This document shows, piece by piece, positions 1 to 64,000 of a DNA stretch of 64,000 nt. The position numbers and the translations under genes were made by a program. The DNA comes from an uncultured Gammaproteobacteria bacterium. Its GTDB lineage: Bacteria; Patescibacteriota; Microgenomatia; CAZETR01; Amesbacteraceae. How positions within the stretch are numbered: position 1 is the stretch's first letter; each line of letters starts with the position of its first letter. Location: contig CAZIVL010000001.1 in NCBI GenBank assembly GCA_964543035.1, positions 303,736 to 367,735 of the forward strand, written 5' to 3'. The notes under the pieces were generated by a model, which saw only the letters and a list, made by a program, of their open reading frames with translations, did no database searches and had not been told where the DNA came from.

Positions 1-58
1 GAAAAGCAATTTTCATGGAAAAAATCTGCTAGTATTCTTCACAAACAACTAAACTCAT

Positions 59-1090
59 ATGTCATTTGATCTAGTATCAATAATTTTGGCCAGTTTTAAC
101 GGAGAAAAAGTTCTTCCAACTTTTCTATCTAGTCTTCAAAAAACTACATACAAAAAATATGAAGTTATTATTTGTGACGATGGTTCAACTGATAAAAGTA
201 TTCAAATAATAAAAAAATTTATGAAGCGTGATAAAAGAATTCAGCTCAAAATAAATTCTACAAATCTAGGAGCAGCCGCTACCCGAAATGTGGGTGCTTG
301 TGTCGCAAAAGGTAAGTACTTGGTTTTTTTAGACAATGATATTGAACTTGATCCAAAATGGCTTACTGAGTTATTGTGCGAGGCAAAACCTGCAAACGTA
401 GGAGCAGTACTGGGAAAAATTCGAGATTATCAGAAGCGTGGTTATTTGCAGGCTATGGGAGTCAAGTTGTGGCCATCTACCGGTTGGGGGCTGGGGCAAG
501 GAATGGGTCAACTTGATTCTGGACAATTTGACAAGAGCGAGTTCACAACTACTCTCTCGGGATTCTTGTTGGTAAAAAAGAATGTCTTTGATTTAGTTAG
601 AGGTTTTGATTCAGTCGAAGCCAGGTATACCGAGGATATCGATTTAGGTTGGAGAATATGGATTGCAGGCTTTGCAGTGGTAACTGCGCATCGTGCAGTT
701 ATGTACCACGGTACAAATATGTCAGCTACCCGAACCATACTCAAATCTGATCCCAGCAAAATATATTTTGCTCTTGCTCGAAATTCATTCAGGTCAATGA
801 TAAAAAATTATGAACTAAAAAATTTAATGATTTATCTTCCACAAAGTCTGATTATCAATTTAATCCGAGCTATGCTTGTTATCATTCGTCGAAAAGATTT
901 TTCAGCCTGGAATGGATTCTGGCAAGCTATAGTATGGCAAATCACAAACCTCTCAGAGACAATTTCTACTAGAGCTTATGTGCAGTCCACCCGCAAGACA
1001 TCAGATCAAGAGTTATTTAGAAAATTGTTTATACGTGATAGTATCTGGCAGATATACAAATTGTACTTTTCTGGTTCAGATTTAATATGA
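59..1090 (+). CDS. Glycosyltransferase family 2 (GT-A fold)
   Basis: N-terminal GT2 signature (SIILASFNGE ... ICDDGSTD) and a DxD-like FLDNDIE motif; 343 aa; translationally coupled to the next GT2. Confidence 0.8.
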   Translation: MSFDLVSIILASFNGEKVLPTFLSSLQKTTYKKYEVIICDDGSTDKSIQIIKKFMKRDKRIQLKINSTNLGAAATRNVGACVAKGKYLVFLDNDIELDPKWLTELLCEAKPANVGAVLGKIRDYQKRGYLQAMGVKLWPSTGWGLGQGMGQLDSGQFDKSEFTTTLSGFLLVKKNVFDLVRGFDSVEARYTEDIDLGWRIWIAGFAVVTAHRAVMYHGTNMSATRTILKSDPSKIYFALARNSFRSMIKNYELKNLMIYLPQSLIINLIRAMLVIIRRKDFSAWNGFWQAIVWQITNLSETISTRAYVQSTRKTSDQELFRKLFIRDSIWQIYKLYFSGSDLI

Positions 1091-2100
1091 AGACTGTTTA
1101 CCCCTCTGTATCAATAATACTACCTTGTTACAATGCTATGCTCTCTCTTGAGCAGTGTTTAAGATCACTAGCTAAAACCAAATACCCAAACTTTGAGATA
1201 ATTGCCCTAGATGATAGATCTTCTGACGGTTCATATGAGACTTTGCAAAAATTTTTTAAGTCTCATCCCAAGTTAAAATCCAAGCTCTTTCAGAATCAAC
1301 AAAACAGCGGACCCTCAAAAACTAGAAACCAGGCTGTCTCTTTTTCAAAAAAAAAGTATATTGCATTTGTCGAAACGGATATGGAATTTGAACCCACGTG
1401 GTTACAAGAGCTTGTAAACTACATTCATGCGCACTCTGATGTTGCAGCCGTCTGTGGAAAAAGTTGTGATTTAAAAAATAAAAAAATATTAGCAGGTCTT
1501 GGAGTGGAGTTTGACCCCGCCACCTTTAATGTAGTTCCAGTGGGACATTTAAGCAACCGAAATGATTTTAACTTAATCCGTGAAGTCGGATTGGGTGCTG
1601 TTGGGACTGTTTTTAGAAGAGATTTGTTTCTAAAAGTTGGAGGTTTTGATGAAAAATTTGGTCACAACATTGACGATATCGACTTGTCGTGGCGATTATG
1701 GGTGATGGGGTATAGACAAATGTCTGTGCCCAAATCAATATCTTATCATTGGATATCAAAGAAACTATCTCAAAGGTCTACTCCCCAAATAGCTTCAGAA
1801 ATTATTACTCACAAAGTATTTAGAGTTTTTATTAAAAACTATGAGTTGAAATCAATACTATGGTTTGCCCCTCAGCTGATAGCATACCAATTGGTAAGGG
1901 TAGTAAAAAACTTATTTTCGGGAAATTTGAAGCCGATGATTGGGTTTATAGGAGGGTGGTACTGGAATATCTGTAATCTAAAAGACTCTATCTATAATCG
2001 CAAATTAATTCAAAATTACAGAAGATTATCCGACAGTCAAATTATAAATAAAATTGGGTACAAAGGAAGTTATCTAAAGTTTGTTCTAAATACTACCTAA
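1087..2100 (+). CDS. Glycosyltransferase family 2
   Basis: SIILPCYNA ... ALDDRSSDGS, ETDMEF (DxD-like); 337 aa; ATGA overlap with upstream gene. Confidence 0.8.
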   Translation: MKTVYPSVSIILPCYNAMLSLEQCLRSLAKTKYPNFEIIALDDRSSDGSYETLQKFFKSHPKLKSKLFQNQQNSGPSKTRNQAVSFSKKKYIAFVETDMEFEPTWLQELVNYIHAHSDVAAVCGKSCDLKNKKILAGLGVEFDPATFNVVPVGHLSNRNDFNLIREVGLGAVGTVFRRDLFLKVGGFDEKFGHNIDDIDLSWRLWVMGYRQMSVPKSISYHWISKKLSQRSTPQIASEIITHKVFRVFIKNYELKSILWFAPQLIAYQLVRVVKNLFSGNLKPMIGFIGGWYWNICNLKDSIYNRKLIQNYRRLSDSQIINKIGYKGSYLKFVLNTT

Positions 2101-2107
2101 AATTTGC

Positions 2108-2974
2108 ATGTGCCAAGTCTGTAACAACAAAGCACCGTTTATAGATCAAGTGCCGTATTCTCACAAATATCGGTATCTAGTGTGTGGGTCTTGCACTGCA
2201 GGCATCTTACAGCCCCAGCCATCTGAGCCAGAATTAAAAAAGTTGTATGCAAAAAATAGTTATTTTGTTAAATTGTCTCAGCCTGTAAAAGCATCATGGT
2301 GGAAGCCATTTTTTGATTTCAGAATTTTTCCACTTCCTGACCAATTTGTGTCACAACAGTTGTCACCTAGAAGTATTTTAGATGTTGGGTGTGGAAATGG
2401 GGAGTTTTTGGATAATCTTTCAAAGTTGGGCTGGAAGACCTATGGCAGCGACATTAGTCAGGTTGCAAAAGCAAATACCGAAATGAAAATTGGAAAAAAT
2501 CGTGTCTTTAGAGGCGAATTCTCATCTCAAAAGATAGCAAAAAAGTTTGATGTAATCACTTTTTGGCATGTGTTAGAGCATTTGGCATCACCAATCAAAT
2601 ATCTAAAGGCAGCTTACAGAAATTTAAACAAGGGTGGCATGGTTATGGGAGAAGTACCTAGCTTTGATTCGCGGGTATTAAAAATATTCAGACAAAACTA
2701 TTCATGGATGATGGTGCCTGAGCATCGAATTTATTTATCCACAAGCTCCCTGAGAAACATTTTGAAGCAATCAGGATTTAGCAACATAGTCATCAAATCT
2801 CCACCTAGAGGTCTGTTAAATTTTTCACTCAGCTATTCTAAGACTCTTGAGAAATCCCCTTATAGATTAATTCTTTTTGCACTTTCAATCCCTTTTTCAG
2901 TAGCCTTAGGGTTATTTTTTAGCAAATTAGGGCAAGGAGAAGTTTTAAGATTTTCAGCAGAAAAAGATGTTTAG
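2108..2974 (+). CDS. Class I SAM-dependent methyltransferase with N-terminal Cys4 zinc-ribbon
   Basis: CxxC...CGSC N-terminus; motif I LDVGCGNGEF; motif post-I/II typical of Methyltransf_11/23. Confidence 0.75.
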   Translation: MCQVCNNKAPFIDQVPYSHKYRYLVCGSCTAGILQPQPSEPELKKLYAKNSYFVKLSQPVKASWWKPFFDFRIFPLPDQFVSQQLSPRSILDVGCGNGEFLDNLSKLGWKTYGSDISQVAKANTEMKIGKNRVFRGEFSSQKIAKKFDVITFWHVLEHLASPIKYLKAAYRNLNKGGMVMGEVPSFDSRVLKIFRQNYSWMMVPEHRIYLSTSSLRNILKQSGFSNIVIKSPPRGLLNFSLSYSKTLEKSPYRLILFALSIPFSVALGLFFSKLGQGEVLRFSAEKDV

Positions 2975-5900
2975 ACTGTTATTGATTATATTGCCAGTAT
3001 TGCTTGCCGGAATGTGGTTTAAAGAAGGATTTGTCATGGGTGGAGGTGAAGGTGGACTTCCATTTCATGATCTTGTGCGTTCTGCCAATCTGACCAAATG
3101 GTCATGGGCTGATGCAGCTTTGGGAAACGGACTTGGAATTGGCACTGCAAGTTATCCGTTTTATTGGTTTCTTGCTCAACTGCAAATATTGGGTGTTTCT
3201 CCGGTCATAATTCAGGCTAGTGTATATGCATTTTTGTTTATATTAGGAGGGTTCGGAATTTACTATTTAGTTCAGGAGTCATTTCCAAACATCAATTCTA
3301 GATACGCCTTTTTGAGTTCTTTGGCATATTGGTTCAATCCTCTTTCAATGATAAATACTTGGAATCGAAACCTATCCAATTATATGGTTTTTTATGGTTT
3401 TTACCCGTTTATTACATGGATATTTATCAGAGGTCTGGCAAAACGCAACATCTATTTTGTAATGTTATCTGGACTTCTTACTGGAGTTTTCTCATACTCT
3501 CTTACTGCGACACCGTTCAATCTCTTAATGCTGGGAACATGGGGTTATGTTAGTTTGTGGTATTTTTTCATCGTTTGGAAAGGAAATCAGAAGTGGTTCG
3601 CTCTTCAATATTTGATATTGACAATAATTTGTTACATTGGTGTAAATTTCTGGTGGCTTGGACAATTATTTAGTTTTCTCGGTTCCTCTTATTACGCCTC
3701 AGCAGTTTCAGATTTTTTTACAACAGGGGGTAACTATGGAACTCTTGTCTCTTTAAGTGAACTCTTGGGAAGATTATTCAACATAACCAGGCTATATCAT
3801 GGATCATTTTATTACACTGCTCCAATATATTTTCGAATATTTCTCTCGCCTTTGCTTTACTTCCCAAACTACATATTTGTGGGACTTATTATATGGGTTA
3901 TATCAAAACGTCTGTCAGATAAACAAATTTTATTGTGGGGCTCAATATTTTTAGGAACTATATTTTTGATAAAGGGCACAAACCCTCCCTTAGGAGAAAT
4001 ATTTGGACTACTGTTTCAGAATTTATCTGTGTTACAGGTCTTTAGGAATCCTTTCGAAAAATTTGGTTTTTTGTTATCAATGGGATTTTCAGTATTGCTC
4101 GGTGTGGCCGTTTCACATCTAGAAAAAAATAAAAACGTGATTTTTACTTTTTGTCTATTGTTTGTGGGTATTGTGTGGGGATATCCATATTGGAGTTCAA
4201 TTGTATTTACTCGTACGACGACAAATTTGCAGGAGCCCGTCTCGCTGGAAGTGGAGGTCCCAAACGCCTATAAGGAGATCAATAGTTGGTTAAGTAGTCA
4301 GCCTTTTGAACACAGAGCGGTGGTTTTACCTATCAATGGGGAGGGTATGACATACACTTGGGACAAGCCCTACGCCGGTGTCGAACTATCAAGCACCTTG
4401 TTTGACAGACCAGTCGTGTCTTTCAATACTACAATTCCACTACTTTATGATTATGTAAATCAGATTCATAAATATCAAATCAGTTCCGATATTTTGAAAC
4501 TATTTCCATTTCTAAACGCTAAGTATCTAATCTGGAGGTCAGACATTGATTTTAAAGACAGAAGGACTGCCGATCCCGAAGTAATTCACAAGCTACTAAA
4601 TGAATGGGAGGATCAAGGATTAGTCACTTCAGAATCAAGTGCTGAATTCTTAAAAGTGTATTCAGTAAACGATAATTATGTTTGGCCCAAAATATATTCC
4701 ACAAAAAAGATTGTTTACTCAAATTCACGTGACCCGGTAAGCTTATCTCGAGTATATCCAAGCCTAACTGAGGATCCATCAGCTATCGTCAGCTCTTCAG
4801 GTGACTACTATCATATTCTCGAGCCTCTTGCAGTATATCCGTCAAAGTTTACAGAAACCCCCGTGACCCTTACCCAGGACGATTTACTTGCTAGATTGTT
4901 TCATGCCACTCATTTACCGGGAGATAAATATTACTTTCTCTCTCGTCTCAAGGAAAGATTGCAACTTCTGACTGACTCAAATTATGAGAGCAGGCACATA
5001 TTCGAAATTGGAATTTTAGGAAAAAGAGCAGTCGAAATATACAAACTTCATAAGAGTGGGGCTGACCCAAAAATAATCTCAAAATCTGAAACAGAATACG
5101 TAAATGAGTTGTTTAGAAAAAAGTCACAGTTTACAAACATTCTTTCTGCTCAATCGCAAATTTCTTCCTTACTTCGAGATTCACTCCTTTACCAATCTTT
5201 GCTACTGGAGACAACTGGTTGCAGTTGTACAGAAAAGATTGCTACATTAATGTTTGAATTAAACATCAAACCTCGTTTTACTCTACCGCAAACAGCCCCT
5301 GACAAATTTTTAGTTTACTACTTCGAAGTGCCATTAGCAGGGGAGTACACCATTAGTAGCTCACAAGTTCAATCCGAAGCCACCTGGTACATAGATGGAG
5401 AGCCCTTATCAAGCTCAAACACGAAGATCAGATTACAGCCAGGTATACACGAAGTCGCAATTCTAAATCTAGCTTACTCTAAGCCGGTATCGGTAATAAA
5501 TGAGACTTTTGAGATCGATACTACAAACAACAAGGAAATAAACATTGATTTGCCAGATTTAGCGGGAGAATATGTTGTAAAGTTTGATTTCTTATTTTCA
5601 GAAGGAAACAATTTTGACATTTCATTTATTCAAGACATTGATCAAAAAGGAAGCCCTACTCATATAGCCGCAGTGCAAAAAAATTCCAGGTTTCATGGAT
5701 GGGGAAGTTGGCAAACCTTTTTTACAACGAGCAACGGTGCAAGCACATTAAAAATGACCACTCAACCTGTTTCTGGTTCAAAATGTAAGAGTCAATGGTT
5801 GTTATTTACCAGTTGCAGCAAAAAAGAAGATACATACAAAGTTCAGATAAAAAATCTATCCTGGTCTAGACTCGAGCGCCCCTCTGTGTTTCTTACCCTC

Positions 5901-6260
5901 AGTAAGCCGCCAACAGATGGTCAAAAAACAGAAATTAAATGGTCAAAGACAAACCCCACTCAATATCTGGTAAAAATGAAGAAAACTGATTCACAGCCAG
6001 AAGTACTTGTCTTTTCAGAGTTATTCAATTCAGGTTGGGAGATCAAGACAATTCTCGGACCAGCCATCCCTCAAAAAAATCACATACTGGCAAACATTTA
6101 TGCCAACGGTTGGCTGATAACCGAACCTGGTGATTATGAGCTGAACCTCAGCTTTGGACCTCAAAAAGGATTAGAATCAGGCAGAATTGTTACTCAAGCG
6201 TCTATCGGGCTGTTAGTTACCTTGTTGTTATGGCACATTTTAAAAAATCATCTTTTGTAA
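2967..6260 (+). CDS. Large polytopic membrane protein with ~700-aa extracytoplasmic C-terminal domain (GT-C-like; paralog of 7644-10256)
   Basis: About 12 predicted TM helices in the first ~400 aa; conserved block GTNPPLGEIF...FRNPFEKFGF shared with the 870-aa paralog; final C-terminal TM helix. Confidence 0.8.
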   Translation: MFRLLLIILPVLLAGMWFKEGFVMGGGEGGLPFHDLVRSANLTKWSWADAALGNGLGIGTASYPFYWFLAQLQILGVSPVIIQASVYAFLFILGGFGIYYLVQESFPNINSRYAFLSSLAYWFNPLSMINTWNRNLSNYMVFYGFYPFITWIFIRGLAKRNIYFVMLSGLLTGVFSYSLTATPFNLLMLGTWGYVSLWYFFIVWKGNQKWFALQYLILTIICYIGVNFWWLGQLFSFLGSSYYASAVSDFFTTGGNYGTLVSLSELLGRLFNITRLYHGSFYYTAPIYFRIFLSPLLYFPNYIFVGLIIWVISKRLSDKQILLWGSIFLGTIFLIKGTNPPLGEIFGLLFQNLSVLQVFRNPFEKFGFLLSMGFSVLLGVAVSHLEKNKNVIFTFCLLFVGIVWGYPYWSSIVFTRTTTNLQEPVSLEVEVPNAYKEINSWLSSQPFEHRAVVLPINGEGMTYTWDKPYAGVELSSTLFDRPVVSFNTTIPLLYDYVNQIHKYQISSDILKLFPFLNAKYLIWRSDIDFKDRRTADPEVIHKLLNEWEDQGLVTSESSAEFLKVYSVNDNYVWPKIYSTKKIVYSNSRDPVSLSRVYPSLTEDPSAIVSSSGDYYHILEPLAVYPSKFTETPVTLTQDDLLARLFHATHLPGDKYYFLSRLKERLQLLTDSNYESRHIFEIGILGKRAVEIYKLHKSGADPKIISKSETEYVNELFRKKSQFTNILSAQSQISSLLRDSLLYQSLLLETTGCSCTEKIATLMFELNIKPRFTLPQTAPDKFLVYYFEVPLAGEYTISSSQVQSEATWYIDGEPLSSSNTKIRLQPGIHEVAILNLAYSKPVSVINETFEIDTTNNKEINIDLPDLAGEYVVKFDFLFSEGNNFDISFIQDIDQKGSPTHIAAVQKNSRFHGWGSWQTFFTTSNGASTLKMTTQPVSGSKCKSQWLLFTSCSKKEDTYKVQIKNLSWSRLERPSVFLTLSKPPTDGQKTEIKWSKTNPTQYLVKMKKTDSQPEVLVFSELFNSGWEIKTILGPAIPQKNHILANIYANGWLITEPGDYELNLSFGPQKGLESGRIVTQASIGLLVTLLLWHILKNHLL

Positions 6261-6568
6261 AACTATATTTTTTGATATTAATTTCCACCATGACAATCAA
6301 CTGGTGGAGTAAGTACAATTTGTCGTCGCTAAATTTAACTCCGCTGCTTTACTGGGAATTATTTATAGGATGGGTATGGCTAGTAAAATCAAAGCATAAA
6401 AAGCCCGAAATTTCTTTTAAGTCGGGATTAGCGTTTTACGCAGCCGGGACAATTGTCTCAGTTTTAGGTTTTCTAAATTTTAGTGAAGTTCTAATGAGGC
6501 TCGGGTTTATAGGGTGGTATGTGGGTATAGTGCAAGCTATAATAAATATTGTAAGAAATAAAGATTAA
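6230..6568 (+). CDS. Small hypothetical membrane protein
   Basis: Hydrophobic 112-aa ORF overlapping the end of the upstream gene; true start may be the internal Met at ~6290. Confidence 0.35.
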   Translation: MAHFKKSSFVKLYFLILISTMTINWWSKYNLSSLNLTPLLYWELFIGWVWLVKSKHKKPEISFKSGLAFYAAGTIVSVLGFLNFSEVLMRLGFIGWYVGIVQAIINIVRNKD

Positions 6569-6571
6569 ATC

Positions 6572-7504
6572 ATGAAGACACGTCACGCACTAGGAATTAC
6601 TGATTTTAGCTCGTCCGAGCTCAACAAAGTGCTTCATATTTCTCAATCGCTCAAAAAAAAGTCCCGGGTGTTTCAATCCAAATTGTTAAAAAATAAGACA
6701 ATGGTAATGATTTTTGAAAAACCGTCTCTTCGGACAAGGGTTTCATTTGAATCTGGAATGACACAACTAGGAGGACACGCAATTTATTTAGCCCCAGCGG
6801 ACATTGGTCTGGGAAAAAGAGAGTCGATTGCCGATTCCGCAAGAGTTCTTAGTCGTATGTCTGACTGCATTATGGCCAGGACTTTCTCGCACAACACAGT
6901 GGTAGAGCTAGCACAAAATTCGACCGTTCCTGTCATAAACGGTTTATCTGATCTTGAACATCCATGCCAAACTTTAGCAGATCTACTGACCATTAAGGAA
7001 AATTTTGGCTCATTAAAGGGTCTTACTGTCGCTTTTGTAGGAGACGGAGAAAACAATGTTACTCACTCCCTGGCTCTTGCTTGCTCATCTCTTGGAATCA
7101 ACTTTCGAGTAGCGGCCCCCAAGGGATACTTTATGTCAAAAGAAATAGCTTCGATAGTCAACAAGCAAGCATCAGGTTTAAAATCTGAATTTATTCAGAC
7201 TGACAATCCAAGAGAAGCAGTCAAGGATGCAGACGTCGTCTACACCGACACCTGGGTAAGCATGGGGGAAGAAAAAGAAAAGGCCAAGCGCCTCAAACAT
7301 TTTCCTCCTTTCCAAGTCACCACAAAGCTCATGCAGTATGCTTCATCAAAGGCTATTTTTATGCACGACATGCCAGCATACAGGGGATTTGAAGTTCAGG
7401 CAGAAGTAATTGATGGAAGGCAGTCAGTAATTATTGATCAAGCCGAAAATCGGTTACATGCCCAAAAAGGTCTTCTTTGTTTTCTTCTGAATGTAGACCT
7501 CTAA
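6572..7504 (+). CDS. argF: Ornithine carbamoyltransferase-like (aspartate/ornithine carbamoyltransferase family)
   Basis: STRTR-type carbamoyl-phosphate motif (SLRTRVSFE), HPCQTLADL, DTWVSMG (OTC-specific SMG loop), IDQAENRLHAQK; the HCLP motif is replaced by HDMP. Confidence 0.75.
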   Translation: MKTRHALGITDFSSSELNKVLHISQSLKKKSRVFQSKLLKNKTMVMIFEKPSLRTRVSFESGMTQLGGHAIYLAPADIGLGKRESIADSARVLSRMSDCIMARTFSHNTVVELAQNSTVPVINGLSDLEHPCQTLADLLTIKENFGSLKGLTVAFVGDGENNVTHSLALACSSLGINFRVAAPKGYFMSKEIASIVNKQASGLKSEFIQTDNPREAVKDADVVYTDTWVSMGEEKEKAKRLKHFPPFQVTTKLMQYASSKAIFMHDMPAYRGFEVQAEVIDGRQSVIIDQAENRLHAQKGLLCFLLNVDL

Positions 7505-7643
7505 TTCATGCAAAGAGCCTTATTTATTTGTGGTGAACTTGCACTAGTTTTTGTTGGAGTAATTTTAGTATTGAACCATCCGGGATTTGCTAGTAAATTA
7601 ATGCCATTTATTTTTGTTACTTTTACTCTAGGTACAATTTTAG

Positions 7644-10256
7644 ATGTCAAAAATTAATCTTCTATACATACTTACGGCTCTAATCATTTTTAATGGCTTT
7701 ATCAGTTTGGATCCGCGCTTTGCCAACGATTTGCCCTCTTCCTCGCTATCTTCTCTGCGAGAAGGGCTAAATCTTCCTCAAACATGGAACGACAGGGGAG
7801 GTCTTGGATTGGGCGCCTATTCTATTTCAACTCTTTGGGGATGGCCCCAAGACTTACTTTATTCGGTTGGTAGTACGCTTGGTCTGGATTTTGGGATACT
7901 ACAAAGAGTAATAGGTATTTTTATGCCCATCACTTTAGGGTGGTGGGGGGTATACAAGTTGTCTGGTCACAAGGCATCTTCTCTATTTTATGTAACCACA
8001 TCGTATTTCTTGTTGTTAATCGATGGGGGACAGCTAGGTTTGGCAATGGCGTATGGCATTCTTCCTATATGTTTTTTTACATATTTACAGGCAGTGTCAG
8101 ATTTCACAAAAAAAAATGTCCTCAACTTTGTTTTCTGGTCGATCGCCCTCTCGGTATCAGATATTAGGATTATTTACATGCTTTTGCTTCTTATTGTTGT
8201 AGATTTTATTCTGTCTCCTTCATCTTTTTACCGTCGTTTTGTAATAGGGTTATCTAGCTTGATATTTATGATCGGTTTTCATAGTTACTGGTTACTGCCG
8301 GCTATCATGACTCGACTACCCACACTGCCCACTGGATACAGCGAAACGGGTCAAATAAGTTTTTTGAGTTTTGCAACCCTTGGCCACTCTCTTTTTCTTC
8401 AACAGCCACACTGGTATAAAAATGTATTCGGAGATGTTTCTTCCATTTCTGTCTTTTTTTTGATTATTCCAGTTCTGGTCTTTTTTGCCCGAGTAGTTAA
8501 CAGAAGTGATAGAAAGATCAGATTTTGGCTTGTAATTGCTCTGGTCGGTACATTTTTGGTGAAAGGAAGCAATCCTCCTCTGGCTGACTTTTATTCATGG
8601 GTTTTCAACGCTGTTCCTGGATTTCAAATTTTTCGGGATCCGGTAAAGTTTATGTTTATTACCTCAATGGCGTATGCAGTTCTTGTGGGTAGTACAGTAT
8701 CAGTTCTGGTCAAAAAGTTTAAGTGGTTTTCTTACGTTTTCCCGGCAATCTGTCTCTTGATTACTTTTCCAGTTTGGTCTGGACAGATGACAGGCCTGTT
8801 TGTTCCGCCTAGGAACATAGCTAACTACTCGGCCATGTCCAAATATTTTTTTGAAAAACCAGAATTTGGTAGGATAGCTTGGATCCCCGCAAGACCCCCT
8901 CTTAGTTACAACAGCTCCCAACACACGGTTCTTGAGGGGACATTCTTATCTACACTTCGGCCTTTCTACATTGAATCTGTAGGTACATATGACACCATGA
9001 ATTTTCTTCGCGAGTCTAGTCATTTAGATAGGTTTTTTGAAATATACGGGATCAAATATCTCGTTTTTCCACCAGCAGACGAAAAACGGATAAAGTTAAA
9101 ACCAGAAGACGCAAGTTATCAAGATGTCTTTTATCGCCAGCTTTCAAAAAAAACATGGGTATCCTCCACTCAGTCTTTTGGAGATGTACGTCTTATCACA
9201 ACCACAGCAACACCAAAATTGATGTATCTTGCCTCTCCTCCAAAATTTATAGTGGGATCTGACAGCTATTACAAAAACATCCAAGACATAAAAACATCCC
9301 CTCTTGTTTTTTCAGAGGAGCATCCTGGAACAATGGACAGTATTGACCACTTCCCAAATAGCGGTGTGGAAGTATATCAAAAGAAAAATTTGGATCTTAT
9401 AGCAAGTTTTGCTCCCAAAGATAATCTTATTTTTCCATCTTACTCACTTGCAAACAGTCCAGATTCGTCTGGTTGGTGGAAAAGAGACCCTGGCAGTTTT
9501 AAAGAAGCACGAAATTTTCTTGAAGAGAAATATGCGTTAACTATTGACGATTTTGATCTTGGTGGAGGCTATGCATTTTCTGAAGGATCGAATACTCTTT
9601 CAATAGAATCAAGTCTTATTCAGGAAGGATCCCGCCTTTTTGTCAGGGCGATCACAAGCAGTCGTTCTGGAAGTATCCAATTCCTCCAAAGCGGCAAGCC
9701 AGTAGGAGACATCATGACCGGTGTAGCAGGAGAGCAGGTCAAAAGAAAAATTACAGGGCTAGACGAAATTCCCGACCAGGTTCTAGATTACTCCAAAGCC
9801 GACTTGTCTTGGCACGAAGTGGGGGATTTGCAATCGAAAGACGCATTGAAAATCACGACCCAAGGGGACATAAACGTTATAAACGCTATTCTTATCCTTC
9901 CAAAACCCACATGGCAAGCCCTTGAGGACAAGGCGTCAAGCGTCACTACGACCCAAATCCAAGTAGCCACCCCTTCTGCCGCTCTAAGTTATGTGCGCAT
10001 CTCCCCTACACATTACAAAGTTACAGTATTTGGCCTGACTTCACCCAGCATGTTGGTTTTTTCGCAGATGTACGACGACCTCTGGCGACTATCCGGACAG
10101 TCACCACTTCGTGTGTACAGCCATCTAAACGGTTATAATATAACTTCGGACGGAGTATACGACCTAAAGTTTCGGCCCCAAGAGTTCGTAATTCCAGGTC
10201 TCTTAATAACTATGCTCACATCACTTATATTTACAACGTTATGGAAGTCGCAATAA
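7644..10256 (+). CDS. Large polytopic membrane protein with extracytoplasmic C-terminal domain (GT-C-like; paralog of 2967-6260)
   Basis: Multi-TM N-terminal half, GSNPPLADFY...FRDPVKFMFI block homologous to the 1097-aa protein, C-terminal TM anchor. Confidence 0.8.
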   Translation: MSKINLLYILTALIIFNGFISLDPRFANDLPSSSLSSLREGLNLPQTWNDRGGLGLGAYSISTLWGWPQDLLYSVGSTLGLDFGILQRVIGIFMPITLGWWGVYKLSGHKASSLFYVTTSYFLLLIDGGQLGLAMAYGILPICFFTYLQAVSDFTKKNVLNFVFWSIALSVSDIRIIYMLLLLIVVDFILSPSSFYRRFVIGLSSLIFMIGFHSYWLLPAIMTRLPTLPTGYSETGQISFLSFATLGHSLFLQQPHWYKNVFGDVSSISVFFLIIPVLVFFARVVNRSDRKIRFWLVIALVGTFLVKGSNPPLADFYSWVFNAVPGFQIFRDPVKFMFITSMAYAVLVGSTVSVLVKKFKWFSYVFPAICLLITFPVWSGQMTGLFVPPRNIANYSAMSKYFFEKPEFGRIAWIPARPPLSYNSSQHTVLEGTFLSTLRPFYIESVGTYDTMNFLRESSHLDRFFEIYGIKYLVFPPADEKRIKLKPEDASYQDVFYRQLSKKTWVSSTQSFGDVRLITTTATPKLMYLASPPKFIVGSDSYYKNIQDIKTSPLVFSEEHPGTMDSIDHFPNSGVEVYQKKNLDLIASFAPKDNLIFPSYSLANSPDSSGWWKRDPGSFKEARNFLEEKYALTIDDFDLGGGYAFSEGSNTLSIESSLIQEGSRLFVRAITSSRSGSIQFLQSGKPVGDIMTGVAGEQVKRKITGLDEIPDQVLDYSKADLSWHEVGDLQSKDALKITTQGDINVINAILILPKPTWQALEDKASSVTTTQIQVATPSAALSYVRISPTHYKVTVFGLTSPSMLVFSQMYDDLWRLSGQSPLRVYSHLNGYNITSDGVYDLKFRPQEFVIPGLLITMLTSLIFTTLWKSQ

Positions 10257-11530
10257 TAGGCGCTGGTTTTACGGGTCTTGCTGCGGCCTACTCTCTTTCA
10301 AAAATGGGGGTCAAGGTCACCGTATTTGAAAAAGAAAAAAATCCTGGTGGATTGGCAGTTGGCTTTAAGGATCCTAAGTGGGAGTGGACCATAGAGCAGC
10401 ATTATCATCACTGGTTTGTATCTGATCTGGCTATCCAAAAGCTTGCAGCAGAAATTGGTCATCAGGTAACTTTTGTCAGACCAAAGACATCCACATGGTT
10501 TGCGGGTCAAATTGCTCAGCTTGACTCTCCGATTAGCCTTTTGACTTTCAAAGCACTTCCTCTTATCGACAGGTTAAGGACATGCATTGGACTTGCTGCC
10601 ATGAGATTTAACCCCTTTTGGAAAATGTTTGAGTTTGCAACAGCCGAAAGATACATAAAGACCATTATGGGTCAAGCTTCGTGGGACGTGCTCTGGGGGC
10701 CATTGTTTGTTGGCAAATTCTCGTTTCATTACCCCAGGATTTCAGCAACTTGGTTCTGGGCTCGGATTTTCAAGCGTAGCTCATCTTTGGGTTATCCCAA
10801 AGGTGGGTTTCAGGCTTTGGCCGAGGCAGTAGAAAAGGCGGCGATAGACAATGGTGCCAAATTTGTTTACGATTGTGAAGTAGAAAACTTAAGCTCAGAC
10901 AAATCCGGAAAAGTAACTATATCTACAAAGACACAGACACTAACTTTTGATAAAGCGATCTTCACTCTTCCAACGTTTCTATTCCTAAAGATTGCTTCTT
11001 CACTTCCTGATGATTACAAAAAAAAGTATCAGAGTTTGTCAGGAATTGGGGCAGTAAATTTAGTAATAGCTCTAAAGAAACAGTTTTTAACCGACGGGAC
11101 TTATTGGCTGAATATCAATGATCGAAGTATGCCCTATCTGGCCATAGTAGAACACACTAATTTTATGTCCCCCAAGGGGTATGGGGAGGACCATCTCCTC
11201 TATGTTGGCAACTATTTGGCACCAGACCACGAATATTTCAAAAAAACCAGCAATGAATTAGTAAATGAGTTTTTGCCTCACTTAAAAAAAATTAACCCCA
11301 ATTTTGAAAAATCATGGATTAGGAAGGCCTGGGTATTTAAGGCTCCGTTTGCCCAGCCAATAGTTACCTCAAATTATTCCAAAAGCATTCCTCCCTTGAC
11401 CACCCCATTAAAAAATGTGTACTTAGCCAACATTCAACAGGTTTATCCATATGACCGTGGGACAACTTATGCCGTAGAATTAGGTGAGAAGGCTGCCCTG
11501 CTATGTACAACAAAATCAAATCACTCTTAG
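10241..11530 (+). CDS. FAD-dependent oxidoreductase, amine-oxidase/UDP-galactopyranose-mutase-like
   Basis: N-terminal Rossmann dinucleotide motif VAIIGAGFTGLAAA...VFEKEKNPGG; H-rich segment QHYHHWF and C-terminal YPYDRGTTYA resemble Glf; product assignment tentative. Confidence 0.6.
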   Translation: MEVAIIGAGFTGLAAAYSLSKMGVKVTVFEKEKNPGGLAVGFKDPKWEWTIEQHYHHWFVSDLAIQKLAAEIGHQVTFVRPKTSTWFAGQIAQLDSPISLLTFKALPLIDRLRTCIGLAAMRFNPFWKMFEFATAERYIKTIMGQASWDVLWGPLFVGKFSFHYPRISATWFWARIFKRSSSLGYPKGGFQALAEAVEKAAIDNGAKFVYDCEVENLSSDKSGKVTISTKTQTLTFDKAIFTLPTFLFLKIASSLPDDYKKKYQSLSGIGAVNLVIALKKQFLTDGTYWLNINDRSMPYLAIVEHTNFMSPKGYGEDHLLYVGNYLAPDHEYFKKTSNELVNEFLPHLKKINPNFEKSWIRKAWVFKAPFAQPIVTSNYSKSIPPLTTPLKNVYLANIQQVYPYDRGTTYAVELGEKAALLCTTKSNHS

Positions 11531-12756
11531 AGACTAGCACTGTTCGACAGTCATCAATAACCACAATCTCGACCTTTGCTTCAGCAGCTCTCGGGGCTGT
11601 ATTTTACTTGATACTGGCCAGGCTCCTGGGAACTTCAGATTACGGACTATTCTCTCTCAGTCTGTCCATATTGGTCACCTCGGTAACGATTGCCGATGTG
11701 GGAATGGGTCAGGGGATCATTAGATTTATTGGCGAAAACCGAGATTCAGACAAATATCTTGGATATGCCAATTTTGCACTCAAGACGAAGCTCTTTCTTG
11801 CACTTGTCTGTTGGTTGGGTCTAACACTCTTTGCCTCTCCGATAGCGAGTTTGATTAGTCAGCCCAGTCTCGTTGACACCCTTCCAGTAGTGGGTTTCGG
11901 CACTTTTGCGTTTATCATGGCCTCTTACTCGTTCTCCATGTTGCAATCCTTACAGAAATTTTCTATTTGGGGGGGGCTTCAGGTAGGTTCAAACTTGATT
12001 CGGTTGTTCATACTCTGGACTATGTCTTTTCTAGTCCCCGTCGATACCCACTTGGCCATTTTAGTCTTCGGTTTCACTTCTCTTTTTAGCTTTTTGCTAT
12101 CTTGGTTTTGGCTAGACAAAAAAATCTGGATAGCCAGATCAAATACGACACATGCATTACATTTTTGGAATTTCAACAAATGGACTGCATCATTTAGTAT
12201 GTTGTCGTCAGTGGTATCACGCCTAGATATATTTCTTGCCAGTCGGTATCTTGATCTGTCTACCATAGGCTCATATTCATTGGCAGTTACTATGGTTTCG
12301 TTCATGCCGCAATTATCGGTGGCGATTGGTGCAGTCACTTCAGCAAAGCTTGCAAATAAGTCTGATCCGCGCGATGCAAAGAGATATCTTCGAAAGTCTA
12401 CTATTTTTTTGACACTGGTCAGTATTGGAGTTGCACTGCTTATGATACCCACAGCCCTTGTTGTGGTCCGGTTTGCAGGAACAGGATATTCAGCAGCGCT
12501 TCCACCATTTTTCGTGCTTCTTGTGTCCCAAATCATCTTCATGATGGGCAACCCCTTAAGAGACTATATCCTCTACTTCCTCAAAACTCCCAGAGTCTTT
12601 TTTTGGACTGCCATTGTTCAAGGTATTGTAGTGGTGGTTTCGGGCGTATTGCTAATCCCCAAGTTTGGTAACGTAGGGACAGCCCTTTCGGTTTTTGCCA
12701 GTCTACTAGCTCTAACTGGGTCATGTCTCTACTTTTTCTATCGTAAAAGCAAATGA
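11503..12756 (+). CDS. Oligosaccharide flippase (Wzx/MOP superfamily polysaccharide biosynthesis protein)
   Basis: 417 aa, ~12 TM helices, typical Wzx topology; located in the glycan locus. Confidence 0.7.
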   Translation: MYNKIKSLLETSTVRQSSITTISTFASAALGAVFYLILARLLGTSDYGLFSLSLSILVTSVTIADVGMGQGIIRFIGENRDSDKYLGYANFALKTKLFLALVCWLGLTLFASPIASLISQPSLVDTLPVVGFGTFAFIMASYSFSMLQSLQKFSIWGGLQVGSNLIRLFILWTMSFLVPVDTHLAILVFGFTSLFSFLLSWFWLDKKIWIARSNTTHALHFWNFNKWTASFSMLSSVVSRLDIFLASRYLDLSTIGSYSLAVTMVSFMPQLSVAIGAVTSAKLANKSDPRDAKRYLRKSTIFLTLVSIGVALLMIPTALVVVRFAGTGYSAALPPFFVLLVSQIIFMMGNPLRDYILYFLKTPRVFFWTAIVQGIVVVVSGVLLIPKFGNVGTALSVFASLLALTGSCLYFFYRKSK

Positions 12757-13577
12757 AAATAGTCGCCCATACAATAATAAAAAATGAACAAAACTGGATC
12801 TGGTATTCTCTCAATTCAGTTCTGGATTATGTAGATGAAATCATGGTCTGGGATACTGGATCCACTGACTCCACAATAGATATTGTCAAATCTATATCTA
12901 GTCCCAAAATAAAACTTCATCAAGTAAAGGATATTGACCCAAACTCATTTACCCAAGCTCGACAAAAAATGTTGGAGGCTACTCACGCCGATTGGCTAAT
13001 GGTTCTCGATGGGGACGAAGTTTGGCCTGATGATCAAATATCAAAGACTATCAAAAAAATTCGTTTCGAAATTTCCAATGTTGAATATTTAGTTCATCAC
13101 TATTTCAACCTTTTGGGTGATGTGTTTCACTACCAAGACGAGTCTGCTGGAAGATATCAGATTCAAGGACGCATGGGCAATTTAACTATCAGATTTATAA
13201 ATCTGAAGCGAGTTCCCGGTCTGCATTTCGCAAAACCACACGGTCAGCAAGGTCTGCTTGATGCTGATGATGTCTTAATTCAGGACCGTACCCCTTTCGC
13301 AGGCAGCATGACTGACTTGTATTTTCTTCACATGACTCACCTAGCCAGGTCCCCTCAAGATGTTCAAACCATGAAAAGATCGTTTAAATTTAAATACGAA
13401 TTAGGGCACTTATTCCCTAGTGATTTTTCTTACCCTAAGCATTTTTTCACCCCCCACAATACATTTATACCCAGCCCGTGGAAGAAAAGAGACTTTTTAT
13501 ATTTTGGCCTTGCAGCTGTTCAAACCCCACTCAAATTGATAAAAAGAGCTCTAGTGGTGTCTCCTAGTGGGTACTAA
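12753..13577 (+). CDS. Glycosyltransferase family 2-like
   Basis: AHTIIKNEQ...VWDTGSTDST and LDGDE (DxD) motifs; 274 aa. Confidence 0.65.
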   Translation: MKIVAHTIIKNEQNWIWYSLNSVLDYVDEIMVWDTGSTDSTIDIVKSISSPKIKLHQVKDIDPNSFTQARQKMLEATHADWLMVLDGDEVWPDDQISKTIKKIRFEISNVEYLVHHYFNLLGDVFHYQDESAGRYQIQGRMGNLTIRFINLKRVPGLHFAKPHGQQGLLDADDVLIQDRTPFAGSMTDLYFLHMTHLARSPQDVQTMKRSFKFKYELGHLFPSDFSYPKHFFTPHNTFIPSPWKKRDFLYFGLAAVQTPLKLIKRALVVSPSGY

Positions 13578-15430
13578 TCCAAAAAATATTGCCTATACCA
13601 CAAGTCCAGCGTCAAAAGACTCCAGAGCTTTGGCCCATAATCGGATTTTATAGAGTGTGAGGACAGCATTCTCTGCACCTCATCAGTCCTAAACAACAGT
13701 CTGACAATTGACTTTTTAGATTTGATTTGAGCAGTCATATACGCATTGAGCTCTCCTGAGAACCACTTGTCCAGGGGTATCGAGAACCCCATCTTTTTTC
13801 TATAAAGATTTTCGTGAGGTACGACTGATTCCAACGCTTTTTTTAAAATATACTTATTCACACCGCCCTTTACTTTGAGGTTGTAAGGAATTTTTGATGT
13901 CAGCTCAATCATTTTGTGATCAGAAAATGGCGATCTGGCCTCCAGGCTGGCAGCCATGCTAGCAATATCGATCTTGGGAAGTTGGCTATCGGCCAAATAG
14001 ATAGATTCATCAGCAAAAATCAGACTATCTCGCACATCTCGGACTCCGGCCTCATCGCATTTATTTTTCCAGAAATCATAGGCACTACTGTCAGTAGCCA
14101 GCTCCATCATTCTTTTTCCATACAGGCTCAATTTTTCGGATCTAGTAAAATAACAGTTATATTCCAGATATCTGTCTCTTATATCTACTTTTTGTCTGTC
14201 CACAAATCTCTTACCCCGAGGCCATACTGAAGCCATCCATCCTACCGTCGAAAAAAGCGATGGAGCCCTTCCTAGTACATAGTCACGAGCCAATTTATTG
14301 TGTCTTAAATAACCACAAAAGCTTTCGTCGCTTCCATCTCCGTTCAAAACAACTTTTACGAATTTTCCCGCCAACTGACAAATCATATAAGAGATTACTG
14401 CGCTTCCATCGGCAAAGGGTTCTTCGTACTGTTTTACGATTTCTGGTAACAGCTCTATAGATTGGGGACTGACAACCAGTTCCAAGTGATCTGTACCAAA
14501 TTTGTTTGCAATTTGTTTCGCGTATTTTCTTTCGTCACTTCTTTCATCATTAAAACCTATTGTAAAAGTCCTGACTGCTTGATTTGAATTTTTTGCCATT
14601 AGTGCTACCACTGCACTGGAATCCACGCCTCCAGACAAAAAGGCTCCGACCGGTACATCAGATATCATTCTCAGTTTCACAGAATCTTCTAGTTCTTTCA
14701 GGATTCTCTCGCACCACTCTGTCTCAGATAGTTGCAACTTTTGATTAAAATCAGGTTGCCAATATTTATGTTTCTTAATTTCTCCGCTCTCCAGATCTAT
14801 TAGCATATAGGTAGCAGGTTCCAGCTTAAATATTTTTTCAAATCCGGTCATAGGTGAGGGACAATACCCAAATGTAAGATAGTAATGAATAGCCAGCCAG
14901 TCAGGACATCTCTTCACTTCTTTTTGTGACAAAATAGCTTTCAGTTCTGAAGCAAATAAAAATGTATTTTTGTCCCAATAGTATTTTAGGGGCTTCTTAC
15001 CCACTCGATCTCTTGCCAAAAAAACAATGTTTCTTTTTGTATCGTAAATCGCAAATGCAAACATTCCTCTTAAATACTTCAAACAATCAGTCCCATACTC
15101 GTTATACAATGCCAATATCACTTCTGTGTCAGATCTAGATTTAAACCTATACCCCTTTTTTATAAGTTTAAGAGCCTCTTCTTGAAAGTTGTATATCTCG
15201 CCGTTAAACACTATCCAATAATTATTTTTATAGCTCATTGGTTGATGACCTTTTTCACTCAGGTCCAGGATAGAGAGCCTCCGACTCACCAGCCCCACTC
15301 TTCGATTTCCTGACACAAATATCCCTTCATCATCCGGTCCACGGTGAGCTATTTTTCCCGCCATTTGTAACAAATTTTCTTTCAGTATCAAGTTATTTCC
15401 AAAGCTTATTTTTCCGGCAATTCCACACAT
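13574..15430 (-). CDS. asnB: Asparagine synthetase (glutamine-hydrolysing) family amidotransferase
   Basis: N-terminal MCGIAG nucleophile, SGGVDSS PP-loop, 618 aa; only - strand gene in the glycan island, convergent 4-nt overlap with the upstream GT2. Confidence 0.85.
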   Translation of the reverse strand: MCGIAGKISFGNNLILKENLLQMAGKIAHRGPDDEGIFVSGNRRVGLVSRRLSILDLSEKGHQPMSYKNNYWIVFNGEIYNFQEEALKLIKKGYRFKSRSDTEVILALYNEYGTDCLKYLRGMFAFAIYDTKRNIVFLARDRVGKKPLKYYWDKNTFLFASELKAILSQKEVKRCPDWLAIHYYLTFGYCPSPMTGFEKIFKLEPATYMLIDLESGEIKKHKYWQPDFNQKLQLSETEWCERILKELEDSVKLRMISDVPVGAFLSGGVDSSAVVALMAKNSNQAVRTFTIGFNDERSDERKYAKQIANKFGTDHLELVVSPQSIELLPEIVKQYEEPFADGSAVISYMICQLAGKFVKVVLNGDGSDESFCGYLRHNKLARDYVLGRAPSLFSTVGWMASVWPRGKRFVDRQKVDIRDRYLEYNCYFTRSEKLSLYGKRMMELATDSSAYDFWKNKCDEAGVRDVRDSLIFADESIYLADSQLPKIDIASMAASLEARSPFSDHKMIELTSKIPYNLKVKGGVNKYILKKALESVVPHENLYRKKMGFSIPLDKWFSGELNAYMTAQIKSKKSIVRLLFRTDEVQRMLSSHSIKSDYGPKLWSLLTLDLWYRQYFLD

Positions 15431-15471
15431 TGTGAGAGAGTATACACCAAGGCAAATTAGCTGTTAAAATT

Positions 15472-16170
15472 GTGAGCGTGACCGATCCAATAGGAGAACA
15501 GACTTTGTCAGTCATGTCTCAAGCAAGCCACTACAATTACTGGCTATTTTCTCAGGTCAGACCATTTTTATCTTCTCCCCTAGTAGAAGTCGGCGCAGGT
15601 ATTGGAAACTTTTTACCATTATTTACTGCATCGGGTCTACAGACAACCGCAGTAGATTACAACTCTGAATATTTGGCCAAAATAAAAAAAGAGTACGATG
15701 TCGACACTTGTCAGTTCGACCTCCAAAAAGTCTCAGTACCTCAAGTTCTTTACCAAAAGTTTAATTCGGCAGTTAGTCTAAATGTCTTGGAGCACATCCC
15801 AAATATTTCCCAAGCCATGAAAAATATTTATTCTATGCTCAAACCAGGTGGTACTGCAGTAATACTGGTCCCCAGTTTCAATCTTGCTTACAATAAGTTT
15901 GACAAGGGTCTGGGACATGTAAAGCGGTATTCAATACCCGAAATAAATAATCTGGCAAAAAAAGCGGGCTTTACTATCCAAAAATCATACTATATAAATC
16001 CGTTGGGCTTATTGGGATGGATTGTTTTTGGACTTGTGTCACCCAAAGACACATTTTCTGAAAACCCGGTCAAAATATTTGATTACATCTCCAGACCATT
16101 TTTATTTCTTGAAAGATTTATTCACCCCCCCGTTGGTATATCTCTCATCACTGTACTGAAAAAACTATGA
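15472..16170 (+). CDS. Class I SAM-dependent methyltransferase
   Basis: VEVGAGIGNF motif I, LKPGG motif; GTG start in track, alternative ATG at 15514. Confidence 0.7.
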   Translation: MSVTDPIGEQTLSVMSQASHYNYWLFSQVRPFLSSPLVEVGAGIGNFLPLFTASGLQTTAVDYNSEYLAKIKKEYDVDTCQFDLQKVSVPQVLYQKFNSAVSLNVLEHIPNISQAMKNIYSMLKPGGTAVILVPSFNLAYNKFDKGLGHVKRYSIPEINNLAKKAGFTIQKSYYINPLGLLGWIVFGLVSPKDTFSENPVKIFDYISRPFLFLERFIHPPVGISLITVLKKL

Positions 16171-16871
16171 AAGTTTCCATAATTGTTCCGGTGTTTAATG
16201 AAGAAAAGACAATCGGAGAGATACTAAAGCGAATCAAAAAAGCCCCATTGCCTGCAAGATTTACCAAAGAAATTATCGTCATAGACGATGCCTCAAGTGA
16301 CTTTACTCCTAAGATTCTCAAAAAACAAAAAGAAATTACACTAGTTACACACCCAAAAAACAAAGGCAAAGGAGCGGCCATAAAGTCGGGAGTTGCGAAA
16401 GCCAAGGGCGACATTATCCTTGTTCAGGATGCAGATCTCGAATATTCTCCCAGTGATTACAAAAAATTACTTATCCCCTTTTATAACTCCGATTGTCAGG
16501 CTGTTTTTGGCACCCGGCTTATTCATTACCCTTTGGTCTTTTTTGGGCCAAACAAGACCCCCATGCCTATTCACCTGTTAGCAAATCGTGTTCTATCTAG
16601 ACTTACCAATCTCTTGTACGGGGGATCAGTATCAGACATGGAAACCTGTTTCAAGCTCATTAGAGCCAAGTTATTTAGGCAGCTGGACATTCAGGCAGAT
16701 AGATTTGATTTTGAGCCTGAAATAACCGCCAAGCTTCTAAAAAAACACATAAAAATTTACGAAATTCCGATCTCAGTCCGCCCTCGGTCATACAAAGAAG
16801 GAAAAAAGATCAGCTGGAAAGATGGCCTTCATGCCGTCTATACTTTATTCAAATATCGTCTCTTACAATGA
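16167..16871 (+). CDS. GT2 polyprenyl-phosphate sugar synthase (dolichol-phosphate-mannose synthase DPM1-like)
   Basis: VSIIVPVFNEE...VIDDASSD, QDADLEYSP; 234 aa soluble GT2 of the DPM1/GtrB size class. Confidence 0.8.
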   Translation: MKVSIIVPVFNEEKTIGEILKRIKKAPLPARFTKEIIVIDDASSDFTPKILKKQKEITLVTHPKNKGKGAAIKSGVAKAKGDIILVQDADLEYSPSDYKKLLIPFYNSDCQAVFGTRLIHYPLVFFGPNKTPMPIHLLANRVLSRLTNLLYGGSVSDMETCFKLIRAKLFRQLDIQADRFDFEPEITAKLLKKHIKIYEIPISVRPRSYKEGKKISWKDGLHAVYTLFKYRLLQ

Positions 16872-17749
16872 AAAAAATCGCCATCTTGTCATATTTTTCC
16901 GGAAAGATGAACAGGGGAGTGGAGTCGTGGGCCGAAAGTGTAAAATCTCATGTGACGAGTTTTCAGTTTGACATCATTAGTGGAAATTTTGCTTACAATC
17001 CTTTCACTTGGTTTGGATATGACCTCATTATTTCTACGAATGGCCGCCTGCAAGTTTTCTTGTGTAGGTTGTTTACCTGGATAACGAAGAAAAAAATGGT
17101 TGTTTTTGGCCACTCAGGTCCAGGGGCAGACGACAAATGGAATTTGCTGTGTTCTCCAGACGTCTTTGTAAGCTTCACAAACGCACAATCGCAATGGGTA
17201 AATAGGTTCAAATATCCATGGACAAAATCAATTGTTATTTCTCACGCCGTTGATACAAAAGTCTTCACTCCAGGGAAAAAACCCAAGAATCCAACCATTC
17301 TTTGTGTTGCGGCAAACACTGCTTCAAAAAGGACTCACCTAATCAAGTCCGCCCATGACAGGCTTCCCGAAACAGATCTTTTACTAGTCGGTCCCGGCCA
17401 ACCCGAAGAATTCACTTTTGACCAAATGCCAGATGTCTACAAAAAGGCATCCTTATTTTGTTTTGTTCCAAAACCCCACGAAGCTTTCGGACTGGTTCTA
17501 CTAGAGGCTCTTTCTTCCAATTTGCCTGTGGTGACAATTGATGACGAGGTAAGAAGAGAGATCGTGGGCGAGGCTGGGTTGTATATTTCAGACCCAGAGA
17601 ATATTGAGGAGTTATCTCTCATAATTTCCAAGGCTATAGAAACAGAGTGGACCAATCGTCCGCGCAAACAGGCGGAAAAATTTTCCTGGGATGTTATTTC
17701 CAAAAGATATCACGATCTATGCAGAGAGCTTTGCTTATCTTTGTCATAA
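16868..17749 (+). CDS. Glycosyltransferase family 4 (GT-B)
   Basis: C-terminal EAFGLVLLEALSSNLPVV motif typical of GT4. Confidence 0.75.
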   Translation: MKKIAILSYFSGKMNRGVESWAESVKSHVTSFQFDIISGNFAYNPFTWFGYDLIISTNGRLQVFLCRLFTWITKKKMVVFGHSGPGADDKWNLLCSPDVFVSFTNAQSQWVNRFKYPWTKSIVISHAVDTKVFTPGKKPKNPTILCVAANTASKRTHLIKSAHDRLPETDLLLVGPGQPEEFTFDQMPDVYKKASLFCFVPKPHEAFGLVLLEALSSNLPVVTIDDEVRREIVGEAGLYISDPENIEELSLIISKAIETEWTNRPRKQAEKFSWDVISKRYHDLCRELCLSLS

Positions 17750-19005
17750 TTTCTCTTATTCCACTTTTCAAGCCAGGACTTTACACTAGCCACGATGGTG
17801 AAAATCATTTGGTCAGATTGGCCTACTTTCACAAATACTTATCAGAAGGTTATATCGTCCCAAAATGGATTTCTGAGTTAAATTCAGGCTTGGGATATCC
17901 AATATTTTATTTCATCAATCCTCTTCCATATTACTTGGGCAGTCTTCCCAAACTAGTTAGTTTTTCGACTATAGATTCACTAAAAATTGTCCTTTTTGTA
18001 TCTACGATTATTGGAGCTTTTGGTGTGTATTATTGGGTACTTGGACTCGTAAAGCATCGAAGTTTGGCATTCTTGGCAGCAGTAATTTATGTATTCACTC
18101 CCTACCGATTCGTCGATGTATTCGTCCGCCTTGCCTTATCTGAGATTGTTTTTCTAGCGGTGATTCCCTGGGCATTTTACAGAGCTACCCCGTACACCCT
18201 AAGTCTACTCATCCTATCTCATACCCAGCTTACTGTCCTATTTTTCCCCCTTCTATTTATTTACTCATATCTCAATCAGAGTGTATCTAGTTTTCTAAAA
18301 CATACTTTACTGGCACTAGGACTTACAGCCTTTTTCTGGCTGCCTTCGGTAGTTCTTATTTCTTACACCAAATTTGATTCACTAGTTCAGTTTCCACCCG
18401 CAAGCCACATGCCCACGCTTCGCCAACTCATCTACTCGCCTTGGGGATTCGGGTTTTCCCATCCAGGGCCAGCAGACGAAATGTCATTTCAGGTAGGTGT
18501 TGCAAACTGGCTATCTTTATTTTTGGGGTCAGTTATTGTTTTTGTAAAAAAGGACAAAATTCTGGGATTTTTTGTGTTGATTACCTGGATCACAATAATT
18601 TTTATGTTTACCAATTTTTTTGGTGTTTGGGATACCAGTTTCACACACTTTATCCAATTTCCTTGGCGTCTTTTAGCCATTCCTTTGATACTTACGCCTG
18701 TCATCGTGTCGCTCGCTCTTAGTTACTTGTCCTCGCGTAACATCGCCCTTGTTACAGTGTTTTTGATATTGGTGGCAATATATACAAATAGAAATCACAT
18801 TACGACAAACATGCCTCAATTTCTGTTAGTTCAGGACAAATATTTTTTCCAGGCCCACAAGACTACCACTGCCACTCCAGATGAACTCATGCCAAAGGGT
18901 ATATTTCCACAGAGTCACCCGGTTATAGCAATCTCCTACGGTATATCAAGCTTCAGTGTAGTATTAATGTTACTTATACATTTATGGAAAAAGAAAAACC
19001 AATAA
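17719..19005 (+). CDS. Polytopic membrane protein, GT-C-like (YfhO/mannosyltransferase-like first-loop motif)
   Basis: About 11 TM helices; first extracytoplasmic loop SHDGENHLVRL resembles the D..H..R loop of GT-C enzymes; start moved to the internal Met to limit overlap. Confidence 0.7.
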   Translation: MQRALLIFVIISLIPLFKPGLYTSHDGENHLVRLAYFHKYLSEGYIVPKWISELNSGLGYPIFYFINPLPYYLGSLPKLVSFSTIDSLKIVLFVSTIIGAFGVYYWVLGLVKHRSLAFLAAVIYVFTPYRFVDVFVRLALSEIVFLAVIPWAFYRATPYTLSLLILSHTQLTVLFFPLLFIYSYLNQSVSSFLKHTLLALGLTAFFWLPSVVLISYTKFDSLVQFPPASHMPTLRQLIYSPWGFGFSHPGPADEMSFQVGVANWLSLFLGSVIVFVKKDKILGFFVLITWITIIFMFTNFFGVWDTSFTHFIQFPWRLLAIPLILTPVIVSLALSYLSSRNIALVTVFLILVAIYTNRNHITTNMPQFLLVQDKYFFQAHKTTTATPDELMPKGIFPQSHPVIAISYGISSFSVVLMLLIHLWKKKNQ

Positions 19006-19766
19006 TTTCAGGAGTCGTAGTCACAAAAAACTGCTGCAAAGAGTTGCCAGACTGTTTGGCTAGCTTGCAAGGATTGGTCGACGAAATTGTGGTGGTGGAT
19101 CTGGGATCTTCAGACGATACTATCAGTGTGGCCAATCATTTTAAGGCCAGGGTACTCACTCATGAGCCAGTGCATTACGTCGAATTGATTCGTCAATACG
19201 CTATTTCACAAGCACGAGGTGAATGGGTAATGGTAATGGACCCCGATGAGCGTGTATCCCCCTCTCTGGCAAATAGGCTAAAGGACCTGATTCCCCAAAG
19301 TAAAATAGTTGCAGCAAACATTTCACGGAAAAATATCTTTTTTTCTCGCTGGGTAAGGCATACCAATTTTTGGCCGGACAGACAAATACGTTTTTTTAGA
19401 AAATCGTGTGTTAGTTGGAACACTCAAATTCATAGTTATCCTGAGGTCAAGGGTGAGATTCTAGATTTGCCTGCAACTGAAGACTTAGCCCTTATCCATT
19501 ATGGGTACGAAAGTTATGATGAGTTTTATGCTCGTCAAAATCGTTATTCCAGCGTAGAAGCAGAAAATCTAATTAAAAAAAGGGAGTCATTCAGTTATCT
19601 AAAACTATTTTGGAAACCCATGAGAGAAGTACTAGTACGTCTTATCAAACACGCGGGATTTTTGGATGGCTTCTTGGGTCTATCCTTAGTTTACTCACTA
19701 GCTATCTATCAATTATCGGTGCAAATAAAATTATGGGAAAAAACTCAAAAATTACACTTATCATAG
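18984..19766 (+). CDS. Glycosyltransferase family 2
   Basis: GVVVTKNCCKEL...VVDLGSSDDT, MDPDERV. Confidence 0.75.
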   Translation: MEKEKPIISGVVVTKNCCKELPDCLASLQGLVDEIVVVDLGSSDDTISVANHFKARVLTHEPVHYVELIRQYAISQARGEWVMVMDPDERVSPSLANRLKDLIPQSKIVAANISRKNIFFSRWVRHTNFWPDRQIRFFRKSCVSWNTQIHSYPEVKGEILDLPATEDLALIHYGYESYDEFYARQNRYSSVEAENLIKKRESFSYLKLFWKPMREVLVRLIKHAGFLDGFLGLSLVYSLAIYQLSVQIKLWEKTQKLHLS

Positions 19767-21091
19767 TTCTTTCTCTGGCAGTCTTGTTGAGACTGTTCAA
19801 CCTGGATCAAAGTTTTTGGTTGGACGAAGCTTCGCAAGCTCAGATGTCATCACTTTCACCTCGGGCAATATGGTTTGACAGGGGGGGGGACTTTCACCCT
19901 CCTTTATTTTATCTTCTTGCCCACTTCTGGCTCTTGTTCGGAAAATCTGAAGTCTGGTTGAGACTGCTCCCGGTATCTTTTGGTGTGATAAATGTTTACA
20001 TAATATATTTACTGGCAAAAAAAGTAATTCCCGGGCAACAGATTCTAGCGAGTTTCCTCCTGGCCATCGCCCCATTTCATATCTACTACTCTCAAGAGTT
20101 TAGGTCTTACTCACTCCTATGTTTACTAGGGACGCTATCTATGTACTTTCTATTTCAAAAAAAATATATGTCACTTATGATAGTCAACTCACTCCTTTTT
20201 TACACCCACTACTCATCTATCTTTTTACTACTTACCCAGCTGTTTCTTGTGCCAAAAGCAGATTATAAAAAATACTTGATACATAATACATTATACTTTT
20301 TGCTGATCATTCCCTGGCTACCTCAATTTGTTCATCAACTAAATTCCGGTGTAAACATCGACAATTATTTGCCAGGCTGGCGAAATGTACTAAGCCTTCC
20401 TGTACTCAAGGCCTTTCCAGTCACAGTCTTCAAGTTAGTTGCAGGTAGAATAAATTTCTTATCTAGATATCTTTACGGCATGTACATTGTCTTTGTATTT
20501 GCTGTCACTTTTTCAGCTTTCTTTGTAGCCCGAGCCCAAAAGCGTTTTCTTTTCATTTGGGCATTGGTACCTGTATTTATAATGATGCTGGTCTCGTTTG
20601 CCATACCCCAGAGTCAGCCATTTAGAGTAATTTTTGTATTACCAGCTTTTATACTGCTTATGACTCAAGCAGGCAGCAAGTTTCCCAAGCTTTTTCTGAC
20701 ATTTTTTATATACATAGCCCTTACCGGAAATATAACCTATTACACCCGGCCTCGGATTCAAAGAGAAGACTGGAGAGGCGCGATCTCCTTTCTTGCTACA
20801 AAAAATATGCCCATAGTCATCAAGTTCTCTGGCAATTTTGCCCCCATCACCTGGTACAATCCCAGTCTTCCCGTAATAGCAGCAGTTCCTCATTATCCAG
20901 CTAGTTCCCAGGACGTAACATCTAAGCTTATTCCCTTGTCTACCCAAAAATCAGTCTTACTGGTAGATTACTTGGGAGAACTTACTGATCCCAACAGAGT
21001 CACCGACCAGATTTTGGGTGAGATGGGCTTTGTAGCGGGTCGGGTCCACGACTTTTCGGGGGTTGGTTTTATTCGTGAGTATCACCGATGA
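19733..21091 (+). CDS. GT-C glycosyltransferase, ArnT/PMT (GT39/GT83)-like
   Basis: TM1 followed by the RLFNLDQSFWLDEA loop motif typical of PMT_2/ArnT family; about 11 TM helices; contains a G9 homopolymer. Confidence 0.8.
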   Translation: MGKNSKITLIIVLSLAVLLRLFNLDQSFWLDEASQAQMSSLSPRAIWFDRGGDFHPPLFYLLAHFWLLFGKSEVWLRLLPVSFGVINVYIIYLLAKKVIPGQQILASFLLAIAPFHIYYSQEFRSYSLLCLLGTLSMYFLFQKKYMSLMIVNSLLFYTHYSSIFLLLTQLFLVPKADYKKYLIHNTLYFLLIIPWLPQFVHQLNSGVNIDNYLPGWRNVLSLPVLKAFPVTVFKLVAGRINFLSRYLYGMYIVFVFAVTFSAFFVARAQKRFLFIWALVPVFIMMLVSFAIPQSQPFRVIFVLPAFILLMTQAGSKFPKLFLTFFIYIALTGNITYYTRPRIQREDWRGAISFLATKNMPIVIKFSGNFAPITWYNPSLPVIAAVPHYPASSQDVTSKLIPLSTQKSVLLVDYLGELTDPNRVTDQILGEMGFVAGRVHDFSGVGFIREYHR

Positions 21092-22359
21092 TTGTCCTAA
21101 TTTTTCAACTAATTCATTCATTGATTCTCTGGAAATTAGAATTCTTTTTATATCCTGAACTGTTGATATATCCTTACCTTACTACTCAAAAACTTCTTCC
21201 CTATTCTCAGATTCTAGACCAGCATTTTCCAGGACTCATGTTTTTTCCAATCAATTTTTTCTCATTGGGATTTACAGATCCAACGAGTTTCAAATCCCTT
21301 TTGGTCTTAATTGTTATTTTTCAGTCTGTCTTCATATACAGACTAACAAAATCCAAGTCAGCGGTATTGTTGTTTACTATACTGCACCCATTGTTTGAGG
21401 GAAATCAGCTCTGGCTAGATTCATTTTTGCCGTTACTCCTTCTGCCTGCATATTGGAGCTTTACGAGCAAAAGATTTTTTATGACAGGGTTGTTATTGGG
21501 ATTAGGAGTAGTCTTTAAACAGACGTTGGTTCCGGCAGTCGTCTTCATTGGCTTAATTTTGCTTTTTAAAAAACAATTCAAAGATCTCGTAGTTTTTTCG
21601 CTTTCGGCCCTTTTTCCGTCTGTCTTAATGCTGATGTACATGGGAAAAATAGGTATTCTTTCAGACTTTTGGTATTGGACCGTTCAGTTTAACCTCACCA
21701 CATTTGCCGCTCATGGGCGAAATTTGCCGACTCCCAAAGAGGTTATCAAAGTTTCTTTTGTGGGAGTCATTGCTATCTATTGTTTTGTTCGGTATCCAAA
21801 AAGCCGTCACGGCCTTTTATTGGGATTGATGGCTAGTCTTGAGACATTTTCTCGTTTTGGGCTTATTCATCTGCAGACCTTCATACCTTTTCTGGCAATC
21901 GCAGTTTCTTACATAAAATCACTCAAAAAATTATTTTTAATATTTTTTATTTCTATTGCATGGCTAATTTATTTTTTGCTCAGACAGCAAAACATCGGAG
22001 GATACAAATTTTTTGATCCAGATACATTAACTATCATAAGTAAGGTTCAGGAAAACACCGACCCGGGAGACACCATCTTTTTATTAGGTGTCCAGCCGCA
22101 TATATACGAGCAAACAAAGACCCTCCCCCCAGGAAATGTTTTTGTTTTTCAGTTTCCCTGGTTTTTACAAATATCTGGAGACCGTATTCTTCAGACTCTC
22201 AAAGACGATCCTCCCAAGCTGATTCTTTACAACCCAGAAAGTGAGATCGACGAGCAATATCTGCGCGATTATGCCCACTACTTGGTAGAATATACAGTGA
22301 GTAACTACCGGCTCGTGGATGAAGTGGGAGTGACTCAGATTTATGCGCGTCGCAATTGA
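21088..22359 (+). CDS. Polytopic membrane protein (probable additional membrane glycosyltransferase)
   Basis: 423 aa, about 10 TM helices, soluble C-terminal domain. Confidence 0.65.
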   Translation: MIVLIFQLIHSLILWKLEFFLYPELLIYPYLTTQKLLPYSQILDQHFPGLMFFPINFFSLGFTDPTSFKSLLVLIVIFQSVFIYRLTKSKSAVLLFTILHPLFEGNQLWLDSFLPLLLLPAYWSFTSKRFFMTGLLLGLGVVFKQTLVPAVVFIGLILLFKKQFKDLVVFSLSALFPSVLMLMYMGKIGILSDFWYWTVQFNLTTFAAHGRNLPTPKEVIKVSFVGVIAIYCFVRYPKSRHGLLLGLMASLETFSRFGLIHLQTFIPFLAIAVSYIKSLKKLFLIFFISIAWLIYFLLRQQNIGGYKFFDPDTLTIISKVQENTDPGDTIFLLGVQPHIYEQTKTLPPGNVFVFQFPWFLQISGDRILQTLKDDPPKLILYNPESEIDEQYLRDYAHYLVEYTVSNYRLVDEVGVTQIYARRN

Positions 22360-23377
22360 CATTTCGTCGGTCATCTTTAGGACTGGTGTATCCAGATATA
22401 CCCAAGAATTGGTTCGTCATCTGCCGAATGATTTGCTGCTTCCGTTTGGATTTTCTATGAGAAGAGGAGGGGAGTTTCCTGCAGGCACCAAAGTCTTCCC
22501 CCTCCCCCCGACTGCCATGCACTATTTATGGAACAAATACCACACCCTAAGTGTAGAATCTTTGGTGGGGGACATGGATGTCTATCACTCGTCAGATTGG
22601 GCCCAGGGGCCGAGTCGGGCCAAAAAAGTCACTACTATCCATGATCTGTCCCCATTTTTATTTCCCGAGGAGACTGATTCTCAGATTTTGGCTGTTCATA
22701 CTGCTCGTATGAAGTGGGTTATCAAGGAATGCGATGCCGTTATCTGCGTATCGCAAAATACCGCCTCAGATCTACAAAAATTATTCAATTATCCTTCATC
22801 AAAAATCCACATCATCCCCGAAGCTCTACCCACACCACACCAATTATCTCCTGATACATCATACGTTATACCAGATACATCATACTTGTTAGCCATCGGC
22901 GCCCGCCAGCCCCGAAAAAACATCAAGCGCCTTATCTCAGCTTATTTAGCACATCGGTCCAAGTACTTTCTCCCCGAAAAACTCATCATTATCGGGGAAA
23001 TACCTGATACAACATACAAAATACATGATACGGTCCAGTTTACTGGTCCCGTCTCAGACCAAGATCTGGCAGGCTACATGCGAGGCGCCGAGGCTTTTGT
23101 CTATCCCTCTCTCTACGAAGGCTTTGGGCTACCCATTCTTGAAGCTTTTCACCACCAAGTTCCTGTGGCCGCTTCAAATACCTCGTCAATCCCAGAAGTA
23201 GCAGGCAGCGCTGCAGTACTTTTCGATCCCCTTGATGAGGAATCGATAGCCAAAGGCGTGGCTGACGCCATAAAAAATAAAAAGAAATTAATTTCAGCCG
23301 GCACAAAGCAGTTATCCCATTTCAGCTGGACCAAGACAGCAGAAAAGACTTTGGAGGTGTATAAAAGCTTATGCTAA
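22343..23377 (+). CDS. Glycosyltransferase family 4
   Basis: EGFGLPILEAFHHQVPV motif; 344 aa; contains tandem 21-nt duplication. Confidence 0.8.
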   Translation: MRVAIDISSVIFRTGVSRYTQELVRHLPNDLLLPFGFSMRRGGEFPAGTKVFPLPPTAMHYLWNKYHTLSVESLVGDMDVYHSSDWAQGPSRAKKVTTIHDLSPFLFPEETDSQILAVHTARMKWVIKECDAVICVSQNTASDLQKLFNYPSSKIHIIPEALPTPHQLSPDTSYVIPDTSYLLAIGARQPRKNIKRLISAYLAHRSKYFLPEKLIIIGEIPDTTYKIHDTVQFTGPVSDQDLAGYMRGAEAFVYPSLYEGFGLPILEAFHHQVPVAASNTSSIPEVAGSAAVLFDPLDEESIAKGVADAIKNKKKLISAGTKQLSHFSWTKTAEKTLEVYKSLC

Positions 23378-24489
23378 TAGGAATTGATGCCAATGAGGCA
23401 AATTTGACCCAAAACCGGGTGGGTATCAACCAGTATGCTTTTGAGCTGTTGCATGCCCTCTACAATCTCGACACCCCACACATATTTGTCATATATCTTA
23501 AATCCAAGCCCCAGCCAGATCTGCCGGTCGCCCGAAAAAACTGGCATTATAGGGTCATTCCTTTTCCCAAGCTCTGGACCCAGACCAGGCTGCCTGTGGA
23601 TCTCTTTACTCACGCTCCCAGCCCTACGGTTTTCTTTAGCATGACCCACTACGCCCCCCGCTGGTCACCCGTTCCCACGGTCGTGGCCATCATGGATCTG
23701 GGTTTTTTGAGCTCTCCCGAGCAGTTTACTCCCCGCGATTTTAATCAGCTCAAATCTTGGACACACTATTCAGTAAAAAATGCCAAAAAAATTATTGCCA
23801 TCTCCCAATTTACCAAGGAAGCCATCCAAAAAGAATACAAGCGCGCAGAGGGGGACATCATAGTTACCCACCTGAGTTACAACTCTTCGTTATTTAAGCC
23901 CACTCATAATTCCCAGATTCTCGAAAAATACGGCATCACAAAACCTTATATTTTGTTTCTTAGTAGCCTCAAACCCAGCAAAAATATAGAGCGACTCATT
24001 GAAGCCTACAAAATACTAAATACTAAATACAAAATACAAGATACAAAGTTAGTCATCTCAGGCAAAAAGGCCTGGCTGTTTGACCAAATATTCGCCAAAG
24101 TAAAGAGTCTGGGTATAGAAGACAGGGTTATTTTTACGGGTTTTGTAGAAGAAAGCGAAAAACCAGTTCTTATGACAGAGGCCTCGGCTTTTGTCCTGCC
24201 GTCCCTATACGAGGGATTTGGTATCCCGGTTCTCGAGGCCATGGCTTGTGGGACTCCGGTCGTAATATCCAAGATAGCCAGTCTTCCGGAAGTAGCAGGT
24301 TCAGCTGGCATTTTTGTAGACCCCCTTGATGTAAACAGTATTGCAGACGGCCTACAAATAGCCCTTGGCCCCAGATCACAAGAATTTGTGAAAAAGGGAC
24401 TAAAAAGGGTACAATCATTTAGCTGGGATAGGTGTGCAAAGGAGACTCTAACTGTCATTCTGAGCGCAGCGAAGAATCCAGTAGTATGA
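23371..24489 (+). CDS. Glycosyltransferase family 4
   Basis: [18 protein letters not shown] motif; 372 aa; last 11 codons are formed by the recurring motif copy A. Confidence 0.8.
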
Positions 24490-25127
24490 TTTACGGAGAC
24501 AACATTCACTTCAGTTCAAAAGGGATTACTTTTACCGATAAGCACGGCCATACTCTAGCAGTAGGCGAAGCCTTCCGCAGGTCCTTTGTCAGATACTACA
24601 ATTGGTATCTAGATTTTCAGCTTTATATTCTCCATCTAGTCTCAGACATTATTCCGATTTATCCCATAAGAAAGCTTTTTTTTGAGCTTGCTGGTATGAG
24701 GATTGACCAGGGTTCTACTGTCCACATGCAAGCTAGATTTTTTGCACCACGAGGCATAAAAATCGGGCGTGACACCATAGTTGGTTTCAGATCATTTCTC
24801 GACGGCCGGGAAAAAATTATTATTGGTGATCATGTGGACATCGCTTCCGAGGTCATGATTTACAACTCAGAGCACGATCTAGGAGCCGCAGACTTTTCAG
24901 CCACCTCCGCCCCAGTCACCATTCAGGATTATGTGTTTATTGGCCCCAGGGCCATTATCATGCCCGGTGTGACAATTGGTAGGGGAGCCGTCGTTGCCGG
25001 CGGAGCAGTCGTCACAAAAGATGTCCCCGACTTTGCCATCGTGGGAGGAGTGCCAGCCAAGGTGATTGGTGAGCGTCGTAATCGTGATCCCCATTACCAT
25101 TTGGGTCGGGCTAGACTGTTTCAATAA
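24486..25127 (+). CDS. Hexapeptide-repeat (LbH) sugar O-acetyltransferase, WcaF/CysE-like
   Basis: Left-handed beta-helix repeats [32 protein letters not shown]; start set to MIYGD (ATGA overlap with upstream stop), track ORF has a spurious N-terminal extension. Confidence 0.8.
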
Positions 25128-25621
25128 TGAAAATTGTCAAAACTTTTTTAATTGTTGCATGGGGAGCAGTTTGTCTCTACCTGCTTTTGCCAAACTCACC
25201 TTTCCCCCCACCTCCCCCAGATGCACTGACATCAAATGAACCTGCAGACACCGAGAGTATCTATCGCAAAGCTTATTATTCAAATTATTCCCGGGCAGAA
25301 ATCATGGATTATTACAAAAAGACCTATCTACCAAAGCCTCTGTTTCGTCTAAATTATCCCCCCGAGGACAGCCAACTATACATCCGCGACCTCACCCAGA
25401 GTAGTTGGCTTGAGGAGCTAGTTCATATTGGGAGAGACTCCATCTACATCAATGGTTTTTATCCCACCAAACCTACTGAGCAAATAAATTTTAAAGGGGT
25501 TCATTACAAAAACAAGATTATAGTAAGACAGATTCCTACATCTATATACTCTCGACTGACGACTATCACACTAGGCTTTATAGCCCTTTATTTCCTGGTT
25601 CGTGAATATGCAAAAATTTAA
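25127..25621 (+). CDS. Hypothetical bitopic membrane protein
   Basis: N- and C-terminal TM helices, proline-rich segment; no recognisable motif. Confidence 0.5.
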   Translation: MKIVKTFLIVAWGAVCLYLLLPNSPFPPPPPDALTSNEPADTESIYRKAYYSNYSRAEIMDYYKKTYLPKPLFRLNYPPEDSQLYIRDLTQSSWLEELVHIGRDSIYINGFYPTKPTEQINFKGVHYKNKIIVRQIPTSIYSRLTTITLGFIALYFLVREYAKI

Positions 25622-26885
25622 CATCTGGATTTTACTTCTGCTTCTAATATTTATCCCCATATATCCAAAGTTTCCTTTGGTGGGTATTGCTGGTAGTTTT
25701 GTGGCCATTAGGCTCGAAGACTTTTTGGTGTTGATTGCTCTTGGACTTTGGGGACTCCAAAACATAACCAGGATTAGGAAGATCTTTGAAAACCCTCTTC
25801 ACAGATCCGTCGCCTTGTATTTGCTCATAGGATTTTTTGCCCTATTCTCGGGCATTTTTTTGACCAAACTTGTGGATATAAAAGTGGGACTTCTTCATGC
25901 ATTTAGGAGAGTCGAGTACATGGCATTGTTTTTTATCGCATACGATTTTTTCAAAACGAAAGCCCACTTACCAATTTTTGTTCGGACCATTCTTGTGGTA
26001 TCTGCCATCATCGCTTTCTATGGCCTGGGTCAGGTTTATTTTGATTTCCCTGTAATTTCTACTTCAAATAGTGAGTTTTCTAAGGGTCTGGCTCTTACGC
26101 TTGGAGCTGGCGCACGTATAAACTCTACTTTTGCTGGCCATTATGATCTGGCAGCATTCTCAGTCTTCCCCCTGCTTTTGATTACAGGACTTCTAGCAAT
26201 TGATGCCAAACCCAAGTGGGCTCTTATTTTGGTAGGAGCGGCCTCCCATTGGACTCTTTTGCTATCTGCATCCAGGGTCTCGTTTGCAAGTTTTGTGATT
26301 TGTGCCGGAATTTTGCTTTTAGCCCTAAGAAAATTTTCTTGGATTCCTTTGCTTGTTATTCTTTCTATAATCAGCGTGGTGTTGTCACCTCAACTGCGCG
26401 GTAGATATTTGGAATTTATTACCCAGGTCCACGCTCAAGAAGAGTCAAAAAGCGTAGAATCCGTCCCAGACGCTCTTAAGCCCACAGCCAAGCCCGAAGA
26501 CAGATCATTCAACATTAGACTCAATGTCGAATGGCCCAGAGCCATCAGAGCCTGGCAAAAAAATCCGATCTTTGGCACCGGCTTCTCTTCAGTTGGTCTT
26601 GCAACAGACAACGAGTACTTGCGCACTCTTGCCGAGACGGGCACATTAGGATTGTTGGCGTTTTTACTTATTTTTATACGTTTTTTCAAAACTTCAGTTT
26701 CTTATTTTATAAAATATAGTCCCACGCTTGAGCATGTATTTATTCTTAGCATGGTGTGTGGCATACTCAGCCTAATGCTAAACGCTGTATTTATAGATGT
26801 CTTTGCAGCATCAAAGATAGCCTTATTTGCCTGGCTCGTAATAGGTGTTACAGAAAAAGTAAAACAAGAAAGTACAAAATCATGA
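25602..26885 (+). CDS. O-antigen ligase / Wzy-like polymerase family membrane protein
   Basis: 427 aa, about 10 TM with a large loop near the C-terminus (typical Wzy_C arrangement). Confidence 0.65.
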   Translation: MNMQKFNIWILLLLLIFIPIYPKFPLVGIAGSFVAIRLEDFLVLIALGLWGLQNITRIRKIFENPLHRSVALYLLIGFFALFSGIFLTKLVDIKVGLLHAFRRVEYMALFFIAYDFFKTKAHLPIFVRTILVVSAIIAFYGLGQVYFDFPVISTSNSEFSKGLALTLGAGARINSTFAGHYDLAAFSVFPLLLITGLLAIDAKPKWALILVGAASHWTLLLSASRVSFASFVICAGILLLALRKFSWIPLLVILSIISVVLSPQLRGRYLEFITQVHAQEESKSVESVPDALKPTAKPEDRSFNIRLNVEWPRAIRAWQKNPIFGTGFSSVGLATDNEYLRTLAETGTLGLLAFLLIFIRFFKTSVSYFIKYSPTLEHVFILSMVCGILSLMLNAVFIDVFAASKIALFAWLVIGVTEKVKQESTKS

Positions 26886-28258
26886 AAATAAAGCAGCCTC
26901 ACCATCTAATTCTGATTATTTTTTTGATTTTGGGTTTTTTGGTTCGTCTGTACAAGATAGATAACCCGATAGCCGACTGGCATTCCTGGCGCCAGGCAGA
27001 CACATCGGCCGTGACTCGAAATTTCGTCAAATATGGAGTCAATGTCCTATACCCCAGGTACGATGATTTTACCGATGTCTCAGGGAAAGGGCTTTTCAAT
27101 CCCAAAGGATACAGATATGTAGAGTTTCCGATTTTCAATCTCGTTCATTATTTAGTATTCATGATTCTTTCGCCGGTCCAAGTTACACTTGAGGCGGCCG
27201 GACGTCTTACTTCAGTTCTTGCATCTTTAGTTTCGGCCACACTTCTATATTTGATCGTGAGCAGGCGCACAAACAAGACGACTGGACTTATGTCATCATT
27301 TTTCTATCTGTTTTTGCCTTACAACATATTTTTCACCAGAGTCGTTCTTCCCGATCCGCTCATGGTTACATTGTTTTTGGCGGCCCTCTACTTTAACGAC
27401 CTAAAAAAACACACCCTCACTCTAGTGTTTGGATCACTGGCTATATTAGTAAAGCCAATTGCCATCTTCTTCTTGCTACCTATATATATCTCAAATTTTT
27501 GGCTAGGTCTTGTTATGTTGGTTCCGTTTGGGCTATGGCGGGTGTGGTCATATCGCCACCCTGAGGGGATACCGGCAAGTCTTTGGCTCCTAAATGGCAA
27601 TCATATTCGATTCAAGGGCGCGTTTTTCCAATGGATTTTTGGGGTCAGAATTGGCAGTCTGATTTTGGGCAAGTGGGGAATTTGGCCATTTTTATCAGGA
27701 CTGATTGCTGCTTCTCCTGGCTTTATCCTCTGGATAATCTCCTCCATGCTTTATCTCTTCACCTTTGCCATGGGCAATGTCCATCACGACTATTACCAGA
27801 TTCCCATCATTCCTTCCCTTGCGGTACTTCTGGCCATAGGGGCTTATCACATTTGGCACACTAGCCCTCGCACCATCCTATCTCGGATTTTGTTAGTAGC
27901 CTGTGTTCTCTTCATGCTTGCTTTTTCTTGGTATGACATTCGAGGACTTTATCAGGTCAACAATTGGTCAATCGTTCATGCGGGTCAGGCCGCAGACAAA
28001 CTGTTACCAAAAGATGCCATCGTCATCGCCCCCTACATGGGAGACACAGCCTTTTTATATCAGACAAATCGCGCTGGGTTCCCATACCTGTACATGCCCG
28101 AAAAAGATCTCAAAGATCTCTACAACGCCCAGTACTACATCTCAGTAAATTACGATGATGATACCAATAGAATTATAAATAAATACATTACCCTCGAACG
28201 CACTCCCGAATATGTCATAGTCAAGCTCGAAGAACCCATAAGAGACCCTGTCAAATGA
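26882..28258 (+). CDS. GT-C glycosyltransferase, ArnT/PMT-like
   Basis: TM1 LILIIFLILGFLVRLYKIDNP then W..RQAD loop; multi-TM; start at the internal ATG giving ATGA overlap with the upstream stop. Confidence 0.75.
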   Translation: MKIKQPHHLILIIFLILGFLVRLYKIDNPIADWHSWRQADTSAVTRNFVKYGVNVLYPRYDDFTDVSGKGLFNPKGYRYVEFPIFNLVHYLVFMILSPVQVTLEAAGRLTSVLASLVSATLLYLIVSRRTNKTTGLMSSFFYLFLPYNIFFTRVVLPDPLMVTLFLAALYFNDLKKHTLTLVFGSLAILVKPIAIFFLLPIYISNFWLGLVMLVPFGLWRVWSYRHPEGIPASLWLLNGNHIRFKGAFFQWIFGVRIGSLILGKWGIWPFLSGLIAASPGFILWIISSMLYLFTFAMGNVHHDYYQIPIIPSLAVLLAIGAYHIWHTSPRTILSRILLVACVLFMLAFSWYDIRGLYQVNNWSIVHAGQAADKLLPKDAIVIAPYMGDTAFLYQTNRAGFPYLYMPEKDLKDLYNAQYYISVNYDDDTNRIINKYITLERTPEYVIVKLEEPIRDPVK

Positions 28259-29454
28259 AGATCTTGATGCTCGTTCCATATCTGCCCTATCCACCTTTTG
28301 AGGGCGGTCAAATCCGCTCATACAAACTGATCAAACTTCTTTCTGTCCATCACGACATCACTCTCGTCTGTTTTACTCGCCAGCACAACACTCCAGACCA
28401 GATCGAGCATATGAAACAGTTTTGCAAAAAAATTATCGTAATCGAACGCGGCAAGACCTGGACTCTAAAAAACATTTTGAGAACAGGTTTTTCCATATAC
28501 CCATTTTTAATCAACATCTATTTTTCTCCCCAGACACAGCAATTGTTAGCAGACGAATTGGCCAGCACTCATTATGATCTGATCCATGCAGAAATGTTTT
28601 ATACCTTACCGTATTTACCCAAACACAATATTCCCACGATTCTTGTCGAACAGACGATTATGTCTCGAGTATTTGGTCATCAGGCCAAGACAGATAAGCG
28701 AGTTTGGTTCAGGCCGCTCATGGCTCTCGACATAATAAAGATGCGTTTTTGGGAAAAGTATTATTGGAAACGAGTAGACAGTCTAGTCACTGTTTCAGAA
28801 GAGGATGCTGCAGTCATTCGAAAGATGATTCCAGGAATAAAAATAAACATTGTTCCAAATGGAGTCGGGGAGGACTTTACCAATCTTCCACGCAAAACAC
28901 ACTACAACCACACGCTCTACTACATGGGGGATTACAAATGGATCCAGAACTGGGAGGCCGTTGATCTCTTGGCAAACAAAGTTTTTCCCCTGGTAAAAAA
29001 AGAAATCCCAGATGCCAAGTTAATAATTGCTGGCAAGTTTCCCACCCCAGAGGTGCTTTCGTTGGCATCAGAAGATATTGAGGTGTTGGAGTTCAAAGGA
29101 AACGACGGCAACAGTGTCGTAAATGCGTGTATAAAGTCAGGTTTGTTTGTGGCTCCCATGTATGCCCCTGGAGGTACTCGCCTCAAAATACTTGCTTCCA
29201 TGGCAGCCATGATGCCCGTGGTGACCACTCCAATCGGCGCCGAAGGATATGGAGCCGTCGATGGGGAGTCAATTCTCATTGGCAACCGTACCGAAGATCT
29301 GGCATCGCAATCTGTTCGCGTTCTCAAAGACAAAAAGCTGTATCAAAAAATTGCAGTCAACGCCAGAAAACTAGTGGACACAAAATTCACCTGGGAGCCA
29401 ATAGCCAAAAAGCTAGAGTCCATCTATGAAGACCTTATCCATCATCATTCTTAG
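28255..29454 (+). CDS. Glycosyltransferase family 4
   Basis: GT-B architecture, C-terminal GGTRLKILASMAAMMPVV. Confidence 0.8.
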   Translation: MKILMLVPYLPYPPFEGGQIRSYKLIKLLSVHHDITLVCFTRQHNTPDQIEHMKQFCKKIIVIERGKTWTLKNILRTGFSIYPFLINIYFSPQTQQLLADELASTHYDLIHAEMFYTLPYLPKHNIPTILVEQTIMSRVFGHQAKTDKRVWFRPLMALDIIKMRFWEKYYWKRVDSLVTVSEEDAAVIRKMIPGIKINIVPNGVGEDFTNLPRKTHYNHTLYYMGDYKWIQNWEAVDLLANKVFPLVKKEIPDAKLIIAGKFPTPEVLSLASEDIEVLEFKGNDGNSVVNACIKSGLFVAPMYAPGGTRLKILASMAAMMPVVTTPIGAEGYGAVDGESILIGNRTEDLASQSVRVLKDKKLYQKIAVNARKLVDTKFTWEPIAKKLESIYEDLIHHHS

Positions 29455-30253
29455 CTTCAATGTCCAAAAGCTAATTTTGGATTGTCTGGCTTCCATACCA
29501 GATCATTCGGATTGGGAAATAATAGTTCCAGATAACGGCTCGACCGATAACTCCGTGACCGAAATCAAAAAAAAGTTTCCCAAAGTAAAAATTATTGAAA
29601 ACCACAAAAACTTGGGATTCGCAGCCGGCAACAACGTGGGAATCAAGGAGTCGAAAGGGGAGTATGTCCTACTTCTCAATCCCGATACCGTCGTGTACCC
29701 AAATTCTATTGAGACAGTTCTAGATTATATGAAAAAAAATTCCGACGTGGGTGCCGCGACTTGTAGAGTAGAGCTTCCAGATGGATCGCTGGATTATTCC
29801 AGCCACCGCGGTTTTCCCGATCCAGTAGGATCGCTGCTGCACTTTGTTGGTCTTAAAAGTATTTCCTCTTATACCAATCGCAATATCCCAGATCACGTTC
29901 ATGATATAGATTCCCTCACTGGAGCTTTTGCCCTAATTAGAAGAGCAGCAGGTGATCAAGTGGGTTGGCTAGATGAAGATTATTTTTGGAACGGTGAAGA
30001 TCTGGACTTTTGTTACAAACTAAAAAGTGCAGGGTGGAAAATAGTTTTCATGCCAGAGACAAAAATTACTCATTTCAAAGGATCTTCTGCCAAAGCCAGT
30101 CATGACACCAGACTTGCATGGGCTCGCAATTCTACAGACGTCATGCACCTGTTTTACAAAAAACATTTGGCTTCAAAATATCCTTTCATTCTCAATTGGG
30201 CTGTATACTTTGGGATATGGCTACTCAGACAAAAAAGACAATTATCTGCATAG
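29426..30253 (+). CDS. Glycosyltransferase family 2
   Basis: LSIIILSFNV...VPDNGSTDNS, LNPDTVV (DxD). Confidence 0.8.
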   Translation: MKTLSIIILSFNVQKLILDCLASIPDHSDWEIIVPDNGSTDNSVTEIKKKFPKVKIIENHKNLGFAAGNNVGIKESKGEYVLLLNPDTVVYPNSIETVLDYMKKNSDVGAATCRVELPDGSLDYSSHRGFPDPVGSLLHFVGLKSISSYTNRNIPDHVHDIDSLTGAFALIRRAAGDQVGWLDEDYFWNGEDLDFCYKLKSAGWKIVFMPETKITHFKGSSAKASHDTRLAWARNSTDVMHLFYKKHLASKYPFILNWAVYFGIWLLRQKRQLSA

Positions 30254-31332
30254 ACGCCAGGTTTTGGGGGACCAAGCACACGGGTATTGGGAGGTATGTA
30301 GAGAATCTAATTGATCATTTACCAGACAATTCAGAGTCAGAAGTGGTTCTTATCGTAAACCCAAATCAAAAAGATGAGCCCAAATTAGCAAACTTCAAAA
30401 AATATTATGCTCGTCATCATCCGTACACCTTTTTGTCACTATTGGAAATGTCTTGGCTACTGTTTCAGATCAAGCCAGATATATTGCATGTCCCCCATCT
30501 CACCATCCCCATTTTTTGGCCAGGAAAAATTGTCGTCACCATCCATGACTTGATCAAGCATGAAAATCCCAGCCCCCAGTCTAGTACCAAGCCCGGTCTA
30601 ATTTATTGGCTCAAATTTGTCGAATATTTGGCTATGTTCCACTTCACTCTCTGGCGGGCCAGTCACATTATTGTCCCCTCAAAGTATTGGAAAGATGTGT
30701 TGCACACCAAGTATCGAGTCAGATCGACACGCATCACCGTTACTTATGAAGGTGTAGATACAAAATTCAAAAAATTATCCCCTCCCCACATTGATCTTCC
30801 TGATAAGCCATATGTCCTCTATGTGGGAAACGTCTATCCGCACAAAAATATCCCTCTGCTACTTTCTGCCATAAAGCAATTGGATGGCCAAGTTCTTCTA
30901 ATGATTGCTTGTGCCAGATCGGTCTTTACTGCCCGTCTGCAAAAAATGATTGAAGAGCAGGATTTGGGCAAATGGGTCAAACTCTTAGGATACGTTCCAG
31001 ATTCCGACCTCAAATCGTTGTATCAACACGCTCTCGCTTTCGTATTCCCCTCGCTTGTTGAAGGATTTGGATTACCAGGTCTCGAGGCCATGAGTATAGG
31101 TTGTCCAGTCATCTCCTCAAACGCTACCTGTTTACCCGAAATTTATGGAGGAGCAGTTTTATATTTTTCTCCCCACGACATAGCAGATCTGGTAGATAAG
31201 ATCCAGACGGTCTTGGAAAACCCGAGTCTAAGGCAAAACCTGATCAAAAAAGGCAAGGCCCAAGCCGCCAAGTATTCATGGGCTAAAATGGGCAGACTCA
31301 CATGGCAGATTTACCAAAATCAGTTGCATTAG
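30220..31332 (+). CDS. Glycosyltransferase family 4
   Basis: EGFGLPGLEAMSIGCPVI motif; start moved to the internal MATQTKK. Confidence 0.8.
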   Translation, partial: ATQTKKTIICIDARFWGTKHTGIGRYVENLIDHLPDNSESEVVLIVNPNQKDEPKLANFKKYYARHHPYTFLSLLEMSWLLFQIKPDILHVPHLTIPIFWPGKIVVTIHDLIKHENPSPQSSTKPGLIYWLKFVEYLAMFHFTLWRASHIIVPSKYWKDVLHTKYRVRSTRITVTYEGVDTKFKKLSPPHIDLPDKPYVLYVGNVYPHKNIPLLLSAIKQLDGQVLLMIACARSVFTARLQKMIEEQDLGKWVKLLGYVPDSDLKSLYQHALAFVFPSLVEGFGLPGLEAMSIGCPVISSNATCLPEIYGGAVLYFSPHDIADLVDKIQTVLENPSLRQNLIKKGKAQAAKYSWAKMGRLTWQIYQNQLH

Positions 31333-32387
31333 TTTATGACAGGGTAAACAAATGGGGAGGGGCCGAGCAAGTCCTTTTGGCTCTGCACGAAATATTTCCC
31401 ACGGCCCCCCTTTTTACCAGCGTCTACAATTCGGCTACCGCTCCCTGGGCCCAGGTGTTCCCCAAAGTTATACCATCATTCCTTCAGCATCTCCCATTCG
31501 CCAAAACTCATCATGAACTATATCCCTGGCTAACCCCCTTAGCCTTTGAAACTTTGGACCTTTGCGACTTTGATGCTGTGGTTTCTGTCACCTCATCAGA
31601 CGCCAAGGCATTTATTACAAGACCTGAGACTTTTCATCTCTGTTATTGCCTGACTCCCACCCGTTATCTATATTCCCATCCGACAGTCCCCTGGCCAATA
31701 TCTTCTTATCTGAAGTATTGGGATCAGATAGCCAGTCACAGACCCGATGCATATGTCGCTATCTCAAGAGCTGTTCAAGATCGGATCAAAAAATATTATG
31801 GCCAAGACTCCCAAATCGTCTACCCCCCAGCAAACATCGCCAGTTTTCCTACTGACAACTCACAACCTACAACTAATAACTATTTTCTGTCCGTAAACCG
31901 CCTTGTATATCACAAAGAGCCAGAGGCATTGATCACTGTTTTCAACGAACTAGAGTTGCCTCTAACTATCATAGGATCAGGGAGACTTGAAAATAAACTT
32001 CGTAGACTTGCCAAACCCAATATCAATATTCTAACTTCCGTTTCAGACTCAGAACTGCGCGTTCAGTATCAAAATGCGAGAGCGTACGTTTCAGTCCATG
32101 AGGAGGATTTTGGCATTGTATACGCCGAGGCCCATGCAGCAGGCCTGCCTATAATCGCTCTCAATCGCGGCGGAGTCCGGGATGTTGTGACCCACAATCA
32201 AACCGGATTGTTACTAGAAAACTTAACAGATTTAAAAGATGCTCTAAGAAATTTCGATCCATCCACCTTCGATCGACGGTTGATAACTGACAACTCAAAG
32301 CGCTTTAGTAGAGAGCGCTTTGCATCCGAATTTGCTAAAGTGTTTACAAGAGAATGGGAGAAGTACAAAAGCATCTCTACGTATTGA
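31302..32387 (+). CDS. Glycosyltransferase family 4
   Basis: GT-B fold, EDFGIVYAEAHAAGLPIIA motif. Confidence 0.75.
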   Translation: MADLPKSVALVYDRVNKWGGAEQVLLALHEIFPTAPLFTSVYNSATAPWAQVFPKVIPSFLQHLPFAKTHHELYPWLTPLAFETLDLCDFDAVVSVTSSDAKAFITRPETFHLCYCLTPTRYLYSHPTVPWPISSYLKYWDQIASHRPDAYVAISRAVQDRIKKYYGQDSQIVYPPANIASFPTDNSQPTTNNYFLSVNRLVYHKEPEALITVFNELELPLTIIGSGRLENKLRRLAKPNINILTSVSDSELRVQYQNARAYVSVHEEDFGIVYAEAHAAGLPIIALNRGGVRDVVTHNQTGLLLENLTDLKDALRNFDPSTFDRRLITDNSKRFSRERFASEFAKVFTREWEKYKSISTY

Positions 32388-33460
32388 TTCTGGCAGGCGG
32401 CGGCGGCACTCGCCTCTGGCCCATGTCCCGCGATGTTTATCCCAAGCAGTATTTAAAATTATTTGGAAACCGCTCATTGCTTCAAAGCACATTTGATCGG
32501 GCCAAAAAAATTACCGATACCAAAAATATTTGGGTGGCCACGACCGCAGATCAAGTCAAGTTGATAAAAAAGCAGCTACCCAGTCTCCCACATTCAAATT
32601 TTTCTATCGAACCAATGCGAAGAAACACTGGTTGGAGTCAGGGACTCGCTGCCACATATATTCACAATCAAGACCCTGAGGCAGTAATAATAAATCTTGC
32701 ATCCGACCACTTAATTCAAGATCTGGACGTATATGTAAGAACTCTAAAAGCAGCGGCAATGGCCGCGGAAGAAACCAAAAAAATTATTACCGTGGGCATC
32801 CAACCGACTCATTACCACACTGGGTATGAATACATAAGTTTTGGATCTGTTGTAAAAAAGTATGGTTCGACATCAGTTTACAAAGTCCTCCAGTTTCTAA
32901 AAAGAGACGACGCAACCGGCGTAAAAAAAGTGTTAGCAAAAAAGACCGGTCTATGGAATGCCAACAACTATGTTTGGAGAGCACAAACACTTTTGGATGA
33001 ATACAAAAAATTAGAACCTCGCATTTATTCAGGTCTACAGAGAATCAAGGCGGTAATAGGCACTGACACCGAAAACCAAATAAAAAAACAGGTCTTTCAG
33101 ATGGCCGAGTCACTTCAAATAGACTTTATTCTTACTGGTAGGTCAAAAAGTCTTTTGACAATTCCAGGTCATTTTAGATGGACAGATGTGGGGGATTGGA
33201 GTGTAGTTTGGAATATGTTACCCAAAGATCAATTGGGCAATGTAATTTCGGCCCCCAAAGGTAAAGGCAATTTTGTGGGCATAGATTCAAAAAACAACCT
33301 TATGTTTTTGGACAAGCAGCTGATAACCACAGTTGGTCTGTCCAATATGGTGATCGTCGACACCCCCGACGCTCTTCTCATTTGTCCCAAAGACGATTCT
33401 CAGTCTGTAAAAAAGATCGTAGAGATGTTAAAAATACAAAAGCTTGACCAATATCTCTGA
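32354..33460 (+). CDS. manC: Mannose-1-phosphate guanylyltransferase (NDP-sugar pyrophosphorylase)
   Basis: LILAGGGGTRLWPMSR nucleotidyltransferase signature; 368 aa without PMI domain. Confidence 0.8.
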   Translation: MGEVQKHLYVLILAGGGGTRLWPMSRDVYPKQYLKLFGNRSLLQSTFDRAKKITDTKNIWVATTADQVKLIKKQLPSLPHSNFSIEPMRRNTGWSQGLAATYIHNQDPEAVIINLASDHLIQDLDVYVRTLKAAAMAAEETKKIITVGIQPTHYHTGYEYISFGSVVKKYGSTSVYKVLQFLKRDDATGVKKVLAKKTGLWNANNYVWRAQTLLDEYKKLEPRIYSGLQRIKAVIGTDTENQIKKQVFQMAESLQIDFILTGRSKSLLTIPGHFRWTDVGDWSVVWNMLPKDQLGNVISAPKGKGNFVGIDSKNNLMFLDKQLITTVGLSNMVIVDTPDALLICPKDDSQSVKKIVEMLKIQKLDQYL

Positions 33461-34103
33461 TATGGGCTACCCAATTCTAAAAAGACTCATAGATCTTTTT
33501 CTTTCAGTAGTATTGGGAATTCTGTTTTTACCAATCTGTCTAATAGCTGCAATTGCCATAAAACTTGAGTCTCCCAGAGGCCCTGTATTTGCAGACATCC
33601 CTCCACGAGTAGGAAAAAATGGAAAACAGTTTTTTACCTACAAATTTCGTTCCATGATTCCCAACTCTTACGCCATGATGCGCACCAACCCAGAGTTTGC
33701 AAAACTCTTTGAAGAGTACAAAAAAAGCGGTTACAAACTACGAGAAGATCCCAGAGTGACCAAAGTGGGTAAATTTATTAGAAAATATTCCATAGACGAA
33801 ATTCCTCAATTTATAAATGTGTTGCGGGGCGAGATGAGTGTGGTTGGACCGAGGCCATATTACGCAGACGAGCTTCGTGAGCAAGAAGAAAAATATCCAA
33901 AGACGAGTCAATCTATAAAAGACGCGTTGACAGTCTGTCCGGGCATCACTGGACAATGGCAAGTTAGTGGCCGAAGTGACATAAACTTTGAGAAACGGAT
34001 TGAATTAGATGCCCACTATGCTCGCAATCTTTCCCTATGGTATGATTTAAAAATCCTGGCCAAAACTCCTTTTGCGATGTTGTCCGGCCGCGGTGCAGTA
34101 TGA
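33444..34103 (+). CDS. Polyprenyl-phosphate sugar-1-phosphate transferase (small PglC/WbaP-type bacterial sugar transferase)
   Basis: Single N-terminal TM then DEIPQFINVLRGEMSVVGPRP catalytic motif. Confidence 0.85.
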   Translation: MTNISDMGYPILKRLIDLFLSVVLGILFLPICLIAAIAIKLESPRGPVFADIPPRVGKNGKQFFTYKFRSMIPNSYAMMRTNPEFAKLFEEYKKSGYKLREDPRVTKVGKFIRKYSIDEIPQFINVLRGEMSVVGPRPYYADELREQEEKYPKTSQSIKDALTVCPGITGQWQVSGRSDINFEKRIELDAHYARNLSLWYDLKILAKTPFAMLSGRGAV

Positions 34104-36073
34104 CAGAATTCATTGATCACCAGCTAGTTCATTCACTAGAAAACGAGATCCCTTCCAAGCCAAAAAAGACAGGTAATTCTTGGATTTCTTTTCTTGGCAA
34201 AACCTTTTTGATTATTTTGATTGTTATAATTTCTGCCGGAGTATTAGGTTATTTCTTACTTCTTTCCCCCGCTCGTAAGCTCGCCACTTCTATCAAGACT
34301 CTTCAGGCCACTGGCATGGCCGTGGCTCCTTATATTAAGTCACAAGACCTGGCGGGAACCAAAGACCAATTGGCAAAAGTAGACACCGACCTAAAAGCCG
34401 TAAAATCAGATTTTGAAAAACTAGGTTGGACCAAAGCCATCCCTTGGGTCGGCAGCTACTACAAAGATGGGGCGCATGGTCTAGAGGCAGCCGAAGAGTT
34501 ATTGATAGCCGCCAATCTCTCTATCGACGCTATCGCTCCATATGCCGACGTCATCGGTCTCAAGGGATTAGCGACGACTGGAGACGGGGCAAAAACCGCT
34601 CAAGACCGCATCACTTTTATTATCAACACGTTGGACAAGATCAAGCCCCAACTGACTGATATTGCCACTCATATTGATGCAGCACGCATTGAAGCAGACC
34701 AGATTGACCCGGCTCGTTATCCCGAGGATTTTCGCGGCATTCCGGTCAGATCCCAGCTGACGACAGGTATCAATGTCCTAAATCAAGCTGCAGTGCTTCT
34801 TTCTGATGCCAAACCCCTTATCGAATCACTGCCCTACATGTTGGGCAAAGACGGCCAGCGCAAATATCTGGTGATCTTCCAAAACGATGCCGAGCTCAGG
34901 CCTACCGGAGGATTCATGACTGGTTACGCCATTATCAATGTTACCAATGGCAAGATTAGTGTGGTCCAATCTGATGATATCTACAAGTTAGACGAAAAAT
35001 TCCCCAAGAGGATTCCCGCCCCCGAACCCATCAAAAAATATCACCCCAACGTTCCTTACTGGTACCTCAGGGATCAAAACCTCTCTCCCGACTTCAAAGT
35101 ATCTATGGAGACATTCTTACCCAACTACGATCTCACCAAATCGCCCAAAGTGGATGGCGTCATCGCCATGGATACCCAAGTCTTAGTCGAGCTCCTAAAA
35201 GTGACCGGCCGGATCGGGGTTCCAGGTTATGGCAATTTTTCCGCAGACATCGATGAGCGATGTAACTGTCCGTCTGCTTTTTATGAGCTCCAGATCCTAG
35301 CCGGCGGTGAGGAGCCAGTCGTCTGGGATTCGGTATCCGGCAAGATCGTCCAAGCTCCCGCCAACTATGGTATCCGAAAGCAGTTTTTAGGTCCCGTCAT
35401 GTATTCTATTTTGGCAAACGTCATGGCCCAGCCCAAAGCCAAGTTCCCAATGCTTTTCCAAGCCGCCATAAATTCAGTCCAGGGCAAGCATGCGCTCATG
35501 TACTTCTACGATCCCAAGATTCAAGAAGCAGTCGAGAGCTTCAATCTGGCTGGTCGAATCACCGAGGCCGAAGGGGATTATCTAGCAGTTGTTGATACTA
35601 ACTTCTCCGGTGCCAAGACAAACATCTGGGTCAAGTACAAGGCAGATCAAAAGATCGAAGTTTCAGGCGACGGTACTGTGACAAAGACTTTGACTCTTAC
35701 CTACGACAATCCCCAGGAGGGAAATGTAAAGATCGACACTGGCCGCAAGCTCAACGGACTATTCAGGGATTGGCTTAGAGTGTATGTTCCCAAAGGCAGT
35801 GAGCTCATTGAGGCCAAGGGCTTTGAGTCAGGCCAAGCCACCAGTGAGGACCTAGGCAAGACCGTGTTTGAGGGCTTCTTTAGTCTGGCTCCGCTCAACA
35901 CTAAAGTCATTACTCTGAAGTACAAGCTGCCGTTCAAGCTCAGCTCTCCATATAGTCTCTTGATCCAAAAACAAGCTGGTACCAAGGATTTCCCCTACAC
36001 CACAACCATCAATGGTCGAAAGCAGCCCGAGATCATCCTAAACTCAGACCAAAACCTCAAGTTGGCCTACTAA
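34100..36073 (+). CDS. Large N-terminally anchored extracytoplasmic protein, DUF4012-like
   Basis: Single N-terminal TM, 657 aa, coupled to the initiating sugar transferase; name assignment from memory of the DUF4012 family architecture. Confidence 0.6.
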   Translation: MTEFIDHQLVHSLENEIPSKPKKTGNSWISFLGKTFLIILIVIISAGVLGYFLLLSPARKLATSIKTLQATGMAVAPYIKSQDLAGTKDQLAKVDTDLKAVKSDFEKLGWTKAIPWVGSYYKDGAHGLEAAEELLIAANLSIDAIAPYADVIGLKGLATTGDGAKTAQDRITFIINTLDKIKPQLTDIATHIDAARIEADQIDPARYPEDFRGIPVRSQLTTGINVLNQAAVLLSDAKPLIESLPYMLGKDGQRKYLVIFQNDAELRPTGGFMTGYAIINVTNGKISVVQSDDIYKLDEKFPKRIPAPEPIKKYHPNVPYWYLRDQNLSPDFKVSMETFLPNYDLTKSPKVDGVIAMDTQVLVELLKVTGRIGVPGYGNFSADIDERCNCPSAFYELQILAGGEEPVVWDSVSGKIVQAPANYGIRKQFLGPVMYSILANVMAQPKAKFPMLFQAAINSVQGKHALMYFYDPKIQEAVESFNLAGRITEAEGDYLAVVDTNFSGAKTNIWVKYKADQKIEVSGDGTVTKTLTLTYDNPQEGNVKIDTGRKLNGLFRDWLRVYVPKGSELIEAKGFESGQATSEDLGKTVFEGFFSLAPLNTKVITLKYKLPFKLSSPYSLLIQKQAGTKDFPYTTTINGRKQPEIILNSDQNLKLAY

Positions 36074-36125
36074 ATCCCCCTTGTCATCCTGCTCGCGAAG
36101 CGGAAGGATCCAGTACAATTCATTT

Positions 36126-36674
36126 ATGCATTCATATAAAGTCGAGGGAATAATTTTAAAAAGATCCAACTTTGGTGAAGCGGGTAAATTGCTGACTGTC
36201 TTCACTCGTAATCAGGGCAAGATTACGGTCAAAGCCGTGGGAGTCCGAAAAACTTTATCCAAAAGATCTGGCGCAATTGAGCTTTTCAACTATATATCTG
36301 CCGTTGTGATAAAGGGCAAAGGAGATCTGGATACTCTTGCCGAAGTCCAAGTCACCAATTCTTTTTCCAGCTGGCGCCCTCACATTGGCCGGGTGACTCT
36401 GGCTTATCAGCTAGCCGAGGTAATAGACAAGCTGACTCCAGATCACCAGCCCCACTCAGAAATACTGGATATCCTCATCTCGTCATTCTCTCAACTCGGT
36501 AACTTAACTGACGACTGGAAACTGACCACTGACAACTGGTTAGTAAATGTCATGCAAGAACTGGGTTATCTCGAAAGACACCAGGCTTTTAAAGGCGACA
36601 TCCACAAGTTAATCGAAGAGACGTCCCAAAGATCTCTCAACTCCCCCAAGTTGCTTTCAAAGCTAAAACAGTAA
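36126..36674 (+). CDS. recO: DNA repair protein RecO (short form)
   Basis: N-terminal OB-fold region VEGIILKRSNFGEAGKLLTVFTRNQGKITVKAVGVRK matches RecO N-terminus; no C-terminal zinc finger. Confidence 0.65.
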   Translation: MHSYKVEGIILKRSNFGEAGKLLTVFTRNQGKITVKAVGVRKTLSKRSGAIELFNYISAVVIKGKGDLDTLAEVQVTNSFSSWRPHIGRVTLAYQLAEVIDKLTPDHQPHSEILDILISSFSQLGNLTDDWKLTTDNWLVNVMQELGYLERHQAFKGDIHKLIEETSQRSLNSPKLLSKLKQ

Positions 36675-36688
36675 TATAATCCCAAACC

Positions 36689-36922
36689 ATGAGTCCTATT
36701 AAAATTGAGAACTCCGAACTTCGAGATGTGATAGTCAGAAAGCCAGCCTCTATTGCGATCGGGGGAATCCCGGTTAATCTATACCCCGATAATGAAGGCG
36801 GGCTCGTCGTAGTCCCCTCGTTAGGACTAAATGAATTAGGTCTTTCAGGCACATTTGAACTAAGTAATGGTTCAGTTATTGTAATCAAAGACACGCTCTT
36901 TACTGGCACAAGGGAAACCTAG
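36689..36922 (+). CDS. Hypothetical small protein
   Basis: 77-aa ORF between recO and the glyS promoter; no motif. Confidence 0.3.
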   Translation: MSPIKIENSELRDVIVRKPASIAIGGIPVNLYPDNEGGLVVVPSLGLNELGLSGTFELSNGSVIVIKDTLFTGTRET

Positions 36923-36928
36923 AAAAAG

Positions 36929-37095
36929 TTGACTGTAGACCTACAAAGAATCTATAATAAACATATCTATTACTTGCGATGATCCAAAATGGCATTTGGG
37001 GAGTAAGGAAGAGACAAAAAGAGAAGCAACTAGGGTGGAACCACGACGCAGCTCGTCCCTAATTAATGTATTATTAATTTTGACGAGCATTTTTA
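36929..37095 (+). promoter_or_regulatory. sigma70 promoter plus T-box riboswitch leader (glycine specifier GGC) of glyS
   Basis: TTGACT (36929-34) 18-nt spacer TATAAT (36953-58); specifier hairpin CCAAA/TTTGG with loop AUGGCA; T-box AACTAGGGTGGAACCACG 37028-45; hairpin GCTCGTC/GACGAGC + ATTTTTA ending at the ATG. Confidence 0.7.
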
Positions 37096-38370
37096 ATGGC
37101 TGACTTAATAGAAAAAGTGGTCTCGCTCTGTAAAAGGAGAGGTTTTGTATTCCCCGGTTCCGAAATTTATGGCGGACTGCAAGGATTTTATGACTACGGT
37201 CCACTAGGGGTCGAGATGAAAAACAATCTTAAGAGATTGTGGTGGAAATGGTACACAGTTGAGCACGAAAACGTGGTCGGTATCGATGGCGCCATCATCA
37301 CTCATCCCAGAGTCTGGGAAGCCTCAGGACATGTAAAAAGTTTTGTAGATCCCATGTCAGAGTGTTTCGACTGTCACAAACGGTTCAAAGCCGACGATCT
37401 TGAAGCCGGTCAAGCTTGTCCCAACTGTGGTGGCAAGCTGGGTGAACCCAAAAACTTTAATATTTTGATGAAAACCGAGTTAGGTGTCATCGAAGGTGAA
37501 AAAACTCCCACATATCTGCGTGGCGAGGCCTGTCAGACAATTTACCTGGATTTCAAAAGTGTAGTTGATTCTACTCGTGTCAAAGTCCCGTTTGGTATCG
37601 TCCAGATCGGAAAAGCTTTTCGAAACGAAGTCACACCAGGAAATTTCTTGTTTAGACAACGCGAGTTTGAGCAGTGGGATCTGCAGTGGTTTACCCATCC
37701 CGATGAGATGGATAAGTGGTTTGAGTATTGGAAAGAAGAGCGCATGAAGTGGTATCGAGGTTTATTCAATGATCACTCCAAACTCACCTTTTTCCAGCAC
37801 GACAAGCTGGCTCATTACGCCAAAAAAGCTTTTGATATCCAGTACGACGGTCGTGAGATGGAGGGTATCCATTGGCGCCAGGATTGGGATCTGGGCCGTC
37901 ACAGTGAGTTTTCCGGCCAGGATCTCTCGTACACCGATGAATCAGGAAACAAATACGTCCCCTGGATAGTCGAGACTTCCGGAGGTGTAGACCGAGCATT
38001 TTTATTTTTGCTCCTAGACGCCTATCTGGAAGAAGGGGATAGAGTCATTCTGAAATTACATCCCAAGCTCGCTCCTTACAAAGTGGCAGTGTTTCCCTTG
38101 GTTCGAAACAAACCAGAATTGACTGCCCGTGCCCAAGAGCTTTACAGACATCTCAAATTAGAAGAAGGCATCTCCACAGTCTGGGATGATCGGGGAAACA
38201 TCGGTAAGCGTTACTATGCCCAAGACGAGATCGGTACCCCCTGGTGTGTAACAGTCGATTATCAGACTCTGGAGGATGATACAGTGACTGTTCGCGACCG
38301 CGATACTGCCACCCAAGAGAGACTCCCCATCTCAGAACTTGACTCTTACTTCGCAAATAAATTAAAGTGA
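37096..38370 (+). CDS. glyQS: Glycine--tRNA ligase (alpha2 type, GlyQS)
   Basis: CKRRGFVFPGSEIYGGLQGFYDYGPLG N-terminus characteristic of dimeric GlyRS; class II motifs; 424 aa. Confidence 0.9.
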   Translation: MADLIEKVVSLCKRRGFVFPGSEIYGGLQGFYDYGPLGVEMKNNLKRLWWKWYTVEHENVVGIDGAIITHPRVWEASGHVKSFVDPMSECFDCHKRFKADDLEAGQACPNCGGKLGEPKNFNILMKTELGVIEGEKTPTYLRGEACQTIYLDFKSVVDSTRVKVPFGIVQIGKAFRNEVTPGNFLFRQREFEQWDLQWFTHPDEMDKWFEYWKEERMKWYRGLFNDHSKLTFFQHDKLAHYAKKAFDIQYDGREMEGIHWRQDWDLGRHSEFSGQDLSYTDESGNKYVPWIVETSGGVDRAFLFLLLDAYLEEGDRVILKLHPKLAPYKVAVFPLVRNKPELTARAQELYRHLKLEEGISTVWDDRGNIGKRYYAQDEIGTPWCVTVDYQTLEDDTVTVRDRDTATQERLPISELDSYFANKLK

Positions 38371-38426
38371 CACCAATACATTTATCGGTGTCATCCTGAG
38401 CATTGCGAAGGATCCAGTATAAATTT

Positions 38427-38918
38427 ATGAAAGCAGTTGTCGTAATCCTAATAATTGTAGTGTTAGCCCTGACAGGAGTATTTGCCGCAAAAAAGTTCGT
38501 AACCGGAGGCGCAAAAGTAGCTCCTACTCCCACTCTTGCCCCACTTCAAGAGTTGACCGAGGATCAGTACCCATCTGTAAAGTTGCAGTTTAGCTCGGAC
38601 GGCCACTATGTAACAGTAAATATTGAAAATCTCCACTCAGATCAGCTGGAATACAACCTGATTTATGACGCTGTGGTCAAAGGCAACAAGATCCAGACAG
38701 GCGTCAATGCCTCATCCAAGCTCGAGGGCAAGACGACTTATTCCAAACAGCAGCTTTTGGGCTCTGAGTCCTCAGGCAAGTTCACATATCACACCAATCT
38801 AAAAAACGCCGTCATGGAGCTCACACTTCGCGATGCTGGCAACAGATCAGTCTACTCCGCCACATATCCCTTCGAAGTCACCCCCGGCTCCTCAGTCAGC
38901 CTCAATCCTTCTGAGTAA
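38427..38918 (+). CDS. Hypothetical secreted/membrane-anchored protein
   Basis: N-terminal hydrophobic helix MKAVVVILIIVVLAL; start placed directly after motif copy C. Confidence 0.5.
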   Translation: MKAVVVILIIVVLALTGVFAAKKFVTGGAKVAPTPTLAPLQELTEDQYPSVKLQFSSDGHYVTVNIENLHSDQLEYNLIYDAVVKGNKIQTGVNASSKLEGKTTYSKQQLLGSESSGKFTYHTNLKNAVMELTLRDAGNRSVYSATYPFEVTPGSSVSLNPSE

Positions 38919-39229
38919 ACACACCCAGGTATCCGGCTCCTCCTTCTACAAGTGTACCCGCTAGTGCGAGCATAGCCAGTCCCAGTCTGACATTATCAGG
39001 ATCAAATATATCCGCCACACCATTCACTCTCTCGATTAATAAAGTCCCAGCCACCATTCCCAGAAAGCTAGCTACAAAAATCGCCCCATAAAATTTTGAT
39101 CGCAAATTTTCATTATTCACAATCAAATCATATCATTTCGGGTCATATTGGTGTTGACACGGTTGTGAAAATGGATCATATCCCAAATTTTTCTCGCGTT
39201 TCACGCTCGTAATTCGGTATATATTCGCG

Positions 39230-39282
39230 TTGACAAACTATATCAAACGCGACTATAGTGGTATACAGTGGTAAAAAGTGGT
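39230..39282 (+). promoter_or_regulatory. dcw-cluster promoter (Pmra) with MraZ operator
   Basis: TTGACA 39230-35, 18-nt spacer, TATAGT 39254-59; three GTGGT direct repeats at 39258, 39268, 39278 with exact 10-nt phasing. Confidence 0.65.
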
Positions 39283-39296
39283 AAAAATATGAATAT

Positions 39297-39722
39297 ATGT
39301 TTGTTGGCCAATACGATCACTCTCTCGAAGCAAAAGGCAGATTATCTGTCCCCAAAAAATTCCGCTCCCAGCTGGAAGCTGGCGCGGTCTTGAGTCAGGG
39401 GCTCGATGGCTGTCTTTTTCTGTACTCCAAGGAAGCTTGGAATCAGCTCATTTACAAGTTGTCCCAACTACCCCTGACCAGATCCGACGCTCGTTCTTTT
39501 ACCAGAGCTATGAGTTATGGAGCAGTCGAGGTAGATATAGACTCGGTCGGTCGCATCCTGGTTCCCGAATACTTACAAAAGTATGCGGGTCTCAAATCAG
39601 ATTGTGTCGTAGCAGGTGCCATTGATCGTATCGAAATCTGGGACAAACAAAAATTTGAGGAATATACTGCTCAAGTTAATTCCAGTCTTGAGACTGTAGC
39701 TGAAAAACTTGACATATCATAA
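39297..39722 (+). CDS. mraZ: Transcriptional regulator MraZ
   Basis: MFVGQYDHSLEAKGRLSVPKKFR N-terminus, duplicated MraZ fold length (141 aa). Confidence 0.9.
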   Translation: MFVGQYDHSLEAKGRLSVPKKFRSQLEAGAVLSQGLDGCLFLYSKEAWNQLIYKLSQLPLTRSDARSFTRAMSYGAVEVDIDSVGRILVPEYLQKYAGLKSDCVVAGAIDRIEIWDKQKFEEYTAQVNSSLETVAEKLDIS

Positions 39723-40527
39723 GCCAGTACTTTTACAACCAGCTTGCGCTTATTTAAACATTACGCAAGGCAAAAAATATATTGACGCCACACTTGGCGG
39801 AGGAGGCCACGCCCAAGAGATCATTTCTCGAGGAGGGGAGGTCTTAGGACTCGATCAAGATCCAGATAGTCTAGACTTCGTCTCAGACCAAGATGGCTTG
39901 ATCAAAGTCAGATCCAATTTTGTCCACCTAAAAGATGTAGCTATTCAATATAACTTTTTCCCTTGCGATGGAATTATTTTCGATCTTGGTGTCTCGTCTC
40001 ATCAGATAGACACAGGGACGAGGGGCTTTTCTTTTCAAAAAGAAGGTCCCCTGGACATGCGTATGGACCCATCGCTGGAGACTACCGCGAGCGACCTCGT
40101 AAACAGTCTTCCCGTGTCCCAGCTTGCCCATATTTTCAAAGTATTTGGTGAGGTCAAAGGTAGTGGACTGCTGGCAAAAAAAATAGTCGAACATCGCCCA
40201 CTCCGGTCCACTCAAGAGCTAGCAGCTCTGACCGGGTTGGAGACCAGACCTGCCTTTCAAGCTCTACGAATTGCCGTCAACGACGAATTGGGGAGTCTCG
40301 AGATAGCTTTGCCCCAAGCAGTTAGTTGTCTAAACACCGGGGGTACCATGGTCGTCATCTCATTTCATTCTCTCGAAGATCGTATCGTAAAAACCCAATT
40401 TGAAGAATTTGAATCCCAAAAAATTGGGGTGATCGAAACCAAAAATCCCATAGTTCCGGACGAAGTCGAGATCAAAAACAATCCCAGATCAAAAAGTGCC
40501 AAGCTGCGAGTATTTAAAAAATTATGA
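39709..40527 (+). CDS. rsmH: 16S rRNA (cytosine1402-N4)-methyltransferase RsmH (MraW)
   Basis: HKPVLL start, DATLGGGGHA SAM motif, FHSLEDRIVK. Confidence 0.9.
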   Translation: MTYHKPVLLQPACAYLNITQGKKYIDATLGGGGHAQEIISRGGEVLGLDQDPDSLDFVSDQDGLIKVRSNFVHLKDVAIQYNFFPCDGIIFDLGVSSHQIDTGTRGFSFQKEGPLDMRMDPSLETTASDLVNSLPVSQLAHIFKVFGEVKGSGLLAKKIVEHRPLRSTQELAALTGLETRPAFQALRIAVNDELGSLEIALPQAVSCLNTGGTMVVISFHSLEDRIVKTQFEEFESQKIGVIETKNPIVPDEVEIKNNPRSKSAKLRVFKKL

Positions 40528-40793
40528 AATTAATAATTGCGACTATCATTGTTCTCAATGTCTGCCTGTCGGGATTCCAGTTCTTTTTGACGACAGTCAG
40601 ATCCTCAGACGGCAAGAAGCTTTGGGAGCTCCAAGGCCAGATTGCCAGGATCACGACTGAAAATACAGATTTGAAAAATCAAATCGCCCAAAAGGTCTCA
40701 GTTGCCCAAGTTTATCAAGATGCGACCTCAGCTTCTCTCTCGGCTATACCGGTTACGACGCTTTCTCCAAAGCCCGTCGCCGTTCTCCCATGA
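40524..40793 (+). CDS. ftsL: Cell division protein FtsL-like
   Basis: 89 aa, N-terminal TM then coiled-coil (LQGQIARITTENTDLKNQIAQ), position between rsmH and ftsI. Confidence 0.5.
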   Translation: MKLIIATIIVLNVCLSGFQFFLTTVRSSDGKKLWELQGQIARITTENTDLKNQIAQKVSVAQVYQDATSASLSAIPVTTLSPKPVAVLP

Positions 40794-42454
40794 ATCACCG
40801 ATCTTCTTGGATCAAAGCGATTTTTATCCTCTGGTTTATTGCTATCATTTTGCGGCTCGGCTACTGGCAGTTCATAAAAGGCAGTGATCTCAGGCGTCAG
40901 GCAGACAGCGAGCATCTTGTCTCCGAGGTCCTGACTGCCCCCAGGGGAGACATTCTTGCATCCGATGGTCAGCCGTTGGTTACGAACACCGAGCGGTACT
41001 TATTCTATGTAGATCCCAAGATGCTTCCCCGTGACTACGAGACTCTAAATAAGCTTATGACTTCGCTTTCGGCCTCAGAAAGTGGTAAGCGCCTAGAAGA
41101 AGCAATCAAATCAGATCTCTCGTGGTACTGGATCGAAAAAGGCCTAACGCCTGCGCAAAAAAAACGCATAGAAAGTCTCAAGGTCACAGGCGTAGGCTTT
41201 GAATCAGAGCCCATCCGCCTGTATCCTGAGGGGTCGGCCAGTGCCTACCTGACTGGTTTTGTAGGTCGTGATTCCCAAGGGGGACCAGTAGGTTACTTTG
41301 GTCTGGAAGGGTTTTACAACCGTCTGTTATCAGGAGTCCCCGGACGCATTTCTCAAGAACAGGATGCCTTTGGTCGGCCCATCTTGCTGTCTGCCCCTGC
41401 TCGTATCCAGCCCAAGCCTGGAAAGACTCTCAACACTTCTATCGACCGCACTCTCCAATTTATTGCCACCAAAAAGCTCATTGAGGGGTTGGCAAAGTAT
41501 CAAGCAGCATCTGGCACAGTCTCTATCATGGAGACCGAGTCTGGTCGAGTATTGAGCCTTGTGTCTTGGCCAAACTACGATCCGGCTAGTTTTGCCAAGT
41601 TTGACGGCAGTCTATATGCCAATCCCATAGTCACCGAAGGGTACGAACCCGGTTCCACTTTCAAAGCCATTGTCATGGCCTCGGCTCTAGATGCCGGAGT
41701 CGTAACTCGTGACACGATCTGTGACATCTGTTCGGGTCCAGTGACCATCTACGACGCGACAGTCGGCAGCTGGAATGGAAAATATCACAAAGATAGCAAC
41801 ATGACTGACGTGATCCTCCATTCAGACAATGTGGGCATGGTTTTTGTAGGAAGAAAACTTGGCAAGACAAAATTATTAGAATACATCCGAAAATTTGGGT
41901 TTGGAAAAAAGACCGGCATCGATCTTCAAGAGGAATCCACTCCGATTCTTAGGCCAGATTCTGAATGGTTTGACATCGATTGGGCCACGGCATCATTTGG
42001 TCAAGGAATCGCAGTCACTCGCATCCAGATGCTAGCCGGAGTCAACACTATTGCCAACCAGGGTCTGTGGGTGGAGCCCAGAATCGGAAGTAGTGAAGGC
42101 CTCCCAAAACAGATCTCCCGTCCAGTAATCTCGTCCAAGGCTGCCGCAGGCATCACCCAAATGATGGTAAATGGTGTCCAAAATGGAGAAGTTCGCTACT
42201 ACAAGCCTTCAGGATATCTCATAGCCGGAAAGACAGGTACGGCCCAGATTCCTATTCAGGGTCATTATGATGCGGACAAGTTTATTGCCTCGTTTGTGGG
42301 TTTTGCCCCAGCTGACAAACCTAGGTTTACGATGCTAGTTACACTTACTGACCCCAAGACATCCAGATGGGGGAGTACGACGGCTGCTCCCCTGTGGTTT
42401 GACATCGCCCGCGAAATTTTTAGGTATTATCAGATCCCTCCAGTTACTAAGTAG
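40790..42454 (+). CDS. ftsI: Peptidoglycan D,D-transpeptidase FtsI (class B PBP)
   Basis: N-terminal TM, SxxK (GSTFK), SDN (HSDNVG), KTG (AGKTGTA) motifs. Confidence 0.9.
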   Translation: MNHRSSWIKAIFILWFIAIILRLGYWQFIKGSDLRRQADSEHLVSEVLTAPRGDILASDGQPLVTNTERYLFYVDPKMLPRDYETLNKLMTSLSASESGKRLEEAIKSDLSWYWIEKGLTPAQKKRIESLKVTGVGFESEPIRLYPEGSASAYLTGFVGRDSQGGPVGYFGLEGFYNRLLSGVPGRISQEQDAFGRPILLSAPARIQPKPGKTLNTSIDRTLQFIATKKLIEGLAKYQAASGTVSIMETESGRVLSLVSWPNYDPASFAKFDGSLYANPIVTEGYEPGSTFKAIVMASALDAGVVTRDTICDICSGPVTIYDATVGSWNGKYHKDSNMTDVILHSDNVGMVFVGRKLGKTKLLEYIRKFGFGKKTGIDLQEESTPILRPDSEWFDIDWATASFGQGIAVTRIQMLAGVNTIANQGLWVEPRIGSSEGLPKQISRPVISSKAAAGITQMMVNGVQNGEVRYYKPSGYLIAGKTGTAQIPIQGHYDADKFIASFVGFAPADKPRFTMLVTLTDPKTSRWGSTTAAPLWFDIAREIFRYYQIPPVTK

Positions 42455-42477
42455 CATATAATATAGGGGTACGACAT

Positions 42478-42861
42478 ATGAAAATAAAAAAACACAAAAT
42501 ATCGTTTGTACACGCTTTTGAAGGTCTCCTCTACGCCGTTCGTACCCAACCAAACTTTCTTATGCATCTGCTCATTTCGGCGACAGTCGTGATTTCCGGC
42601 ATAATCATTTCTCTTACAAACATCGAGTGGATTATTTTGTCCCTCACCATCTTCATAGGCTTGGTTATTGAGCTTATAAATACAGCCATTGAAGCTTCTG
42701 TGGATCTGTCCACAACCAAATTTCATCCCGTGGCAAAAATCGCCAAAGATACCGCCGCCGCCGCCATGCTCATTTATGCTTTAGGAGCTTGTATCATTGG
42801 TCTGTTAATTTTTTTACCCAGAATATTAACTTTTTCAAGTTATTTAGGATTTAGTTTTTAG
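42478..42861 (+). CDS. dgkA: Diacylglycerol kinase family lipid kinase (DgkA/undecaprenol kinase)
   Basis: 127 aa, 3 TM, EWIILSLTIFIGLVIELINTAIEASVD matches prokaryotic DAGK signature. Confidence 0.8.
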   Translation: MKIKKHKISFVHAFEGLLYAVRTQPNFLMHLLISATVVISGIIISLTNIEWIILSLTIFIGLVIELINTAIEASVDLSTTKFHPVAKIAKDTAAAAMLIYALGACIIGLLIFLPRILTFSSYLGFSF

Positions 42862-42879
42862 GTTTTAGAGTTTTAATAA

Positions 42880-43854
42880 ATGGCTACCTATTTAGGCATT
42901 TTACTGTTTTCATTCATTATCACAGGCATCCTCATGGTGCCGTTTATTGACCTACTCTTTCGCCTCAATCTGACCCACAAGTCCAAGTCCGTTGAAAAAA
43001 AGTCAGGTACCCCGGTAGGAGCAGGGGTCCTACTTATAGTCCTAATCACGGCTTTATTTGCTTTCATAATTCCACTGGTCGCCAGATTGGGCTTACCATT
43101 TACATCTCTTTTTTCACCCAGAGTCGAGTACCTGGCCATCTTTTTTACATTGATCTCATTTGGGTTGCTGGGACTGTTTGAGGATTTGGTAAAAGTCTTT
43201 GGTCTAAAAAAAAGCTATCTCAAGGTCAAACACCCTGCCCAAATTATTTTGAGCCTGATTTCTGCCACTATTATTTGTGTTGGCCTTGGAATAAATCACA
43301 TCAATCTCCCAATATTGGGAGTTTTAAATTTTGGGGCACTTTATATCCCCATTTCAGCGGGCATTATTTATATCTTTGCTAGGGGAGTGGACATTACCGA
43401 CGGTCTGGATGGTCTGGCGGGAGGCAATTTGCTTATATCTTTGGCATCGTTTTGGATATTGGCTCTCTCTGCCCTCGACACCCATATCAGCATTTTTGTG
43501 GCCATTTGGATTGGTGGCCTACTCGCCTTTTTGTATTTCAATGTTCATCCGGCCCGGGTTTGGTTAGGTAACGCCGGCAGTCTCAGTTTTGGCGCGACTT
43601 TGGCCGTTATCGCCCTGATCTTAGGCAAGCTGGCTCCACTTCTGGTTATTGGGGCCATATTTTTGGTAGAAGCCCTATCAAATTTGCTTCAATACGCGTC
43701 TCTTAGACTGAGATCTCGCAAATTATTTCCTTACTCACCTCCTCATTATTGGCTAATGGCCATAGGTTGGCATGAGGCAAAAGTCACGCTCAGATCTTGG
43801 TTGATTGCCACACTCCTGGCCCTATCCGGTCTCTGGCTCTCAACTCTTACATGA
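42880..43854 (+). CDS. mraY: Phospho-N-acetylmuramoyl-pentapeptide transferase MraY
   Basis: 10 TM; DGLDGLAGG motif; position in dcw cluster. Confidence 0.9.
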   Translation: MATYLGILLFSFIITGILMVPFIDLLFRLNLTHKSKSVEKKSGTPVGAGVLLIVLITALFAFIIPLVARLGLPFTSLFSPRVEYLAIFFTLISFGLLGLFEDLVKVFGLKKSYLKVKHPAQIILSLISATIICVGLGINHINLPILGVLNFGALYIPISAGIIYIFARGVDITDGLDGLAGGNLLISLASFWILALSALDTHISIFVAIWIGGLLAFLYFNVHPARVWLGNAGSLSFGATLAVIALILGKLAPLLVIGAIFLVEALSNLLQYASLRLRSRKLFPYSPPHYWLMAIGWHEAKVTLRSWLIATLLALSGLWLSTLT

Positions 43855-44912
43855 AAAAATCTGTCCTGCTCACTCTTTTGGTTTTAGCATTTTGTGTGTT
43901 CGGGGTGATCATGGTTGGCAATTCATCTGTTGTGACCGCAGTCCGTGACTTTTCTGACAAGTGGTATTATCTCAAGCTTCAGCTCGGATGGGCGGGACTA
44001 GGAATGATAGGATTTTTGGTCTTTTCTAACTTTAATCACAAGCGACTAGAACACTTGGCAGTTCCTTTTATGGGATTTTGTATCTTTCTTCTGCTCGTAG
44101 TTTTGATCCCAGGCGTGGGTCTGCACCTACTGGGAGCTCGGCGATGGATAAATCTTGGGCTATTTTCTTTTCAACCCGCCGAGATTACCAAACTGGCTGT
44201 GTGTGTATATTTGGCGTTGTTGTTCAAAAAACCCTACCGTTTTCTGCAGTTTTTAGCTCCCATCACTATCATCTGTGGTCTGATCATGTTGGAGCCAGAT
44301 TTGGGTACGACCATATCTATTGTGGGCACCGCATTTCTTATGTATTTGGGCACGGGAGGCAAGCTCTTGCATTTGACAGCAGCCGTTCCTGTGGGCATCC
44401 TGGCCATTATTCTTCTTATATATGTCTCTCCCTATAGACTTGCCAGGCTTCAGACATTTTTTGATCATACCAGTGACCCGTTGGGTGCTTCGTATCAGAT
44501 CCGTCAGTCTCTAATCGGTATTGGCTCAGGTGGTTTTTTAGGGAGGGGGCTGGGGCAATCCCGGCAAAAGTATGAGTTTTTGCCCGAGGCAAATACCGAT
44601 TCTATCTTTGCCGTCATTACCGAAGAGTTAGGTTTTGTGGGTGCGGCCACTCTTATATCCGGATATTTGATATTTATTATTACCGGGCTTCAAGTGAGTC
44701 ACCTGGCAAAAGATCATTTTTCCAAAAATCTTAGCCTAGGAATTACCAGTCTGGTAGGAGTCCAAGCTTTTATCAACCTTTCCTCTCTTTTGGCCCTCTT
44801 CCCCCTGACCGGCATCCCCCTTATCTTTATTTCCTACGGAGGCACAGCCTTAGTCGTGGCGCTGGCCGCCTCAGGCTTACTCGTTAATATTGCAAAATCT
44901 GAGAAGATCTAG
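43851..44912 (+). CDS. ftsW: SEDS peptidoglycan glycosyltransferase FtsW
   Basis: FQPAEITKLAV, ITEELGFVGA, PLTGIPLIFISYGG SEDS motifs; start at MKKSV (ATGA overlap with mraY). Confidence 0.85.
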   Translation: MKKSVLLTLLVLAFCVFGVIMVGNSSVVTAVRDFSDKWYYLKLQLGWAGLGMIGFLVFSNFNHKRLEHLAVPFMGFCIFLLLVVLIPGVGLHLLGARRWINLGLFSFQPAEITKLAVCVYLALLFKKPYRFLQFLAPITIICGLIMLEPDLGTTISIVGTAFLMYLGTGGKLLHLTAAVPVGILAIILLIYVSPYRLARLQTFFDHTSDPLGASYQIRQSLIGIGSGGFLGRGLGQSRQKYEFLPEANTDSIFAVITEELGFVGAATLISGYLIFIITGLQVSHLAKDHFSKNLSLGITSLVGVQAFINLSSLLALFPLTGIPLIFISYGGTALVVALAASGLLVNIAKSEKI

Positions 44913-44914
44913 CT

Positions 44915-45697
44915 TCAGTTGGCGCTGGTATATCTTTTTATCGACGCATTCCAAAATATTCTCGTAATACAAAACAAGATTGTTGCAGCCAAAGCCATAT
45001 AGAGTATCGACTGGATATGTATTTCTCCAAAAAGAATCTGGGCTGGAATTGTAGTTATTATCATAAGAGGCACTAATCCAAAAGCAACCGCCTGTACATA
45101 TGCTGGATATGCAGATACCGGAAATCTGGAAAAGTCTGCTAGCTCAGCCGGAATATTCGTAGCATTTTCAATAAATTCAAAATAAAAACCCAGAGTTGCA
45201 GTCATCATCCAAAAACAGTAATAGATCACAAGACCAAAAACTATAGTCAAGATTGTTAACAACAGGGAAGCCATGCTAAAGGTAATTTCACTATTTGCGA
45301 TTACCCATGCACAGACAATGATGCCTTCAAATAGGCCAAACAAAGCATTCGTAATTATTCTCTTAAAAGAAGTGAAAAATTGACTATCAATTGGCTTACT
45401 AAGAATTAAATCTAGTTTGCCAGAATGGATGTCATACACTGTCCTTTTCATGTTTCCATACCAGAAAAAATGCGCAACTGAGTTATATATCATCCACATT
45501 CCAACCAATATAATCATCTGATTTACACTCCAACCTCCGAGACCTCCGGTCACATTTCCGATAGCCAGTACAGCAAACAGAGAAAAATTAGACCAGGTAG
45601 CATTGGCAATTACGTTCGCCCAAAAACTTGAACGGTACTGAGTGTCAAACTTTAAATTTTGTTTCAGTAGTGAGAAGCCAGCTTTAATGTGTTTCAT
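44915..45697 (-). CDS. ABC-2 family transporter permease
   Basis: 260 aa, 6 TM, ABC-2 type topology; paired with the adjacent permease; no ATPase gene adjacent. Confidence 0.6.
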   Translation of the reverse strand: MKHIKAGFSLLKQNLKFDTQYRSSFWANVIANATWSNFSLFAVLAIGNVTGGLGGWSVNQMIILVGMWMIYNSVAHFFWYGNMKRTVYDIHSGKLDLILSKPIDSQFFTSFKRIITNALFGLFEGIIVCAWVIANSEITFSMASLLLTILTIVFGLVIYYCFWMMTATLGFYFEFIENATNIPAELADFSRFPVSAYPAYVQAVAFGLVPLMIITTIPAQILFGEIHIQSILYMALAATILFCITRIFWNASIKRYTSAN

Positions 45698-46494
45698 AGT
45701 CCTACAGCAGAAAATTTAGTAATTCCTTTTTTCCACATCCACTTCGACAGTAAAAAAAGTCCAATTAGCCACATAATCTGGTTTGCAATTCCTGCAAGTA
45801 TTGTCGAGGTATTTAGATTCCCTATCACCATTTGTGTAGGAAAAAACACTATGTATTTAAAAGGTAGGAAATTGAGAATATTTTGTAAAAACAAAGGGAA
45901 GAGAACCACCGGAATCAATCTGCCCGTCAGTAGCTCATTAAGCATATTAAACAGATGCTTATATCCAGTAGTCGTTTCGGTAAAAAAACCTATGTACCCG
46001 ACACAAAGCGATATACCAAAACTAATCAAATATCCCAAGATTAAAGACATAACAAGTAGCATCAAATATCCAAAGCTTTTATCTAGCAGATTTACGACTA
46101 TTCCATTTGCAAACACGATCAAAGCAATAATTGCCGGCACTGCATAAGTTGCAAACTTGACCGAATACCAGGCTACTTCCCAAAATAGTCTGTTTAGCAT
46201 GTAGTCAAACGGCTTTATTACATAATTCGACAAATTACCATCTTTGATGTCTTCATCGACATGTTCTGAGACTGCAGACACCCACATGGAAAGCATCAGT
46301 ACCACCAAGTAATACCCCACCAGTTGTTCAAGGGTATATCCTCTCAAAGAATTTCCTTCAGAGTAGTATTTTGTCCACACCGAAATCATAATTAGTGGGC
46401 TCATCATTCCAATTAGGACCCAGACAAAATTTCTACCCCTGTGCATCAGGGCTTTTTGGACTGTTATGCCAAATACAGACAAATACTTTCTCAT
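45694..46494 (-). CDS. ABC-2 family transporter permease
   Basis: 266 aa, 6 TM; 4-nt overlap with the downstream permease. Confidence 0.6.
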   Translation of the reverse strand: MRKYLSVFGITVQKALMHRGRNFVWVLIGMMSPLIMISVWTKYYSEGNSLRGYTLEQLVGYYLVVLMLSMWVSAVSEHVDEDIKDGNLSNYVIKPFDYMLNRLFWEVAWYSVKFATYAVPAIIALIVFANGIVVNLLDKSFGYLMLLVMSLILGYLISFGISLCVGYIGFFTETTTGYKHLFNMLNELLTGRLIPVVLFPLFLQNILNFLPFKYIVFFPTQMVIGNLNTSTILAGIANQIMWLIGLFLLSKWMWKKGITKFSAVGL

Positions 46495-46522
46495 AAGAAT
46501 ATAATAGTGCTACTCATAGTAT

Positions 46523-47587
46523 ATGAAAACCCTTGTTTTTACCGGTGGTCATCACAATAGCGCACTTCCCGTGGCGACTGCTCTCAAAAAAGAAGGTACC
46601 AATATCGTCTGGCTCGGCCACAGACATAGCCAGTGGGGAGACACCTCCGACTCAGCTGAGTACAGTGATGTGACGGCTTCAGGCATCCCCTTTTTTGACC
46701 TCCAAGCCGGCAAGTTTTACAAGACTTTTCACCCTCTCAAACTTATTCGCATACCCTGGGGCTTTTTGCAGGCGTTTTATTATTTACTTAAGATTCGCCC
46801 CCAGGGCATTGTTTCTTTTGGTGGATATCTGGCCGTCCCGGTTGTATTTGTAGGCTGGATACTAGGCATTCCCAGTATCACCCACGAGCAGACAGTGGTG
46901 GCCGGCTGGGCCAATAGGTTCATCGTTCACTTTGTAAAAAAGATTGCCATTACTTGGCCCGAGAGTGCCATCCACTTTCCCAAAGACAAAGTCGTAATTA
47001 CCGGCCTCCCCCTTCGCCCCGAATTAGTAAATCTAAAGAACAATCAAAAAACCAATCACCAATCACCAAAAGCTATATATGTTACCGGTGGCAAGCAAGG
47101 ATCGCACGTCATAAATAGCGTGGTCTTTGCCGCTCTCCCAGAGCTTACCAAAAGCTTCAAGGTGATCCATCAGACAGGTACTTCGACTATTTACGACGAT
47201 GTGGGCAAATCGGCCACCTTGAAATTGCCAAATTATCAGGCTTTTGGTTACGATTCGTCTCTTGCCATAGAAGCTTTCTCAAAAGCAGACATCGTAGTCA
47301 GTCGGGCCGGGGCTCACACCACCTACGAACTATTGTATCTGGGCCTAAAATGCGTTCTGATCCCGATTCCTTGGGTCTCACACAATGAGCAGTTACAAAA
47401 TGCCTTGCTACTCGAAAGACAAAATCTAGCCGTGATACTAAATCAAGACGAGTTGACTGTGAAAAATTTGCTTGACGCGATAGCCAAATGTGTTAGTCTG
47501 ACTCCACAAAAGGTTACAGAAGTAGGCGATGGCTTGCCAAAGCTCATAGAATTGATTCATAATACTCTAACTAATGGCCAAAAATAA
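46523..47587 (+). CDS. murG: UDP-GlcNAc:lipid I N-acetylglucosaminyltransferase MurG
   Basis: FTGGHHNSALPVATAL N-terminal G-loop, GT28 architecture, 354 aa. Confidence 0.85.
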   Translation: MKTLVFTGGHHNSALPVATALKKEGTNIVWLGHRHSQWGDTSDSAEYSDVTASGIPFFDLQAGKFYKTFHPLKLIRIPWGFLQAFYYLLKIRPQGIVSFGGYLAVPVVFVGWILGIPSITHEQTVVAGWANRFIVHFVKKIAITWPESAIHFPKDKVVITGLPLRPELVNLKNNQKTNHQSPKAIYVTGGKQGSHVINSVVFAALPELTKSFKVIHQTGTSTIYDDVGKSATLKLPNYQAFGYDSSLAIEAFSKADIVVSRAGAHTTYELLYLGLKCVLIPIPWVSHNEQLQNALLLERQNLAVILNQDELTVKNLLDAIAKCVSLTPQKVTEVGDGLPKLIELIHNTLTNGQK

Positions 47588-48836
47588 AATAGTTTCAGCA
47601 ATAGATATTGGAAGTTCAAAAGTAACTGCCCTCATAGGTCAGATCCGCCCGGACCAGACCGACAAAGTTCATGTGATAGGCGCCGCTTCATCCGTCTCAA
47701 AAGGCGTCAGAAAAGGCCAGATCGTAAATATCGAAGAAGCAGTCACCTCAATTGCCGAAGCCGTCGAAGCGGCCGAGCGCATGGCGGGGTTCAATTTTTC
47801 CCGTGCTTGGGTCTCAGTCGGGGGTTCACACATCGGTTCCCAAAATAGTCATGGCGTCGTCGCAGTCAGTCAGCCCCAGGGAGAGATCAATCCCGAGGAT
47901 GTAAGAAGAGTTTTGGAAGCAGCTCGGGCAGTCTCTCTTCCGACAGCCAATGAGATCATCCACGTCATCCCCAAAAATTACACCGTAGACAGCCAAGATG
48001 GAGTAAAAGATCCCGTGGGTATGACCGGAGTCCGGCTTGAGGTAGATACTCATATCGTCACTGGCTCTTCGCCAGTCATAAAAAATCTTTCCAAATGTGT
48101 AGGCGAGGTGGGTTGTGATGTAGCGGGTCTAGTATTTTCCGGACTGGCCTCTTCTCACTCCGTTCTCTCAGATACCGAAAAAGAGCTTGGGGTGGTCCTC
48201 GTCGACATCGGCGGTGGTACCATGAGTCTGTCTATATATGTAGAAGGGGCCTTGGCCTATTCCCAGGTCTGTCCAGTAGGCGCCATCAATGTCACCAAAG
48301 ATTTGGCTGCCGGACTGCGGATTTCTCTGGAAAGTGCTGAAAAGATCAAGTTACTTCTTTCCAAGATGAAATCCAAAGAAGACGATATCGACATCACGTC
48401 TTTAGGCCTTCCCGAGGAGATGAAGACCGTTTCCTACAAGACTTTAGTCGAGGGCATCATTCGCCCGCGTCTAAACGAAATGTTTCAAACCATCGCCTCC
48501 GAGATAAAAAAATCCGGCCTCGCAGGTCTTACTCCTTCAGGACTAGTCTTGTGTGGGGGCGGTGCCATGACAGTCAGCATCGTTGAGAGTGCAAAAAGGA
48601 TGTTGGGTATGCCCGTTCGTGTTGGTACTCCATCTGGCATCACAGGCCTCATAGATGACATCACCACTCCTGCTTTTGCGGCCTCTATAGGTCTCCTCAA
48701 ATATGCTCATGCTCTTCAAGATGCTGAAGTATCCACTAGTTCATCGTTTAGTCCATCACTACCATCATTTGACAAGTTTCCAGTAAAGGGCGTTCTTGGG
48801 CGTATTGCTCAGACGATTAAATCTTTACTCCCTTGA
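47574..48836 (+). CDS. ftsA: Cell division protein FtsA
   Basis: Actin-like ATPase: VSAIDIGSSKV, DIGGGT, CGGGA motifs. Confidence 0.9.
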   Translation: MAKNKIVSAIDIGSSKVTALIGQIRPDQTDKVHVIGAASSVSKGVRKGQIVNIEEAVTSIAEAVEAAERMAGFNFSRAWVSVGGSHIGSQNSHGVVAVSQPQGEINPEDVRRVLEAARAVSLPTANEIIHVIPKNYTVDSQDGVKDPVGMTGVRLEVDTHIVTGSSPVIKNLSKCVGEVGCDVAGLVFSGLASSHSVLSDTEKELGVVLVDIGGGTMSLSIYVEGALAYSQVCPVGAINVTKDLAAGLRISLESAEKIKLLLSKMKSKEDDIDITSLGLPEEMKTVSYKTLVEGIIRPRLNEMFQTIASEIKKSGLAGLTPSGLVLCGGGAMTVSIVESAKRMLGMPVRVGTPSGITGLIDDITTPAFAASIGLLKYAHALQDAEVSTSSSFSPSLPSFDKFPVKGVLGRIAQTIKSLLP

Positions 48837-48891
48837 TCGGCCCTGTTACAATCGGCTCGTCCTTCCGTCTGCTCCCGGAATGTAATTTTTA

Positions 48892-50118
48892 TTGTATATG
48901 GCACTTGTAAAACCAGACGTCGGCAGGTTCGCAAAAATTAAAGTCATTGGTGTGGGTGGCGGCGGCGGCAATGCTCTAAACTCCATGATAACGAGCGGCA
49001 CGATAAGTGGTGTAGATTTTATTTCCGTAAACACCGATGCCCAAGTTCTCCTCACAAATCTCGCCGGCACAAAGCTTCAAATCGGGGACAACCTAACTCG
49101 GGGATTGGGATCAGGTGGCAATCCTGATATAGGTTCTCAAGCCGCCGAGGAATCTCGCGAGAAGATCAAAGAATATTTGGTGGATTCAGACATGATCTTT
49201 ATCACCGCCGGTATGGGCGGTGGCACGGGAACTGGAGCCGCCCCAGTTATTGCCGAGATTGCCAAAGAGCAAGGTGCTCTTACTGTAGCCATAGTCACCA
49301 AGCCGTTTGCTTTCGAAGGCGCCCGTCGCATGGTCAATGCCGAAGAGGGGATAGAGAGACTCAAAGACAAGGTGGATACCTTAATCGTCATCCCAAATCA
49401 GAGACTTTTGGATGTAGTCGATCGCAAGATGACACTCCTCGAGGCTTTTCGGGTGGCCGACTCAGTCCTCACTCAAGGAGTTCAAGGTATTTCCGATATC
49501 ATCACAGTACCTGGATTAATCAACGTAGATTTTGCCGATGTAAAGGCCATTATGAATGATGCCGGATCGGCTCTCATGGGTATTGGAAATGGTGTAGGCG
49601 ACAGTCGGGCTCAGATGGCAGCCAGGGCCGCCATCTCCTCCCCCCTTCTTGAAGTTTCTATAGATGGAGCCAAGGGAGTGCTTTTCAATATCACGGGTGG
49701 TCCGGATATGACCATGACCGAGGTAGACGAAGCCGCCCAGATCATTTCCGAAGCCGCCGATGCCGATGCCAACATCATTTTCGGAGCGGCAATTAACGAT
49801 AAGCTCATCGATCAGATGAAAATCACAGTCATTGCTACTGGCTTTGACGAGACCCGGTCCAGACTTGCCAGTATGGTAACTAGAACTACCAGGCCTGTTC
49901 ATACAGGCAGTCCCGTCTCAACCGGCTTAGTCTCAGAAAAACCGCTTCGCACTCCGCCTCCCCAATTTGTCCCCAGTCAACAGACTCAGCCGCAAGCCCA
50001 ATCTGACGACCAGTCAGACGATCAAAACCAACCAATCACCAATAACCAATCCCAAACAACTACAAGTATGTCCGAAGACGACTGGGACATCCCAGCCTTC
50101 CTAAGACAAAGAAAATAA
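48892..50118 (+). CDS. ftsZ: Cell division GTPase FtsZ
   Basis: GGGTGTG tubulin signature, [11 protein letters not shown]-terminal DIPAFLR peptide. Confidence 0.95.
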
Positions 50119-50120
50119 AT

Positions 50121-50423
50121 ATGTCACAGAATACTCCTCCATCTCTCCGAGACCAAACAGATGCCATTGGTCGTTTAGCCAAATCAGGTGTAGAGGCGAT
50201 GGAAGTTCTACAAAAAGTTGAAAGGTCTCGGGCCAGAAATCTTGTCGACAGAGCCTATGCAGCCACAGCGGGAGTTTGCGCGCTGGCATTTCTCGGCTTT
50301 GAATTTATAGGGGACCGCCTTTTAACTCCAGGAGAATCTACTGTCGGTAAATACACGGCCCTTGGTATCGCAGCTATCGTTCTCATTATTTCGGCGATAG
50401 ATCGCAAAATAAACGAGGTTTAA
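50121..50423 (+). CDS. Small hypothetical protein with C-terminal TM helix
   Basis: 100 aa, immediately after ftsZ. Confidence 0.4.
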   Translation: MSQNTPPSLRDQTDAIGRLAKSGVEAMEVLQKVERSRARNLVDRAYAATAGVCALAFLGFEFIGDRLLTPGESTVGKYTALGIAAIVLIISAIDRKINEV

Positions 50424-50457
50424 GTAGACCCCACCTTCCTGCGCCAGAGAAAATAAT

Positions 50458-50649
50458 ATGAAAGTAGAGGCCCCAGTAGTGGTAGGAATTTTTACAACGG
50501 GAATAGTTGGGTTATTCTCGGTCTTGAACCAATACGAAACATTTTTGTCCAATCCAGATAACTTTGACCCAAAAATGTTTTTTGGAGGACTGCTATTATT
50601 GGCATCCATGACATATTTGGTTATTAGATGTAGGTCAGACAGGAGATGA
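50458..50649 (+). CDS. Small two-helix membrane protein
   Basis: 63 aa, two hydrophobic helices separated by an F..P..F turn. Confidence 0.35.
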   Translation: MKVEAPVVVGIFTTGIVGLFSVLNQYETFLSNPDNFDPKMFFGGLLLLASMTYLVIRCRSDRR

Positions 50650-50819
50650 TAAAAGACAGACTCCACAGGCGACTGGCCTATACAGCCCTCGCAGTTTCAA
50701 GCTTTGTAACAATTGATCAACTGTGGGGCACTCTATTTGGAGAGAAGTTTGATCCTGTGGTAGCACTCGGGTCTTTAGCTACAGCTATCGTGTGTGCTGT
50801 TCTTATATTGAAGAAATAA
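50646..50819 (+). CDS. Small two-helix membrane protein (not in ORF track, <60 aa)
   Basis: ATG 50646, 57 aa MIKDRLHRRLAYTALAVSSF...AIVCAVLILKK; 4-nt overlap with the previous small ORF; similar helix-turn-helix hydrophobic pattern. Confidence 0.3.
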   Translation: MIKDRLHRRLAYTALAVSSFVTIDQLWGTLFGEKFDPVVALGSLATAIVCAVLILKK

Positions 50820-50863
50820 GATATTTACTTGAACTGTCACATAATTTCTGATAAAGACAATAC

Positions 50864-51064
50864 ATGGATAGAGATTGGCTAAGAAGAACTCTTGCTTTAT
50901 CAGCTTTTATTGGAGAGTTGATAGCTGGTCCGGTCTTAATAACGTCTTTTCCTGAACAAGCTGGCACTCTGGTACAAGCTTGGATAGTCACACTAGTTGC
51001 TACCGCAGCATTAGGATGTGTCCCTGCCAATATCAATAATCCAGAAAGCCCCGCCGGTTTGTAA
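50864..51064 (+). CDS. Small two-helix membrane protein (questionable)
   Basis: 66 aa, hydrophobic; ends just before the ileS promoter. Confidence 0.25.
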   Translation: MDRDWLRRTLALSAFIGELIAGPVLITSFPEQAGTLVQAWIVTLVATAALGCVPANINNPESPAGL

Positions 51065-51075
51065 GTCGGATGTTG

Positions 51076-51238
51076 TATAATTATCAAGCAATACTTCGCG
51101 ATCAACGAAGTGCACTGGGGAAGAACGCTTGTCCTGAGCTTGTCGAAGGATCTTGCAAGTAGAACCCCACTCGAATTAAGAAGCAATCAAGGTGGTACCA
51201 CGCATTACATGCGTCCTTGTATTAATATATACAAGACC
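51076..51238 (+). promoter_or_regulatory. T-box riboswitch leader (isoleucine specifier AUC) of ileS
   Basis: TG-extended TATAAT 51076-81; hairpin CTTCG/CGAAG with terminal loop CGAUCAA (AUC+A at 51101-04); T-box AATCAAGGTGGTACCACGC 51185-51203; hairpins ACGCAT/ATGCGT and CTTGTAT/ATACAAG abutting the ATG. Confidence 0.65.
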
Positions 51239-54070
51239 ATGTTCAAATCAGTCTCATCTCAAGTAGATTTTATAGCTTTGGAAAAGGAGCTCCTCAAGTG
51301 GTGGTATGAAAGCGGCGTCGTAAAGAAATATCTTCAAAAAAACAAGGATAGTAAGACAAAATTCTCATTTTTAGACGGTCCAATTACAGCCAACAATCCC
51401 ATGGCCATTCATCACGCCTGGGGCAGGTCATACAAAGACTTGTGGCAAAAGTATCACACCATGAAAGGGGACGCCGGTCGTTATCAAAACGGTTTTGACT
51501 GCCAAGGGCTGTGGGTTGAAGTAGAAGTCGAAAAAGAGCTGGGCTTTAAGTCCAAAAAAGACATCGAGACCTATGGTGTGGCCAATTTTGTAAACAAGTG
51601 CAAAGAGAGGGTTTTAAAGTTTTCTGCCATGCAGACCGAACAGACAAAGAGATTAGGCAATTTCATGGATTGGGACAACTCTTATTTCACCATGTCCGAT
51701 GAAAACAATTATTGGATCTGGAAGTTTTTGAAGACTTGCTGGGAGAGGGGCTGGCTGTACAAAGGTCACGAGTCCATCCCCTGGTGCCCGAGGTGTGAAA
51801 CCGCTATTTCTCAGCACGAGATTCTGACCGAGGACTACAAAGAAGTCGTGCACGAATCGGTGTATCTAAAACTTCCATTGGTAAAAAATCCAGAAGAACA
51901 TCTACTAGTCTGGACTACCACTCCCTGGACCATTCCGGCAAACATCGCAGTGGCTGTAGACGAAAAGCTTGAATACGCTCTGGTGAATAAATGTTGGGTC
52001 GCAAAAGATGCGGTTGAGCGTCTGTTTGGCAAAGATGCTGTTGTTGAATCCACACTGTCAGGCAAAAAATTAGTAGGCCTCAAATACACCGGCCCTTTTG
52101 ATGACCTGCCCGCAGTTCAGGAAGTGGCCAGTCATCCTCTATTTCATACCGTCGTGGCCACTGATTCTCAGATCATGCCCATTACCATCACCGAAGGAAC
52201 TGGACTTGTTCATACTGCAGTCTCTGCTGGCCTGGAGGATTTTCAGCTAGGCAAAAAGCGAGGCTTACCCTTGATTCCAGTTATTCAAGATGACGCAAGT
52301 TACTTTGCCACCATGGGATTTTTATCCGGGAAAAACGCCAAAAAACATCCCGAGCTGGTGATCGACTATCTAAAGACTAATGACTATTTACTAAAGACTG
52401 AGCACTACAAGCATCGTTATCCTGGCTGTTGGCGTTGCAAGTCGGAGCTCGTTTGGAAAGTGGCCGACGAATGGTACATCGGTATGGACAAGCCCGATCC
52501 CACCCATCCTCAAAAGCAGACCCTAAGAGAGCAGATGGTCGAAGTTGCCAGGGAGATCAATTGGTTACCATCCTTTGGATTGGATCGCGAGCTGGATTGG
52601 CTAAAAAACATGCACGACTGGCTGATATCCAAAAAAAATCGTTACTGGGGACTCGCTCTTCCTATATATGAATGTGGCAGCTGTGGACATTTTGAAGTCA
52701 TAGGTGGCCGTGATGAGCTTCAGGATAAGGCAGTCGAGGGCTGGGACAAATTTGATGGCAACAGTCCCCACAAACCCTGGATCGATGAAGTCAAGATAAA
52801 GTGTTCAAAATGTGAGGCGACAGTCTCTCGCATACTGGATGTAGGCAACGTCTGGCTCGATGCTGGCATCGTGCCATTTTCGACTCTCCCCGCAGACTGG
52901 TTCCCAGCCGATTTCATTACAGAATCGTTCCCCGGTCAGTTCAAAAACTGGTTTTACTCCATGATTGTCATGAGTACCGTCATGGCCAAATCGATTCCTT
53001 TCAAGACCGTCTTGGGATATGCCACCGTTCTGGCCGAAGATGGCAAGCCCATGCATAAGTCGGCCGGCAACTATATAGAGTTCAACGAAGGTGCAGACAA
53101 GATTGGCGTCGACGTCATCCGCTGGATGTATGCCACCCACAAGCCCGAGGACAATATCCTATTCGGTTACAAAAAAGCTGACGAAACCAGACGTCAGTTT
53201 CATCTCATACTGTGGAACGTTTATAACTTCTTCATTACCTATGCAAATCTGGATAAATTCGAGCCTGAGAGTATCCCAGCCCACCTGTCAATGTCAGTTT
53301 TGGATAATTGGATATTTGTGCGGCTTTCCGAGACCATAAAATCAGTCACAGATTCCCTGGACAAATATGATCCCTTCGCAGCCTCGCAAGCTGTAGAAGA
53401 TTTTGTCTCGGACCTCTCGCTCTGGTATGTCAGGCGTTCCCGGGATCGCGTAGGTCCTACAGCCGTAGACCAAGAAGACAAAACATCTTGTCTCACTACT
53501 CTCTACACCGTGCTCACCACCTTGTCCAAATTGCTAGCTCCTTTTATGCCGTTTATGTCCGAAGAGATATACAAAAACCTTACCGGTGAGGAGTCAGTGC
53601 ATCTTTCCGATTGGCCCTCTTCCCAAAATCAAGCAGCTGCAGATCTAAAATTGATTGAGGATATGAAATTGGTCAGGAGGATTGTGGAGCAAGGGCTAGC
53701 CGCACGCAAAGCCGCCGGTATAAAAGTCCGCCAGCCACTCCAAAAAATTACGGTCACCTCGCCCGAGTTGGGGTCCGAGCTTGCTCAGCTCATAAAAGAC
53801 GAGCTAAATATCAAAGAAATAGTCTGGTCCAAAGGTGATGATCTGTCCGTCGTTTTGGACACTGATATCACTCCAGAGTTGCAAGAAGAAGGCCAGCTGC
53901 GCGAGCTCATGCGCACAGTTCAGGATCTGCGAAAAAGCCAAAACGCCAGACTCGACCAAAAGGTTATCCTTACTCTCATCGAAATGCCGACAAATCTGGA
54001 GGAACTCAAGCGCCAGGTATTGGCAAAAGAAGTAAGAGTTGGTCCAGAGGTTACAATAGAGTTGGTATGA
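51239..54070 (+). CDS. ileS: Isoleucine--tRNA ligase (divergent signature motifs)
   Basis: GFDCQGLWVE, WCPRCETAISQHEI...SVYLKL editing/CP1 hallmark, KMSKS-like PMHKSAGN; start at MFKSVSS after the T-box leader. Confidence 0.85.
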   Translation: MFKSVSSQVDFIALEKELLKWWYESGVVKKYLQKNKDSKTKFSFLDGPITANNPMAIHHAWGRSYKDLWQKYHTMKGDAGRYQNGFDCQGLWVEVEVEKELGFKSKKDIETYGVANFVNKCKERVLKFSAMQTEQTKRLGNFMDWDNSYFTMSDENNYWIWKFLKTCWERGWLYKGHESIPWCPRCETAISQHEILTEDYKEVVHESVYLKLPLVKNPEEHLLVWTTTPWTIPANIAVAVDEKLEYALVNKCWVAKDAVERLFGKDAVVESTLSGKKLVGLKYTGPFDDLPAVQEVASHPLFHTVVATDSQIMPITITEGTGLVHTAVSAGLEDFQLGKKRGLPLIPVIQDDASYFATMGFLSGKNAKKHPELVIDYLKTNDYLLKTEHYKHRYPGCWRCKSELVWKVADEWYIGMDKPDPTHPQKQTLREQMVEVAREINWLPSFGLDRELDWLKNMHDWLISKKNRYWGLALPIYECGSCGHFEVIGGRDELQDKAVEGWDKFDGNSPHKPWIDEVKIKCSKCEATVSRILDVGNVWLDAGIVPFSTLPADWFPADFITESFPGQFKNWFYSMIVMSTVMAKSIPFKTVLGYATVLAEDGKPMHKSAGNYIEFNEGADKIGVDVIRWMYATHKPEDNILFGYKKADETRRQFHLILWNVYNFFITYANLDKFEPESIPAHLSMSVLDNWIFVRLSETIKSVTDSLDKYDPFAASQAVEDFVSDLSLWYVRRSRDRVGPTAVDQEDKTSCLTTLYTVLTTLSKLLAPFMPFMSEEIYKNLTGEESVHLSDWPSSQNQAAADLKLIEDMKLVRRIVEQGLAARKAAGIKVRQPLQKITVTSPELGSELAQLIKDELNIKEIVWSKGDDLSVVLDTDITPELQEEGQLRELMRTVQDLRKSQNARLDQKVILTLIEMPTNLEELKRQVLAKEVRVGPEVTIELV

Positions 54071-55110
54071 AGATAGACTGGCGACTTGGAATTCCCATCC
54101 TTATCTTATTGTCCATCAGTCTGACTATCATAAAAAGTGTTGCCCCTTCAGTCTTTGTTAGCCAGCTTCTGTTTAGTCTGGTTTCTATAGTCTTTTTTGT
54201 GGTCTTTTCCCGTATCGATTATCAGATTTTTTTCTCCCTGTTTGTTCCTCAGTATTTTCTCTCTCTGATTTTTTTGGTCTTGCCTTATCTTTTTGGAGCC
54301 ATTAGCAGAGGGGCTGTAAGATGGCTTCAGATAGGCACTTTTTCACTCCAACCTTCAGAGATTGTCAAGCCATTTTTAGTCATCGCTTTTTGCAGTCTGG
54401 CAGTGTCGGGACTCCAAAACAAATTGCTGTGGCTCGTCGCGGCAATTCTCCCGCCCGCGGCTCTTATCTTTTTTCAGCCCGATTTGGGCACAACTTTAGT
54501 GGTATTGGTCGGCTGGATTGCAGTTGTGGTTACCAAGCTTTCCTTCAAAGATATTTTGGCCATTGGAATTGCTTTGTCTGTCTTGGCTTGGCCGGTTTAC
54601 CGTTTTGTCTTGCATGATTATCAACGGCAAAGACTCATTACATTTGTAAATCCCTACACCGATCCTCTAGGCCGCGGCTATCACGTAATCCAGTCCACAA
54701 TTGCCGTGGGTTCCGGTCAGTGGTTTGGTAGGGGATTGGGGCACGGCTCCCAGTCCCAGCTCCAGTTTCTGCCCGAGCACCACACCGACTTTGTTTTTGC
54801 CGCTCTTTCCGAAGAACTGGGATTGTTTGGAGGCAGTGTGGTCCTCCTAGTTCTCCTTCTGCTTTTATTTCGTATCTACCAGATCTCTCAGGCCACGACC
54901 GATCCTGCGGCTGCTCTTTTTAGTCTTTCGGTCCTCGTGATCCTGTTTTTCCAGTCTTTTGTAAATATCGGCATGAACATAGGCATTGCTCCCGTGACCG
55001 GGGTTACTCTCCCCTTTGTCTCATACGGAGGCTCGTCTCTGCTGTCCCTTGGCATTACTCTAGGTCTGGTCAGCTCCATTGCGAACAAGAGTGGCTCAAG
55101 GTATAATTAG
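54067..55110 (+). CDS. rodA: SEDS family protein (RodA/FtsW paralog)
   Basis: LQPSEIVKPFLVIAF, ALSEELGLFGG, PVTGVTLPFVSYGGSS. Confidence 0.85.
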   Translation: MKIDWRLGIPILILLSISLTIIKSVAPSVFVSQLLFSLVSIVFFVVFSRIDYQIFFSLFVPQYFLSLIFLVLPYLFGAISRGAVRWLQIGTFSLQPSEIVKPFLVIAFCSLAVSGLQNKLLWLVAAILPPAALIFFQPDLGTTLVVLVGWIAVVVTKLSFKDILAIGIALSVLAWPVYRFVLHDYQRQRLITFVNPYTDPLGRGYHVIQSTIAVGSGQWFGRGLGHGSQSQLQFLPEHHTDFVFAALSEELGLFGGSVVLLVLLLLLFRIYQISQATTDPAAALFSLSVLVILFFQSFVNIGMNIGIAPVTGVTLPFVSYGGSSLLSLGITLGLVSSIANKSGSRYN

Positions 55111-55114
55111 CCTC

Positions 55115-55426
55115 ATGCAGGCCGTCGTCAAGATCAATACTACCCAATATCTAGTCAGTCCCCAGGACGAAATCTCAGTTCCTCTTATGGACCAAACCGA
55201 AGGAGAAATAGTGTTTGACCAGGTATTTATGACCATCGACGGTGACAAGATCGCAGTCGGTCAGCCTACAGTGGCCGGGGCAAAAGTAACTGCGACCGTA
55301 ACCGGTACCAAAAAAGGAGAAAAAGTCCGAGTGTTTAAATTCAAAGCCAAGAGCAGGTATCGAAAAACCAAAGGTTTCAGAGCAAAATTCACGACTCTAC
55401 GCATTGATTCAGTCACTGCTAAGTGA
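55115..55426 (+). CDS. rplU: 50S ribosomal protein L21
   Basis: MQAVVKINTTQYLVSPQDEI... bL21 pattern, 103 aa; start at internal ATG. Confidence 0.9.
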   Translation: MQAVVKINTTQYLVSPQDEISVPLMDQTEGEIVFDQVFMTIDGDKIAVGQPTVAGAKVTATVTGTKKGEKVRVFKFKAKSRYRKTKGFRAKFTTLRIDSVTAK

Positions 55427-55436
55427 AAAGTAGCTT

Positions 55437-55465
55437 GACAATCGTGAAAAATATTTCTACTATAT
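55437..55465 (+). promoter_or_regulatory. Possible internal promoter in the rplU-rpmA spacer
   Basis: TTGACA 55437-42, 17-nt spacer, TACTAT 55460-65. Confidence 0.3.
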
Positions 55466-55473
55466 AAACAACT

Positions 55474-55719
55474 ATGGCAAGCACAAAAGCAGGTGGAGCC
55501 ACAAGGCAAAAAGGCAACCGTCGTGGTAAGCGACTGGGAGTCCGTATTTTTGGTGGTGAAAAAGTCATTGCAGGTCACATCTTAGTTCGTCAAAAGGGCT
55601 CAAACTTTAGGGCTGGAGATGGCGTTGGTATGGGTCGCGACTTTACACTTTTTGCTCTCAAAGAAGGAATATTGAAGTTTATAAAAAAACAGGGCAAGCG
55701 TTTTGCTACTGTCGTCTAA
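55474..55719 (+). CDS. rpmA: 50S ribosomal protein L27
   Basis: [29 protein letters not shown]...GRDFTLFA bL27 signature. Confidence 0.9.
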
Positions 55720-55722
55720 AGC

Positions 55723-56547
55723 ATGACTCAACAAATAATTGAGCTCGAAATCGATTCCCTCCAAGCCAATCCCCTCCAGCCTCGCGGTATCATTACTCCA
55801 GAATCTCTAGTAGATCTTGTCGATTCCATCCGTGAGCAGGGTATCCTTCAGCCTCTGGTCGTGGCCAAGACCCCCGCCGGCTACCAGATAATCGCCGGAG
55901 AGCGTAGGTGGCGCGCTTCCAAGCTCGCAGGTCTCAAGGTCGTGCCCGTCATCATCAAAGAGACCACTCCCCAAGGCATGCTCGAGATGGCCATCGTCGA
56001 AAATGTCCAGCGCTCAGACCTAAATCCAGTAGACCGCGCCAAGTCATTTGATAGACTTCTGCGAGAATTTTCACTTTCAAATAGCGAAGTAGCCCAGAGG
56101 ATTGGCAAGAGCCCGGCCTACATCAGCAATTCTCTCAGGCTTCTCACTCTCCCAGACGCTCTCAAAGACGGTCTTTTGACCGGTCTTATTTCCGAGGGTC
56201 ACGCCAGAGCCTTAGCTGCCATCGAAGACCCCAAGCAGATAGTCGAGGCCTACAAGATCATCCTCAAGGAAAATGGCTCAGTTAGACGCGCCGAAGAGCT
56301 GGCAAGGAAGATGCGGACTGCGTCTGGCAACAAGCCCAAAGGTAGCACCTTCCACCCCGCCCACGAAGTTTCAGAAGAGATCGATCTCATGCGAAAAAAT
56401 CTCGAAGCCGCCCTCGGCGGTCACCCCAAGGCCCAGACCAAATTGTCACGGTCCAGAGCCGAGACTAGGCTTCTTATTGTCCTCAAAGGTGGTATAGAAG
56501 AAACAGAAGAAAAACTCCAAAAGATCTACAAATCCCTCACTAGTTAG
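55723..56547 (+). CDS. parB: ParB/Spo0J partition protein
   Basis: ParB box GERRWRASKLAG, HTH region, 274 aa. Confidence 0.85.
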   Translation: MTQQIIELEIDSLQANPLQPRGIITPESLVDLVDSIREQGILQPLVVAKTPAGYQIIAGERRWRASKLAGLKVVPVIIKETTPQGMLEMAIVENVQRSDLNPVDRAKSFDRLLREFSLSNSEVAQRIGKSPAYISNSLRLLTLPDALKDGLLTGLISEGHARALAAIEDPKQIVEAYKIILKENGSVRRAEELARKMRTASGNKPKGSTFHPAHEVSEEIDLMRKNLEAALGGHPKAQTKLSRSRAETRLLIVLKGGIEETEEKLQKIYKSLTS

Positions 56548-57112
56548 TATATCTCTCGTGCGGCACAAAGCCGACGCGGTCCATTGGCCAGTATCTCACC
56601 CAAGCCTTGCCTACGATTGCTTTCTCAGATATCGGTCCCCATTCTCGAGAATCCGAGCTAAATCCGCGATTGTCTCCAAATACAATATAATAATTTGCCG
56701 GCACTCGGTACGGCACTCCCTCGCGCAAAAATGCCTTCTCAGACGTCACATAGTCATTTGGTAGATACATTTCAGGGAGTTGCCTGCCATCTACATACAC
56801 ATATCCGCTTTTAACCATCACGGTCTCGCCCGGAAGTCCTACAATGCGCTTGATAAAGTCACTATCATAAGGCGGTGGAGCATGAAATACGATTACATCC
56901 CCTCGCTGAGGCTTTGACTTGCGATAAGTGATCTTGTCGGTCAGGATGTATTCCCGGTCGTGAAAGTTGGGGTACATGGACCTGCCTTGTACCTGATGCG
57001 GCTGAGCAACTAGTAGATACACCATCATAAATACCGCAAACGCGAGTACCACCGGCTCCAGAGCATCTAGTATCAAAATGTTTCCTCTTCGCTTCTGAAA
57101 AAACTTTCTCAT
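56540..57112 (-). CDS. lepB: Signal peptidase I
   Basis: N-terminal TM, catalytic GRSMYP (Ser), GDNRGFSSDSREWG box; convergent 8-nt overlap with parB. Confidence 0.85.
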   Translation of the reverse strand: MRKFFQKRRGNILILDALEPVVLAFAVFMMVYLLVAQPHQVQGRSMYPNFHDREYILTDKITYRKSKPQRGDVIVFHAPPPYDSDFIKRIVGLPGETVMVKSGYVYVDGRQLPEMYLPNDYVTSEKAFLREGVPYRVPANYYIVFGDNRGFSSDSREWGPISEKAIVGKAWVRYWPMDRVGFVPHERYTN

Positions 57113-57184
57113 CGTTCTGTTTATTATAACGATCCCGCTCGAGTTTGCAACGCAAAACTGTTAAAATTTGCCCAATTCCAAGTT

Positions 57185-57259
57185 GGTCGCATGGCCCAGC
57201 TGGTCCAGGGCGCTTGATTCACATTCAGGAGATCCCAGGTTCGAATCCTGGTGCGACCA
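57185..57259 (+). tRNA. tRNA-Val (anticodon CAC)
   Basis: Cloverleaf folded by eye: acceptor GGTCGCA/TGCGACC, D-stem GCCC/GGGC, anticodon loop TTCACAT, T-arm CCAGG-TTCGAAT-CCTGG; CCA not encoded. Confidence 0.8.
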
Positions 57260-57270
57260 CACAACTTCCA

Positions 57271-59826
57271 CTAAATCTGGTTTTGGATCTCCTCTTCGAT
57301 GTTGTCTTGAATAAGTCTGAGATCTGGGGCAAAGGTGGGAAACGCTTTAATTGAGACCTGAATAGTTTTTAGAAGTGCTACAGCGATTTCTTTATATTTT
57401 GGTTTGTGCCTATTTTTCTCAAGTGACACAACGAGTGATTTAATTATTTTTATATCAGCGATCAAAAGCGCTTTCTTTGCCGGTTTTAGATCGGATTTCA
57501 AAATCTTGGAATACAGTGCATCTAATCTTCTTCTTGCTTCAGAGAGAGGATCCATTCCCAGGTCAGTTTTATTTGGGTCAAGCTTTGTCACATATTCCAC
57601 TTGCTTACCTGCGTTTGTAAATGTGCCAGGTATTTCCTGCCAGGAAGAATCAGTATCAGTCAGTTTCCCGATTATAAGTGAATAGTTTCCCGCCGCAGTC
57701 GAAGTAAGCTTTATTTTGTAGTCTCCTACAGTTGGCTCATATATAACTAACAAATTATCCTCAGGAGAATAGTTTTGTCCTCCTGGGCCCGTCACTACAA
57801 ATGTCGCGGGCGAAGCAATGCTTACAACCAATGCTGAGTCTTGTCCAGGATCTACGTCACCAAAGAACGTATCTGATATTCCCAGAGTCTCCAATACGAC
57901 GTCAATATTTTCACCGTCCAATAGGTTTGAGTGTTTTGAATCACTGTGGAAGTATAAGCTGGCATTCACTTGAGAGCTTAAAACAGTAACTGTATCGTCA
58001 CCTGGGGCAAAAATGTTTGCCGCAGGTTTCCCATCTACCCACTTACCCAAAAGTAAATCGACCGCATCGCGGGTTACATATGTGTACTCTGACAGAGTAT
58101 CGAAGCCTGATCCAAAAATCGTTTTTTCATTTTCATAACCATTCTGTGGTAGGTAAGTATTTTTGTAAGTCATACTCGCCACATTCTTATAATCACCAGC
58201 TTGGTTTTTCAAAAAATTGTAAGTGGGAAACACATCTGTTAGAGATGGGATCAATGACTGAACTGTAGCTACCGAAGTGTCAAACAAGTCTCTATTTGCA
58301 TTTACATACAGCTCCATCGCAATCCGTTCTGGTAGATTAAGTACTGAAAAATCGGCTCCTTCCCAGAGTCTATAAGTACTAGCACTTCCCAGATGTGGGC
58401 TTCCAGCAATTATTAATTTATCAAACAGATCAGGGTTAGAAATTGCTGCTCCTCTGGCAATTAGCCCTCCCATGCTATGCCCTATCACGTCATATTTGTC
58501 ACTCCCCAATTCTTCTAAAAAGTTTTCAAAAGCAGACACATTCTCATTTATATTTTTCCTCCAATCATAGTTGTATACATGTAGGTCATAACTCGAAAGA
58601 GAATCCAAAAGATTGTCGTATACTTTTACAAATGGGTTCAGAGACCAATTTTCATTTGGGACGGGCTGGTTATGCATAATCGCATCATAGTTCCAAGAAG
58701 CACCCATACCAGGTACAAACACGATCGGATCAGGACCAGTAGTCGGAGTGGGTGTCGGAAAAACAGTTGGAGTTACAGTGGGCAGGAGAGAAAATGTAGG
58801 AGTGGGTTCTGGCGTTCCAAGTATGGGTGCATACACAACATTTGAGAGATAACTACTCGGAGGACTAAAACCACCCAATATATACAAAAAGCTATCCGAG
58901 GCGTTCATAGTTCCACAGCACCAGTTGCCCATTTGAGTTACCACACCATTGCTTGTCCATGTACTTACGCTACCGTCAGGGAAAATTTCAGCCTGATACA
59001 AAGCTCCTCCCATAAATACAAAAACCTGATTTCCGATCCTTACAGCTGCTCCCCGGTCAAACGCTGGAACATCTGGCTGTGCAACAGGGGACGTCAGCCT
59101 GCCGTCTCCATATATTTCAAATCTGTATACCTTTTGTGTCTGGGCATATCCTCCAATACTATAGATACTTCCACTTCTCTCGATTAGACTCACCCCAGCA
59201 GTTCCGACGGGAAATTGACCAGCAATAAACCAGGGTTCAAGTGTGCCGTCCGCCAATATCTTTGCACCATAAATTTTGTCACTAACTTGGTTAGAGTTAT
59301 TTACCCCACCTCCGTAATACAAGTAATCCCCCGCAACCACAGCCCCACCCAATGCAAGTGGTACTGGTAATGGTTGAACCGGATCCCAAACATTTCCACT
59401 AGAATCCGATTTATAAACATCAGAAATTTTTGAATAAATACCATTAATACCATCCAAAAATCCACCAACAACATATCGAAAATTCTCGTTATATGCAGAT
59501 GAATGCCAAATTAATGCTTTGGAAAATGTACCAACATTGGTCCAGGAAGTTAAACTACCATCAAAAAGAATGTTTGAAGACTCAATATCGACTATCGAGC
59601 ACCCTGTACATTTAGAGCCACCAATAATATTGAGTATGCCATTTGAATAGAAACTTACCTGACTTGCTCTCTGGGTAATTGGTTCAGTTAAATCAAATGT
59701 TCCAATGCTTACTGCGGCATAAGTCTTAATAGGAGTAACTTGTGTAGCCAAGAAGAAAACTATCAAACCTAGAATAACTCCAACCCTCATCACATTAAAT
59801 TTAGACAGTTGTTCAAATGTAGTCAA
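57271..59826 (-). CDS. Secreted multidomain protein: Kelch-type beta-propeller + Pro/Thr linker + LCAT/PGAP1-like alpha/beta-hydrolase lipase domain + beta-sandwich + helical tail
   Basis: Signal peptide MRVGVILGLIVFFLATQVTPIKTYA; repeated GG-containing Kelch-like blades; linker PTPTFSLLPTVTPTVFPTPTPTTGPDP; lipase motifs YNYDWR and nucleophile elbow GHSMGG. Confidence 0.75.
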   Translation of the reverse strand: MTTFEQLSKFNVMRVGVILGLIVFFLATQVTPIKTYAAVSIGTFDLTEPITQRASQVSFYSNGILNIIGGSKCTGCSIVDIESSNILFDGSLTSWTNVGTFSKALIWHSSAYNENFRYVVGGFLDGINGIYSKISDVYKSDSSGNVWDPVQPLPVPLALGGAVVAGDYLYYGGGVNNSNQVSDKIYGAKILADGTLEPWFIAGQFPVGTAGVSLIERSGSIYSIGGYAQTQKVYRFEIYGDGRLTSPVAQPDVPAFDRGAAVRIGNQVFVFMGGALYQAEIFPDGSVSTWTSNGVVTQMGNWCCGTMNASDSFLYILGGFSPPSSYLSNVVYAPILGTPEPTPTFSLLPTVTPTVFPTPTPTTGPDPIVFVPGMGASWNYDAIMHNQPVPNENWSLNPFVKVYDNLLDSLSSYDLHVYNYDWRKNINENVSAFENFLEELGSDKYDVIGHSMGGLIARGAAISNPDLFDKLIIAGSPHLGSASTYRLWEGADFSVLNLPERIAMELYVNANRDLFDTSVATVQSLIPSLTDVFPTYNFLKNQAGDYKNVASMTYKNTYLPQNGYENEKTIFGSGFDTLSEYTYVTRDAVDLLLGKWVDGKPAANIFAPGDDTVTVLSSQVNASLYFHSDSKHSNLLDGENIDVVLETLGISDTFFGDVDPGQDSALVVSIASPATFVVTGPGGQNYSPEDNLLVIYEPTVGDYKIKLTSTAAGNYSLIIGKLTDTDSSWQEIPGTFTNAGKQVEYVTKLDPNKTDLGMDPLSEARRRLDALYSKILKSDLKPAKKALLIADIKIIKSLVVSLEKNRHKPKYKEIAVALLKTIQVSIKAFPTFAPDLRLIQDNIEEEIQNQI

Positions 59827-59849
59827 TAGCTCGGTGATAAAATCAATTT

Positions 59850-60590
59850 ATGAGAATTTCTAAACAATACGACTTGTTTCACATTAACAGTAAAAAGCCA
59901 AAAAAAACCATAGACTCTAATGACTACACATATAGAAAAATAATTTTCAACATTATGTCCTGCATTAACAAGAAAAACACCCTACTGGATTATGGATGCG
60001 GAGTAGGCAGTTTAACTTACTATTTCAGTAAATTTTTTAATGAGTCTATTGGAGTTGATGTATCGGAAAAAGCAATACAAATTGCTAATCAGTCGATCGA
60101 AAATGTTAAAAGTTTAAACAATGTTGTTAAATTTTTTACTCTTAAAAACTTTGACAATAAAACACACACAAACAGATTTGACCTGATAATATGCAGCGAA
60201 GTAATTGAGCATGTAAAAGATGATAAAGAACTAATTAAAAAAATGTTTAGATATTCACGAAAAAAAGGCATATTGTTTTTATCAACCCCTAGTTTAAATG
60301 CTCCCTTATACAGATTGGGGCTTTTAAAGAATTTTGATGTAAGGGTGGGACATTTAAGAAGATATTCTGTCGATAACCTAGTTAAATTAGTTGAGCATGA
60401 AGGGTTTGTTGTTAAGAAAGTAATAAAAACAGAAGGAATTTTAAGAAACTCTCTTTACACTTTAAAGCCACTTGGATTTATTGTCAGATTTATAAAAGGA
60501 CCTCTGGTAACAATGTTTTCTATTCTAGACGACTATTTAGTTGTGTTATTTGGAGAATCCGACATTCAAGTAATTGCACAAAAACCATGA
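59850..60590 (+). CDS. Class I SAM-dependent methyltransferase
   Basis: LLDYGCGVGSLT motif I, FDLIICSEVIEHV. Confidence 0.75.
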   Translation: MRISKQYDLFHINSKKPKKTIDSNDYTYRKIIFNIMSCINKKNTLLDYGCGVGSLTYYFSKFFNESIGVDVSEKAIQIANQSIENVKSLNNVVKFFTLKNFDNKTHTNRFDLIICSEVIEHVKDDKELIKKMFRYSRKKGILFLSTPSLNAPLYRLGLLKNFDVRVGHLRRYSVDNLVKLVEHEGFVVKKVIKTEGILRNSLYTLKPLGFIVRFIKGPLVTMFSILDDYLVVLFGESDIQVIAQKP

Positions 60591-61546
60591 AAATTGTTTT
60601 TATTACCCCTAGTTACAAACCAAATATTGGAGGGGTAGAGAAGCATGTGGAGGGGATTACAAAAATTCTCTCTAAAGATCATGATGTAACTATTATCACC
60701 GAGCAGACACAAGAAGATTTAAAAGACAAAAATGTCATCCAGGTTCCGACCTTGGGTGTATCACTGAGGAGTAAGAAGTGGGTAATTTGGAAATGGATTT
60801 TTGAAAATCAAAAGACGCTAGATAATGCAGATATCATCCATGTTCACGATGTCATGTACTGGTTGTATCCTTACAAACTGTTGCACCCATTTAAAAAAAT
60901 ATTTATCACCTTTCATGGCTGGGAGGGGATTTACCCCATTCCTTTAAAAAATATAGTACTTCACAAAATTAACGAGTTTTTAGCTACGGCAAACATCTGT
61001 GTGGGAGATTTTATTTGTAAGTGGTACTACACACACGCAGACCAGATTACATATGGTGCGACGAGCAGCCATAAACATCCCCAAAAATCTTCCGCTACTC
61101 CCAAATTACTTTTTTTGGGCAGACTTGCAGAAGATTCGGGATTTCGTGAGTGCATAGATCTGTATGAACTGCACAAAAAAGATCTGAAGTGGAAATTGAT
61201 TGTGGCGGGTGATGGTCCGCTCAAAAGACTGATACCAAAAGAAGCGGTCTCTCTAGGATTTATCTCACACCCCGAAAAGTATATTTCAGATGCGGACTAT
61301 GTCTATGCCTCAGGATATCTCGCCATACTAGAGTCACTGGTCCAAAAAAAGATTGTTTTAGCCAGCTACGCCAATCCAGTAAAAAAAGATTATCTGACCA
61401 TGCATCCGGCGGCCAGATTTTTGAGCCTCAACGGGCAAATTACAAGCAGTCAATCTGAAGAAGCATATAATTGGGCTAAGGCCCAAACTTGGGAAAAGCT
61501 AGTATCTCAGTATCTATATATATGGCAAGACAAAAAGTCTCAGTAA
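60587..61546 (+). CDS. Glycosyltransferase family 4-like (GT-B)
   Basis: ITPSYKPNIGGVEKHV N-terminal GT4 donor-domain signature; 319 aa. Confidence 0.6.
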   Translation: MKIVFITPSYKPNIGGVEKHVEGITKILSKDHDVTIITEQTQEDLKDKNVIQVPTLGVSLRSKKWVIWKWIFENQKTLDNADIIHVHDVMYWLYPYKLLHPFKKIFITFHGWEGIYPIPLKNIVLHKINEFLATANICVGDFICKWYYTHADQITYGATSSHKHPQKSSATPKLLFLGRLAEDSGFRECIDLYELHKKDLKWKLIVAGDGPLKRLIPKEAVSLGFISHPEKYISDADYVYASGYLAILESLVQKKIVLASYANPVKKDYLTMHPAARFLSLNGQITSSQSEEAYNWAKAQTWEKLVSQYLYIWQDKKSQ

Positions 61547-62472
61547 TCCTTACTGTTCTCAATGAGGTTGGTTTGGTGGGTCAAACTGTAGATGCATTAC
61601 TTCATCAGACAAAAAAACCTGATGAAATAATTGTAGTCGATGGAGGATCTACCGATGGGACATGGGAATTTCTTGCAAAACAAAAGAATATTCGAGTCTT
61701 CAAGTACCCCAGCAACAGATCCCTTGGCAGAAATTACGCCATATCAAAAGCCCGCTATCCCTTAATTGCTATTACCGACATCGGCTGTATCCCAGAATCT
61801 GACTGGTTAGAAGAGCTTACAAAACCATTCGTTGCCAAAGATACTCAAGTGGTCAGTGGGTTTTACAAAGGTCTATACAAAACAATTTTTGAAAAAAGTC
61901 TAATTCCTTATGTTCTTGTCATGCCAGACAAAGCAGGCGCTACCGAATTCTTTCCAGCGACCAGGTCTATGGCTATCACAAAATCACTGTTTGAAAAAGT
62001 TGGAGGCTTTGATCCGGATCTAAATTATAGTGAAGACTACAGTTTGGCTCACAGACTAAAAAGTATGGGAATAAGTTTTGTCTTTGCAAAAAAGGCTGTA
62101 GTATCTTGGGTCCCCAGATCTACTCTTAAAGAGGCGTTTTGGATGTTTCTCTTTTTTGCGATCGGTGACATCAAAGCCGGAATTATCAGACCCAAGGTGC
62201 GCATACTTTTCATTCGCTACTTTGTCTTTTTCTTTATATTCTCTTTGCTGCTGGAGCTAAATACTTTATACATAATACATTATACGTTATACGCATTTGT
62301 AATTTATTGTTTGTGGGCTGTTGCAAAAAATTATCGCTACGTGCGTGACCTACGTGCCTTCTTCTGGTTGCCGGTGCTACAATTGACAGCAGACATATCC
62401 GTCCTTTTTGGATCATTGATTGGAATGTTGTCAAAAAAATGGGTTACACAGTCGCAGCAGCCAAAGGTCTGA
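61522..62472 (+). CDS. Glycosyltransferase family 2, membrane-anchored
   Basis: VSVILTVLNEV...VVDGGSTDGT, ITDIG; C-terminal TM helices. Confidence 0.75.
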   Translation: MARQKVSVILTVLNEVGLVGQTVDALLHQTKKPDEIIVVDGGSTDGTWEFLAKQKNIRVFKYPSNRSLGRNYAISKARYPLIAITDIGCIPESDWLEELTKPFVAKDTQVVSGFYKGLYKTIFEKSLIPYVLVMPDKAGATEFFPATRSMAITKSLFEKVGGFDPDLNYSEDYSLAHRLKSMGISFVFAKKAVVSWVPRSTLKEAFWMFLFFAIGDIKAGIIRPKVRILFIRYFVFFFIFSLLLELNTLYIIHYTLYAFVIYCLWAVAKNYRYVRDLRAFFWLPVLQLTADISVLFGSLIGMLSKKWVTQSQQPKV

Positions 62473-63659
62473 CTTGGGTCGGAGCTATCCGGGGTCTTAC
62501 TCGGAGTTTGAGCTTTGTTAGGATTGCCATTCTGGCTCGCATACTTACTCCAGGTCAAATGGGCAATTTTGCAGTGGCCACCATGGTCTTGGGGTTTTTG
62601 GAGATTTTTACCGAGACGGGGATCAATGTCTTTTTGATCCAGGAGTCCAAAAAGCTCGAAGATTATGTAGACACCGCCTGGCTAGTCTCAATAGTGAGGG
62701 GTTCACTTATCGCTTTTTTGATTTTGCTCGCCTCTGAGTCTGTGGCCAGCTTTTTTGCCTCTCCCGAAGCCTTGACTCTCATTCGCTTAACGGCCCTTAT
62801 CCCTTTTGTGCGTGGGTTTATAAACCCAAGTATAGTCAGACTCCAAAAAGATTTGTTGTTTGACAAAGAATTTTTTTTACGCACCGGCGTTTTGCTTTTT
62901 GACGCATTTGTATCCATATCATTATCCGTGATACTTAGATCCCCAGTGGGCTTGATCTGGGGCATGATCATGGGAGCTGCTCTCGAGGTAATGTTATCCC
63001 AATTTCTCATCGGCCCCAGGCCAAAATGGCATCTAGATTTAAAAAAAGTGCATCAGATAATAAATCGGGGTCGCTGGATGACAGCCGCAGGCGTTTTCAA
63101 TTACTTCTTTCACAACGGTGACAACATCGTGGTCGGAAGACTCATAAATACCACCAAGCTAGGTATCTATCAAATGGCTTATTCTATTTCTATCATGCCC
63201 ATTACCGAAGTGGCCGACACTTTTGGTCGGGTCACGTTTCCAGTCTTTTCGAAGTTAGAAGGGGATCGCAAGAGATTATTTAGAGCCTTTATTAGGGTTA
63301 CTTTGGGCATCACACTTCTTGTTACCCCATTGTGCTTAGTTCTAATATTTTTCCCAGTGCCACTTATCAGATTGTTTTTGGGTGACAAATGGCTCGAGGT
63401 GGCCACATTGCTGCCGGTTCTCGCTGCATTTGGAGGAATTCGGGCCATTTCAGGATCCACATCTTCACTATTTTTGTCAGTAAAAAAACAAGAATATGTC
63501 ACTGCAGTTACATTTTTTAGCTTACTCGGATTGGCAGTTACTATCATCCCTCTAGTCTCCCGCTATGGTATACTCGGGGCCGCTTATTCAGCCTTAATTG
63601 GCTCCCTAGCGGCTGTCCCCGTGATACTCATTTGTCTCTGGAAAACATTTTCCAAATGA
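62439..63659 (+). CDS. Oligosaccharide flippase (Wzx/MOP family)
   Basis: 406 aa, about 12 TM, Polysacc_synt-like organisation. Confidence 0.7.
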   Translation: MGYTVAAAKGLTWVGAIRGLTRSLSFVRIAILARILTPGQMGNFAVATMVLGFLEIFTETGINVFLIQESKKLEDYVDTAWLVSIVRGSLIAFLILLASESVASFFASPEALTLIRLTALIPFVRGFINPSIVRLQKDLLFDKEFFLRTGVLLFDAFVSISLSVILRSPVGLIWGMIMGAALEVMLSQFLIGPRPKWHLDLKKVHQIINRGRWMTAAGVFNYFFHNGDNIVVGRLINTTKLGIYQMAYSISIMPITEVADTFGRVTFPVFSKLEGDRKRLFRAFIRVTLGITLLVTPLCLVLIFFPVPLIRLFLGDKWLEVATLLPVLAAFGGIRAISGSTSSLFLSVKKQEYVTAVTFFSLLGLAVTIIPLVSRYGILGAAYSALIGSLAAVPVILICLWKTFSK

Positions 63660-64000
63660 AACAACTCCCCGACTCAGTTCTGACGTATTTACTCTCCTTT
63701 TCCTGGGCCGTTCCTTCAGACATAATTCTCAGATCGTGTGAAGCCATAGTCTGGTCGACTCACAGATTTGTCGGACCTGTTTTGGATATTGGCTGTGGAG
63801 AGGGCAATATTGGAGAGGTAGTTTTTTGGAATCAGGGTCAGATAGACATAGGTATGGATTTGGATCCAGAGGGGATCCAAAGGGCTACCGGCAGTTCCAA
63901 GTACAAAAAATTGATAGTAGGGGATGCCAGAAAGATCCCCCTGCCTTCATCTTCGGTAAAAACAGTTGTCAGCAACAGCACTTTCGAACACATAGAGGAG
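63656..64000 (+). CDS. Class I SAM-dependent methyltransferase (5' partial, runs off window)
   Basis: ATG 63656, VLDIGCGEGNIG motif I; no stop within window. Confidence 0.55.
   Translation, partial: MKQLPDSVLTYLLSFSWAVPSDIILRSCEAIVWSTHRFVGPVLDIGCGEGNIGEVVFWNQGQIDIGMDLDPEGIQRATGSSKYKKLIVGDARKIPLPSSSVKTVVSNSTFEHIEE

Follow-up and report, generated by a model that had tools for sequence, protein, structure and literature searches.

Among described systems, the closest to the locus reported here are the poly-G/C contingency loci of Campylobacter, Neisseria, and Haemophilus, exemplified by gonococcal pgtA. As at our locus, an uninterrupted G run lies within the open reading frame (ORF) of a glycan glycosyltransferase, and gain or loss of a single base leaves a truncated null product. 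In the gonococcus, a phase-variable poly-G allele of pgtA occurs alongside an interrupted constitutive allele, GGGAGCGGGG (PMC2193922), which has two bases different and one G missing (PMC2193922). A threshold of at least 7 for an uninterrupted G/C run is given in the same source (PMC2193922). Our locus also resembles pgtA in having related alleles whose run is interrupted and differs by one or two bases. However, it departs from these systems in several respects. Tract length at contingency loci varies among isolates (9 to 20 G in pgtA), whereas we found only a run of nine G (G9) in three assemblies. Genomes with contingency loci carry many tracts and their switching has been measured, whereas here there was no excess over null expectations, the relatives were tract-free, and the tract encodes a conserved motif. 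In addition, the enzymes encoded at contingency loci are mostly soluble GT-A or GT-B proteins, and ours is a GT-C membrane enzyme.

The second class of sequence to which the locus can be compared is the incidental coding homopolymer, such as Gly-Gly written as GGG GGG, Pro-Pro as CCC CCC, or Lys-Lys as AAA AAA. Run counts here match a synonymous shuffle and we found no difference from this class; the G9 finding is an ordinary one. In the full-text literature that we searched, there was no report of homopolymer phase variation in glycan genes of the Candidate Phyla Radiation (CPR), and nothing on mismatch-repair status specific to Amesbacteria. Closest to it came a Gracilibacterium gene with a hypervariable 9-mer repeat (PMC6851277). 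Frequent, reversible switching at contingency loci is often aided by weak or missing mismatch repair. MutS and MutL are reported to be absent in Saccharibacteria and present in Gracilibacteria and Absconditabacteria (PMC8406219). Neither mutS nor mutL was found in the 64-kb stretch of DNA analyzed here, to which we refer as the window.

The gene that holds the run, its motifs, and its upstream neighbor are placed as follows.

19733-21091, + strand: GT-C-fold membrane glycosyltransferase, ArnT/PMT-like, 452 aa from its ATG, predicted from an AlphaFold2 (AF2) model, Foldseek, and homologs
19823-19828, + strand: GAC GAA, the acidic pair D31-E32 in the first extracytoplasmic loop, candidate catalytic motif
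19877-19903, + strand: codons D49-R50-G51-G52-D53-F54-H55-P56-P57, part of the loop motif W-x-x-R-x-[G/A]-D-F-H-P-P, from the homolog alignment and AF2 model
19881-19889, + strand: G9 homopolymer, read directly, the same in loci L001, L167, and L168
18984-19766, + strand: GT2 glycosyltransferase directly upstream (Pfam Glycos_transf_2, 2e-15), overlapping the start of the GT-C gene by 34 nt

On its predicted structure, the product of gene 19733-21091 is a GT-C-fold enzyme, with a polytopic N-terminal region and a small C-terminal alpha/beta domain. The AF2 model, built from a 40-sequence alignment, scored a pLDDT of 91.1 and a pTM of 0.90. Its best Foldseek match in the PDB was ArnT (5f15, E 1.3e-6, TM 0.62), and every PDB match at E ≤ 1e-3 was a GT-C enzyme: ArnT, the AglB/PglB/STT3 oligosaccharyltransferases, ALG9/ALG12, Pmt4, and the mycobacterial arabinosyltransferases AftD/AftA. 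These results support an earlier sequence-only reading of this DNA, which had called the gene ArnT/PMT-like. The protein thus shares its polytopic GT-C fold with the lipid-phosphate-sugar-dependent transferases ArnT (GT83) and PMT/PMT_2 (GT39). It also shares with them an acidic pair in the first extracytoplasmic loop. In the 40 homologs this pair, D31 and E32, never varies; it lies within W-L-D-E-A directly past the first transmembrane helix (TM1), and by analogy with published GT-C enzymes the two are candidate catalytic residues. Unlike these families, it is distant in sequence. Identity to ArnT is only ~11%, the Pfam PMT_2 profile (PF13231) scored 24.5 bits, below its gathering cut-off of 26.1, and a profile search with the 40 sequences gave no match among PDB sequences, so that structure prediction was needed to assign the fold. 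Precomputed PF13231 matches are nevertheless carried by many of the homologs. Such homologs abound in Candidatus Amesbacteria and other Microgenomates, where source labels include glycosyl transferase family 39, mannosyltransferase, and uncharacterized membrane protein. Many of the homolog-bearing GTDB contigs (L003, L011, L013, L016, L017, and others) are titled “uncultured Gammaproteobacteria bacterium” or “Pseudomonadales,” and a few Clostridia or Bathyarchaeia; such titles probably reflect placeholder or mistaken taxonomy in the deposited MAGs.

The gene order GT2 then GT-C is kept in the related loci L002 and L083. The overlap of the two genes and the recurrence of their order suggest a pair of donor synthase and transferase, and the arrangement recalls, by analogy, the ArnC-ArnT, GtrB-GtrC, and Dpm1-Pmt pairs. 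The GT2 protein may synthesize a lipid-linked sugar donor for the GT-C enzyme, and the fold together with the adjacent GT2 gene suggests that this donor would be polyprenyl-phosphate-linked and used on the extracytoplasmic face. The longer order of GT2, GT-C, a 423-aa membrane protein, and GT4 is also kept in L002 and L083.

Around the GT-C gene extends a glycan cluster of ~36 kb, with GT2, GT4, methyltransferase, Wzx, Wzy, Bac_transf, ManC, and more polytopic proteins, after which come cell-division and housekeeping genes. Its GT4 genes include the following.

23371-24489: GT4 gene, 372 aa
28255-29454: GT4 gene, 399 aa, whose protein look-up led to the contig of sequencing run SRR16481186

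Three polytopic membrane proteins flank the GT-C gene (17719-19005, 21088-22359, and 26756-28258), two lacking a Pfam match and one matching PMT_2 weakly; they may be additional GT-C-like enzymes. Two large ORFs of the cluster, 2967-6260 (1097 aa) and 7644-10256 (870 aa), had no Pfam match at E ≤ 0.01. A second glycan cluster runs from 59850 to the window end at 64000 and continues for ~7 kb in the SRR16481186 contig (L164 11563-21221). It contains a methyltransferase, GT4, GT2, a second Wzx, more methyltransferases and glycosyltransferases, and Wzy.

Within the GT-C gene, the G9 run reads GAC AGG GGG GGG GAC, or D49-R50-G51-G52-D53, inside FDRGGDF. It comprises the last two bases of AGG (R50), the whole of GGG (G51) and GGG (G52), and the first base of GAC (D53), so that it lies at codons 50-53 of 452, or 11% of the ORF. 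Both the coordinates and the frame given by the sequence-only reading were borne out. So was its placement in the first extracytoplasmic loop, as the tract falls in the first loop past TM1, ~20 residues beyond the invariant D31-E32. The AF2 model shows residues 49-56 as a loop of the first extracytoplasmic region, between the short helices 43-48 and 57-67. That reading had further proposed that a change of one G would truncate the enzyme, and in silico translation agrees: loss of one G (G8) would give a product of 75 aa and gain of one (G10) a product of 72 aa. The G7 and G11 alleles would give 71 aa and 76 aa. After a slip, in-frame restart codons occur only from codon 68, past both TM1 and the D-E motif.

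This is the classical anatomy of a contingency locus. Such loci carry an uninterrupted G/C run of ~7-8 or more in an ORF or promoter, as G9 is, and a change of one unit switches the frame and abolishes the product, as predicted here in silico. Physically, the tract is slippage-prone like any G9. One explanation is therefore that G9 was recently gained and serves as a useful slipped-strand switch, with the GT-C enzyme on at G9 and off at G8 or G10, varying a surface glycan with a benefit such as evasion of phage or host recognition. A frameshift at codons 50-53 of 452 would indeed leave a clean null of 72-75 aa, and the gene belongs to a large surface-glycan cluster and encodes an enzyme that looks non-essential. 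Against this, the residues that the tract encodes are part of a conserved motif and not of a free linker, and the evidence below on abundance, relatives, and length variation weighs further on the proposal.

A different concern is whether G9 is real. Several sequencing platforms are error-prone at homopolymers and relatives carry G4-A-G4 at the same site, such that an interrupted run or one of another length (e.g., G4AG4, G8, or G10) could have been miscalled as G9. However, the Logan assembly of run SRR16481187 (L001, L167) was 100% identical to the window over 14,750 bp, including G9, and a 92.6-kb contig in the Logan assembly of SRR16481186 (L168, L164) had zero mismatches over 21,200 and 11,562 bp, although these assemblies may share source reads with the window. 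G9 is common to the window and both Logan assemblies, making three assemblies and two sequencing runs, and the exact GT-C protein is encoded in the assemblies of both runs. The other two long G/C runs of the window, a G8 and a C7 described below, are likewise present in L001. Moreover, a run of nine leaves the reading frame intact, and homologs align all along the 400 aa downstream of it. Base-for-base agreement of two Logan assemblies over 14.7 and 21.2 kb (G9, G8, and C7 included), the kept frame, and the downstream homology together make an assembler artefact unlikely, and we regard a miscalled site as very improbable.

The sequence-only reading had put the chance expectation of such a run at ~0.1 per window and called it improbable. 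That figure is correct for independent bases only, and it is too low because it ignores neighbor and codon structure; nulls that take this structure into account gave 0.40-0.48. Dinucleotide-preserving shuffles yielded 0.48 G9/C9 runs per window, with at least one run in 29 of 100 shuffles. We also shuffled synonymous codons among 53 coding sequences of the window, preserving protein sequences and codon usage, and expected 0.40 runs of at least 9 against the 1 observed (P(≥1) = 0.35). For runs of at least 8, this shuffle gave 1.11 against 2 observed (P = 0.31), and for runs of at least 7, 3.4 against 3. Similarly, GGG-GGG encodes 2 of the 88 Gly-Gly dipeptides in the window, where ~1.6 would be expected neutrally from 14% GGG usage. 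The occurrence of a G9 in the window is no more than chance would give.

The same held when genes were divided by function. Glycan genes of the window (39 kb) held 3 runs of at least 7 with 2.25 expected, and housekeeping genes (22 kb) held 0 with 1.22 expected; neither difference is significant. Among 1.42 Mb of related loci, there were 29 G/C runs of 7, nine of 8, and zero of 9 or more. With no run of at least 9 across that sample, G9 is empirically rare in the clade, which could be taken to favor a switch at this site. Yet when codons were shuffled in an Amesbacteria-type sample (282 ORFs, 279 kb, 20 loci), runs of at least 7 numbered 15 against 22 expected, runs of at least 8 numbered 7 against 7.1, and runs of at least 9 numbered 0 against 2.4. 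Rather than exceeding neutral expectation, long G/C runs in the clade equal it or fall slightly short of it. The enrichment of long tracts in glycan genes, for which the sequence-only reading had proposed a test, was not seen, with no excess over the nulls in the window or in the 279 kb of relatives. Contingency loci are marked by an excess of long tracts concentrated in surface and glycan genes, and none was seen in the 64 kb of this genome or in its relatives.

Only three G/C runs of at least 7 occur in the 64-kb window, and all three lie within glycan genes, which is another point in favor of a switch. Besides G9, these are the two companions that the sequence-only reading had listed, both of which are present.

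11969-11976, + strand: G8 run, TGG GGG GGG, encoding W-G-G, codons 156-158 of the Wzx flippase gene (11503-12756)
16125-16131, + strand: C7 run, CAC CCC CCC, encoding H-P-P, codons 218-220 of 232 in a methyltransferase gene (15472-16170)

In each of the three runs, a doubled GGG or CCC codon is lengthened by a neighboring codon (R-G-G-D, W-G-G, and H-P-P). The companion C7 counts against the contingency explanation. It is placed 93% of the way along its gene, where slippage would change no more than the final ~13 residues and the run would make an ineffective switch. At the Wzx W-G-G site, a G8 recurs in the distant relative L009 (4098-5378, codon 161) and a G7 in the distant L035. We considered the G8 recurrence in L009 as a sign of selection for the tract and dropped it, given the mixed Gly codons in the closest Wzx relatives, where the longest run is G4, and the small sample. 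From the codons, these Wzx runs read as recurrent chance at a predisposed motif.

Homopolymers of A were also present. On the + strand of the window, which is mostly coding, there were 57 A runs of at least 7 and 19 T runs, a strong asymmetry. Examples of long A runs are the following.

1347-1355: A9 run in a GT2 gene
8108-8116: A9 run in the 870-aa ORF (7644-10256)
40176-40183: A8 run in MraW
41157-41164: A8 run in an FtsI-type PBP
43206-43213: A8 run in MraY
52631-52638: A8 run in an IleRS-like gene
20157-20164: A8 run in the GT-C gene itself

The A8 runs in MraW, the FtsI-type PBP, MraY, and the IleRS-like gene indicate that long homopolymers are tolerated where switching the gene off would be harmful.

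To place G9 among its relatives, we collected the loop-motif DNA of 165 related loci, drawn from GTDB genomes, metagenomes, and Logan contigs; these comprised 37 distinct sequences. At the protein level, the motif W-x-x-R-x-[G/A]-D-F-H-P-P is conserved across the 40 aligned homologs. R50, F54, P56, and P57 are invariant, D53 and H55 occur in 39 of 40, G52 in 23 of 40, and G51 in 12 of 40. At the DNA level, the longest G run at the motif was only 1-5 in the 36 other distinct homolog sequences, with the window alone exceeding G5. A tract at the orthologous site in relatives is a further mark of contingency loci, and none of these 36 sequences has one. Still, the coexistence of interrupted and poly-G alleles of pgtA within one species (PMC2193922) means that absence of the tract in relatives is compatible with a recent functional gain.

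The relatives also point to how the run may have arisen. The closest, L002 (84% aa identity), has CGG GGA GGG GAT, an interrupted run. The first Gly codon is GGA in 6 of the 8 distinct R-G-G alleles (6 of 7 if the window is excluded), giving G4-A-G4 after AGG or CGG. With GGA in most of these alleles, one synonymous A-to-G change would turn G4-A-G4 into G9; we infer the direction of this change from the distribution of alleles rather than from a rooted tree.

One homolog of the family is frameshifted. In P0102, a 52%-identical homolog (L083 2826-4203, with the same sequence in L094), a frameshift lies between the D-E and R-x-G-D motifs, at ...GCT CAA GCC|ATC TTT CC..., with the N-terminal 36 residues in one frame and the remainder in another. 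The called protein starts at M62 and is without the catalytic loop. It occurs on 5 contigs; two loci of assembly JADMIO01, L083 and L094, were those in which the frameshift itself was read. The shift looks like a one-base loss in a short C run, and it suggests a natural loss-of-function allele of the enzyme family. We considered P0102 as a frameshift at the G9-equivalent tract and rejected this, as the shift falls ~12 codons upstream, at GCC|ATC, where there is no long run. That a relative is naturally frameshifted within this loop region does suggest that the gene is dispensable, a point in favor of a switch.

Contingency loci are also marked by tract lengths that are polymorphic within populations or among isolates. 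None of the nine predicted products of G6, G7, G8, G10, G11, and G12 alleles was present in a collection of 15 billion proteins, and the cluster of the exact GT-C protein had one member. No near-identical truncated protein appeared in the homology search, in which the next hit after the identical protein was the 84% relative. A DNA pattern of the conserved flanks with a free gap of 6-14 nt gave 0 matches in JGI metagenomes. Tract length was G9 in all three assemblies (two runs, one strain in public data), at consensus level, where minority lengths are invisible. The constancy of G9 across these assemblies and the lack of any variant-allele product in public data argue against the contingency explanation, as do the tract-free orthologous site in 36 other distinct sequences and the lack of excess over composition-aware or codon-aware nulls. 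We therefore consider a recently gained, useful contingency tract unlikely, although it keeps a real minority share of our confidence. More doubtful again is the stronger claim of a working slipped-strand switch that toggles a GT-C surface glycosyltransferase in this CPR (Amesbacteria) bacterium. That G9 is maintained or used as a switch is unsupported, as nothing we tested indicates so, and we infer no adaptive switching role for it.

The G-rich stretch could instead act at another level, through transcriptional slippage, as an internal Shine-Dalgarno-like pause site, or as a DNA structure. The purine-rich stretch AGGGGGGGGG might bear a weak resemblance to a ribosome-binding sequence. However, the gene is already in frame and has no need of corrective slippage, a single G run is incapable of forming an intramolecular quadruplex, and relatives without the run give no sign of a conserved role. 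We give such an action the slightest chance of any explanation considered here.

The reading that we prefer, and hold to be probable, is that G9 is a genuine but incidental homopolymer arising from the codons used for a conserved R-G-G-D loop motif. Under this reading, the enzyme would require an R-x-[G/A]-D loop motif shortly after its putative catalytic D-E pair, which takes the form R-G-G-D in this lineage. Given an AGG codon for Arg and the initial G of the Asp codon, the length of the run would be set only by the wobble bases of the two Gly codons. Most R-G-G relatives have GGA GGG where this genome has GGG GGG, and a synonymous A-to-G transition would have fused two G4 blocks into G9. 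Once formed, the tract would be expected to slip at a raised rate, giving occasional null alleles of 71-76 aa that lack all but the first transmembrane helix.

The locus offers a worked example in which a striking G/C run in a glycan gene is fully explicable by a conserved Gly-Gly motif and codon choice, and in which expectations from independent bases understate such runs by ~four- to five-fold. If a switch were nonetheless true, this would be a contingency tract born from one synonymous substitution in a conserved motif. And if reads did reveal length heterogeneity, the locus would offer a cheap way into the study of stochastic surface-glycan variation in ultrasmall episymbiotic bacteria, in which the literature searched gave us no instance of such a mechanism.

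Follow-up and report, generated by a model that had tools for sequence, protein, structure and literature searches.

An oriented hairpin repeat at gene junctions of a Patescibacteria genome is probably a DNA-level element of the Ssn/SRM kind

Introduction

In Neisseria, the repeat known as NTS (CGTCATTCCCGCGMAVGCGGGAATCYRG) is the target of SsnA, a 94-aa single-domain GIY-YIG protein (cd10448) that binds it solely as single-stranded DNA of one strand and cleaves a few nucleotides upstream (Chenal et al., Nat Commun 2025, PMC11893778). Cleavage requires the 3 nt upstream of the NTS palindrome, and for binding no base matters more than the C that directly follows it. The same work defined a degenerate "Ssn-related motif" (SRM), which typically flanks ssn genes, and dRS3, the core of the NTS, is a reported phage recombinase target (PMC11893778).

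Short intergenic hairpins with a tag, often arranged as inverted doublets, also make up the REP/REPIN sequences that accompany RAYT in E. coli and Pseudomonas. Like the repeat described here, they are often located at the 3' ends of genes and differ from one relative to another. REPs, however, are species- or genus-specific, whereas the 31-mer described here is nearly identical across more than 10 phyla, carries another tag, and has a GIY-YIG rather than a Y1 HUH partner. REP elements in E. coli protect mRNA 3' ends. Rickettsia palindromic elements (RPE) resemble the present repeat in a different respect, namely that they lie in frame within genes and add a short peptide, as found here for a GT4 glycosyltransferase, for the IleRS of one relative (L243), and for the DSSLRSE ends of GIY-YIG proteins; RPE are 100-150 bp long and confined to Rickettsia, whereas the present repeat is about 31 nt.

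Here we examine a motif that recurs in a 64,000-nt stretch of Patescibacteria DNA (the window). On our reading, the motif probably represents a repeat of the Ssn/SRM kind, REP-like and operating at the level of DNA, and not a translational regulator. Its hairpin class is undescribed in the literature that we searched and is missed by the published SRM pattern, and it is not a new kind of system.

Results

Copies in the window

The window is compact, with 43% GC and nearly all genes on one strand, and derives from a member of the Patescibacteria (Microgenomates, Amesbacteria-like); its GC skew, computed for the replication strand, is weak. The original prediction had named four + strand sites sharing a hairpin-forming motif, and their coordinates, strand, and hairpin are as described there. 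Three are full copies of a motif of about 31 bases (A, B, and C), and the fourth (D) is a decayed relative:

24453-24483, + strand: copy A, full GA-type repeat, TGTCATTCTGAGCGCAGCGAAGAATCCAGTA (TGTCAT tag, ATTCT/AGAAT stem, tandem G.A, GC-GCA-GC tip, C-CAGTA tail)
36082-36115, + strand: copy B, variant interior, TGTCATCCTGCTCGCGAAGCGGAAGGATCCAGTA; in a 52-nt spacer between the stop of a DUF4012 gene (36073) and the recO ATG (36126)
38389-38419, + strand: copy C, full GA-type repeat with an ATT loop, TGTCATCCTGAGCATTGCGAAGGATCCAGTA; in a 56-nt spacer between the stop of a class II aminoacyl-tRNA synthetase (aaRS) gene (38370) and the ATG of a hypothetical gene (38427)
51131-51152, + strand: copy D, core only, decayed or related, GTCCTGAGCTTGTCGAAGGATC

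Copies A and C are 31-mers of the form TGTCATYCTGAGC-NNN-GCGAAGRATCCAGTA. The outer parts of copy B, TGTCATCCTG...GAAGGATCCAGTA, are intact and its hairpin is kept, while its interior reads CTGCTCGCGAAGCGGAAG (also written CTCGCGAAGCG), with the 5' G.A replaced. Copy D retains the core TCCTGAGC...CGAAGGATC and is missing CCAGTA as well as 2 nt of the TGTCAT tag. The consensus first drawn for the four sites describes A and C, but not B, which lacks its GAGC...GCGA core, nor D, which has the core only. The pattern TGTCATYCTG-N7-16-GAAGRATCCAGTA has three matches in the window, all on the + strand, whereas 300 Markov simulations yielded none and about 1e-7 are expected analytically; the pattern TCCTGAGC-N1-9-CGAAGGA, which matches C and D, averages 0.00 in 100 shuffles. 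A loose tag-plus-stem scan of the window performed no better than on shuffles, and we claim no degenerate extra copies. The 9.7 kb of the source contig beyond the window contain no further copies.

The aaRS stop and the TGTCA tag of copy C are both covered by an inverted repeat, TGACACC-N12-GGTGTCA, at 38368-38393. This repeat may have arisen by chance, or it may compete with copy C as the latter folds.

A widespread repeat family with a conserved fold

Judged by sequence, copies A to C are solitary members of an oriented, hairpin-forming DNA repeat family, for which we use the name GA type. From 5' to 3', members consist of a tag, (T)GTC, a 5-bp stem, AT(Y)CT / AG(R)AT, a tandem G.A/A.G mismatch, and a tip of 2-6 bp that usually carries a GNA triloop; a C directly follows the palindrome and is in turn followed by CAG(TA). 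The family consensus is TGTCATYCTGA-[short stem, GNA loop]-GAAGRATC(CAGTA). Its exact core, GTCATYCTGAGC-N1-9-GCGAAGRATC, occurs in at least 120 IMG/VR contigs, and the window variant with the CCAGTA tail in at least 115 genome contigs from more than 10 phyla. Among the hosts listed are Chlorobi, Ignavibacteria, Kapabacteria, Verrucomicrobia (Opitutaceae), Fibrobacter, Beta-, Gamma- and Deltaproteobacteria, Planctomycetes, Atribacteria, Peribacteria, Absconditabacteria/SR1, and Paceibacterota. More than 10 phyla and many phage-like contigs carry the repeat with nearly the same sequence. Cultured phages (INPHARED) are essentially free of GA-type copies. In 106 of 159 family copies the loop is GNA (GCA 40, GAA 35, GGA 19, GTA 12), and in 140 of the 159 the base before GTCAT is T.

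The difference between ATCCT/AGGAT and ATTCT/AGAAT, which the original prediction had read as a compensatory change, is real and is one instance of a general rule in viral and genome contigs alike. At this variable stem pair the viral contigs have T-A in 94 copies, C-G in 64, T-G in one, and C-A in none, and the genome contigs 75, 41, and 1. Covariation extends beyond this single pair of substitutions. Across 29 distinct 31-mers, in which the variable-pair positions were unconstrained by the search pattern, all three variable pairs covary through double changes: U-A (19) vs C-G (10), G-C (16) vs A-U (12), and C-G (23) vs U-A (2). Paired combinations fill 98.5% of cells vs 91.4% in shuffles, none of 500 shuffles reaches the observed value, and sliding the partners abolishes the pairing. 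The element is an imperfect palindrome within the range of 20-50 nt, maintained by covariation at three variable pairs. The folding energies of single copies do not stand out (z from -1.5 to +1.1), and predicted single-stranded DNA folds match the structure with weak energies, so that support for the hairpin comes from covariation and not from thermodynamics. The unpaired flanks, TGTC and C-CAG, are as strongly conserved as the stem, which points to sequence-specific recognition.

The peptide VILSxAKxPV, noted earlier as common to the copies in one frame, is a mere consequence of the conservation of the DNA. We also considered a hammerhead, K-turn or loop-E reading of CUGA...GAA and rejected it; the core is incomplete and a three-way junction is missing. 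Searches of the open-access literature with the motif, its reverse complement, and its peptide translations returned unrelated primers only.

Numerous other GTCAT-tagged hairpin classes, e.g., GTCATTGCGAGG...CGAAGCAATC, occur in viral contigs (L018, L021, L044, L250, and L278), where some copies are nested or halved, such as TCAGAATGACAA. Different classes often share a single array, suggesting that they belong to a large superfamily whose interiors are modular.

Relation to NTS, SRM and GIY-YIG genes

A string search with a proteobacterial cousin of the repeat, GTCATTCCCGC, led to the Ssn paper. Several features of the GA type correspond to NTS/SRM: (i) Both have an oriented 5' GTCAT tag. In the general form (H)GTC(W)(Y), this tag adjoins or enters the palindrome of copies A, B, and C, which read TGTC-AT.... 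(ii) The palindrome starts with AT(T/C)C and ends with G(A/G)AT. (iii) A C lies right after the palindrome and is followed by YRG; the NTS reads ...GGGAAT-C-YRG, and copies A to C read ...AGRAT-C-CAG-TA, where YRG is CAG. (iv) Both are multi-copy and mostly intergenic, and both flank small single-domain GIY-YIG genes, the GA type doing so in genomes other than this one. Copy D lacks the tags that the NTS requires and has ATC-TTG after the palindrome, so that only the C is retained. The interiors differ, being CTGA-[GC-GNA-GC]-GAAG with the conserved tandem G.A in the GA type, whereas the NTS interior is fully paired (CCCGCG-MAV-GCGGG). Neither copies A to D nor the canonical GA type match the published SRM pattern, HGTCWYN(0-2)YYVSBRHN(0-5)WNVSBRGN(0-2)RNCYNB, which has no match anywhere in the window.

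Linkage between GA-type repeats and GIY-YIG genes is observed in other genomes. Among the genome loci selected by the motif, L185 (Opitutaceae) has a gene for a 108-aa GIY-YIG protein (PF01541, 1.5e-16) with a GA-type copy at either side, and L179 has a GIY-YIG gene flanked in the same way. Among the 120 homologues nearest to the L185 protein, 45 contain a motif-derived peptide; 44 of these end in (D)SSLRSE* or DPSLRSG*, which is CTGGATTCTTCGCTNCGCTCAGAATGA, the in-frame reverse complement of the motif, and P0107 and P0124 have HPERSE or HSERSE near the N-terminus, which corresponds to a forward copy. In an alignment, the catalytic residues Y9, Y20, and E67 of the L185 family have the same spacing as Y6, Y17, and E64 of SsnA; the PDB holds distant UPF0213 GIY-YIG proteins only and no SsnA. 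Within an independent set of 45 viral-contig loci of GIY-YIG homologues, 23 have the published SRM and eight the canonical NTS (at most one mismatch), typically with a forward repeat about 20-40 nt upstream and a reverse repeat about 25 nt downstream of the gene. Other viral GIY-YIG loci, such as L278, carry GAG...CGAAG-type hairpins. In these respects the candidate GIY-YIG family behaves like the Ssn family of Chenal et al., with the GA type as one class of flanking repeat. The 73.7 kb of the source genome that we searched (the window and 9.7 kb beyond) contain no GIY-YIG (Ssn) gene.

A short hairpin with an unpaired 5' tag would also fit a repeat of the REP/REPIN or IS200/IS605 type that owes its mobility to a Y1 HUH transposase (RAYT/TnpA) instead of a GIY-YIG nuclease. 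The repeats are intergenic, with some enrichment between convergent genes (17 vs 6), and REPIN-like inverted doublets are common. However, the tag is GTCAT and not the GTAG or CGTC of REP/REPIN, and the tags are identical to those of the NTS, whose partner enzyme is known. Clustering of the ORFs neighbouring 120 viral copies recovered phage structural genes only, with no shared enzyme and no recurrent transposase, and the single-domain GIY-YIG gene is the only recurrent, tightly linked gene that was found. We regard mobilisation by a Y1 HUH enzyme as very unlikely.

Insertions at gene junctions

The order DUF4012 - recO - ... - aaRS - hypothetical - mraZ is conserved in relatives of the source genome. 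No element is present at either junction in L241 (RecO 61% identical) or L237 (55%), where DUF4012 and recO overlap and the aaRS gene is 4 nt from the next gene. The recO junction of L238 (RecO 78%) is occupied by an inverted doublet made up of TGTCATCCTGAGGCGCGCCGAAGGATCCAG and, after it, TGTCATTCTGAGCGAAGTGAAGAATCT in reverse complement. In L240 (RecO 82%), the recO junction (L240 positions 1-80) has a GA-type copy and then NTS-type CGTCATTCCCGTGTAAACGGGAATCCAG / CGTCATTCCCGTGTAAACGGGAATCCAGTA in tandem, and the aaRS junction (3205-3240) has an NTS-type SRM, CGTCATCCTCGCGAATGCGGGGATCCAG; both NTS-type copies match the published SRM pattern. The flank that follows the element, CCAGTACAATTCAT (CAATTCAT..ATG), is common to the L240 recO junction and copy B. 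GA-type and NTS-type hairpins thus coexist and substitute for each other at orthologous sites.

From this pattern of presence and absence, copies B and C are lineage-specific insertions relative to L241 and L237, with interiors that turn over fast and tags that stay. The same comparison accounts for the placement of the copies immediately before genes. Intergenic space is near zero, orthologous pairs without an element overlap or lie 4 nt apart, and the 52- and 56-nt spacers amount to an element plus about 20 nt, which makes the copies look "start-proximal".

Repeated rewriting of the same two junctions, which carry different variants in L238, in L240, and in the window, would also be explained if the repeat were a double-stranded recombination or integration target, comparable to dRS3 with the Neisseria filamentous-phage recombinases or to REPs with IS110-family elements; dRS3, the NTS core, has been reported in that role. 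No integrase or IS element adjoins any copy in the window, though, and the conserved tandem G.A in place of a perfect palindrome, together with the strict orientation, indicates a folded single strand. We give this possibility very little credence, and a role as recombination target would add to the Ssn/SRM reading and not replace it. A recombination scar, one of three options originally offered, is rejected on copy number, covariation, and the conserved, oriented tags. Another of the three, a REP/MITE-like small repeat, is borne out by the size of the cross-phylum family, the inverted doublets in 70 of 117 genome copies, and the presence or absence of copies in syntenic relatives.

Contigs of assembly GCA_964356705.1 (CAYHIN01; L238, L159, L160, L174, and L196), titled 'uncultured Gammaproteobacteria bacterium', are syntenic with the Patescibacteria window and densely populated with GA-type repeats; this MAG seems to be either mislabelled or misbinned.

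Copies inside reading frames

Whereas B and C are intergenic, copy A supplies the last 11 codons (362-372) of the GT4 glycosyltransferase gene (23371-24489), as had been predicted. The GT4 stop codon (24487-24489) lies 3 nt past the copy and forms an ATGA start/stop overlap with the following hexapeptide acetyltransferase gene, whose ATG (24486) is 2 nt after the end of the copy. Homology of the GT4 protein to a paralogue and relatives ends at residue 359-362, exactly where copy A starts; a search for an ortholog against which to compare the insertion returned paralogues only. As read from these alignments, copy A is an in-frame insertion at the 3' end of the GT4 gene, comparable to the DSSLRSE tails and to a copy in L243. 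There, a GA-type repeat at 11842-11868, GTCATTCTGAGCCAAAGGCGAAGAATCCAG, lies in frame inside the essential ileS gene and replaces about 13 residues of a variable linker of IleRS with ...KSHSEPKAKNPGGP..., the gained peptide being SHSEPKAKNPG.

Evidence for and against a role in RNA

The third option originally offered was a translational regulatory hairpin, and a broader version of it is that of a cis-acting RNA hairpin, original or co-opted, that is transcribed in sense between co-directional genes and protects the 3' end of the upstream mRNA or modulates re-initiation or coupling downstream. The full copies do lie on the coding strand with short spacers after the preceding stop codon (overlap for A, 8 nt for B, 18 nt for C), and CCAGTA ends 2 (A), 10 (B), and 7 nt (C) before the next ATG. 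All three are sense-oriented and solitary, as an RNA element would be (n=3), the fold is maintained by covariation, and copy D is located inside what is probably an RNA leader.

The remaining observations speak against such a role. The Shine-Dalgarno-like arm GAAGGA is 14-17 nt from the ATG (its GGA ends 17 nt before it in B and 14 nt in C) and not within 5-10 nt upstream, and in copy A the arm is GAAGAA, which is not Shine-Dalgarno-like. The hairpin is missing from the same junctions in the relatives with 55-61% RecO identity (L237 and L241), and hairpins with other interiors occupy them in the closer relatives L238 and L240. Elsewhere, orientation relative to flanking ORFs is unbiased (30 same-strand vs 33 opposite at viral loci, 20 vs 12 at genome loci), an inverted partner lies at most 70 nt downstream of 70 of 117 genome copies as TGTCAT...ATGACA doublets, commonly with spacers of about 12 or 24 nt, and distances to the next start codon are broadly spread; together these properties are REP/REPIN-like and unlike those of an element in a 5' leader. 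None of the copies is followed by a U-tract (the tails after A, B, and C are CCAGTAGTATG, CCAGTACAATTC, and CCAGTATAAATT), and a + strand scan for intrinsic terminators was negative at A-C. Conservation of the unpaired GTC and CCAG across phyla fits recognition of DNA by a protein, as for the NTS. Finally, the only Rfam matches in the window are one tRNA and two weak T-boxes, and no Rfam family matched the motif in a whole-window scan at gathering scores or in scans around B, C, and D at E <= 10. We therefore set aside the translational hairpin and consider an RNA hairpin in the broader sense unlikely, while an added RNA effect (3'-end protection or uncoupling of translation) is possible, given three sense copies only.

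Copy D and the T-box leaders

Copy D lies inside a probable ileS T-box leader, in agreement with the original prediction:

51093-51218, + strand: ileS T-box leader, context of copy D; ileS ATG at 51239

The leader consists, in order, of a short specifier hairpin (51093-51111), a Stem II-like helix, and the T-box core (51185-51218). In the predicted fold, AUC-A occupies the 7-nt loop at 51099-51105 of the specifier hairpin, and the Stem II-like helix (GGGG...CCCC with GAA / AGUA) has copy D as its apex. Against the Rfam T-box family the core scores 26.4 bits (E = 5e-4), short of the 93 required by the gathering threshold. In L243, whose IleRS is 90% identical, the leader is conserved and GTCCTGAGCCAGTCAAAGGAT is found at the same apex, whereas relatives with 72-75% identity have no leader upstream of ileS. 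One of two origins accounts for copy D: an old repeat that decayed within a loop able to tolerate it, or convergence on a similar hairpin.

Stem I of the ileS T-box (51093-51238) is ultrashort, consisting of a 6-bp hairpin whose 7-nt terminal loop carries the AUC codon and an A; together with the Stem II-like helix, this resembles actinobacterial ileS T-boxes. A helix, CUUGUAUUAAUAUAUACAAG, ends 3 nt before the ileS ATG. A second T-box leader, at 36846-37063, precedes the class II aaRS gene (37096-38370). Its match to Rfam spans the full length but is weak (25.5 bits, E = 0.004), and neither T-box of this CPR genome reaches the standard Rfam gathering threshold. An apparent 815-nt gap before ileS contains three small ORFs (50424-51064) of about 57-66 aa, hydrophobic and membrane-like; they are absent from L243, which has one 75-aa ORF before the leader.

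Discussion

By analogy with NTS and SsnA, the element would act on DNA, not RNA. Once single-stranded, during replication or as incoming or phage ssDNA, the tagged strand would fold, and a small single-domain GIY-YIG nuclease of the Ssn family would bind the fold and nick a few bases 5' of the tag. The repeats would multiply into intergenic spots like REP/REPIN. In the window, B and C, as insertions, would have pushed apart genes that formerly overlapped or abutted, A, also an insertion, would have replaced the last codons of a gene, and D would be a relative that has decayed or been co-opted at the end of a T-box helix. That an Ssn enzyme recognises and cleaves the repeats and that they spread in this way is what we consider most likely from the analogy; in this genome they may be active, relict, or served in trans.

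The comparisons also raise four more specific suggestions. The GA-type hairpin, with its tandem G.A and GNA mini-hairpin, may define a distinct Ssn/repeat pair. In the ultra-small genomes of CPR bacteria, it may be actively reshaping the junctions and ends of genes and even a riboswitch helix. The nuclease may be supplied in trans by phages or hosts, with no resident gene. And the GA type may act on incoming ssDNA, as NTS and SsnA do in Neisseria transformation, in CPR bacteria, which depend on DNA uptake. Taken jointly, as an undescribed Ssn/repeat pair that remodels CPR junctions through a nuclease in trans and acts on incoming ssDNA, the four form a tentative and somewhat doubtful reading.

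With the motif explained as a DNA-level repeat, a "regulatory-looking" sequence need not be annotated as an RNA switch, nor its translations as real peptides. The Ssn/SRM system is extended to a hairpin class outside the published pattern, to Patescibacteria, and to uncultured phage contigs, which suggests a second specificity class for site-specific ssDNA nucleases, of biotechnological interest. Repeats of this sort can come between genes that are translationally coupled, change the C-termini of proteins, and lie within essential genes.

The window also holds a second, distinct repeat, a 30-nt AT-rich sequence (AAATACTTGATACATAATACATTATAC) whose copies are 73-93% identical and lie inside four different ORFs:

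20270-20299: AT-rich repeat, reading-frame offset 0
22998-23027: AT-rich repeat, reading-frame offset 1
24018-24047: AT-rich repeat, reading-frame offset 2
62259-62288: AT-rich repeat, reading-frame offset 2

Because the copies are read in different frames, this repeat appears to be a DNA-level motif within coding sequence.

Follow-up and report, generated by a model that had tools for sequence, protein, structure and literature searches.

How small can a tRNA-sensing leader RNA be? A window of 64,000 nucleotides of DNA (the window, hereafter) from a CPR-like genome raises this question, because the candidate glycine T-box in front of its glycyl-tRNA synthetase (GlyRS) gene, glyS, has a sensing core of 87 nt. 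The original prediction, made from the letters of the DNA, had described a promoter, a hairpin with the codon GGC and a following A in its loop, a T-box element, and a 3' hairpin, and re-reading of the letters recovered all of them where they had been placed (Table 1). Judging from its sequence, we consider it likely that the leader is a functional minimal glycine T-box and that glyS expression depends on uncharged tRNA-Gly.

Anatomy of the glyS leader

The sigma-70-type promoter was the top-ranked promoter-like site within positions 36000-38600, and the predicted transcript start at about 36965 lies approximately 8 nt ahead of a canonical K-turn, which the original prediction had missed. This K-turn forms the base of Stem I. 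Its C-stem pairs CUUGC (36973-77) with GUAAG (37003-07), its bulge is GAU (36978-80), and G36981 A36982 face G37001 A37002 as tandem sheared G.A/A.G pairs. The Stem I hairpin above it pairs CCAAA with UUUGG (36984-88/36995-99) and comprises 6 bp once U36983.G37000 is counted (helix 36983-88 with 36995-37000). An A-U pair closes the 6-nt specifier loop, in which GGC is followed by the purine A, with glyS downstream, as the codon match of a T-box implies. A canonical long Stem I further upstream was ruled out because the promoter occupies the space that it would need.

The linker downstream of Stem I retains the conserved flanks AAGAG and AA with only 4 nt (AAGC) between them, at the usual site of Stem III. 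No helix was found between these two flanks, and alignment with a related locus (L044) revealed a clean deletion of Stem III in the window. Neither Stem II nor a IIA/B pseudoknot was found between Stem I and helix A1, which are separated by 23 unpaired nucleotides; a remnant of Stem II in the linker was ruled out by this length together with the absence of pairing. The distal loop and AG bulge, which make up the elbow-binding double T-loop platform, are also absent in the 35-nt Stem I, and the alignment to the Rfam T-box model RF00230 deletes 93 model positions there.

In the antiterminator, helix A1 pairs UAGGG with CCCUA and helix A2 pairs ACG with CGU, and the T-box sequence AACUAGGGUGGAACCACG (37028-45) contributes the 7-nt bulge UGGAACC (37036-42). 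The 3' hairpin consists of an outer stem, GCUCGUC (37051-57) with GACGAGC (37082-88), and an inner A-U helix (37061-66 with 37074-79). An alternative to the predicted 3' hairpin exists, and the two folds are mutually exclusive because the 5' arm of the hairpin overlaps the 3' strand of each antiterminator helix (37054-61). The hairpin is the more stable fold by 7-9 kcal/mol, and both energies fall inside the ranges of the TBDB database (terminator, -19.5 +/- 7.9; antiterminator, -7.4 +/- 4.2; PMC7778990 supplement). The glyS product is a class II GlyRS with the Pfam domains tRNA-synt_2b and HGTP_anticodon, for which the named GlyRS matches came mainly from Moranbacteria, Paceibacterota, Kuenenbacteria, Yanofskybacteria, and Portnoybacteria (71-77% identity), which points to a CPR/Paceibacterota-like source. 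An ORF of 77 aa in the window showed no useful homology when compared with the small ORFs beside glyS in relatives.

Table 1. Features of the glyS leader, with positions counted within the window
Feature	Positions	Strand	Details and evidence
Sigma-70-type promoter, TTGACT-18 nt-TATAAT	36929-36958	+	-35 at 36929-34, -10 at 36953-58; 11/12 positions match
Ultrashort Stem I, 35 nt	36973-37007	+	Sequence, family covariation, leave-one-out model match
Terminal specifier loop AUGGCA	36989-36994	+	GGC 36991-93, then conserved purine A36994
Purine-rich single-stranded linker, 23 nt	37008-37030	+	No pairing; alignment with L044; 31-nt block shared with L201
Antiterminator	37031-37061	+	RF00230 alignment; -6.0 kcal/mol
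Putative terminator/occluding hairpin	37051-37088	+	Folding, -12.6 to -14.9 kcal/mol; homology to L201 terminator
AUUUUUA tail with U5 tract	37089-37095	+	Between hairpin and start codon
glyS, alpha2-type GlyRS, 424 aa	37096-38370	+	Candidate regulated gene

Model matches, covariation, and the glyS-linked family

A local scan with RF00230 aligned the antiterminator of the window at 24.9 bits (E = 6e-4), with posterior probabilities near 1 for the form AGGG-UGGAACC-ACG...CGU-CCCU at 37032-37060. The predicted T-box was thus matched by the model, but at a score below its gathering score of 93, and an Rfam scan of the whole window at the gathering threshold reported tRNA-Val alone and no T-box. 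The canonical glycine boxes that CPR3 and Dictyobacter carry (L012, L013) also remained sub-threshold at 59-63 bits, and a set of 11 related loci gave only 31.6-63.5 bits for its 12 boxes. We also built a covariance model of Stem I from 26 sequences that excluded the window. It found 36972-37008 at 23.2 bits (E = 1.9e-4) as its top match over both strands of the 64-kb window, with the runner-up at 14.1 bits. Covariation was evaluated on an ungapped 26-sequence subset, and a MAFFT alignment covering 41 Stem I blocks was set aside for gaps inside the 5' arm and inconsistent pair columns. In the subset, 81.5% of the cells were paired as compared with 52.6% in shuffles, and the covariation score was 0.79 versus 0.24 for shuffled sequences; none of 500 shuffles reached 0.79, and slid registers gave at most 0.27. 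The C-stem of the K-turn covaries across the family as well.

The family comprises 45 further distinct members from CPR genomes, metagenomes, and reduced-genome gut Bacilli, so the class is widespread and not CPR-specific. Every collected member has a GGC-plus-purine specifier and lies upstream of an alpha2-type glyS. Relatives found independently through GlyRS homology carry a mini Stem I and a T-box (L008, L047, and two boxes each in L009 and L044). All six of these boxes have the specifier loop NUGGCA or GGGCA, in which GGC and the following A are invariant and the base before U varies (A/U/G). The K-turn signature GA...GA occurs in the window and in 8/8 GlyRS-homology boxes when the two of L201, the closest relative, are included. 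Most members share an anticodon-loop-like consensus, Y-U-GGC-A-A. The metagenome search pattern fixed GA...TGGCA...GA and AGGGTGGAACC, and the conservation of these letters in L081-L200 is accordingly by construction; independent evidence for the family comes only from stem covariation, glyS linkage, and the protein-homology loci. In a test free of selection for pairing, 38 unique metagenome pattern hits with glyS downstream had 6-10 of the 10 Stem I and C-stem pairs, whereas 66 unique hits without glyS centred on 3-4 of 10, as expected by chance. The model matches, the covariation, and the retention of GGC loop and T-box upstream of glyS in relatives (L008, L009, L044, L047, L201) bear out the original prediction of a glycine-specific T-box, with an ultrashort Stem I and its specifier in the terminal loop, in a CPR-like genome. 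Our literature searches found no T-box report for the Candidate Phyla Radiation, Patescibacteria, or Saccharibacteria, and nothing relevant on minimal, smallest, or shortest T-boxes; we did not find the class described.

The codon is also consistent with the T-box bulge. tRNA-Gly has the anticodon GCC and the discriminator U73, and UGGA of the bulge is complementary to a tRNA 3' end UCCA, as had been proposed. GCC and U73 are general background on this tRNA, as a search for its gene in the window and at 30 family loci found none. The window provides an internal control in a second T-box before ileS (about 51093-51238), whose loop reads AUC and whose bulge is UGGU (for A73), as against GGC and UGGA before glyS.

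The 3' hairpin as a probable terminator and possible sequestrator

The locus L201, whose GlyRS shows 95% protein and 83% DNA identity to that of the window, bears on the nature of the 3' hairpin. Its homologous box 1 also lacks Stem III and has the loop GUGGCA. A 31-nt block, AAAAGAGAAGCAACUAGGGUGGAACCACGAC, is identical in both loci, and two Stem I pairs differ on both sides in a compensatory manner (A-U to G-C and A-U to U.G). The L201 box ends in CUCGUCCcUA/UAGGACGAG followed by U7, which is a clean intrinsic terminator, and with about 400 nt between this hairpin and the downstream glyS, it can act there on transcription only. Because the homologous hairpin forms such a terminator, we interpret the 3' hairpin of the window as a transcription terminator by descent. 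The direct fusion of a box to glyS was seen in the window only, and, by comparison with L201, the arrangement looks as if about 400 nt had been deleted recently. The U tract of the window has only 5 U, with an A before it and the AUG directly after it. A consensus terminator scan made no call here because the hairpin loop exceeds the length allowed by its rule. Among the family, 19 of 46 members have a hairpin followed by U5-8, several with an A between stem and U run; the stem-A-U5/6 layout of the window recurs in L047, L163, L184, L189, and L190.

The original prediction had likened the leader to translationally acting T-boxes, with a sequestrator over the translation start. In a purely translational T-box of this kind, the hairpin would sequester the ribosome landing site and the start codon, the U5 tract would merely reflect the A/T-richness of the leader, and transcription would not end prematurely. 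The hairpin indeed ends only 7 nt ahead of the AUG. The source genome initiates translation essentially without Shine-Dalgarno (SD) sequences, an SD-like tetramer being present upstream of just 7 of the 50 long ORFs that the window contains, and start-site accessibility is therefore a likely determinant of initiation. This also makes moot the earlier remark that no room is left for an SD sequence downstream of the hairpin. The hairpin of the ileS T-box in the window has no U run and ends 3 nt ahead of its AUG, and in eight family members (L008, L082, L108, L119, L133, L137, L176, L181), whose GlyRS is, L201 aside, the most similar among relatives with a T-box, the corresponding hairpin hides an AGGA/GGAG SD and a free U tract is missing. 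However, the purely translational reading does not account for the U7 that follows the L201 hairpin, far upstream of glyS, or for the recurrence of stem-A-U5/6 in members whose start codon is further downstream, and folding left the AUG and the preceding 7 nt unpaired in the hairpin form. We regard it as unlikely; the proposed sequestrator is at best half of the function. We favour the reading of a minimal T-box with a terminator that probably also occludes the glyS start codon, because the genome does not use SD sequences.

We infer tRNA binding, charge sensing, and the division between transcriptional and translational control, and propose the following mechanism for this minimal T-box. The GCC anticodon of tRNA-Gly would pair with GGC in the terminal loop of Stem I, and the K-turn would turn the purine linker toward the acceptor end of the tRNA. 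The free 3' UCCA of uncharged tRNA could then pair with UGGA of the bulge, and this pairing, together with the retained purine string (AAGAG...AA), would stabilise the weak antiterminator. The GCUCGUC/GACGAGC pairing would thereby be blocked, RNA polymerase would pass the U5 tract, and the AUG would stay open. With charged tRNA, the antiterminator would not be stabilised, the hairpin would form, and transcription would halt in the U tract. In any read-through mRNA with the hairpin, the start region would be partly buried, which may matter in an SD-less genome.

A T-box without platform, Stem II, and Stem III

A truncated Stem I is reported to barely bind tRNA without Stem II, and an antiterminator without Stem III does not bind tRNA (PMC7583486); contrary to these requirements, the element of the window has neither. 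It could accordingly be a decaying relic: once a deletion had joined box 1 to glyS and Stem III had disappeared, tRNA sensing would have been lost, leaving glyS constitutively expressed from its strong promoter by leaky read-through. The reported need for Stem III and for either Stem II or the elbow platform (PMC7583486) supports this explanation, and so do the fused arrangement found in the window only and the relatives L202-L205 (GlyRS about 80% identical), which have no leader at all, so that regulation is evidently dispensable. Nevertheless, all functional motifs are intact, and a Stem III-less box has been kept in the window and L201 despite 17% DNA divergence of glyS, with the 31-nt core identical and the Stem I changes preserving pairing. 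Stem III is present in most other family members, but it is also absent in L083, L109, and L126 and reduced to 3 bp in L191, all upstream of intact glyS. Moreover, a stable terminator before an essential gene would be harmful without antitermination. A relic is thus very improbable.

A mis-parsed element, with its long Stem I elsewhere or with AUG (Met), UGG (Trp), or GCA (Ala) as the specifier, is scarcely credible: these triplets do overlap within AUGGCA, but the promoter leaves about 8 nt before the K-turn, GGC and A are invariant while the flanking bases vary, glyS follows in 45/45 collected members, and UGGA demands U73, which, by the general identity elements of tRNAs, only tRNA-Gly has among the tRNAs for Met, Trp, Ala, and Gly.

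The minimal T-box of the window resembles the transcriptional glyQS/glyS T-boxes of Bacilli (B. subtilis, G. kaustophilus, O. iheyensis; RF00230 class I) in its GGC and purine, UGGAACC bulge, basal K-turn (GCGAUGA...GA) in Stem I, absence of Stem II or IIA/B, competition of antiterminator with terminator and U tract, and association with glycyl-tRNA synthetase. In contrast to glyQS, its Stem I stops just above the specifier, so that a terminal loop of 6-7 nt takes the place of the internal loop and its S-turn. The elbow-stacking double T-loop platform is missing in the class, Stem III is also missing in the window, and the U tract leads straight to the start codon. The distal platform has been reported as required for transcriptional T-boxes (PMC7583486).

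The original prediction assigned the architecture to the ultrashort (US) class of translational ileS T-boxes of Actinobacteria, and the resemblance proved only partial. Sherwood, Grundy and Henkin reportedly described this class in 2015, and structures exist for M. tuberculosis, M. smegmatis, and N. farcinica. In both types Stem I is very short, its terminal loop carries the specifier, and the elbow platform is missing, and in part of the glyS family (L008, L082, L119, and others) the hairpin likewise buries the SD. However, the codon and gene are GGC/glyS instead of AUC/ileS, the window keeps the K-turn, has no Stem III, and lacks the Stem II S-turn domain and IIA/B pseudoknot that are held essential with a truncated Stem I, and a terminator-like platform occurs in the window and 19/46 relatives. 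Where the US class has an SD-pairing helix, the glyS leader has no SD and a hairpin that ends 7 nt before the AUG, with U5. All US T-boxes regulate ileS according to a 2023 preprint (10.1101/2023.02.28.530422), and the ileS T-box of the window is a true member of that type. The 87-nt core compares with 166 nt for an M. tuberculosis ileS construct that extends through the antisequestrator (PMC11297988). The leader of the window is about half the usual T-box size. Canonical glyQS leaders are similar in length to that ileS construct.

The family loop also invites a purely physical analogy. Grosjean and colleagues are said to have described loop-loop complexes between tRNAs with complementary anticodons. 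The consensus Y-U-GGC-A-A is laid out like an anticodon loop of 7 nt (Y32, U33, triplet, purine 37, A38) and would meet the anticodon loop of tRNA-Gly through three G-C pairs; the loop of the window has 6 nt. On balance, we lean slightly toward an RNA of 85-90 nt being sufficient to sense both the identity and the charge of a tRNA selectively. Its parts would be a K-turn, a 6-bp hairpin whose GGC loop resembles an anticodon loop, a purine string, and an antiterminator, and it would do without elbow platform, Stem II domain, or Stem III helix.

According to current T-box models, fast tRNA capture by transcriptional T-boxes depends on the long Stem I platform, the Stem II domain is needed with a truncated Stem I, and Stem III is indispensable in the charge-sensing discriminator (PMC7583486, PMC11404447). 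A conserved natural class without platform and Stem II, with sub-lineages that also lack Stem III, offers a direct test of which contacts are required. If our reading is true, this would be the smallest natural T-box, and the parts deemed indispensable would be accessories, at least for the all-G-C codon-anticodon pair of glycine. Structural studies and the engineering of tRNA-responsive switches would gain a very small scaffold, and the finding would explain the silence of standard annotation at the window and related loci, where scores stay below 93 bits. It would also show that amino-acid-responsive control of aminoacyl-tRNA synthetases occurs in reduced genomes, both in CPR and in gut Bacilli.

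Structure of the glyS leader

The original prediction placed a glycine T-box with an ultrashort Stem I directly before glyS, and its promoter, hairpin with an AUGGCA loop, T-box sequence and 3′ hairpin abutting the glyS ATG could all be read where it had located them (table). The nearest named relatives of the encoded GlyRS are mainly CPR/Paceibacterota proteins with 71-77% identity. We also observed a canonical K-turn beneath the Stem I hairpin, which that prediction had not listed. Stem I is a 35-nt unit (36973-37007), both helices of which are predicted by RNAfold. The antiterminator, AGGG-UGGAACC-ACG-(8 nt)-CGU-CCCU, has the textbook form, and its 3′ strands (37054-37061) double as the 5′ arm of the 3′ hairpin, so that the antiterminator excludes this stabler hairpin. 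The computed energies were -6.0 kcal/mol for the antiterminator versus -12.6 to -14.9 kcal/mol for the 3′ hairpin. TBDB gives -7.4 ± 4.2 for the antiterminator and -19.5 ± 7.9 for the terminator-side hairpin (PMC7778990 supplement), and the gap computed for the window is the usual T-box imbalance.

Only 23 nt, purine-rich and unpaired, separate Stem I from helix A1, and there is therefore no space for a Stem II/IIA-B domain. A Stem III helix is also absent from this linker, which retains the Stem III flanks (AAGAG, 4 nt (AAGC) and AA). The proposed equation with the architecture of actinobacterial ileS T-boxes thus holds for the ultrashort Stem I but not for Stem II/IIA-B and Stem III.

Features of the two T-box leaders and glyS (window positions; glyS Stem I hairpin, T-box and 3′ hairpin read by coordinate)
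Feature	Position	Strand	Description
glyS promoter	36929-36934; 36953-36958	+	TTGACT, 18 nt, TATAAT; 11/12 positions match; best promoter-like site of the neighbourhood
K-turn C-stem	36973-36977; 37003-37007		CUUGC with GUAAG, then 3-nt bulge GAU
K-turn sheared pairs			tandem G81.A02 and A82.G01; above, U83.G00 and five Watson-Crick pairs
Stem I hairpin	loop 36989-36994	+	CCAAA/UUUGG, loop AUGGCA
glyS T-box sequence	37028-37045	+	AACUAGGGUGGAACCACG
glyS 3′ hairpin	37051-37057; 37082-37088	+	GCUCGUC with GACGAGC, then AUUUUUA and ATG 37096
glyS ORF	from ATG 37096		424-aa class II glycyl-tRNA synthetase, alpha2 type; Pfam tRNA-synt_2b and HGTP_anticodon
Hairpin across glyS stop codon	38368-38393		perfect 11 bp; no U tract on + strand; not a canonical terminator
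ileS T-box	51074-51241	+	IleRS by Pfam downstream
ileS extended -10	51074-51081	+	TGTATAAT
ileS ultrashort Stem I	51093-51111	+	ACUUCG-CGAUCAA-CGAAGU; AUC and A in loop
ileS hairpin	51216-51235	+	CUUGUAU...AUACAAG; lacks a U run and stops 3 nt short of ATG 51239

At the gathering threshold, Rfam reported tRNA-Val alone in the window and no T-box. A local scan with RF00230 matched the glyS leader at 24.9 bits (E = 6e-4), but below the threshold of 93; the antiterminator was perfectly aligned, and 93 Stem I model positions were deleted. Other members of this class of glyS leaders with a minimal Stem I scored 31-60 bits, and the conventional leaders with a longer Stem I from CPR3 (L013) and Dictyobacter (L012) scored 59-63 bits. 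Because these related conventional leaders also fall below 93, the sub-threshold score does not refute the assignment.

Comparative evidence for a family of minimal glycine T-boxes

A scan by GlyRS sequence with one genome per species, independent of any RNA pattern, yielded 80 loci, four of which have a minimal Stem I (K-turn, short helix and NUGGCA or GGGCA loop) and a T-box before glyS: L008 (Parcubacteria), L009 (Patescibacteria, two in tandem), L044 (two) and L047 (Saccharibacteria). The GGC loop and T-box are conserved upstream of glyS in these four. Conventional longer Stem I structures with GGC were found in L013 (CPR3) and L012/L017 (Dictyobacter). The metagenome pattern GA-N6-8-TGGCA-N6-GA-N28-58-AGGGTGGAACC retrieved at least 120 loci. 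Since this pattern dictates GA, UGGCA and AGGGUGGAACC, conservation of these letters counts in the protein-derived loci only; the pattern demands no pairing, and pairing can therefore be used as a test. Among the unique pattern matches listed, the 38 with a GlyRS gene downstream form 6-10 of the 10 Stem I and C-stem pairs, versus a distribution centred on 3-4 of 10, as expected by chance, for the 66 without glyS. The listed matches and the protein-derived loci together comprise at least 45 distinct elements with glyS downstream.

We tested covariation on an ungapped Stem I alignment of 26 of these 45 elements, with the window excluded. In the proposed structure, 81.5% of cells were paired (shuffles, 52.6%) and 80 cells had changes on both sides (shuffles, 28). 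Its covariation score of 0.79 (0.24 in shuffles) was reached by none of 500 shuffles, and slid registers gave at most 0.27. The well-supported core consists of the C-stem and four base pairs, and a U.G or a mismatch adjoins the G.A pairs, a common feature of K-turns. The column flanking the loop is a pyrimidine throughout on the 5′ side and mostly A on the 3′ side; thus, the loop has the anticodon-loop format Y-U-GGC-A-A. When a covariance model was made from the same alignment, again without the window, its top match across the two strands of the whole window was 36972-37008 (23.2 bits, E = 1.9e-4; runner-up, 14.1 bits). This comparative evidence gives good support to reading the leader as a putative glycine T-box whose Stem I is ultrashort.

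Measured from the start of the C-stem to the end of A1, members of the family span 85-122 nt, and Stem III forms a graded series of 9, 5, 3 and 0 bp. In the smallest members (L201, 85 nt; L109 and L126, 86 nt; the window, 87 nt; L083 and L191, 88 nt), Stem III is absent or merely 3 bp long, and the window carries one of the most reduced forms of the class. YUGGA (mostly ACUGGAA/U) occurs in 15 of 46 linkers of the collected elements (L008, L082, L108, L119, L133, L137, L144, L176, L181, L044, L009, L113, L161 and L086) and is located in the Stem III loop in the hairpins inspected by eye. Its UGGA is the T-box bulge tetramer, and the motif also resembles the T-loop pentamer; Stem III loops have been described as unconserved.

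By comparison, an M. tuberculosis ileS construct that extends through the antisequestrator measures 166 nt (PMC11297988). According to a review (Zhang 2020, PMC7583486), transcriptional T-boxes generally need a long Stem I with a double T-loop platform, Stem III is indispensable, the antiterminator alone has no appreciable tRNA binding, and glycine boxes lack Stem II because their GGC:GCC duplex is strong. Stem III is said to occur in every T-box identified so far (PMC11404447), and ultrashort T-boxes all regulate ileS according to a 2023 preprint (10.1101/2023.02.28.530422). The TBDB class II model was made for isoleucyl boxes and searched in Actinobacteria and in class I matches with truncated Stem I. 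We found no literature connecting T-boxes with CPR, Patescibacteria or Saccharibacteria among mostly open papers, and an earlier description may exist elsewhere. Minimal glycine T-boxes are a widespread class for which we found no description in this literature.

Proposed termination and probable start-site occlusion

The closest informative relative, a GlyRS homologue (P0002) 95% identical to that of the window, is encoded on Logan contig L201, where the coding DNA is 83% identical. Its leader (486-760) contains two T-boxes, a layout shared by L044. Box 1 (486-590) shares homology with the glyS T-box of the window, with 80% identity over 82 nt including an identical 31-nt block, AAAAGAGAAGCAACUAGGGUGGAACCACGAC; the differences lie in the loops and the 5′ linker, and in two Stem I pairs both bases are changed (A88-U95 to G-C and A86-U97 to U.G). 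Box 1 has the loop GUGGCA and the Stem III-less junction of the window, and a clean intrinsic terminator, CUCGUCCcUA/UAGGACGAG plus U7, forms its end. Downstream are a second minimal T-box (loop GUGGAAU, GGA), an SD-sequestering helix, a 69-aa ORF (MKDK...) and glyS. Such tandem boxes with different glycine specifiers may sense two tRNA-Gly isoacceptors; in the tandem of L009, both boxes have GGC.

In the alignment of the first boxes, AAGAG-(GCAAAGUU...AACUUUGC)-AAUAAGGG of L044 corresponds to AAGAG-AAGC-AACUAGGG of L201, showing loss of Stem III in the window/L201 lineage by one clean deletion of ~22 nt. The Stem III-less box appears to have been kept under selection since both genomes diverged. 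The junction, GACGAGC-AUUUUUA-AUGGCU in the window versus GACGAG-UUUUUUU-GUGGCU in L201, looks like box 1 fused straight onto the glyS start. By its homology to box 1, the glyS 3′ hairpin of the window is a transcription terminator by descent, and the purely translational reading proposed originally is only partly right.

In L047, L044, L201 and L206, a small hydrophobic ORF (60-75 aa) separates the T-box from glyS and would share its regulation by tRNA-Gly charging; these ORFs showed no detectable homology to one another beyond the MKDK start common to L044 and L201. L206, whose GlyRS is 79% identical to that of the window, begins with a partial T-box (1-60; AGGGUGGGACCGCG) with a UGGG bulge that would fit a C73 discriminator, the specifier lying beyond the contig end; a terminator with U7 comes next, and further downstream are a structured region, a membrane-like ORF of 61 aa and glyS.

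The window has a second T-box, before ileS. Its Stem I is followed by ~70 nt with Stem II-like pairing and the T-box AAGGUGGUACCACG, and ATG 51239, not the listed 51209, is likely the true start. It serves as an internal control, combining AUC with UGGU, which would fit Ile and A73, versus GGC with UGGA before glyS, which would fit Gly and U73. This box scored 26.4 bits in the local RF00230 scan, below gathering, and is an actinobacterial-type ileS box in a CPR-like genome.

We surveyed the expression platforms of 46 elements, the 45 collected and box 1 of L201. A stable hairpin is directly followed by U5-8 in 19, and L047, L163, L184, L189 and L190 have an A between the stem and the U run, as in the window. 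Among the other 27, at least L008, L082, L108, L119, L133, L137, L176 and L181 bury an AGGA/GGAG SD in a hairpin that lacks a free U tract. The same chassis hence serves both kinds of output. The argument that the glyS hairpin leaves no space for an SD is moot, as an SD-like tetramer (GGAG, GAGG, AGGA or AAGG, ≤20 nt upstream) precedes just 7 of the 50 window ORFs of ≥150 aa, unlike the leaders of L008, L119 and L201, which do show SDs. This scarcity suggests that structure adjoining the AUG probably matters for initiation in the window genome, a reading supported by the U-less hairpin so close to the ileS start. In our reading, termination is the primary mechanism of the glyS leader, and start-site occlusion is likely a secondary one.

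Distribution of the leader cassette

The class, with members in Parcubacteria and Saccharibacteria, also extends beyond CPR. Its A/T-rich members (L117, L126, L178, L186, L191, L199, L200 and similar) precede genes of a different GlyRS lineage, 41-46% identical to that of the window. The L117 GlyRS is 86-87% identical to proteins from 'Bacilli bacterium' MAGs (~1 Mb contigs) and 79% to that of Candidatus Onthocola, all of them reduced-genome gut Bacilli. Minimal glycine T-boxes thus cross phyla. The leader is absent in L202-L205 and L043, with GlyRS 80-87% identical to that of the window and of L008, respectively, and in L002-L004 (72-77%), the most similar in the 80-locus scan; in these leaderless relatives, whose GlyRS shares 72-87% identity with that of a box-bearing locus, glyS is abutted by either recO or a small ORF. 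Such patchiness implies that the leader cassette is frequently lost or spreads laterally.

Follow-up and report, generated by a model that had tools for sequence, protein, structure and literature searches.

The window analysed here, a stretch of DNA of 64,000 nucleotides, carries on its forward strand the gene ileS, which encodes an isoleucine--tRNA ligase of 943 aa (TIGR00392, 660 bits) and is preceded by the leader whose features are collected in Table 1. The ATG at 51239 is the true start of the gene (MFK...); as relatives conserve MFK, an in-frame GTG at 51110 was rejected as a start, and a minus-strand ORF at 50803-51186 was taken as spurious. The host is a CPR/Microgenomates bacterium, Amesbacteria-like: the named best matches of both the IleRS and the locus come from MAGs of Candidatus Amesbacteria or of other Microgenomates/Patescibacteria. 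Generic 'uncultured Gammaproteobacteria' MAG labels are attached to several of the top-matching loci. A motif resembling a Shine-Dalgarno (SD) sequence was found at 3 of the 38 candidate starts in the window, and there is none within 25 nt of the ileS ATG. No gene for tRNA-Ile was found in the 64 kb, in which tRNA-Val was the sole tRNA detected.

Table 1. Features of the ileS leader and gene (positions in the window).
Feature	Position	Strand	Basis or details
-10 box TATAAT, leader promoter	51076..51081	+	sequence; predicted
ileS 5' leader	51087-51241	+	T-box region
Stem I	51088..51113	+	MFE fold
Specifier loop CGAUCAA	51099..51105	+	AUC 51101-03, then A51104
Stem II	51116..51169	+	homology to L123; RF00230 Stem II columns
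Stem II proximal helix	51116-20 / 51165-69	+	UGGGG / CCCCA
Stem II S-turn strands	51117-25 / 51158-64	+	purine string GGGGAAGAA opposite (AG)UAGAA
Stem II peripheral helix	51128-31 / 51156-59	+	CUUG / CAAG
Stem II distal hairpin UCCUGAG-cuugu-CGAAGGA	51132..51150	+	tandem G.A/A.G pairs; 'motif copy D' of the sequence-only reading
Linker CUCGAAUUAAGAAGCAAU	51170..51187	+	conserved purines AAGAAG 51178-83, then C, then AA
Discriminator	51188..51219	+	RF00230 positions 183-216
Helix A1	51188-92 / 51215-19	+	CAAGG / CCUUG
7-nt bulge	51193-99	+	UGGUACC
Helix A2	51200-05 / 51209-14	+	ACGCAU / AUGCGU, loop UAC
Sequestrator	51207..51242	+	ACAUG-c-GUC-c-UUGUAU 51207-22 pairs AUACAA-GAC-CAUGU 51229-42
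ACCAU overlapping start codon	51236..51240	+	alternative OFF-fold partner of GUGGU 51192-96
ileS	51239..54070	+	isoleucine--tRNA ligase

Transcription of the leader is predicted to start at about 51087-51089. The promoter had been described in the sequence-only reading as a TG-extended TATAAT: the hexamer is present, but the TG (51074-75) directly adjoins it, one position off the canonical TGnTATAAT. A proper TGTTATAAT is found at the -10 position of the relative L161, and the homologous position reads TGnTATAaT or TGnTATACT in L161, L083, L099, L123, L014 and L163; a consensus scan of the leader found no -35/-10 pair. Separately, -10-like sequences (TAATAT/TATATA) lie 7-10 nt before the ATG, a possible source of T-box-independent transcripts.

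In the MFE fold the base of Stem I is formed by the pairs G51088-C51113 and C51089-G51112, followed by an AAUA internal loop and by a helix (51094-98/51106-10) that can be extended via A51093-U51111; Stem I is thus an ultrashort hairpin of 5-6 bp with the specifier loop at its end. This hairpin, CUUCG-CGAUCAA-CGAAG (51094-51110), had been recognized exactly as we find it, and its assignment as the Stem I of an ileS T-box, its terminal loop carrying the specifier AUC-A, is borne out by comparison with the homologous ileS leaders: the AUC is kept in the 6-9-nt terminal loop of a short hairpin in 18 of 18, and the next base is A in no fewer than 15, probably 16 (L123 was scored on its second ATC). 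The stems themselves covary (17 distinct sequences over the 18 leaders), the specifier has a P(unpaired) of 0.94 in the partition function, and the GCAAUA...UGC arrangement is shared with L026, L030 and L163. With its GC/GC base and AAUA loop Stem I has no K-turn, the GA motif being absent; the other parts of a long Stem I (AG bulge, distal loop/tRNA-elbow platform) are also absent from the leader. With the distal platform and the K-turn missing in addition to the pseudoknot and Stem III (below), few of the known contacts with tRNA are left.

Judging from homology, Stem II is retained together with its purine-rich S-turn strands. It aligns with GGGAAAAGAAG...AAGUAGAAUUCCC of L123, which RF00230 puts on the GAA/AGUA columns of Stem II, and the string from GGGGAAGAA to (AG)UAGAA-CCCC aligns with Stem II of L123, L099 and L026. 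The core strands are unchanged in L161, where the peripheral helix is missing on both sides at once. The distal hairpin had been read as one copy of a recurring TGTCCTGAGC...CGAAGGATC motif between Stem I and the T-box. The dispersed repeat is real, with clear copies at 24452-24483 and 38388-38420 and a related hairpin at 51130-51152; the latter, however, is no loose insert between domains but part of Stem II, conserved in L161 as UCCUGAG-ccagu-CAAAGGA.

The linker keeps purines (AGAAG-C-AA, 51179-86) of the type that flank Stem III in other T-boxes (RRRxG ... AA). The Stem III hairpin itself is absent, a single C replacing it, and RF00230 also deletes Stem III when aligning the identical linker of L123 (AAGAAG[0]CAA). 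Before the linker the Stem IIA/B pseudoknot (F-box CCGUnA), present as CGGGnnnGCCCGUnAnAGC in 14 relatives, is absent as well: the window has CUC(G) at this site and L161 has CAAU. In L123 and L099 CGGGnnnGCCCGUnAnAGCnG stands directly 5' of the shared GAAUUAAGAAGCAA linker, and pairwise alignments with these two leaders show a gap of ~16-20 nt in the window exactly at the position of CGGGnnnGCCCGUnAnAGCnG: the pseudoknot, of ~20 nt, is cleanly deleted. A replacement pseudoknot between the CUCG of the linker and the UGAG of the distal hairpin was considered and rejected, because L161 carries CAAU at the linker site.

The discriminator (antisequestrator), whose helix A2 covaries among relatives, folds on its own with -6.8 kcal/mol. 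The T-box-like AATCAAGGTGGTACCACGC noticed earlier is indeed found at 51185-51203, and the 14-nt T-box sequence AAGGUGGUACCACG (51189-51202) matches AGGGUGGNACCGCG at 12 of 14 positions. The palindrome ACGCAU-uac-AUGCGU (51200-51214), previously placed immediately 3' of the T-box, is present, but instead of standing by itself it forms helix A2 of the antisequestrator. Similarly, the UGGU said to pair with A73 of tRNA-Ile is the acceptor-binding bulge, but the whole UGGU would pair with the ACCA end of the tRNA, and only its last U with A73; the discriminator base A73 of bacterial tRNA-Ile fits UGGU, as U73 of tRNA-Gly fits UGGA. In a 501-nt search against all 4227 families a local 34-nt match of RF00230 to the discriminator was obtained (51185-51218, 26.4 bits, E 5e-4), but this score does not reach the gathering score of 93 bits; at gathering, Rfam finds only the tRNA-Val in the window, and has no match in 12 T-box-bearing relatives. 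In E-value mode 4 relatives are detected by RF00230 with 32-55 bits and end-to-end alignments (for example, L026 with 54.8 bits and E 2e-9, L123 with 42.3 and L014 with 41.9).

The sequestrator, the predicted alternative fold, reuses the 3' strand of each discriminator helix and pairs the start codon. Folded by itself this region reaches -12.5 kcal/mol (z -5.1), a stability matched by 1 of 200 shuffles, and it is part of the MFE of the full leader. The P(unpaired) values of the AUG are 0.04/0.04/0.24 in the free ensemble (76-96% paired) and 0.76/0.47/0.43 with A1 and A2 enforced (24-57% paired); the ensemble energies of the free and antisequestrator-enforced leader differ by 7.3 kcal/mol. The second stem of the sequence-only reading, CUUGUAU/AUACAAG (51216-22/51229-35), does end 3 nt before the ATG, but its loop is of 6 nt (UAAUAU) and not 4, and it is only the tip of the longer helix that pairs the AUG. 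Since the leader contains no U-run terminator, control at the level of translation, as had been proposed, is the most likely mode, and in the modelled folds the leader appears to work by burying the start codon instead of a ribosome-binding site. An analogous AU-rich hairpin reaches the start codon in L026, and L083 sequesters AAGGA. The ACCAU/GUGGU pairing is the MFE of the segment 51185-51250 (-16.8 kcal/mol, z -3.5), and in the free ensemble 86-99% pairing is predicted for the UGG of the bulge. At the corresponding site L026 reads GCCAUG, and the T-box-less relatives have no CCAUG. It is a matter of speculation that this ACCAU might act as an in-cis mimic of the ACCA end of tRNA.

The same arrangement recurs 5' of ileS in a further 17 distinct leaders from Microgenomates, all with the AUC, and T-boxes precede ileS in 18 of ~150 distinct Microgenomates ileS loci. 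Whole-leader MAFFT alignments misplaced the window, owing to an insertion and a neighbouring deletion, and misaligned Stem I and A2 of the relatives; the comparison of architectures is based instead on pairwise alignments, Rfam alignments and a scripted table of stems, with no covariance model. The closest relative in genome and metagenome scans was at 74%, while L161 (90% IleRS identity, 82% CDS nucleotide identity to the window) was reached by protein search and contig look-up. L161 shares with the window the design without pseudoknot, and over the 66 nt before the ATG the two are 100% identical. All differences between the two leaders fall in loops, junctions or the peripheral helix absent on both strands; against the 82% background of the CDS, there are zero changes in a functional core of ~100 nt (Stem I arms, AUCA, GGGG/CCCC, AAGAA, UAGAA, purine string, T-box, A1, A2, sequestrator). 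The conservation of the design and of these 66 nt argues for selection on the leader. L161 is the only independent sister sequence with this exact form: L170, from the same strain and 100% identical, was excluded as independent evidence. Most close relatives (L001-L007, L162, L164, L166) have no T-box before ileS, so that it is dispensable and often lost. The pseudoknot is lacking only in the window, L161, L083 and L165, all four of which have non-terminator platforms; the ileS leaders of L083 and L165 (~85-100 nt) are also without Stem II.

A second, smaller T-box precedes glyS in the window. Its leader of ~85-100 nt has no Stem II; the specifier GGC matches the downstream gene, and the base in the bulge UGGA agrees with the textbook discriminator identity of tRNA-Gly (U73), which also speaks for the T-box identity of the ileS leader. 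This T-box is absent from close glyS relatives, including L167, which is 95% identical.

By its homology the ileS leader is a true T-box, of a reduced architecture that is conserved in a sister genome. It is probably best explained as a tRNA-Ile-responsive translational T-box riboswitch, in a form specific to CPR bacteria and switched on by uncharged tRNA; binding of the tRNA, the direction of the switch and its action on translation are what we infer from the architecture and modelled folds. The anticodon GAU of tRNA-Ile would pair with the AUC in the terminal loop of Stem I, a contact that the purine-rich S-turn strand of Stem II may support. The ACCA end of an uncharged tRNA would then pair with the UGGU of the bulge and stabilize the antisequestrator (A1 and A2). 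With no uncharged tRNA present, the 3' strands of both helices would pair instead with 51229-42, while the UGGU bulge could possibly also pair with ACCAU; the alternative fold would cover both the AUG and the AU-rich stretch preceding it in this SD-less gene. As a result, translation of ileS would increase only when tRNA-Ile is undercharged.

Three other explanations must be weighed. That an AT-rich intergenic region resembles a T-box by chance could be argued from the Rfam score (26.4 vs 93 bits) and from the occurrence of GGTGGTACC, by chance, inside ftsA at 48213; it is effectively refuted by a homology that holds position by position across the other 17 ileS leaders, 4 of them aligned to RF00230 from end to end, and by a specifier codon that matches the downstream gene. 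It is less easy to dismiss, even if unlikely, that the leader is a decaying relic of a full T-box, in which tRNA sensing was lost together with the IIA/B pseudoknot, Stem III and terminator, so that ileS is constitutive and the 3' part is conserved for other reasons (for example, as a translation-initiation region or an internal promoter). Elements reported essential elsewhere are in fact missing, T-boxes are absent from most of the closest relatives and from all but the 18 ileS loci counted above, and the glyS T-box of the window is already gone in L167. Decay, however, would have to be reconciled with a core that is unchanged with respect to L161, and with a clean deletion after which the remaining parts form, in the models, a coherent and mutually exclusive ON/OFF pair around the AUG; moreover, ~10 relatives without Stem III still keep perfect terminators.

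Rather less likely again is a functional T-box whose output is other than translation initiation: weak termination or pausing at A2 and CCUUGUAUUA, mRNA stability, or a second promoter (TAATAT 51223-28 / TATATA 51226-31) giving a near-leaderless ileS mRNA. Most T-box-bearing relatives use terminators, and a terminator scan flags 51200-51214 with its T-rich tail; A2, however, belongs to the antisequestrator and cannot be its alternative, and the tail that follows has no U-run. A2 with its T-rich tail was rejected as a terminator because A2 is part of the antisequestrator. With regard to the second promoter, the T-box-less relatives carry TAnAAT at 6-7 nt upstream of the ATG, an indication of leaderless ileS mRNAs in the clade, and the pattern is common to many genes of the window; but at the distance typical of leaderless genes (-12 to -7) the leader reads ATATAC, which makes a poor -10, and the alternative helix specifically takes in the AUG.

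On a broader scale, we suggest only tentatively, as a possibility short of an even chance, that Microgenomates hold a graded series of naturally minimized, still functional T-boxes, in which the ileS leader of the window has dispensed with elbow platform, K-turn, pseudoknot and Stem III, and the ileS leaders of L083 and L165 and the glyS leader of the window with Stem II as well. If all of these sense tRNA charging, the specifier hairpin, the A1/bulge/A2 element and the purine string would suffice, with the pseudoknot and Stem III as aids that a T-box can do without. In such a series, the switch of SD-poor genomes would bury the AUG itself, and in the window the in-cis ACCA mimic (51236-39) may occupy UGGU until uncharged tRNA displaces it. 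The published structural and single-molecule view of ileS and glyQS T-boxes is that tRNA capture needs either a Stem I that is long or a Stem II/IIA-B domain that is complete, and that the tRNA 3' end cannot be read without Stem III; a leader without long Stem I, pseudoknot and Stem III, yet conserved with a coherent ON/OFF design, would be a natural test of which T-box parts are required. T-boxes are hereby extended to the candidate phyla radiation, where the Rfam threshold misses them; we found no report of T-boxes in Patescibacteria, CPR or Microgenomates in the searchable literature. The leader also shows a possible design for a translational riboswitch in a genome largely without SD sequences, and should it be a relic instead, it would record the stepwise dismantling of T-boxes in streamlined genomes.

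The sequence-only reading had placed the leader in the ileS T-box class of Actinobacteria ('class II': M. tuberculosis, M. smegmatis, N. farcinica). These also regulate ileS, have a truncated Stem I without elbow platform, a purine-rich S-turn in Stem II and a UGGU bulge, and lack a terminator, with an alternative helix that, in our model of the window too, acts on translation initiation. The assignment nevertheless fails: the host is a CPR/Microgenomates bacterium, and the pseudoknot and Stem III that the class requires are absent, the former deleted and the latter represented only by its flanking purines. The actinobacterial class needs a complete Stem II and IIA/B pseudoknot, which offset the short Stem I (PMC7583486, PMC11297988); in the N. 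farcinica ileS T-box deletion of the pseudoknot lowers tRNA binding ~1200-fold, and Stem III is reported to be indispensable for 3'-end binding (PMC7583486). Furthermore, the actinobacterial sequestrator is an anti-SD/SD helix, whereas that of the window, with no SD to sequester, pairs the AUG and an AU-rich stretch, and the first pair of A2 is A-U in the window and not G.U.

With the canonical RF00230 leader (Firmicutes tyrS type) the window shares the 12/14 T-box, the geometry of A1, 7-nt bulge and A2, the A after the specifier and the GAA/UAGA strands of Stem II, but not the long Stem I (K-turn, AG bulge, distal loop), pseudoknot, Stem III and terminator. The glyQS T-boxes, the minimal natural ones studied, also dispense with the Stem IIA/B pseudoknot; however, these leaders, which have no Stem II, make up for this by gripping the tRNA elbow with a long Stem I, and keep Stem III (PMC11297988, PMC7583486); the ileS leader of the window has neither. 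The direct homologues are the full-architecture ileS T-boxes of Microgenomates (L123, L099, L026, L030, L163 and others): these differ in keeping CGGGnnnGCCCGUnAnAGC and, for the most part, in ending with a terminator and U-run, but they share with the window GCAAUA-Stem I-UGC (L026, L030, L163), the GAAUUAAGAAGCAA linker (L123, L099) and, in L026, an AU-rich hairpin platform that ends 2-3 nt before the AUG.

All the elements that the sequence-only reading had listed 5' of ileS are present, each where it had been placed, in the sequence 50700-51500. Two details were read differently: the TG of the supposedly TG-extended TATAAT directly abuts the box instead of lying one base further upstream, and the last hairpin has a 6-nt loop (UAAUAU), not the one proposed. 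At gathering thresholds (the curated Rfam cut-offs) the window yields tRNA-Val alone and no T-box. With the Rfam T-box model RF00230 in E-value mode (501 nt), the search that had been suggested as a check gives a local match at 51185-51218 (model positions 183-216; 26.4 bits, E 5e-4) that falls short of the gathering score. Both strands of A1, the UGGUACC bulge of 7 nt and A2 are covered by this match; because the match includes ACGCAU-uac-AUGCGU, this 'perfect palindrome', which had been taken as a separate element lying 3' of the T-box, turns out to be helix A2 of an antiterminator-type fold.

Coordinates of T-box elements and repeat sites (window numbering unless a locus is named)
Feature	Position	Details
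TATAAT	51076-81	upstream of ileS leader
ileS Stem I hairpin CUUCG-CGAUCAA-CGAAG	51094-51110	AUC 51101-03, A 51104
ileS T-box element AATCAAGGTGGTACCACGC	51185-51203	
ileS helix A2, ACGCAU-uac-AUGCGU	51200-14	
CUUGUAU/AUACAAG	51216-22/51229-35	ends 3 nt before ATG 51239
glyS leader promoter TTGACT-18-TATAAT	36929-58	
glyS leader K-turn		UGC-GAU-GA / GA-GUA
glyS Stem I, 6 bp	36983-37000	Gly codon GGC + A in 6-nt terminal loop 36989-94
glyS leader linker		~26 nt, purine-rich
glyS discriminator AGGG-UGGAACC-A2-CCCU	37032-60	
glyS terminator	37051-57/37082-88	U-run 37090-94, ends 2 nt before ATG 37096
L083/L165 mini T-box K-turn		GGC-GAU-GA ... GGA-GCC
L083/L165 mini T-box Stem I		3-4 bp, CUAUCAA loop; 21-nt linker (..CGAGAAGCAAAG)
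Hairpin repeat sites	24452-24483, 38388-38420, 51130-51152; L161 5060-5092; L099 1019-1040	

The ORF 3' of the leader encodes an isoleucine--tRNA ligase (TIGR00392, 660 bits) whose true start, ATG 51239 (MFK...), is kept in relatives; the gene order is ftsA-ftsZ, small ORFs, ileS-rodA. Since the named best IleRS matches come from Candidatus Amesbacteria and further Microgenomates/Patescibacteria MAGs, the host (GC ~43%) is a CPR bacterium and not an actinobacterium. A locus from a separate assembly of another sample (L170, Logan SRR16481186) matches the window with 100% identity throughout the 66-aa ORF, the leader and the entire ileS, and therefore the leader sequence is not an assembly artefact; as the same strain, it is no independent evidence of conservation. 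Between ftsZ and the leader (50121-51064) there are four small ORFs of 57-100 aa, and no family match was found for those tested; the sister genome (L161) has a single 75-aa ORF at the corresponding site. A terminator-like hairpin, CCGGTTTGTAAGTCGG (51054-51069), overlaps the stop of the last small ORF just 5' of the leader promoter.

Among ~150 distinct Microgenomates ileS loci, 18 distinct leaders carry a T-box. Four of these give full-length alignments to RF00230 (L026, 54.8 bits, E 2e-9; L123, 42.3; L014, 41.9; L024, 32), none reaching the gathering score of 93. The proposed terminal-loop specifier is borne out throughout the group: 18/18 leaders display AUC in the terminal loop (6-9 nt) of a short hairpin; the next base is A in no fewer than 15 and probably in 16 (for L123 the reading was taken at the second ATC), and the stems of these specifier hairpins covary, with 17 different sequences. 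In its 5' GCAAUA-Stem I-UGC arrangement the window agrees with L026, L030 and L163, and in the linker GAAUUAAGAAGCAA with L123 and L099. Homology to bona fide T-boxes is secure because of these RF00230-aligning relatives, AUC loops and common Stem I/linker arrangements, and we regard it as virtually certain that the ileS leader is a T-box homologue. The distribution is patchy even among genomes with 71-75% IleRS identity, where a full T-box (L163) and mini forms (L083, L165) occur beside loci with none (L162, L164, L166), which implies that T-boxes are lost or gained rapidly.

The window leader is without several parts regarded as required. In 14 relatives the Stem IIA/B pseudoknot with its F-box, CGGGnnnGCCCGUnAnAGC, lies 3' of Stem II, a placement with which the RF00230 alignment agrees; in L123 and L099 it directly precedes GAAUUAAGAAGCAA. 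It was not found in the window leader, where CUC(G) stands alone and pairwise alignments open a 16-20-nt gap at exactly this point. The Stem III hairpin was not found there either: its flanking purines, AGAAG-C-AA, are kept with a single C in its place, and in L123, whose linker is identical, the RF00230 alignment has Stem III deleted. Stem III is also missing in the leaders of ~10 relatives. Stem I is without a distal platform, and in the window without a K-turn as well. Stem II is retained (UGGGG/CCCCA, with GGGGAAGAA facing (AG)UAGAA) and bears a peripheral helix as well as, distally, the hairpin UCCUGAG-cuugu-CGAAGGA; the latter is what had been noted as 'motif copy D' of a recurring motif between Stem I and the T-box. 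In the N. farcinica ileS T-box, deletion of the pseudoknot cuts tRNA binding ~1200-fold, and Stem III is called "indispensable" for binding of the tRNA 3' end (PMC7583486, PMC11297988).

Conservation of this reduced design can be judged from L161 (contig P0001, an independent Logan contig), found by protein search, whose IleRS is 90% identical. Nucleotide identity is 82% for the ileS CDS, 85% for ftsZ and 81% for rodA, and against this divergence the design of the leader is kept: Stem I differs only by a single change in its loop, which lies outside AUC-A; the core of Stem II is the same, as is its distal hairpin; the pseudoknot is missing (CCCCA-CAAU-AAUUAAGAAGCAA), as is Stem III; and the 66 nt from AAUUAAG to ATG are identical. 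Every difference falls in a loop, a junction or a peripheral helix, with the helix missing on both strands together. This pattern, in one independent sister genome, indicates that the T-box elements are under purifying selection.

No U-run terminator was found 3' of the T-box in the ileS leader. The second stem of the sequence-only reading (51216-35, -5.2 kcal/mol) does pair, but as the tip of a longer predicted helix between ACAUG-c-GUC-c-UUGUAU (51207-22) and AUACAA-GAC-CAUGU (51229-42), which has -12.5 kcal/mol (z -5.1), lies within the predicted full-leader MFE fold and pairs the ileS AUG. This helix excludes the antisequestrator because it reuses the A2 and A1 3' strands. For 51185-51250 an alternative OFF fold is predicted at -16.8 kcal/mol (z -3.5); A2 and the short hairpin persist in it, and the T-box bulge GUGGU is paired with the start-codon ACCAU, which would thus mimic the ACCA end of the tRNA in cis. 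According to the partition function of the free leader, the unpaired probabilities of the AUG are 0.04/0.04/0.24 and pairing over positions -10 to -1 is 94% or higher; when A1+A2 are enforced with the bulge left free, the AUG values become 0.76/0.47/0.43, at an ensemble energy cost of 7.3 kcal/mol. The antisequestrator alone has only -6.8 kcal/mol, as would be expected for a ligand-stabilised ON state.

No Shine-Dalgarno sequence was found before ileS, and an SD-like motif occurs at 3/38 candidate starts in the window (start assignments being approximate); because the host is SD-poor, burying the AUG and the AU-rich stretch preceding it is the logical equivalent of SD sequestration. An analogous AU-rich hairpin in L026 ends 2 nt before the AUG and pairs into the first codons, while L083 sequesters AAGGA in CCUUC-aaauu-AAGGA before its AUG, which looks like SD sequestration. 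The 4 leaders that have no pseudoknot (window, L161, L083, L165) all use platforms other than terminators, and terminators are present in 12/14 of those that bear one. TAnAAT-like hexamers stand 6-7 nt before the ATG of many window genes and of T-box-less ileS/glyS loci of relatives (L001-L007, L162, L164, L166-L169), which suggests widespread leaderless or SD-independent initiation in the lineage.

A second T-box, upstream of glyS (36929-37098; RF00230 25.5 bits, E 9e-4), has no long Stem I and neither Stem II nor Stem III; no T-box was found before glyS in the close relatives L167 (95% GlyRS identity), L168 and L169. The mini ileS T-boxes of L083 (1179-1285) and L165 (1100-1205), of ~85 nt, are without Stem II, pseudoknot and Stem III, and their discriminators differ in A2. 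We know of no described T-box that has neither elbow platform nor Stem II domain. An ultrashort Stem I is combined with a classical terminator and U-run in L008, L012, L014, L022, L024, L029, L049, L054, L064, L099, L123 and L163; these 12 leaders run against what are, to our knowledge, the published generalisations, that transcriptional T-boxes need a long Stem I. In L024, L014 and L099 the T-box sequence's own GGUACC is the pairing partner of the terminator 3' strand, (GU)GGUAC(C), and in several relatives' ileS leaders the start codon follows the U-run after 0-3 nt.

A hairpin repeat, GTCATYCTGAGC-n3-5-GCGAAGRATCC(AGTA), with tandem G.A pairs in its stem, is dispersed through these genomes, including the 3' end of ORF 23371-24489 and a site immediately 3' of the glyS stop. 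The distal hairpin of ileS Stem II and the tip of A2 in L099 are formed by a related version; in the ileS gene of L161 the repeat is inserted in frame and encodes KSHSEPKAKNPGG, where the window has ESIPAHLSMS.

On balance, we think it reasonably probable that the ileS leader is a functional tRNA-Ile-sensing T-box. Uncharged tRNA-Ile would pair its anticodon with AUC and its ACCA end with UGGU; binding would lock A1/A2 and free the AUG, so that ileS translation would rise as charging falls. The leader might instead be a relic that no longer senses tRNA, for which both the missing parts and the frequent loss in the clade speak: there is no T-box before ileS in L001-L007, L162, L164 and L166, or before glyS in L167-L169. 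We hold this to be unlikely, given the conservation pattern against L161 and the coherent ON/OFF switch of the predicted folds.

A working T-box with another output, or one combined with an internal near-leaderless promoter (TAATAT/TATATA, 51223-31), seems quite improbable: T-box-less relatives do have TAnAAT 6-7 nt before the ATG, but the hexamer at this distance in the window is poor. Chance resemblance is excluded by homology and has a negligible probability.

The tRNA-sensing T-box that we favour can be set against known systems. The short-Stem-I model of TBDB has been applied to Actinobacteria only (PMC7778990), and the literature searched yielded no paper that connects T-boxes with CPR, Patescibacteria or Microgenomates. 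The actinobacterial translational ileS class, to which the leader had been assigned, is probably alike in mode of action; the leader departs from it in the pseudoknot, in SD sequestration and in taxon. Its closest counterparts are the Microgenomates ileS T-boxes of full architecture; a clean deletion sets it apart from them.
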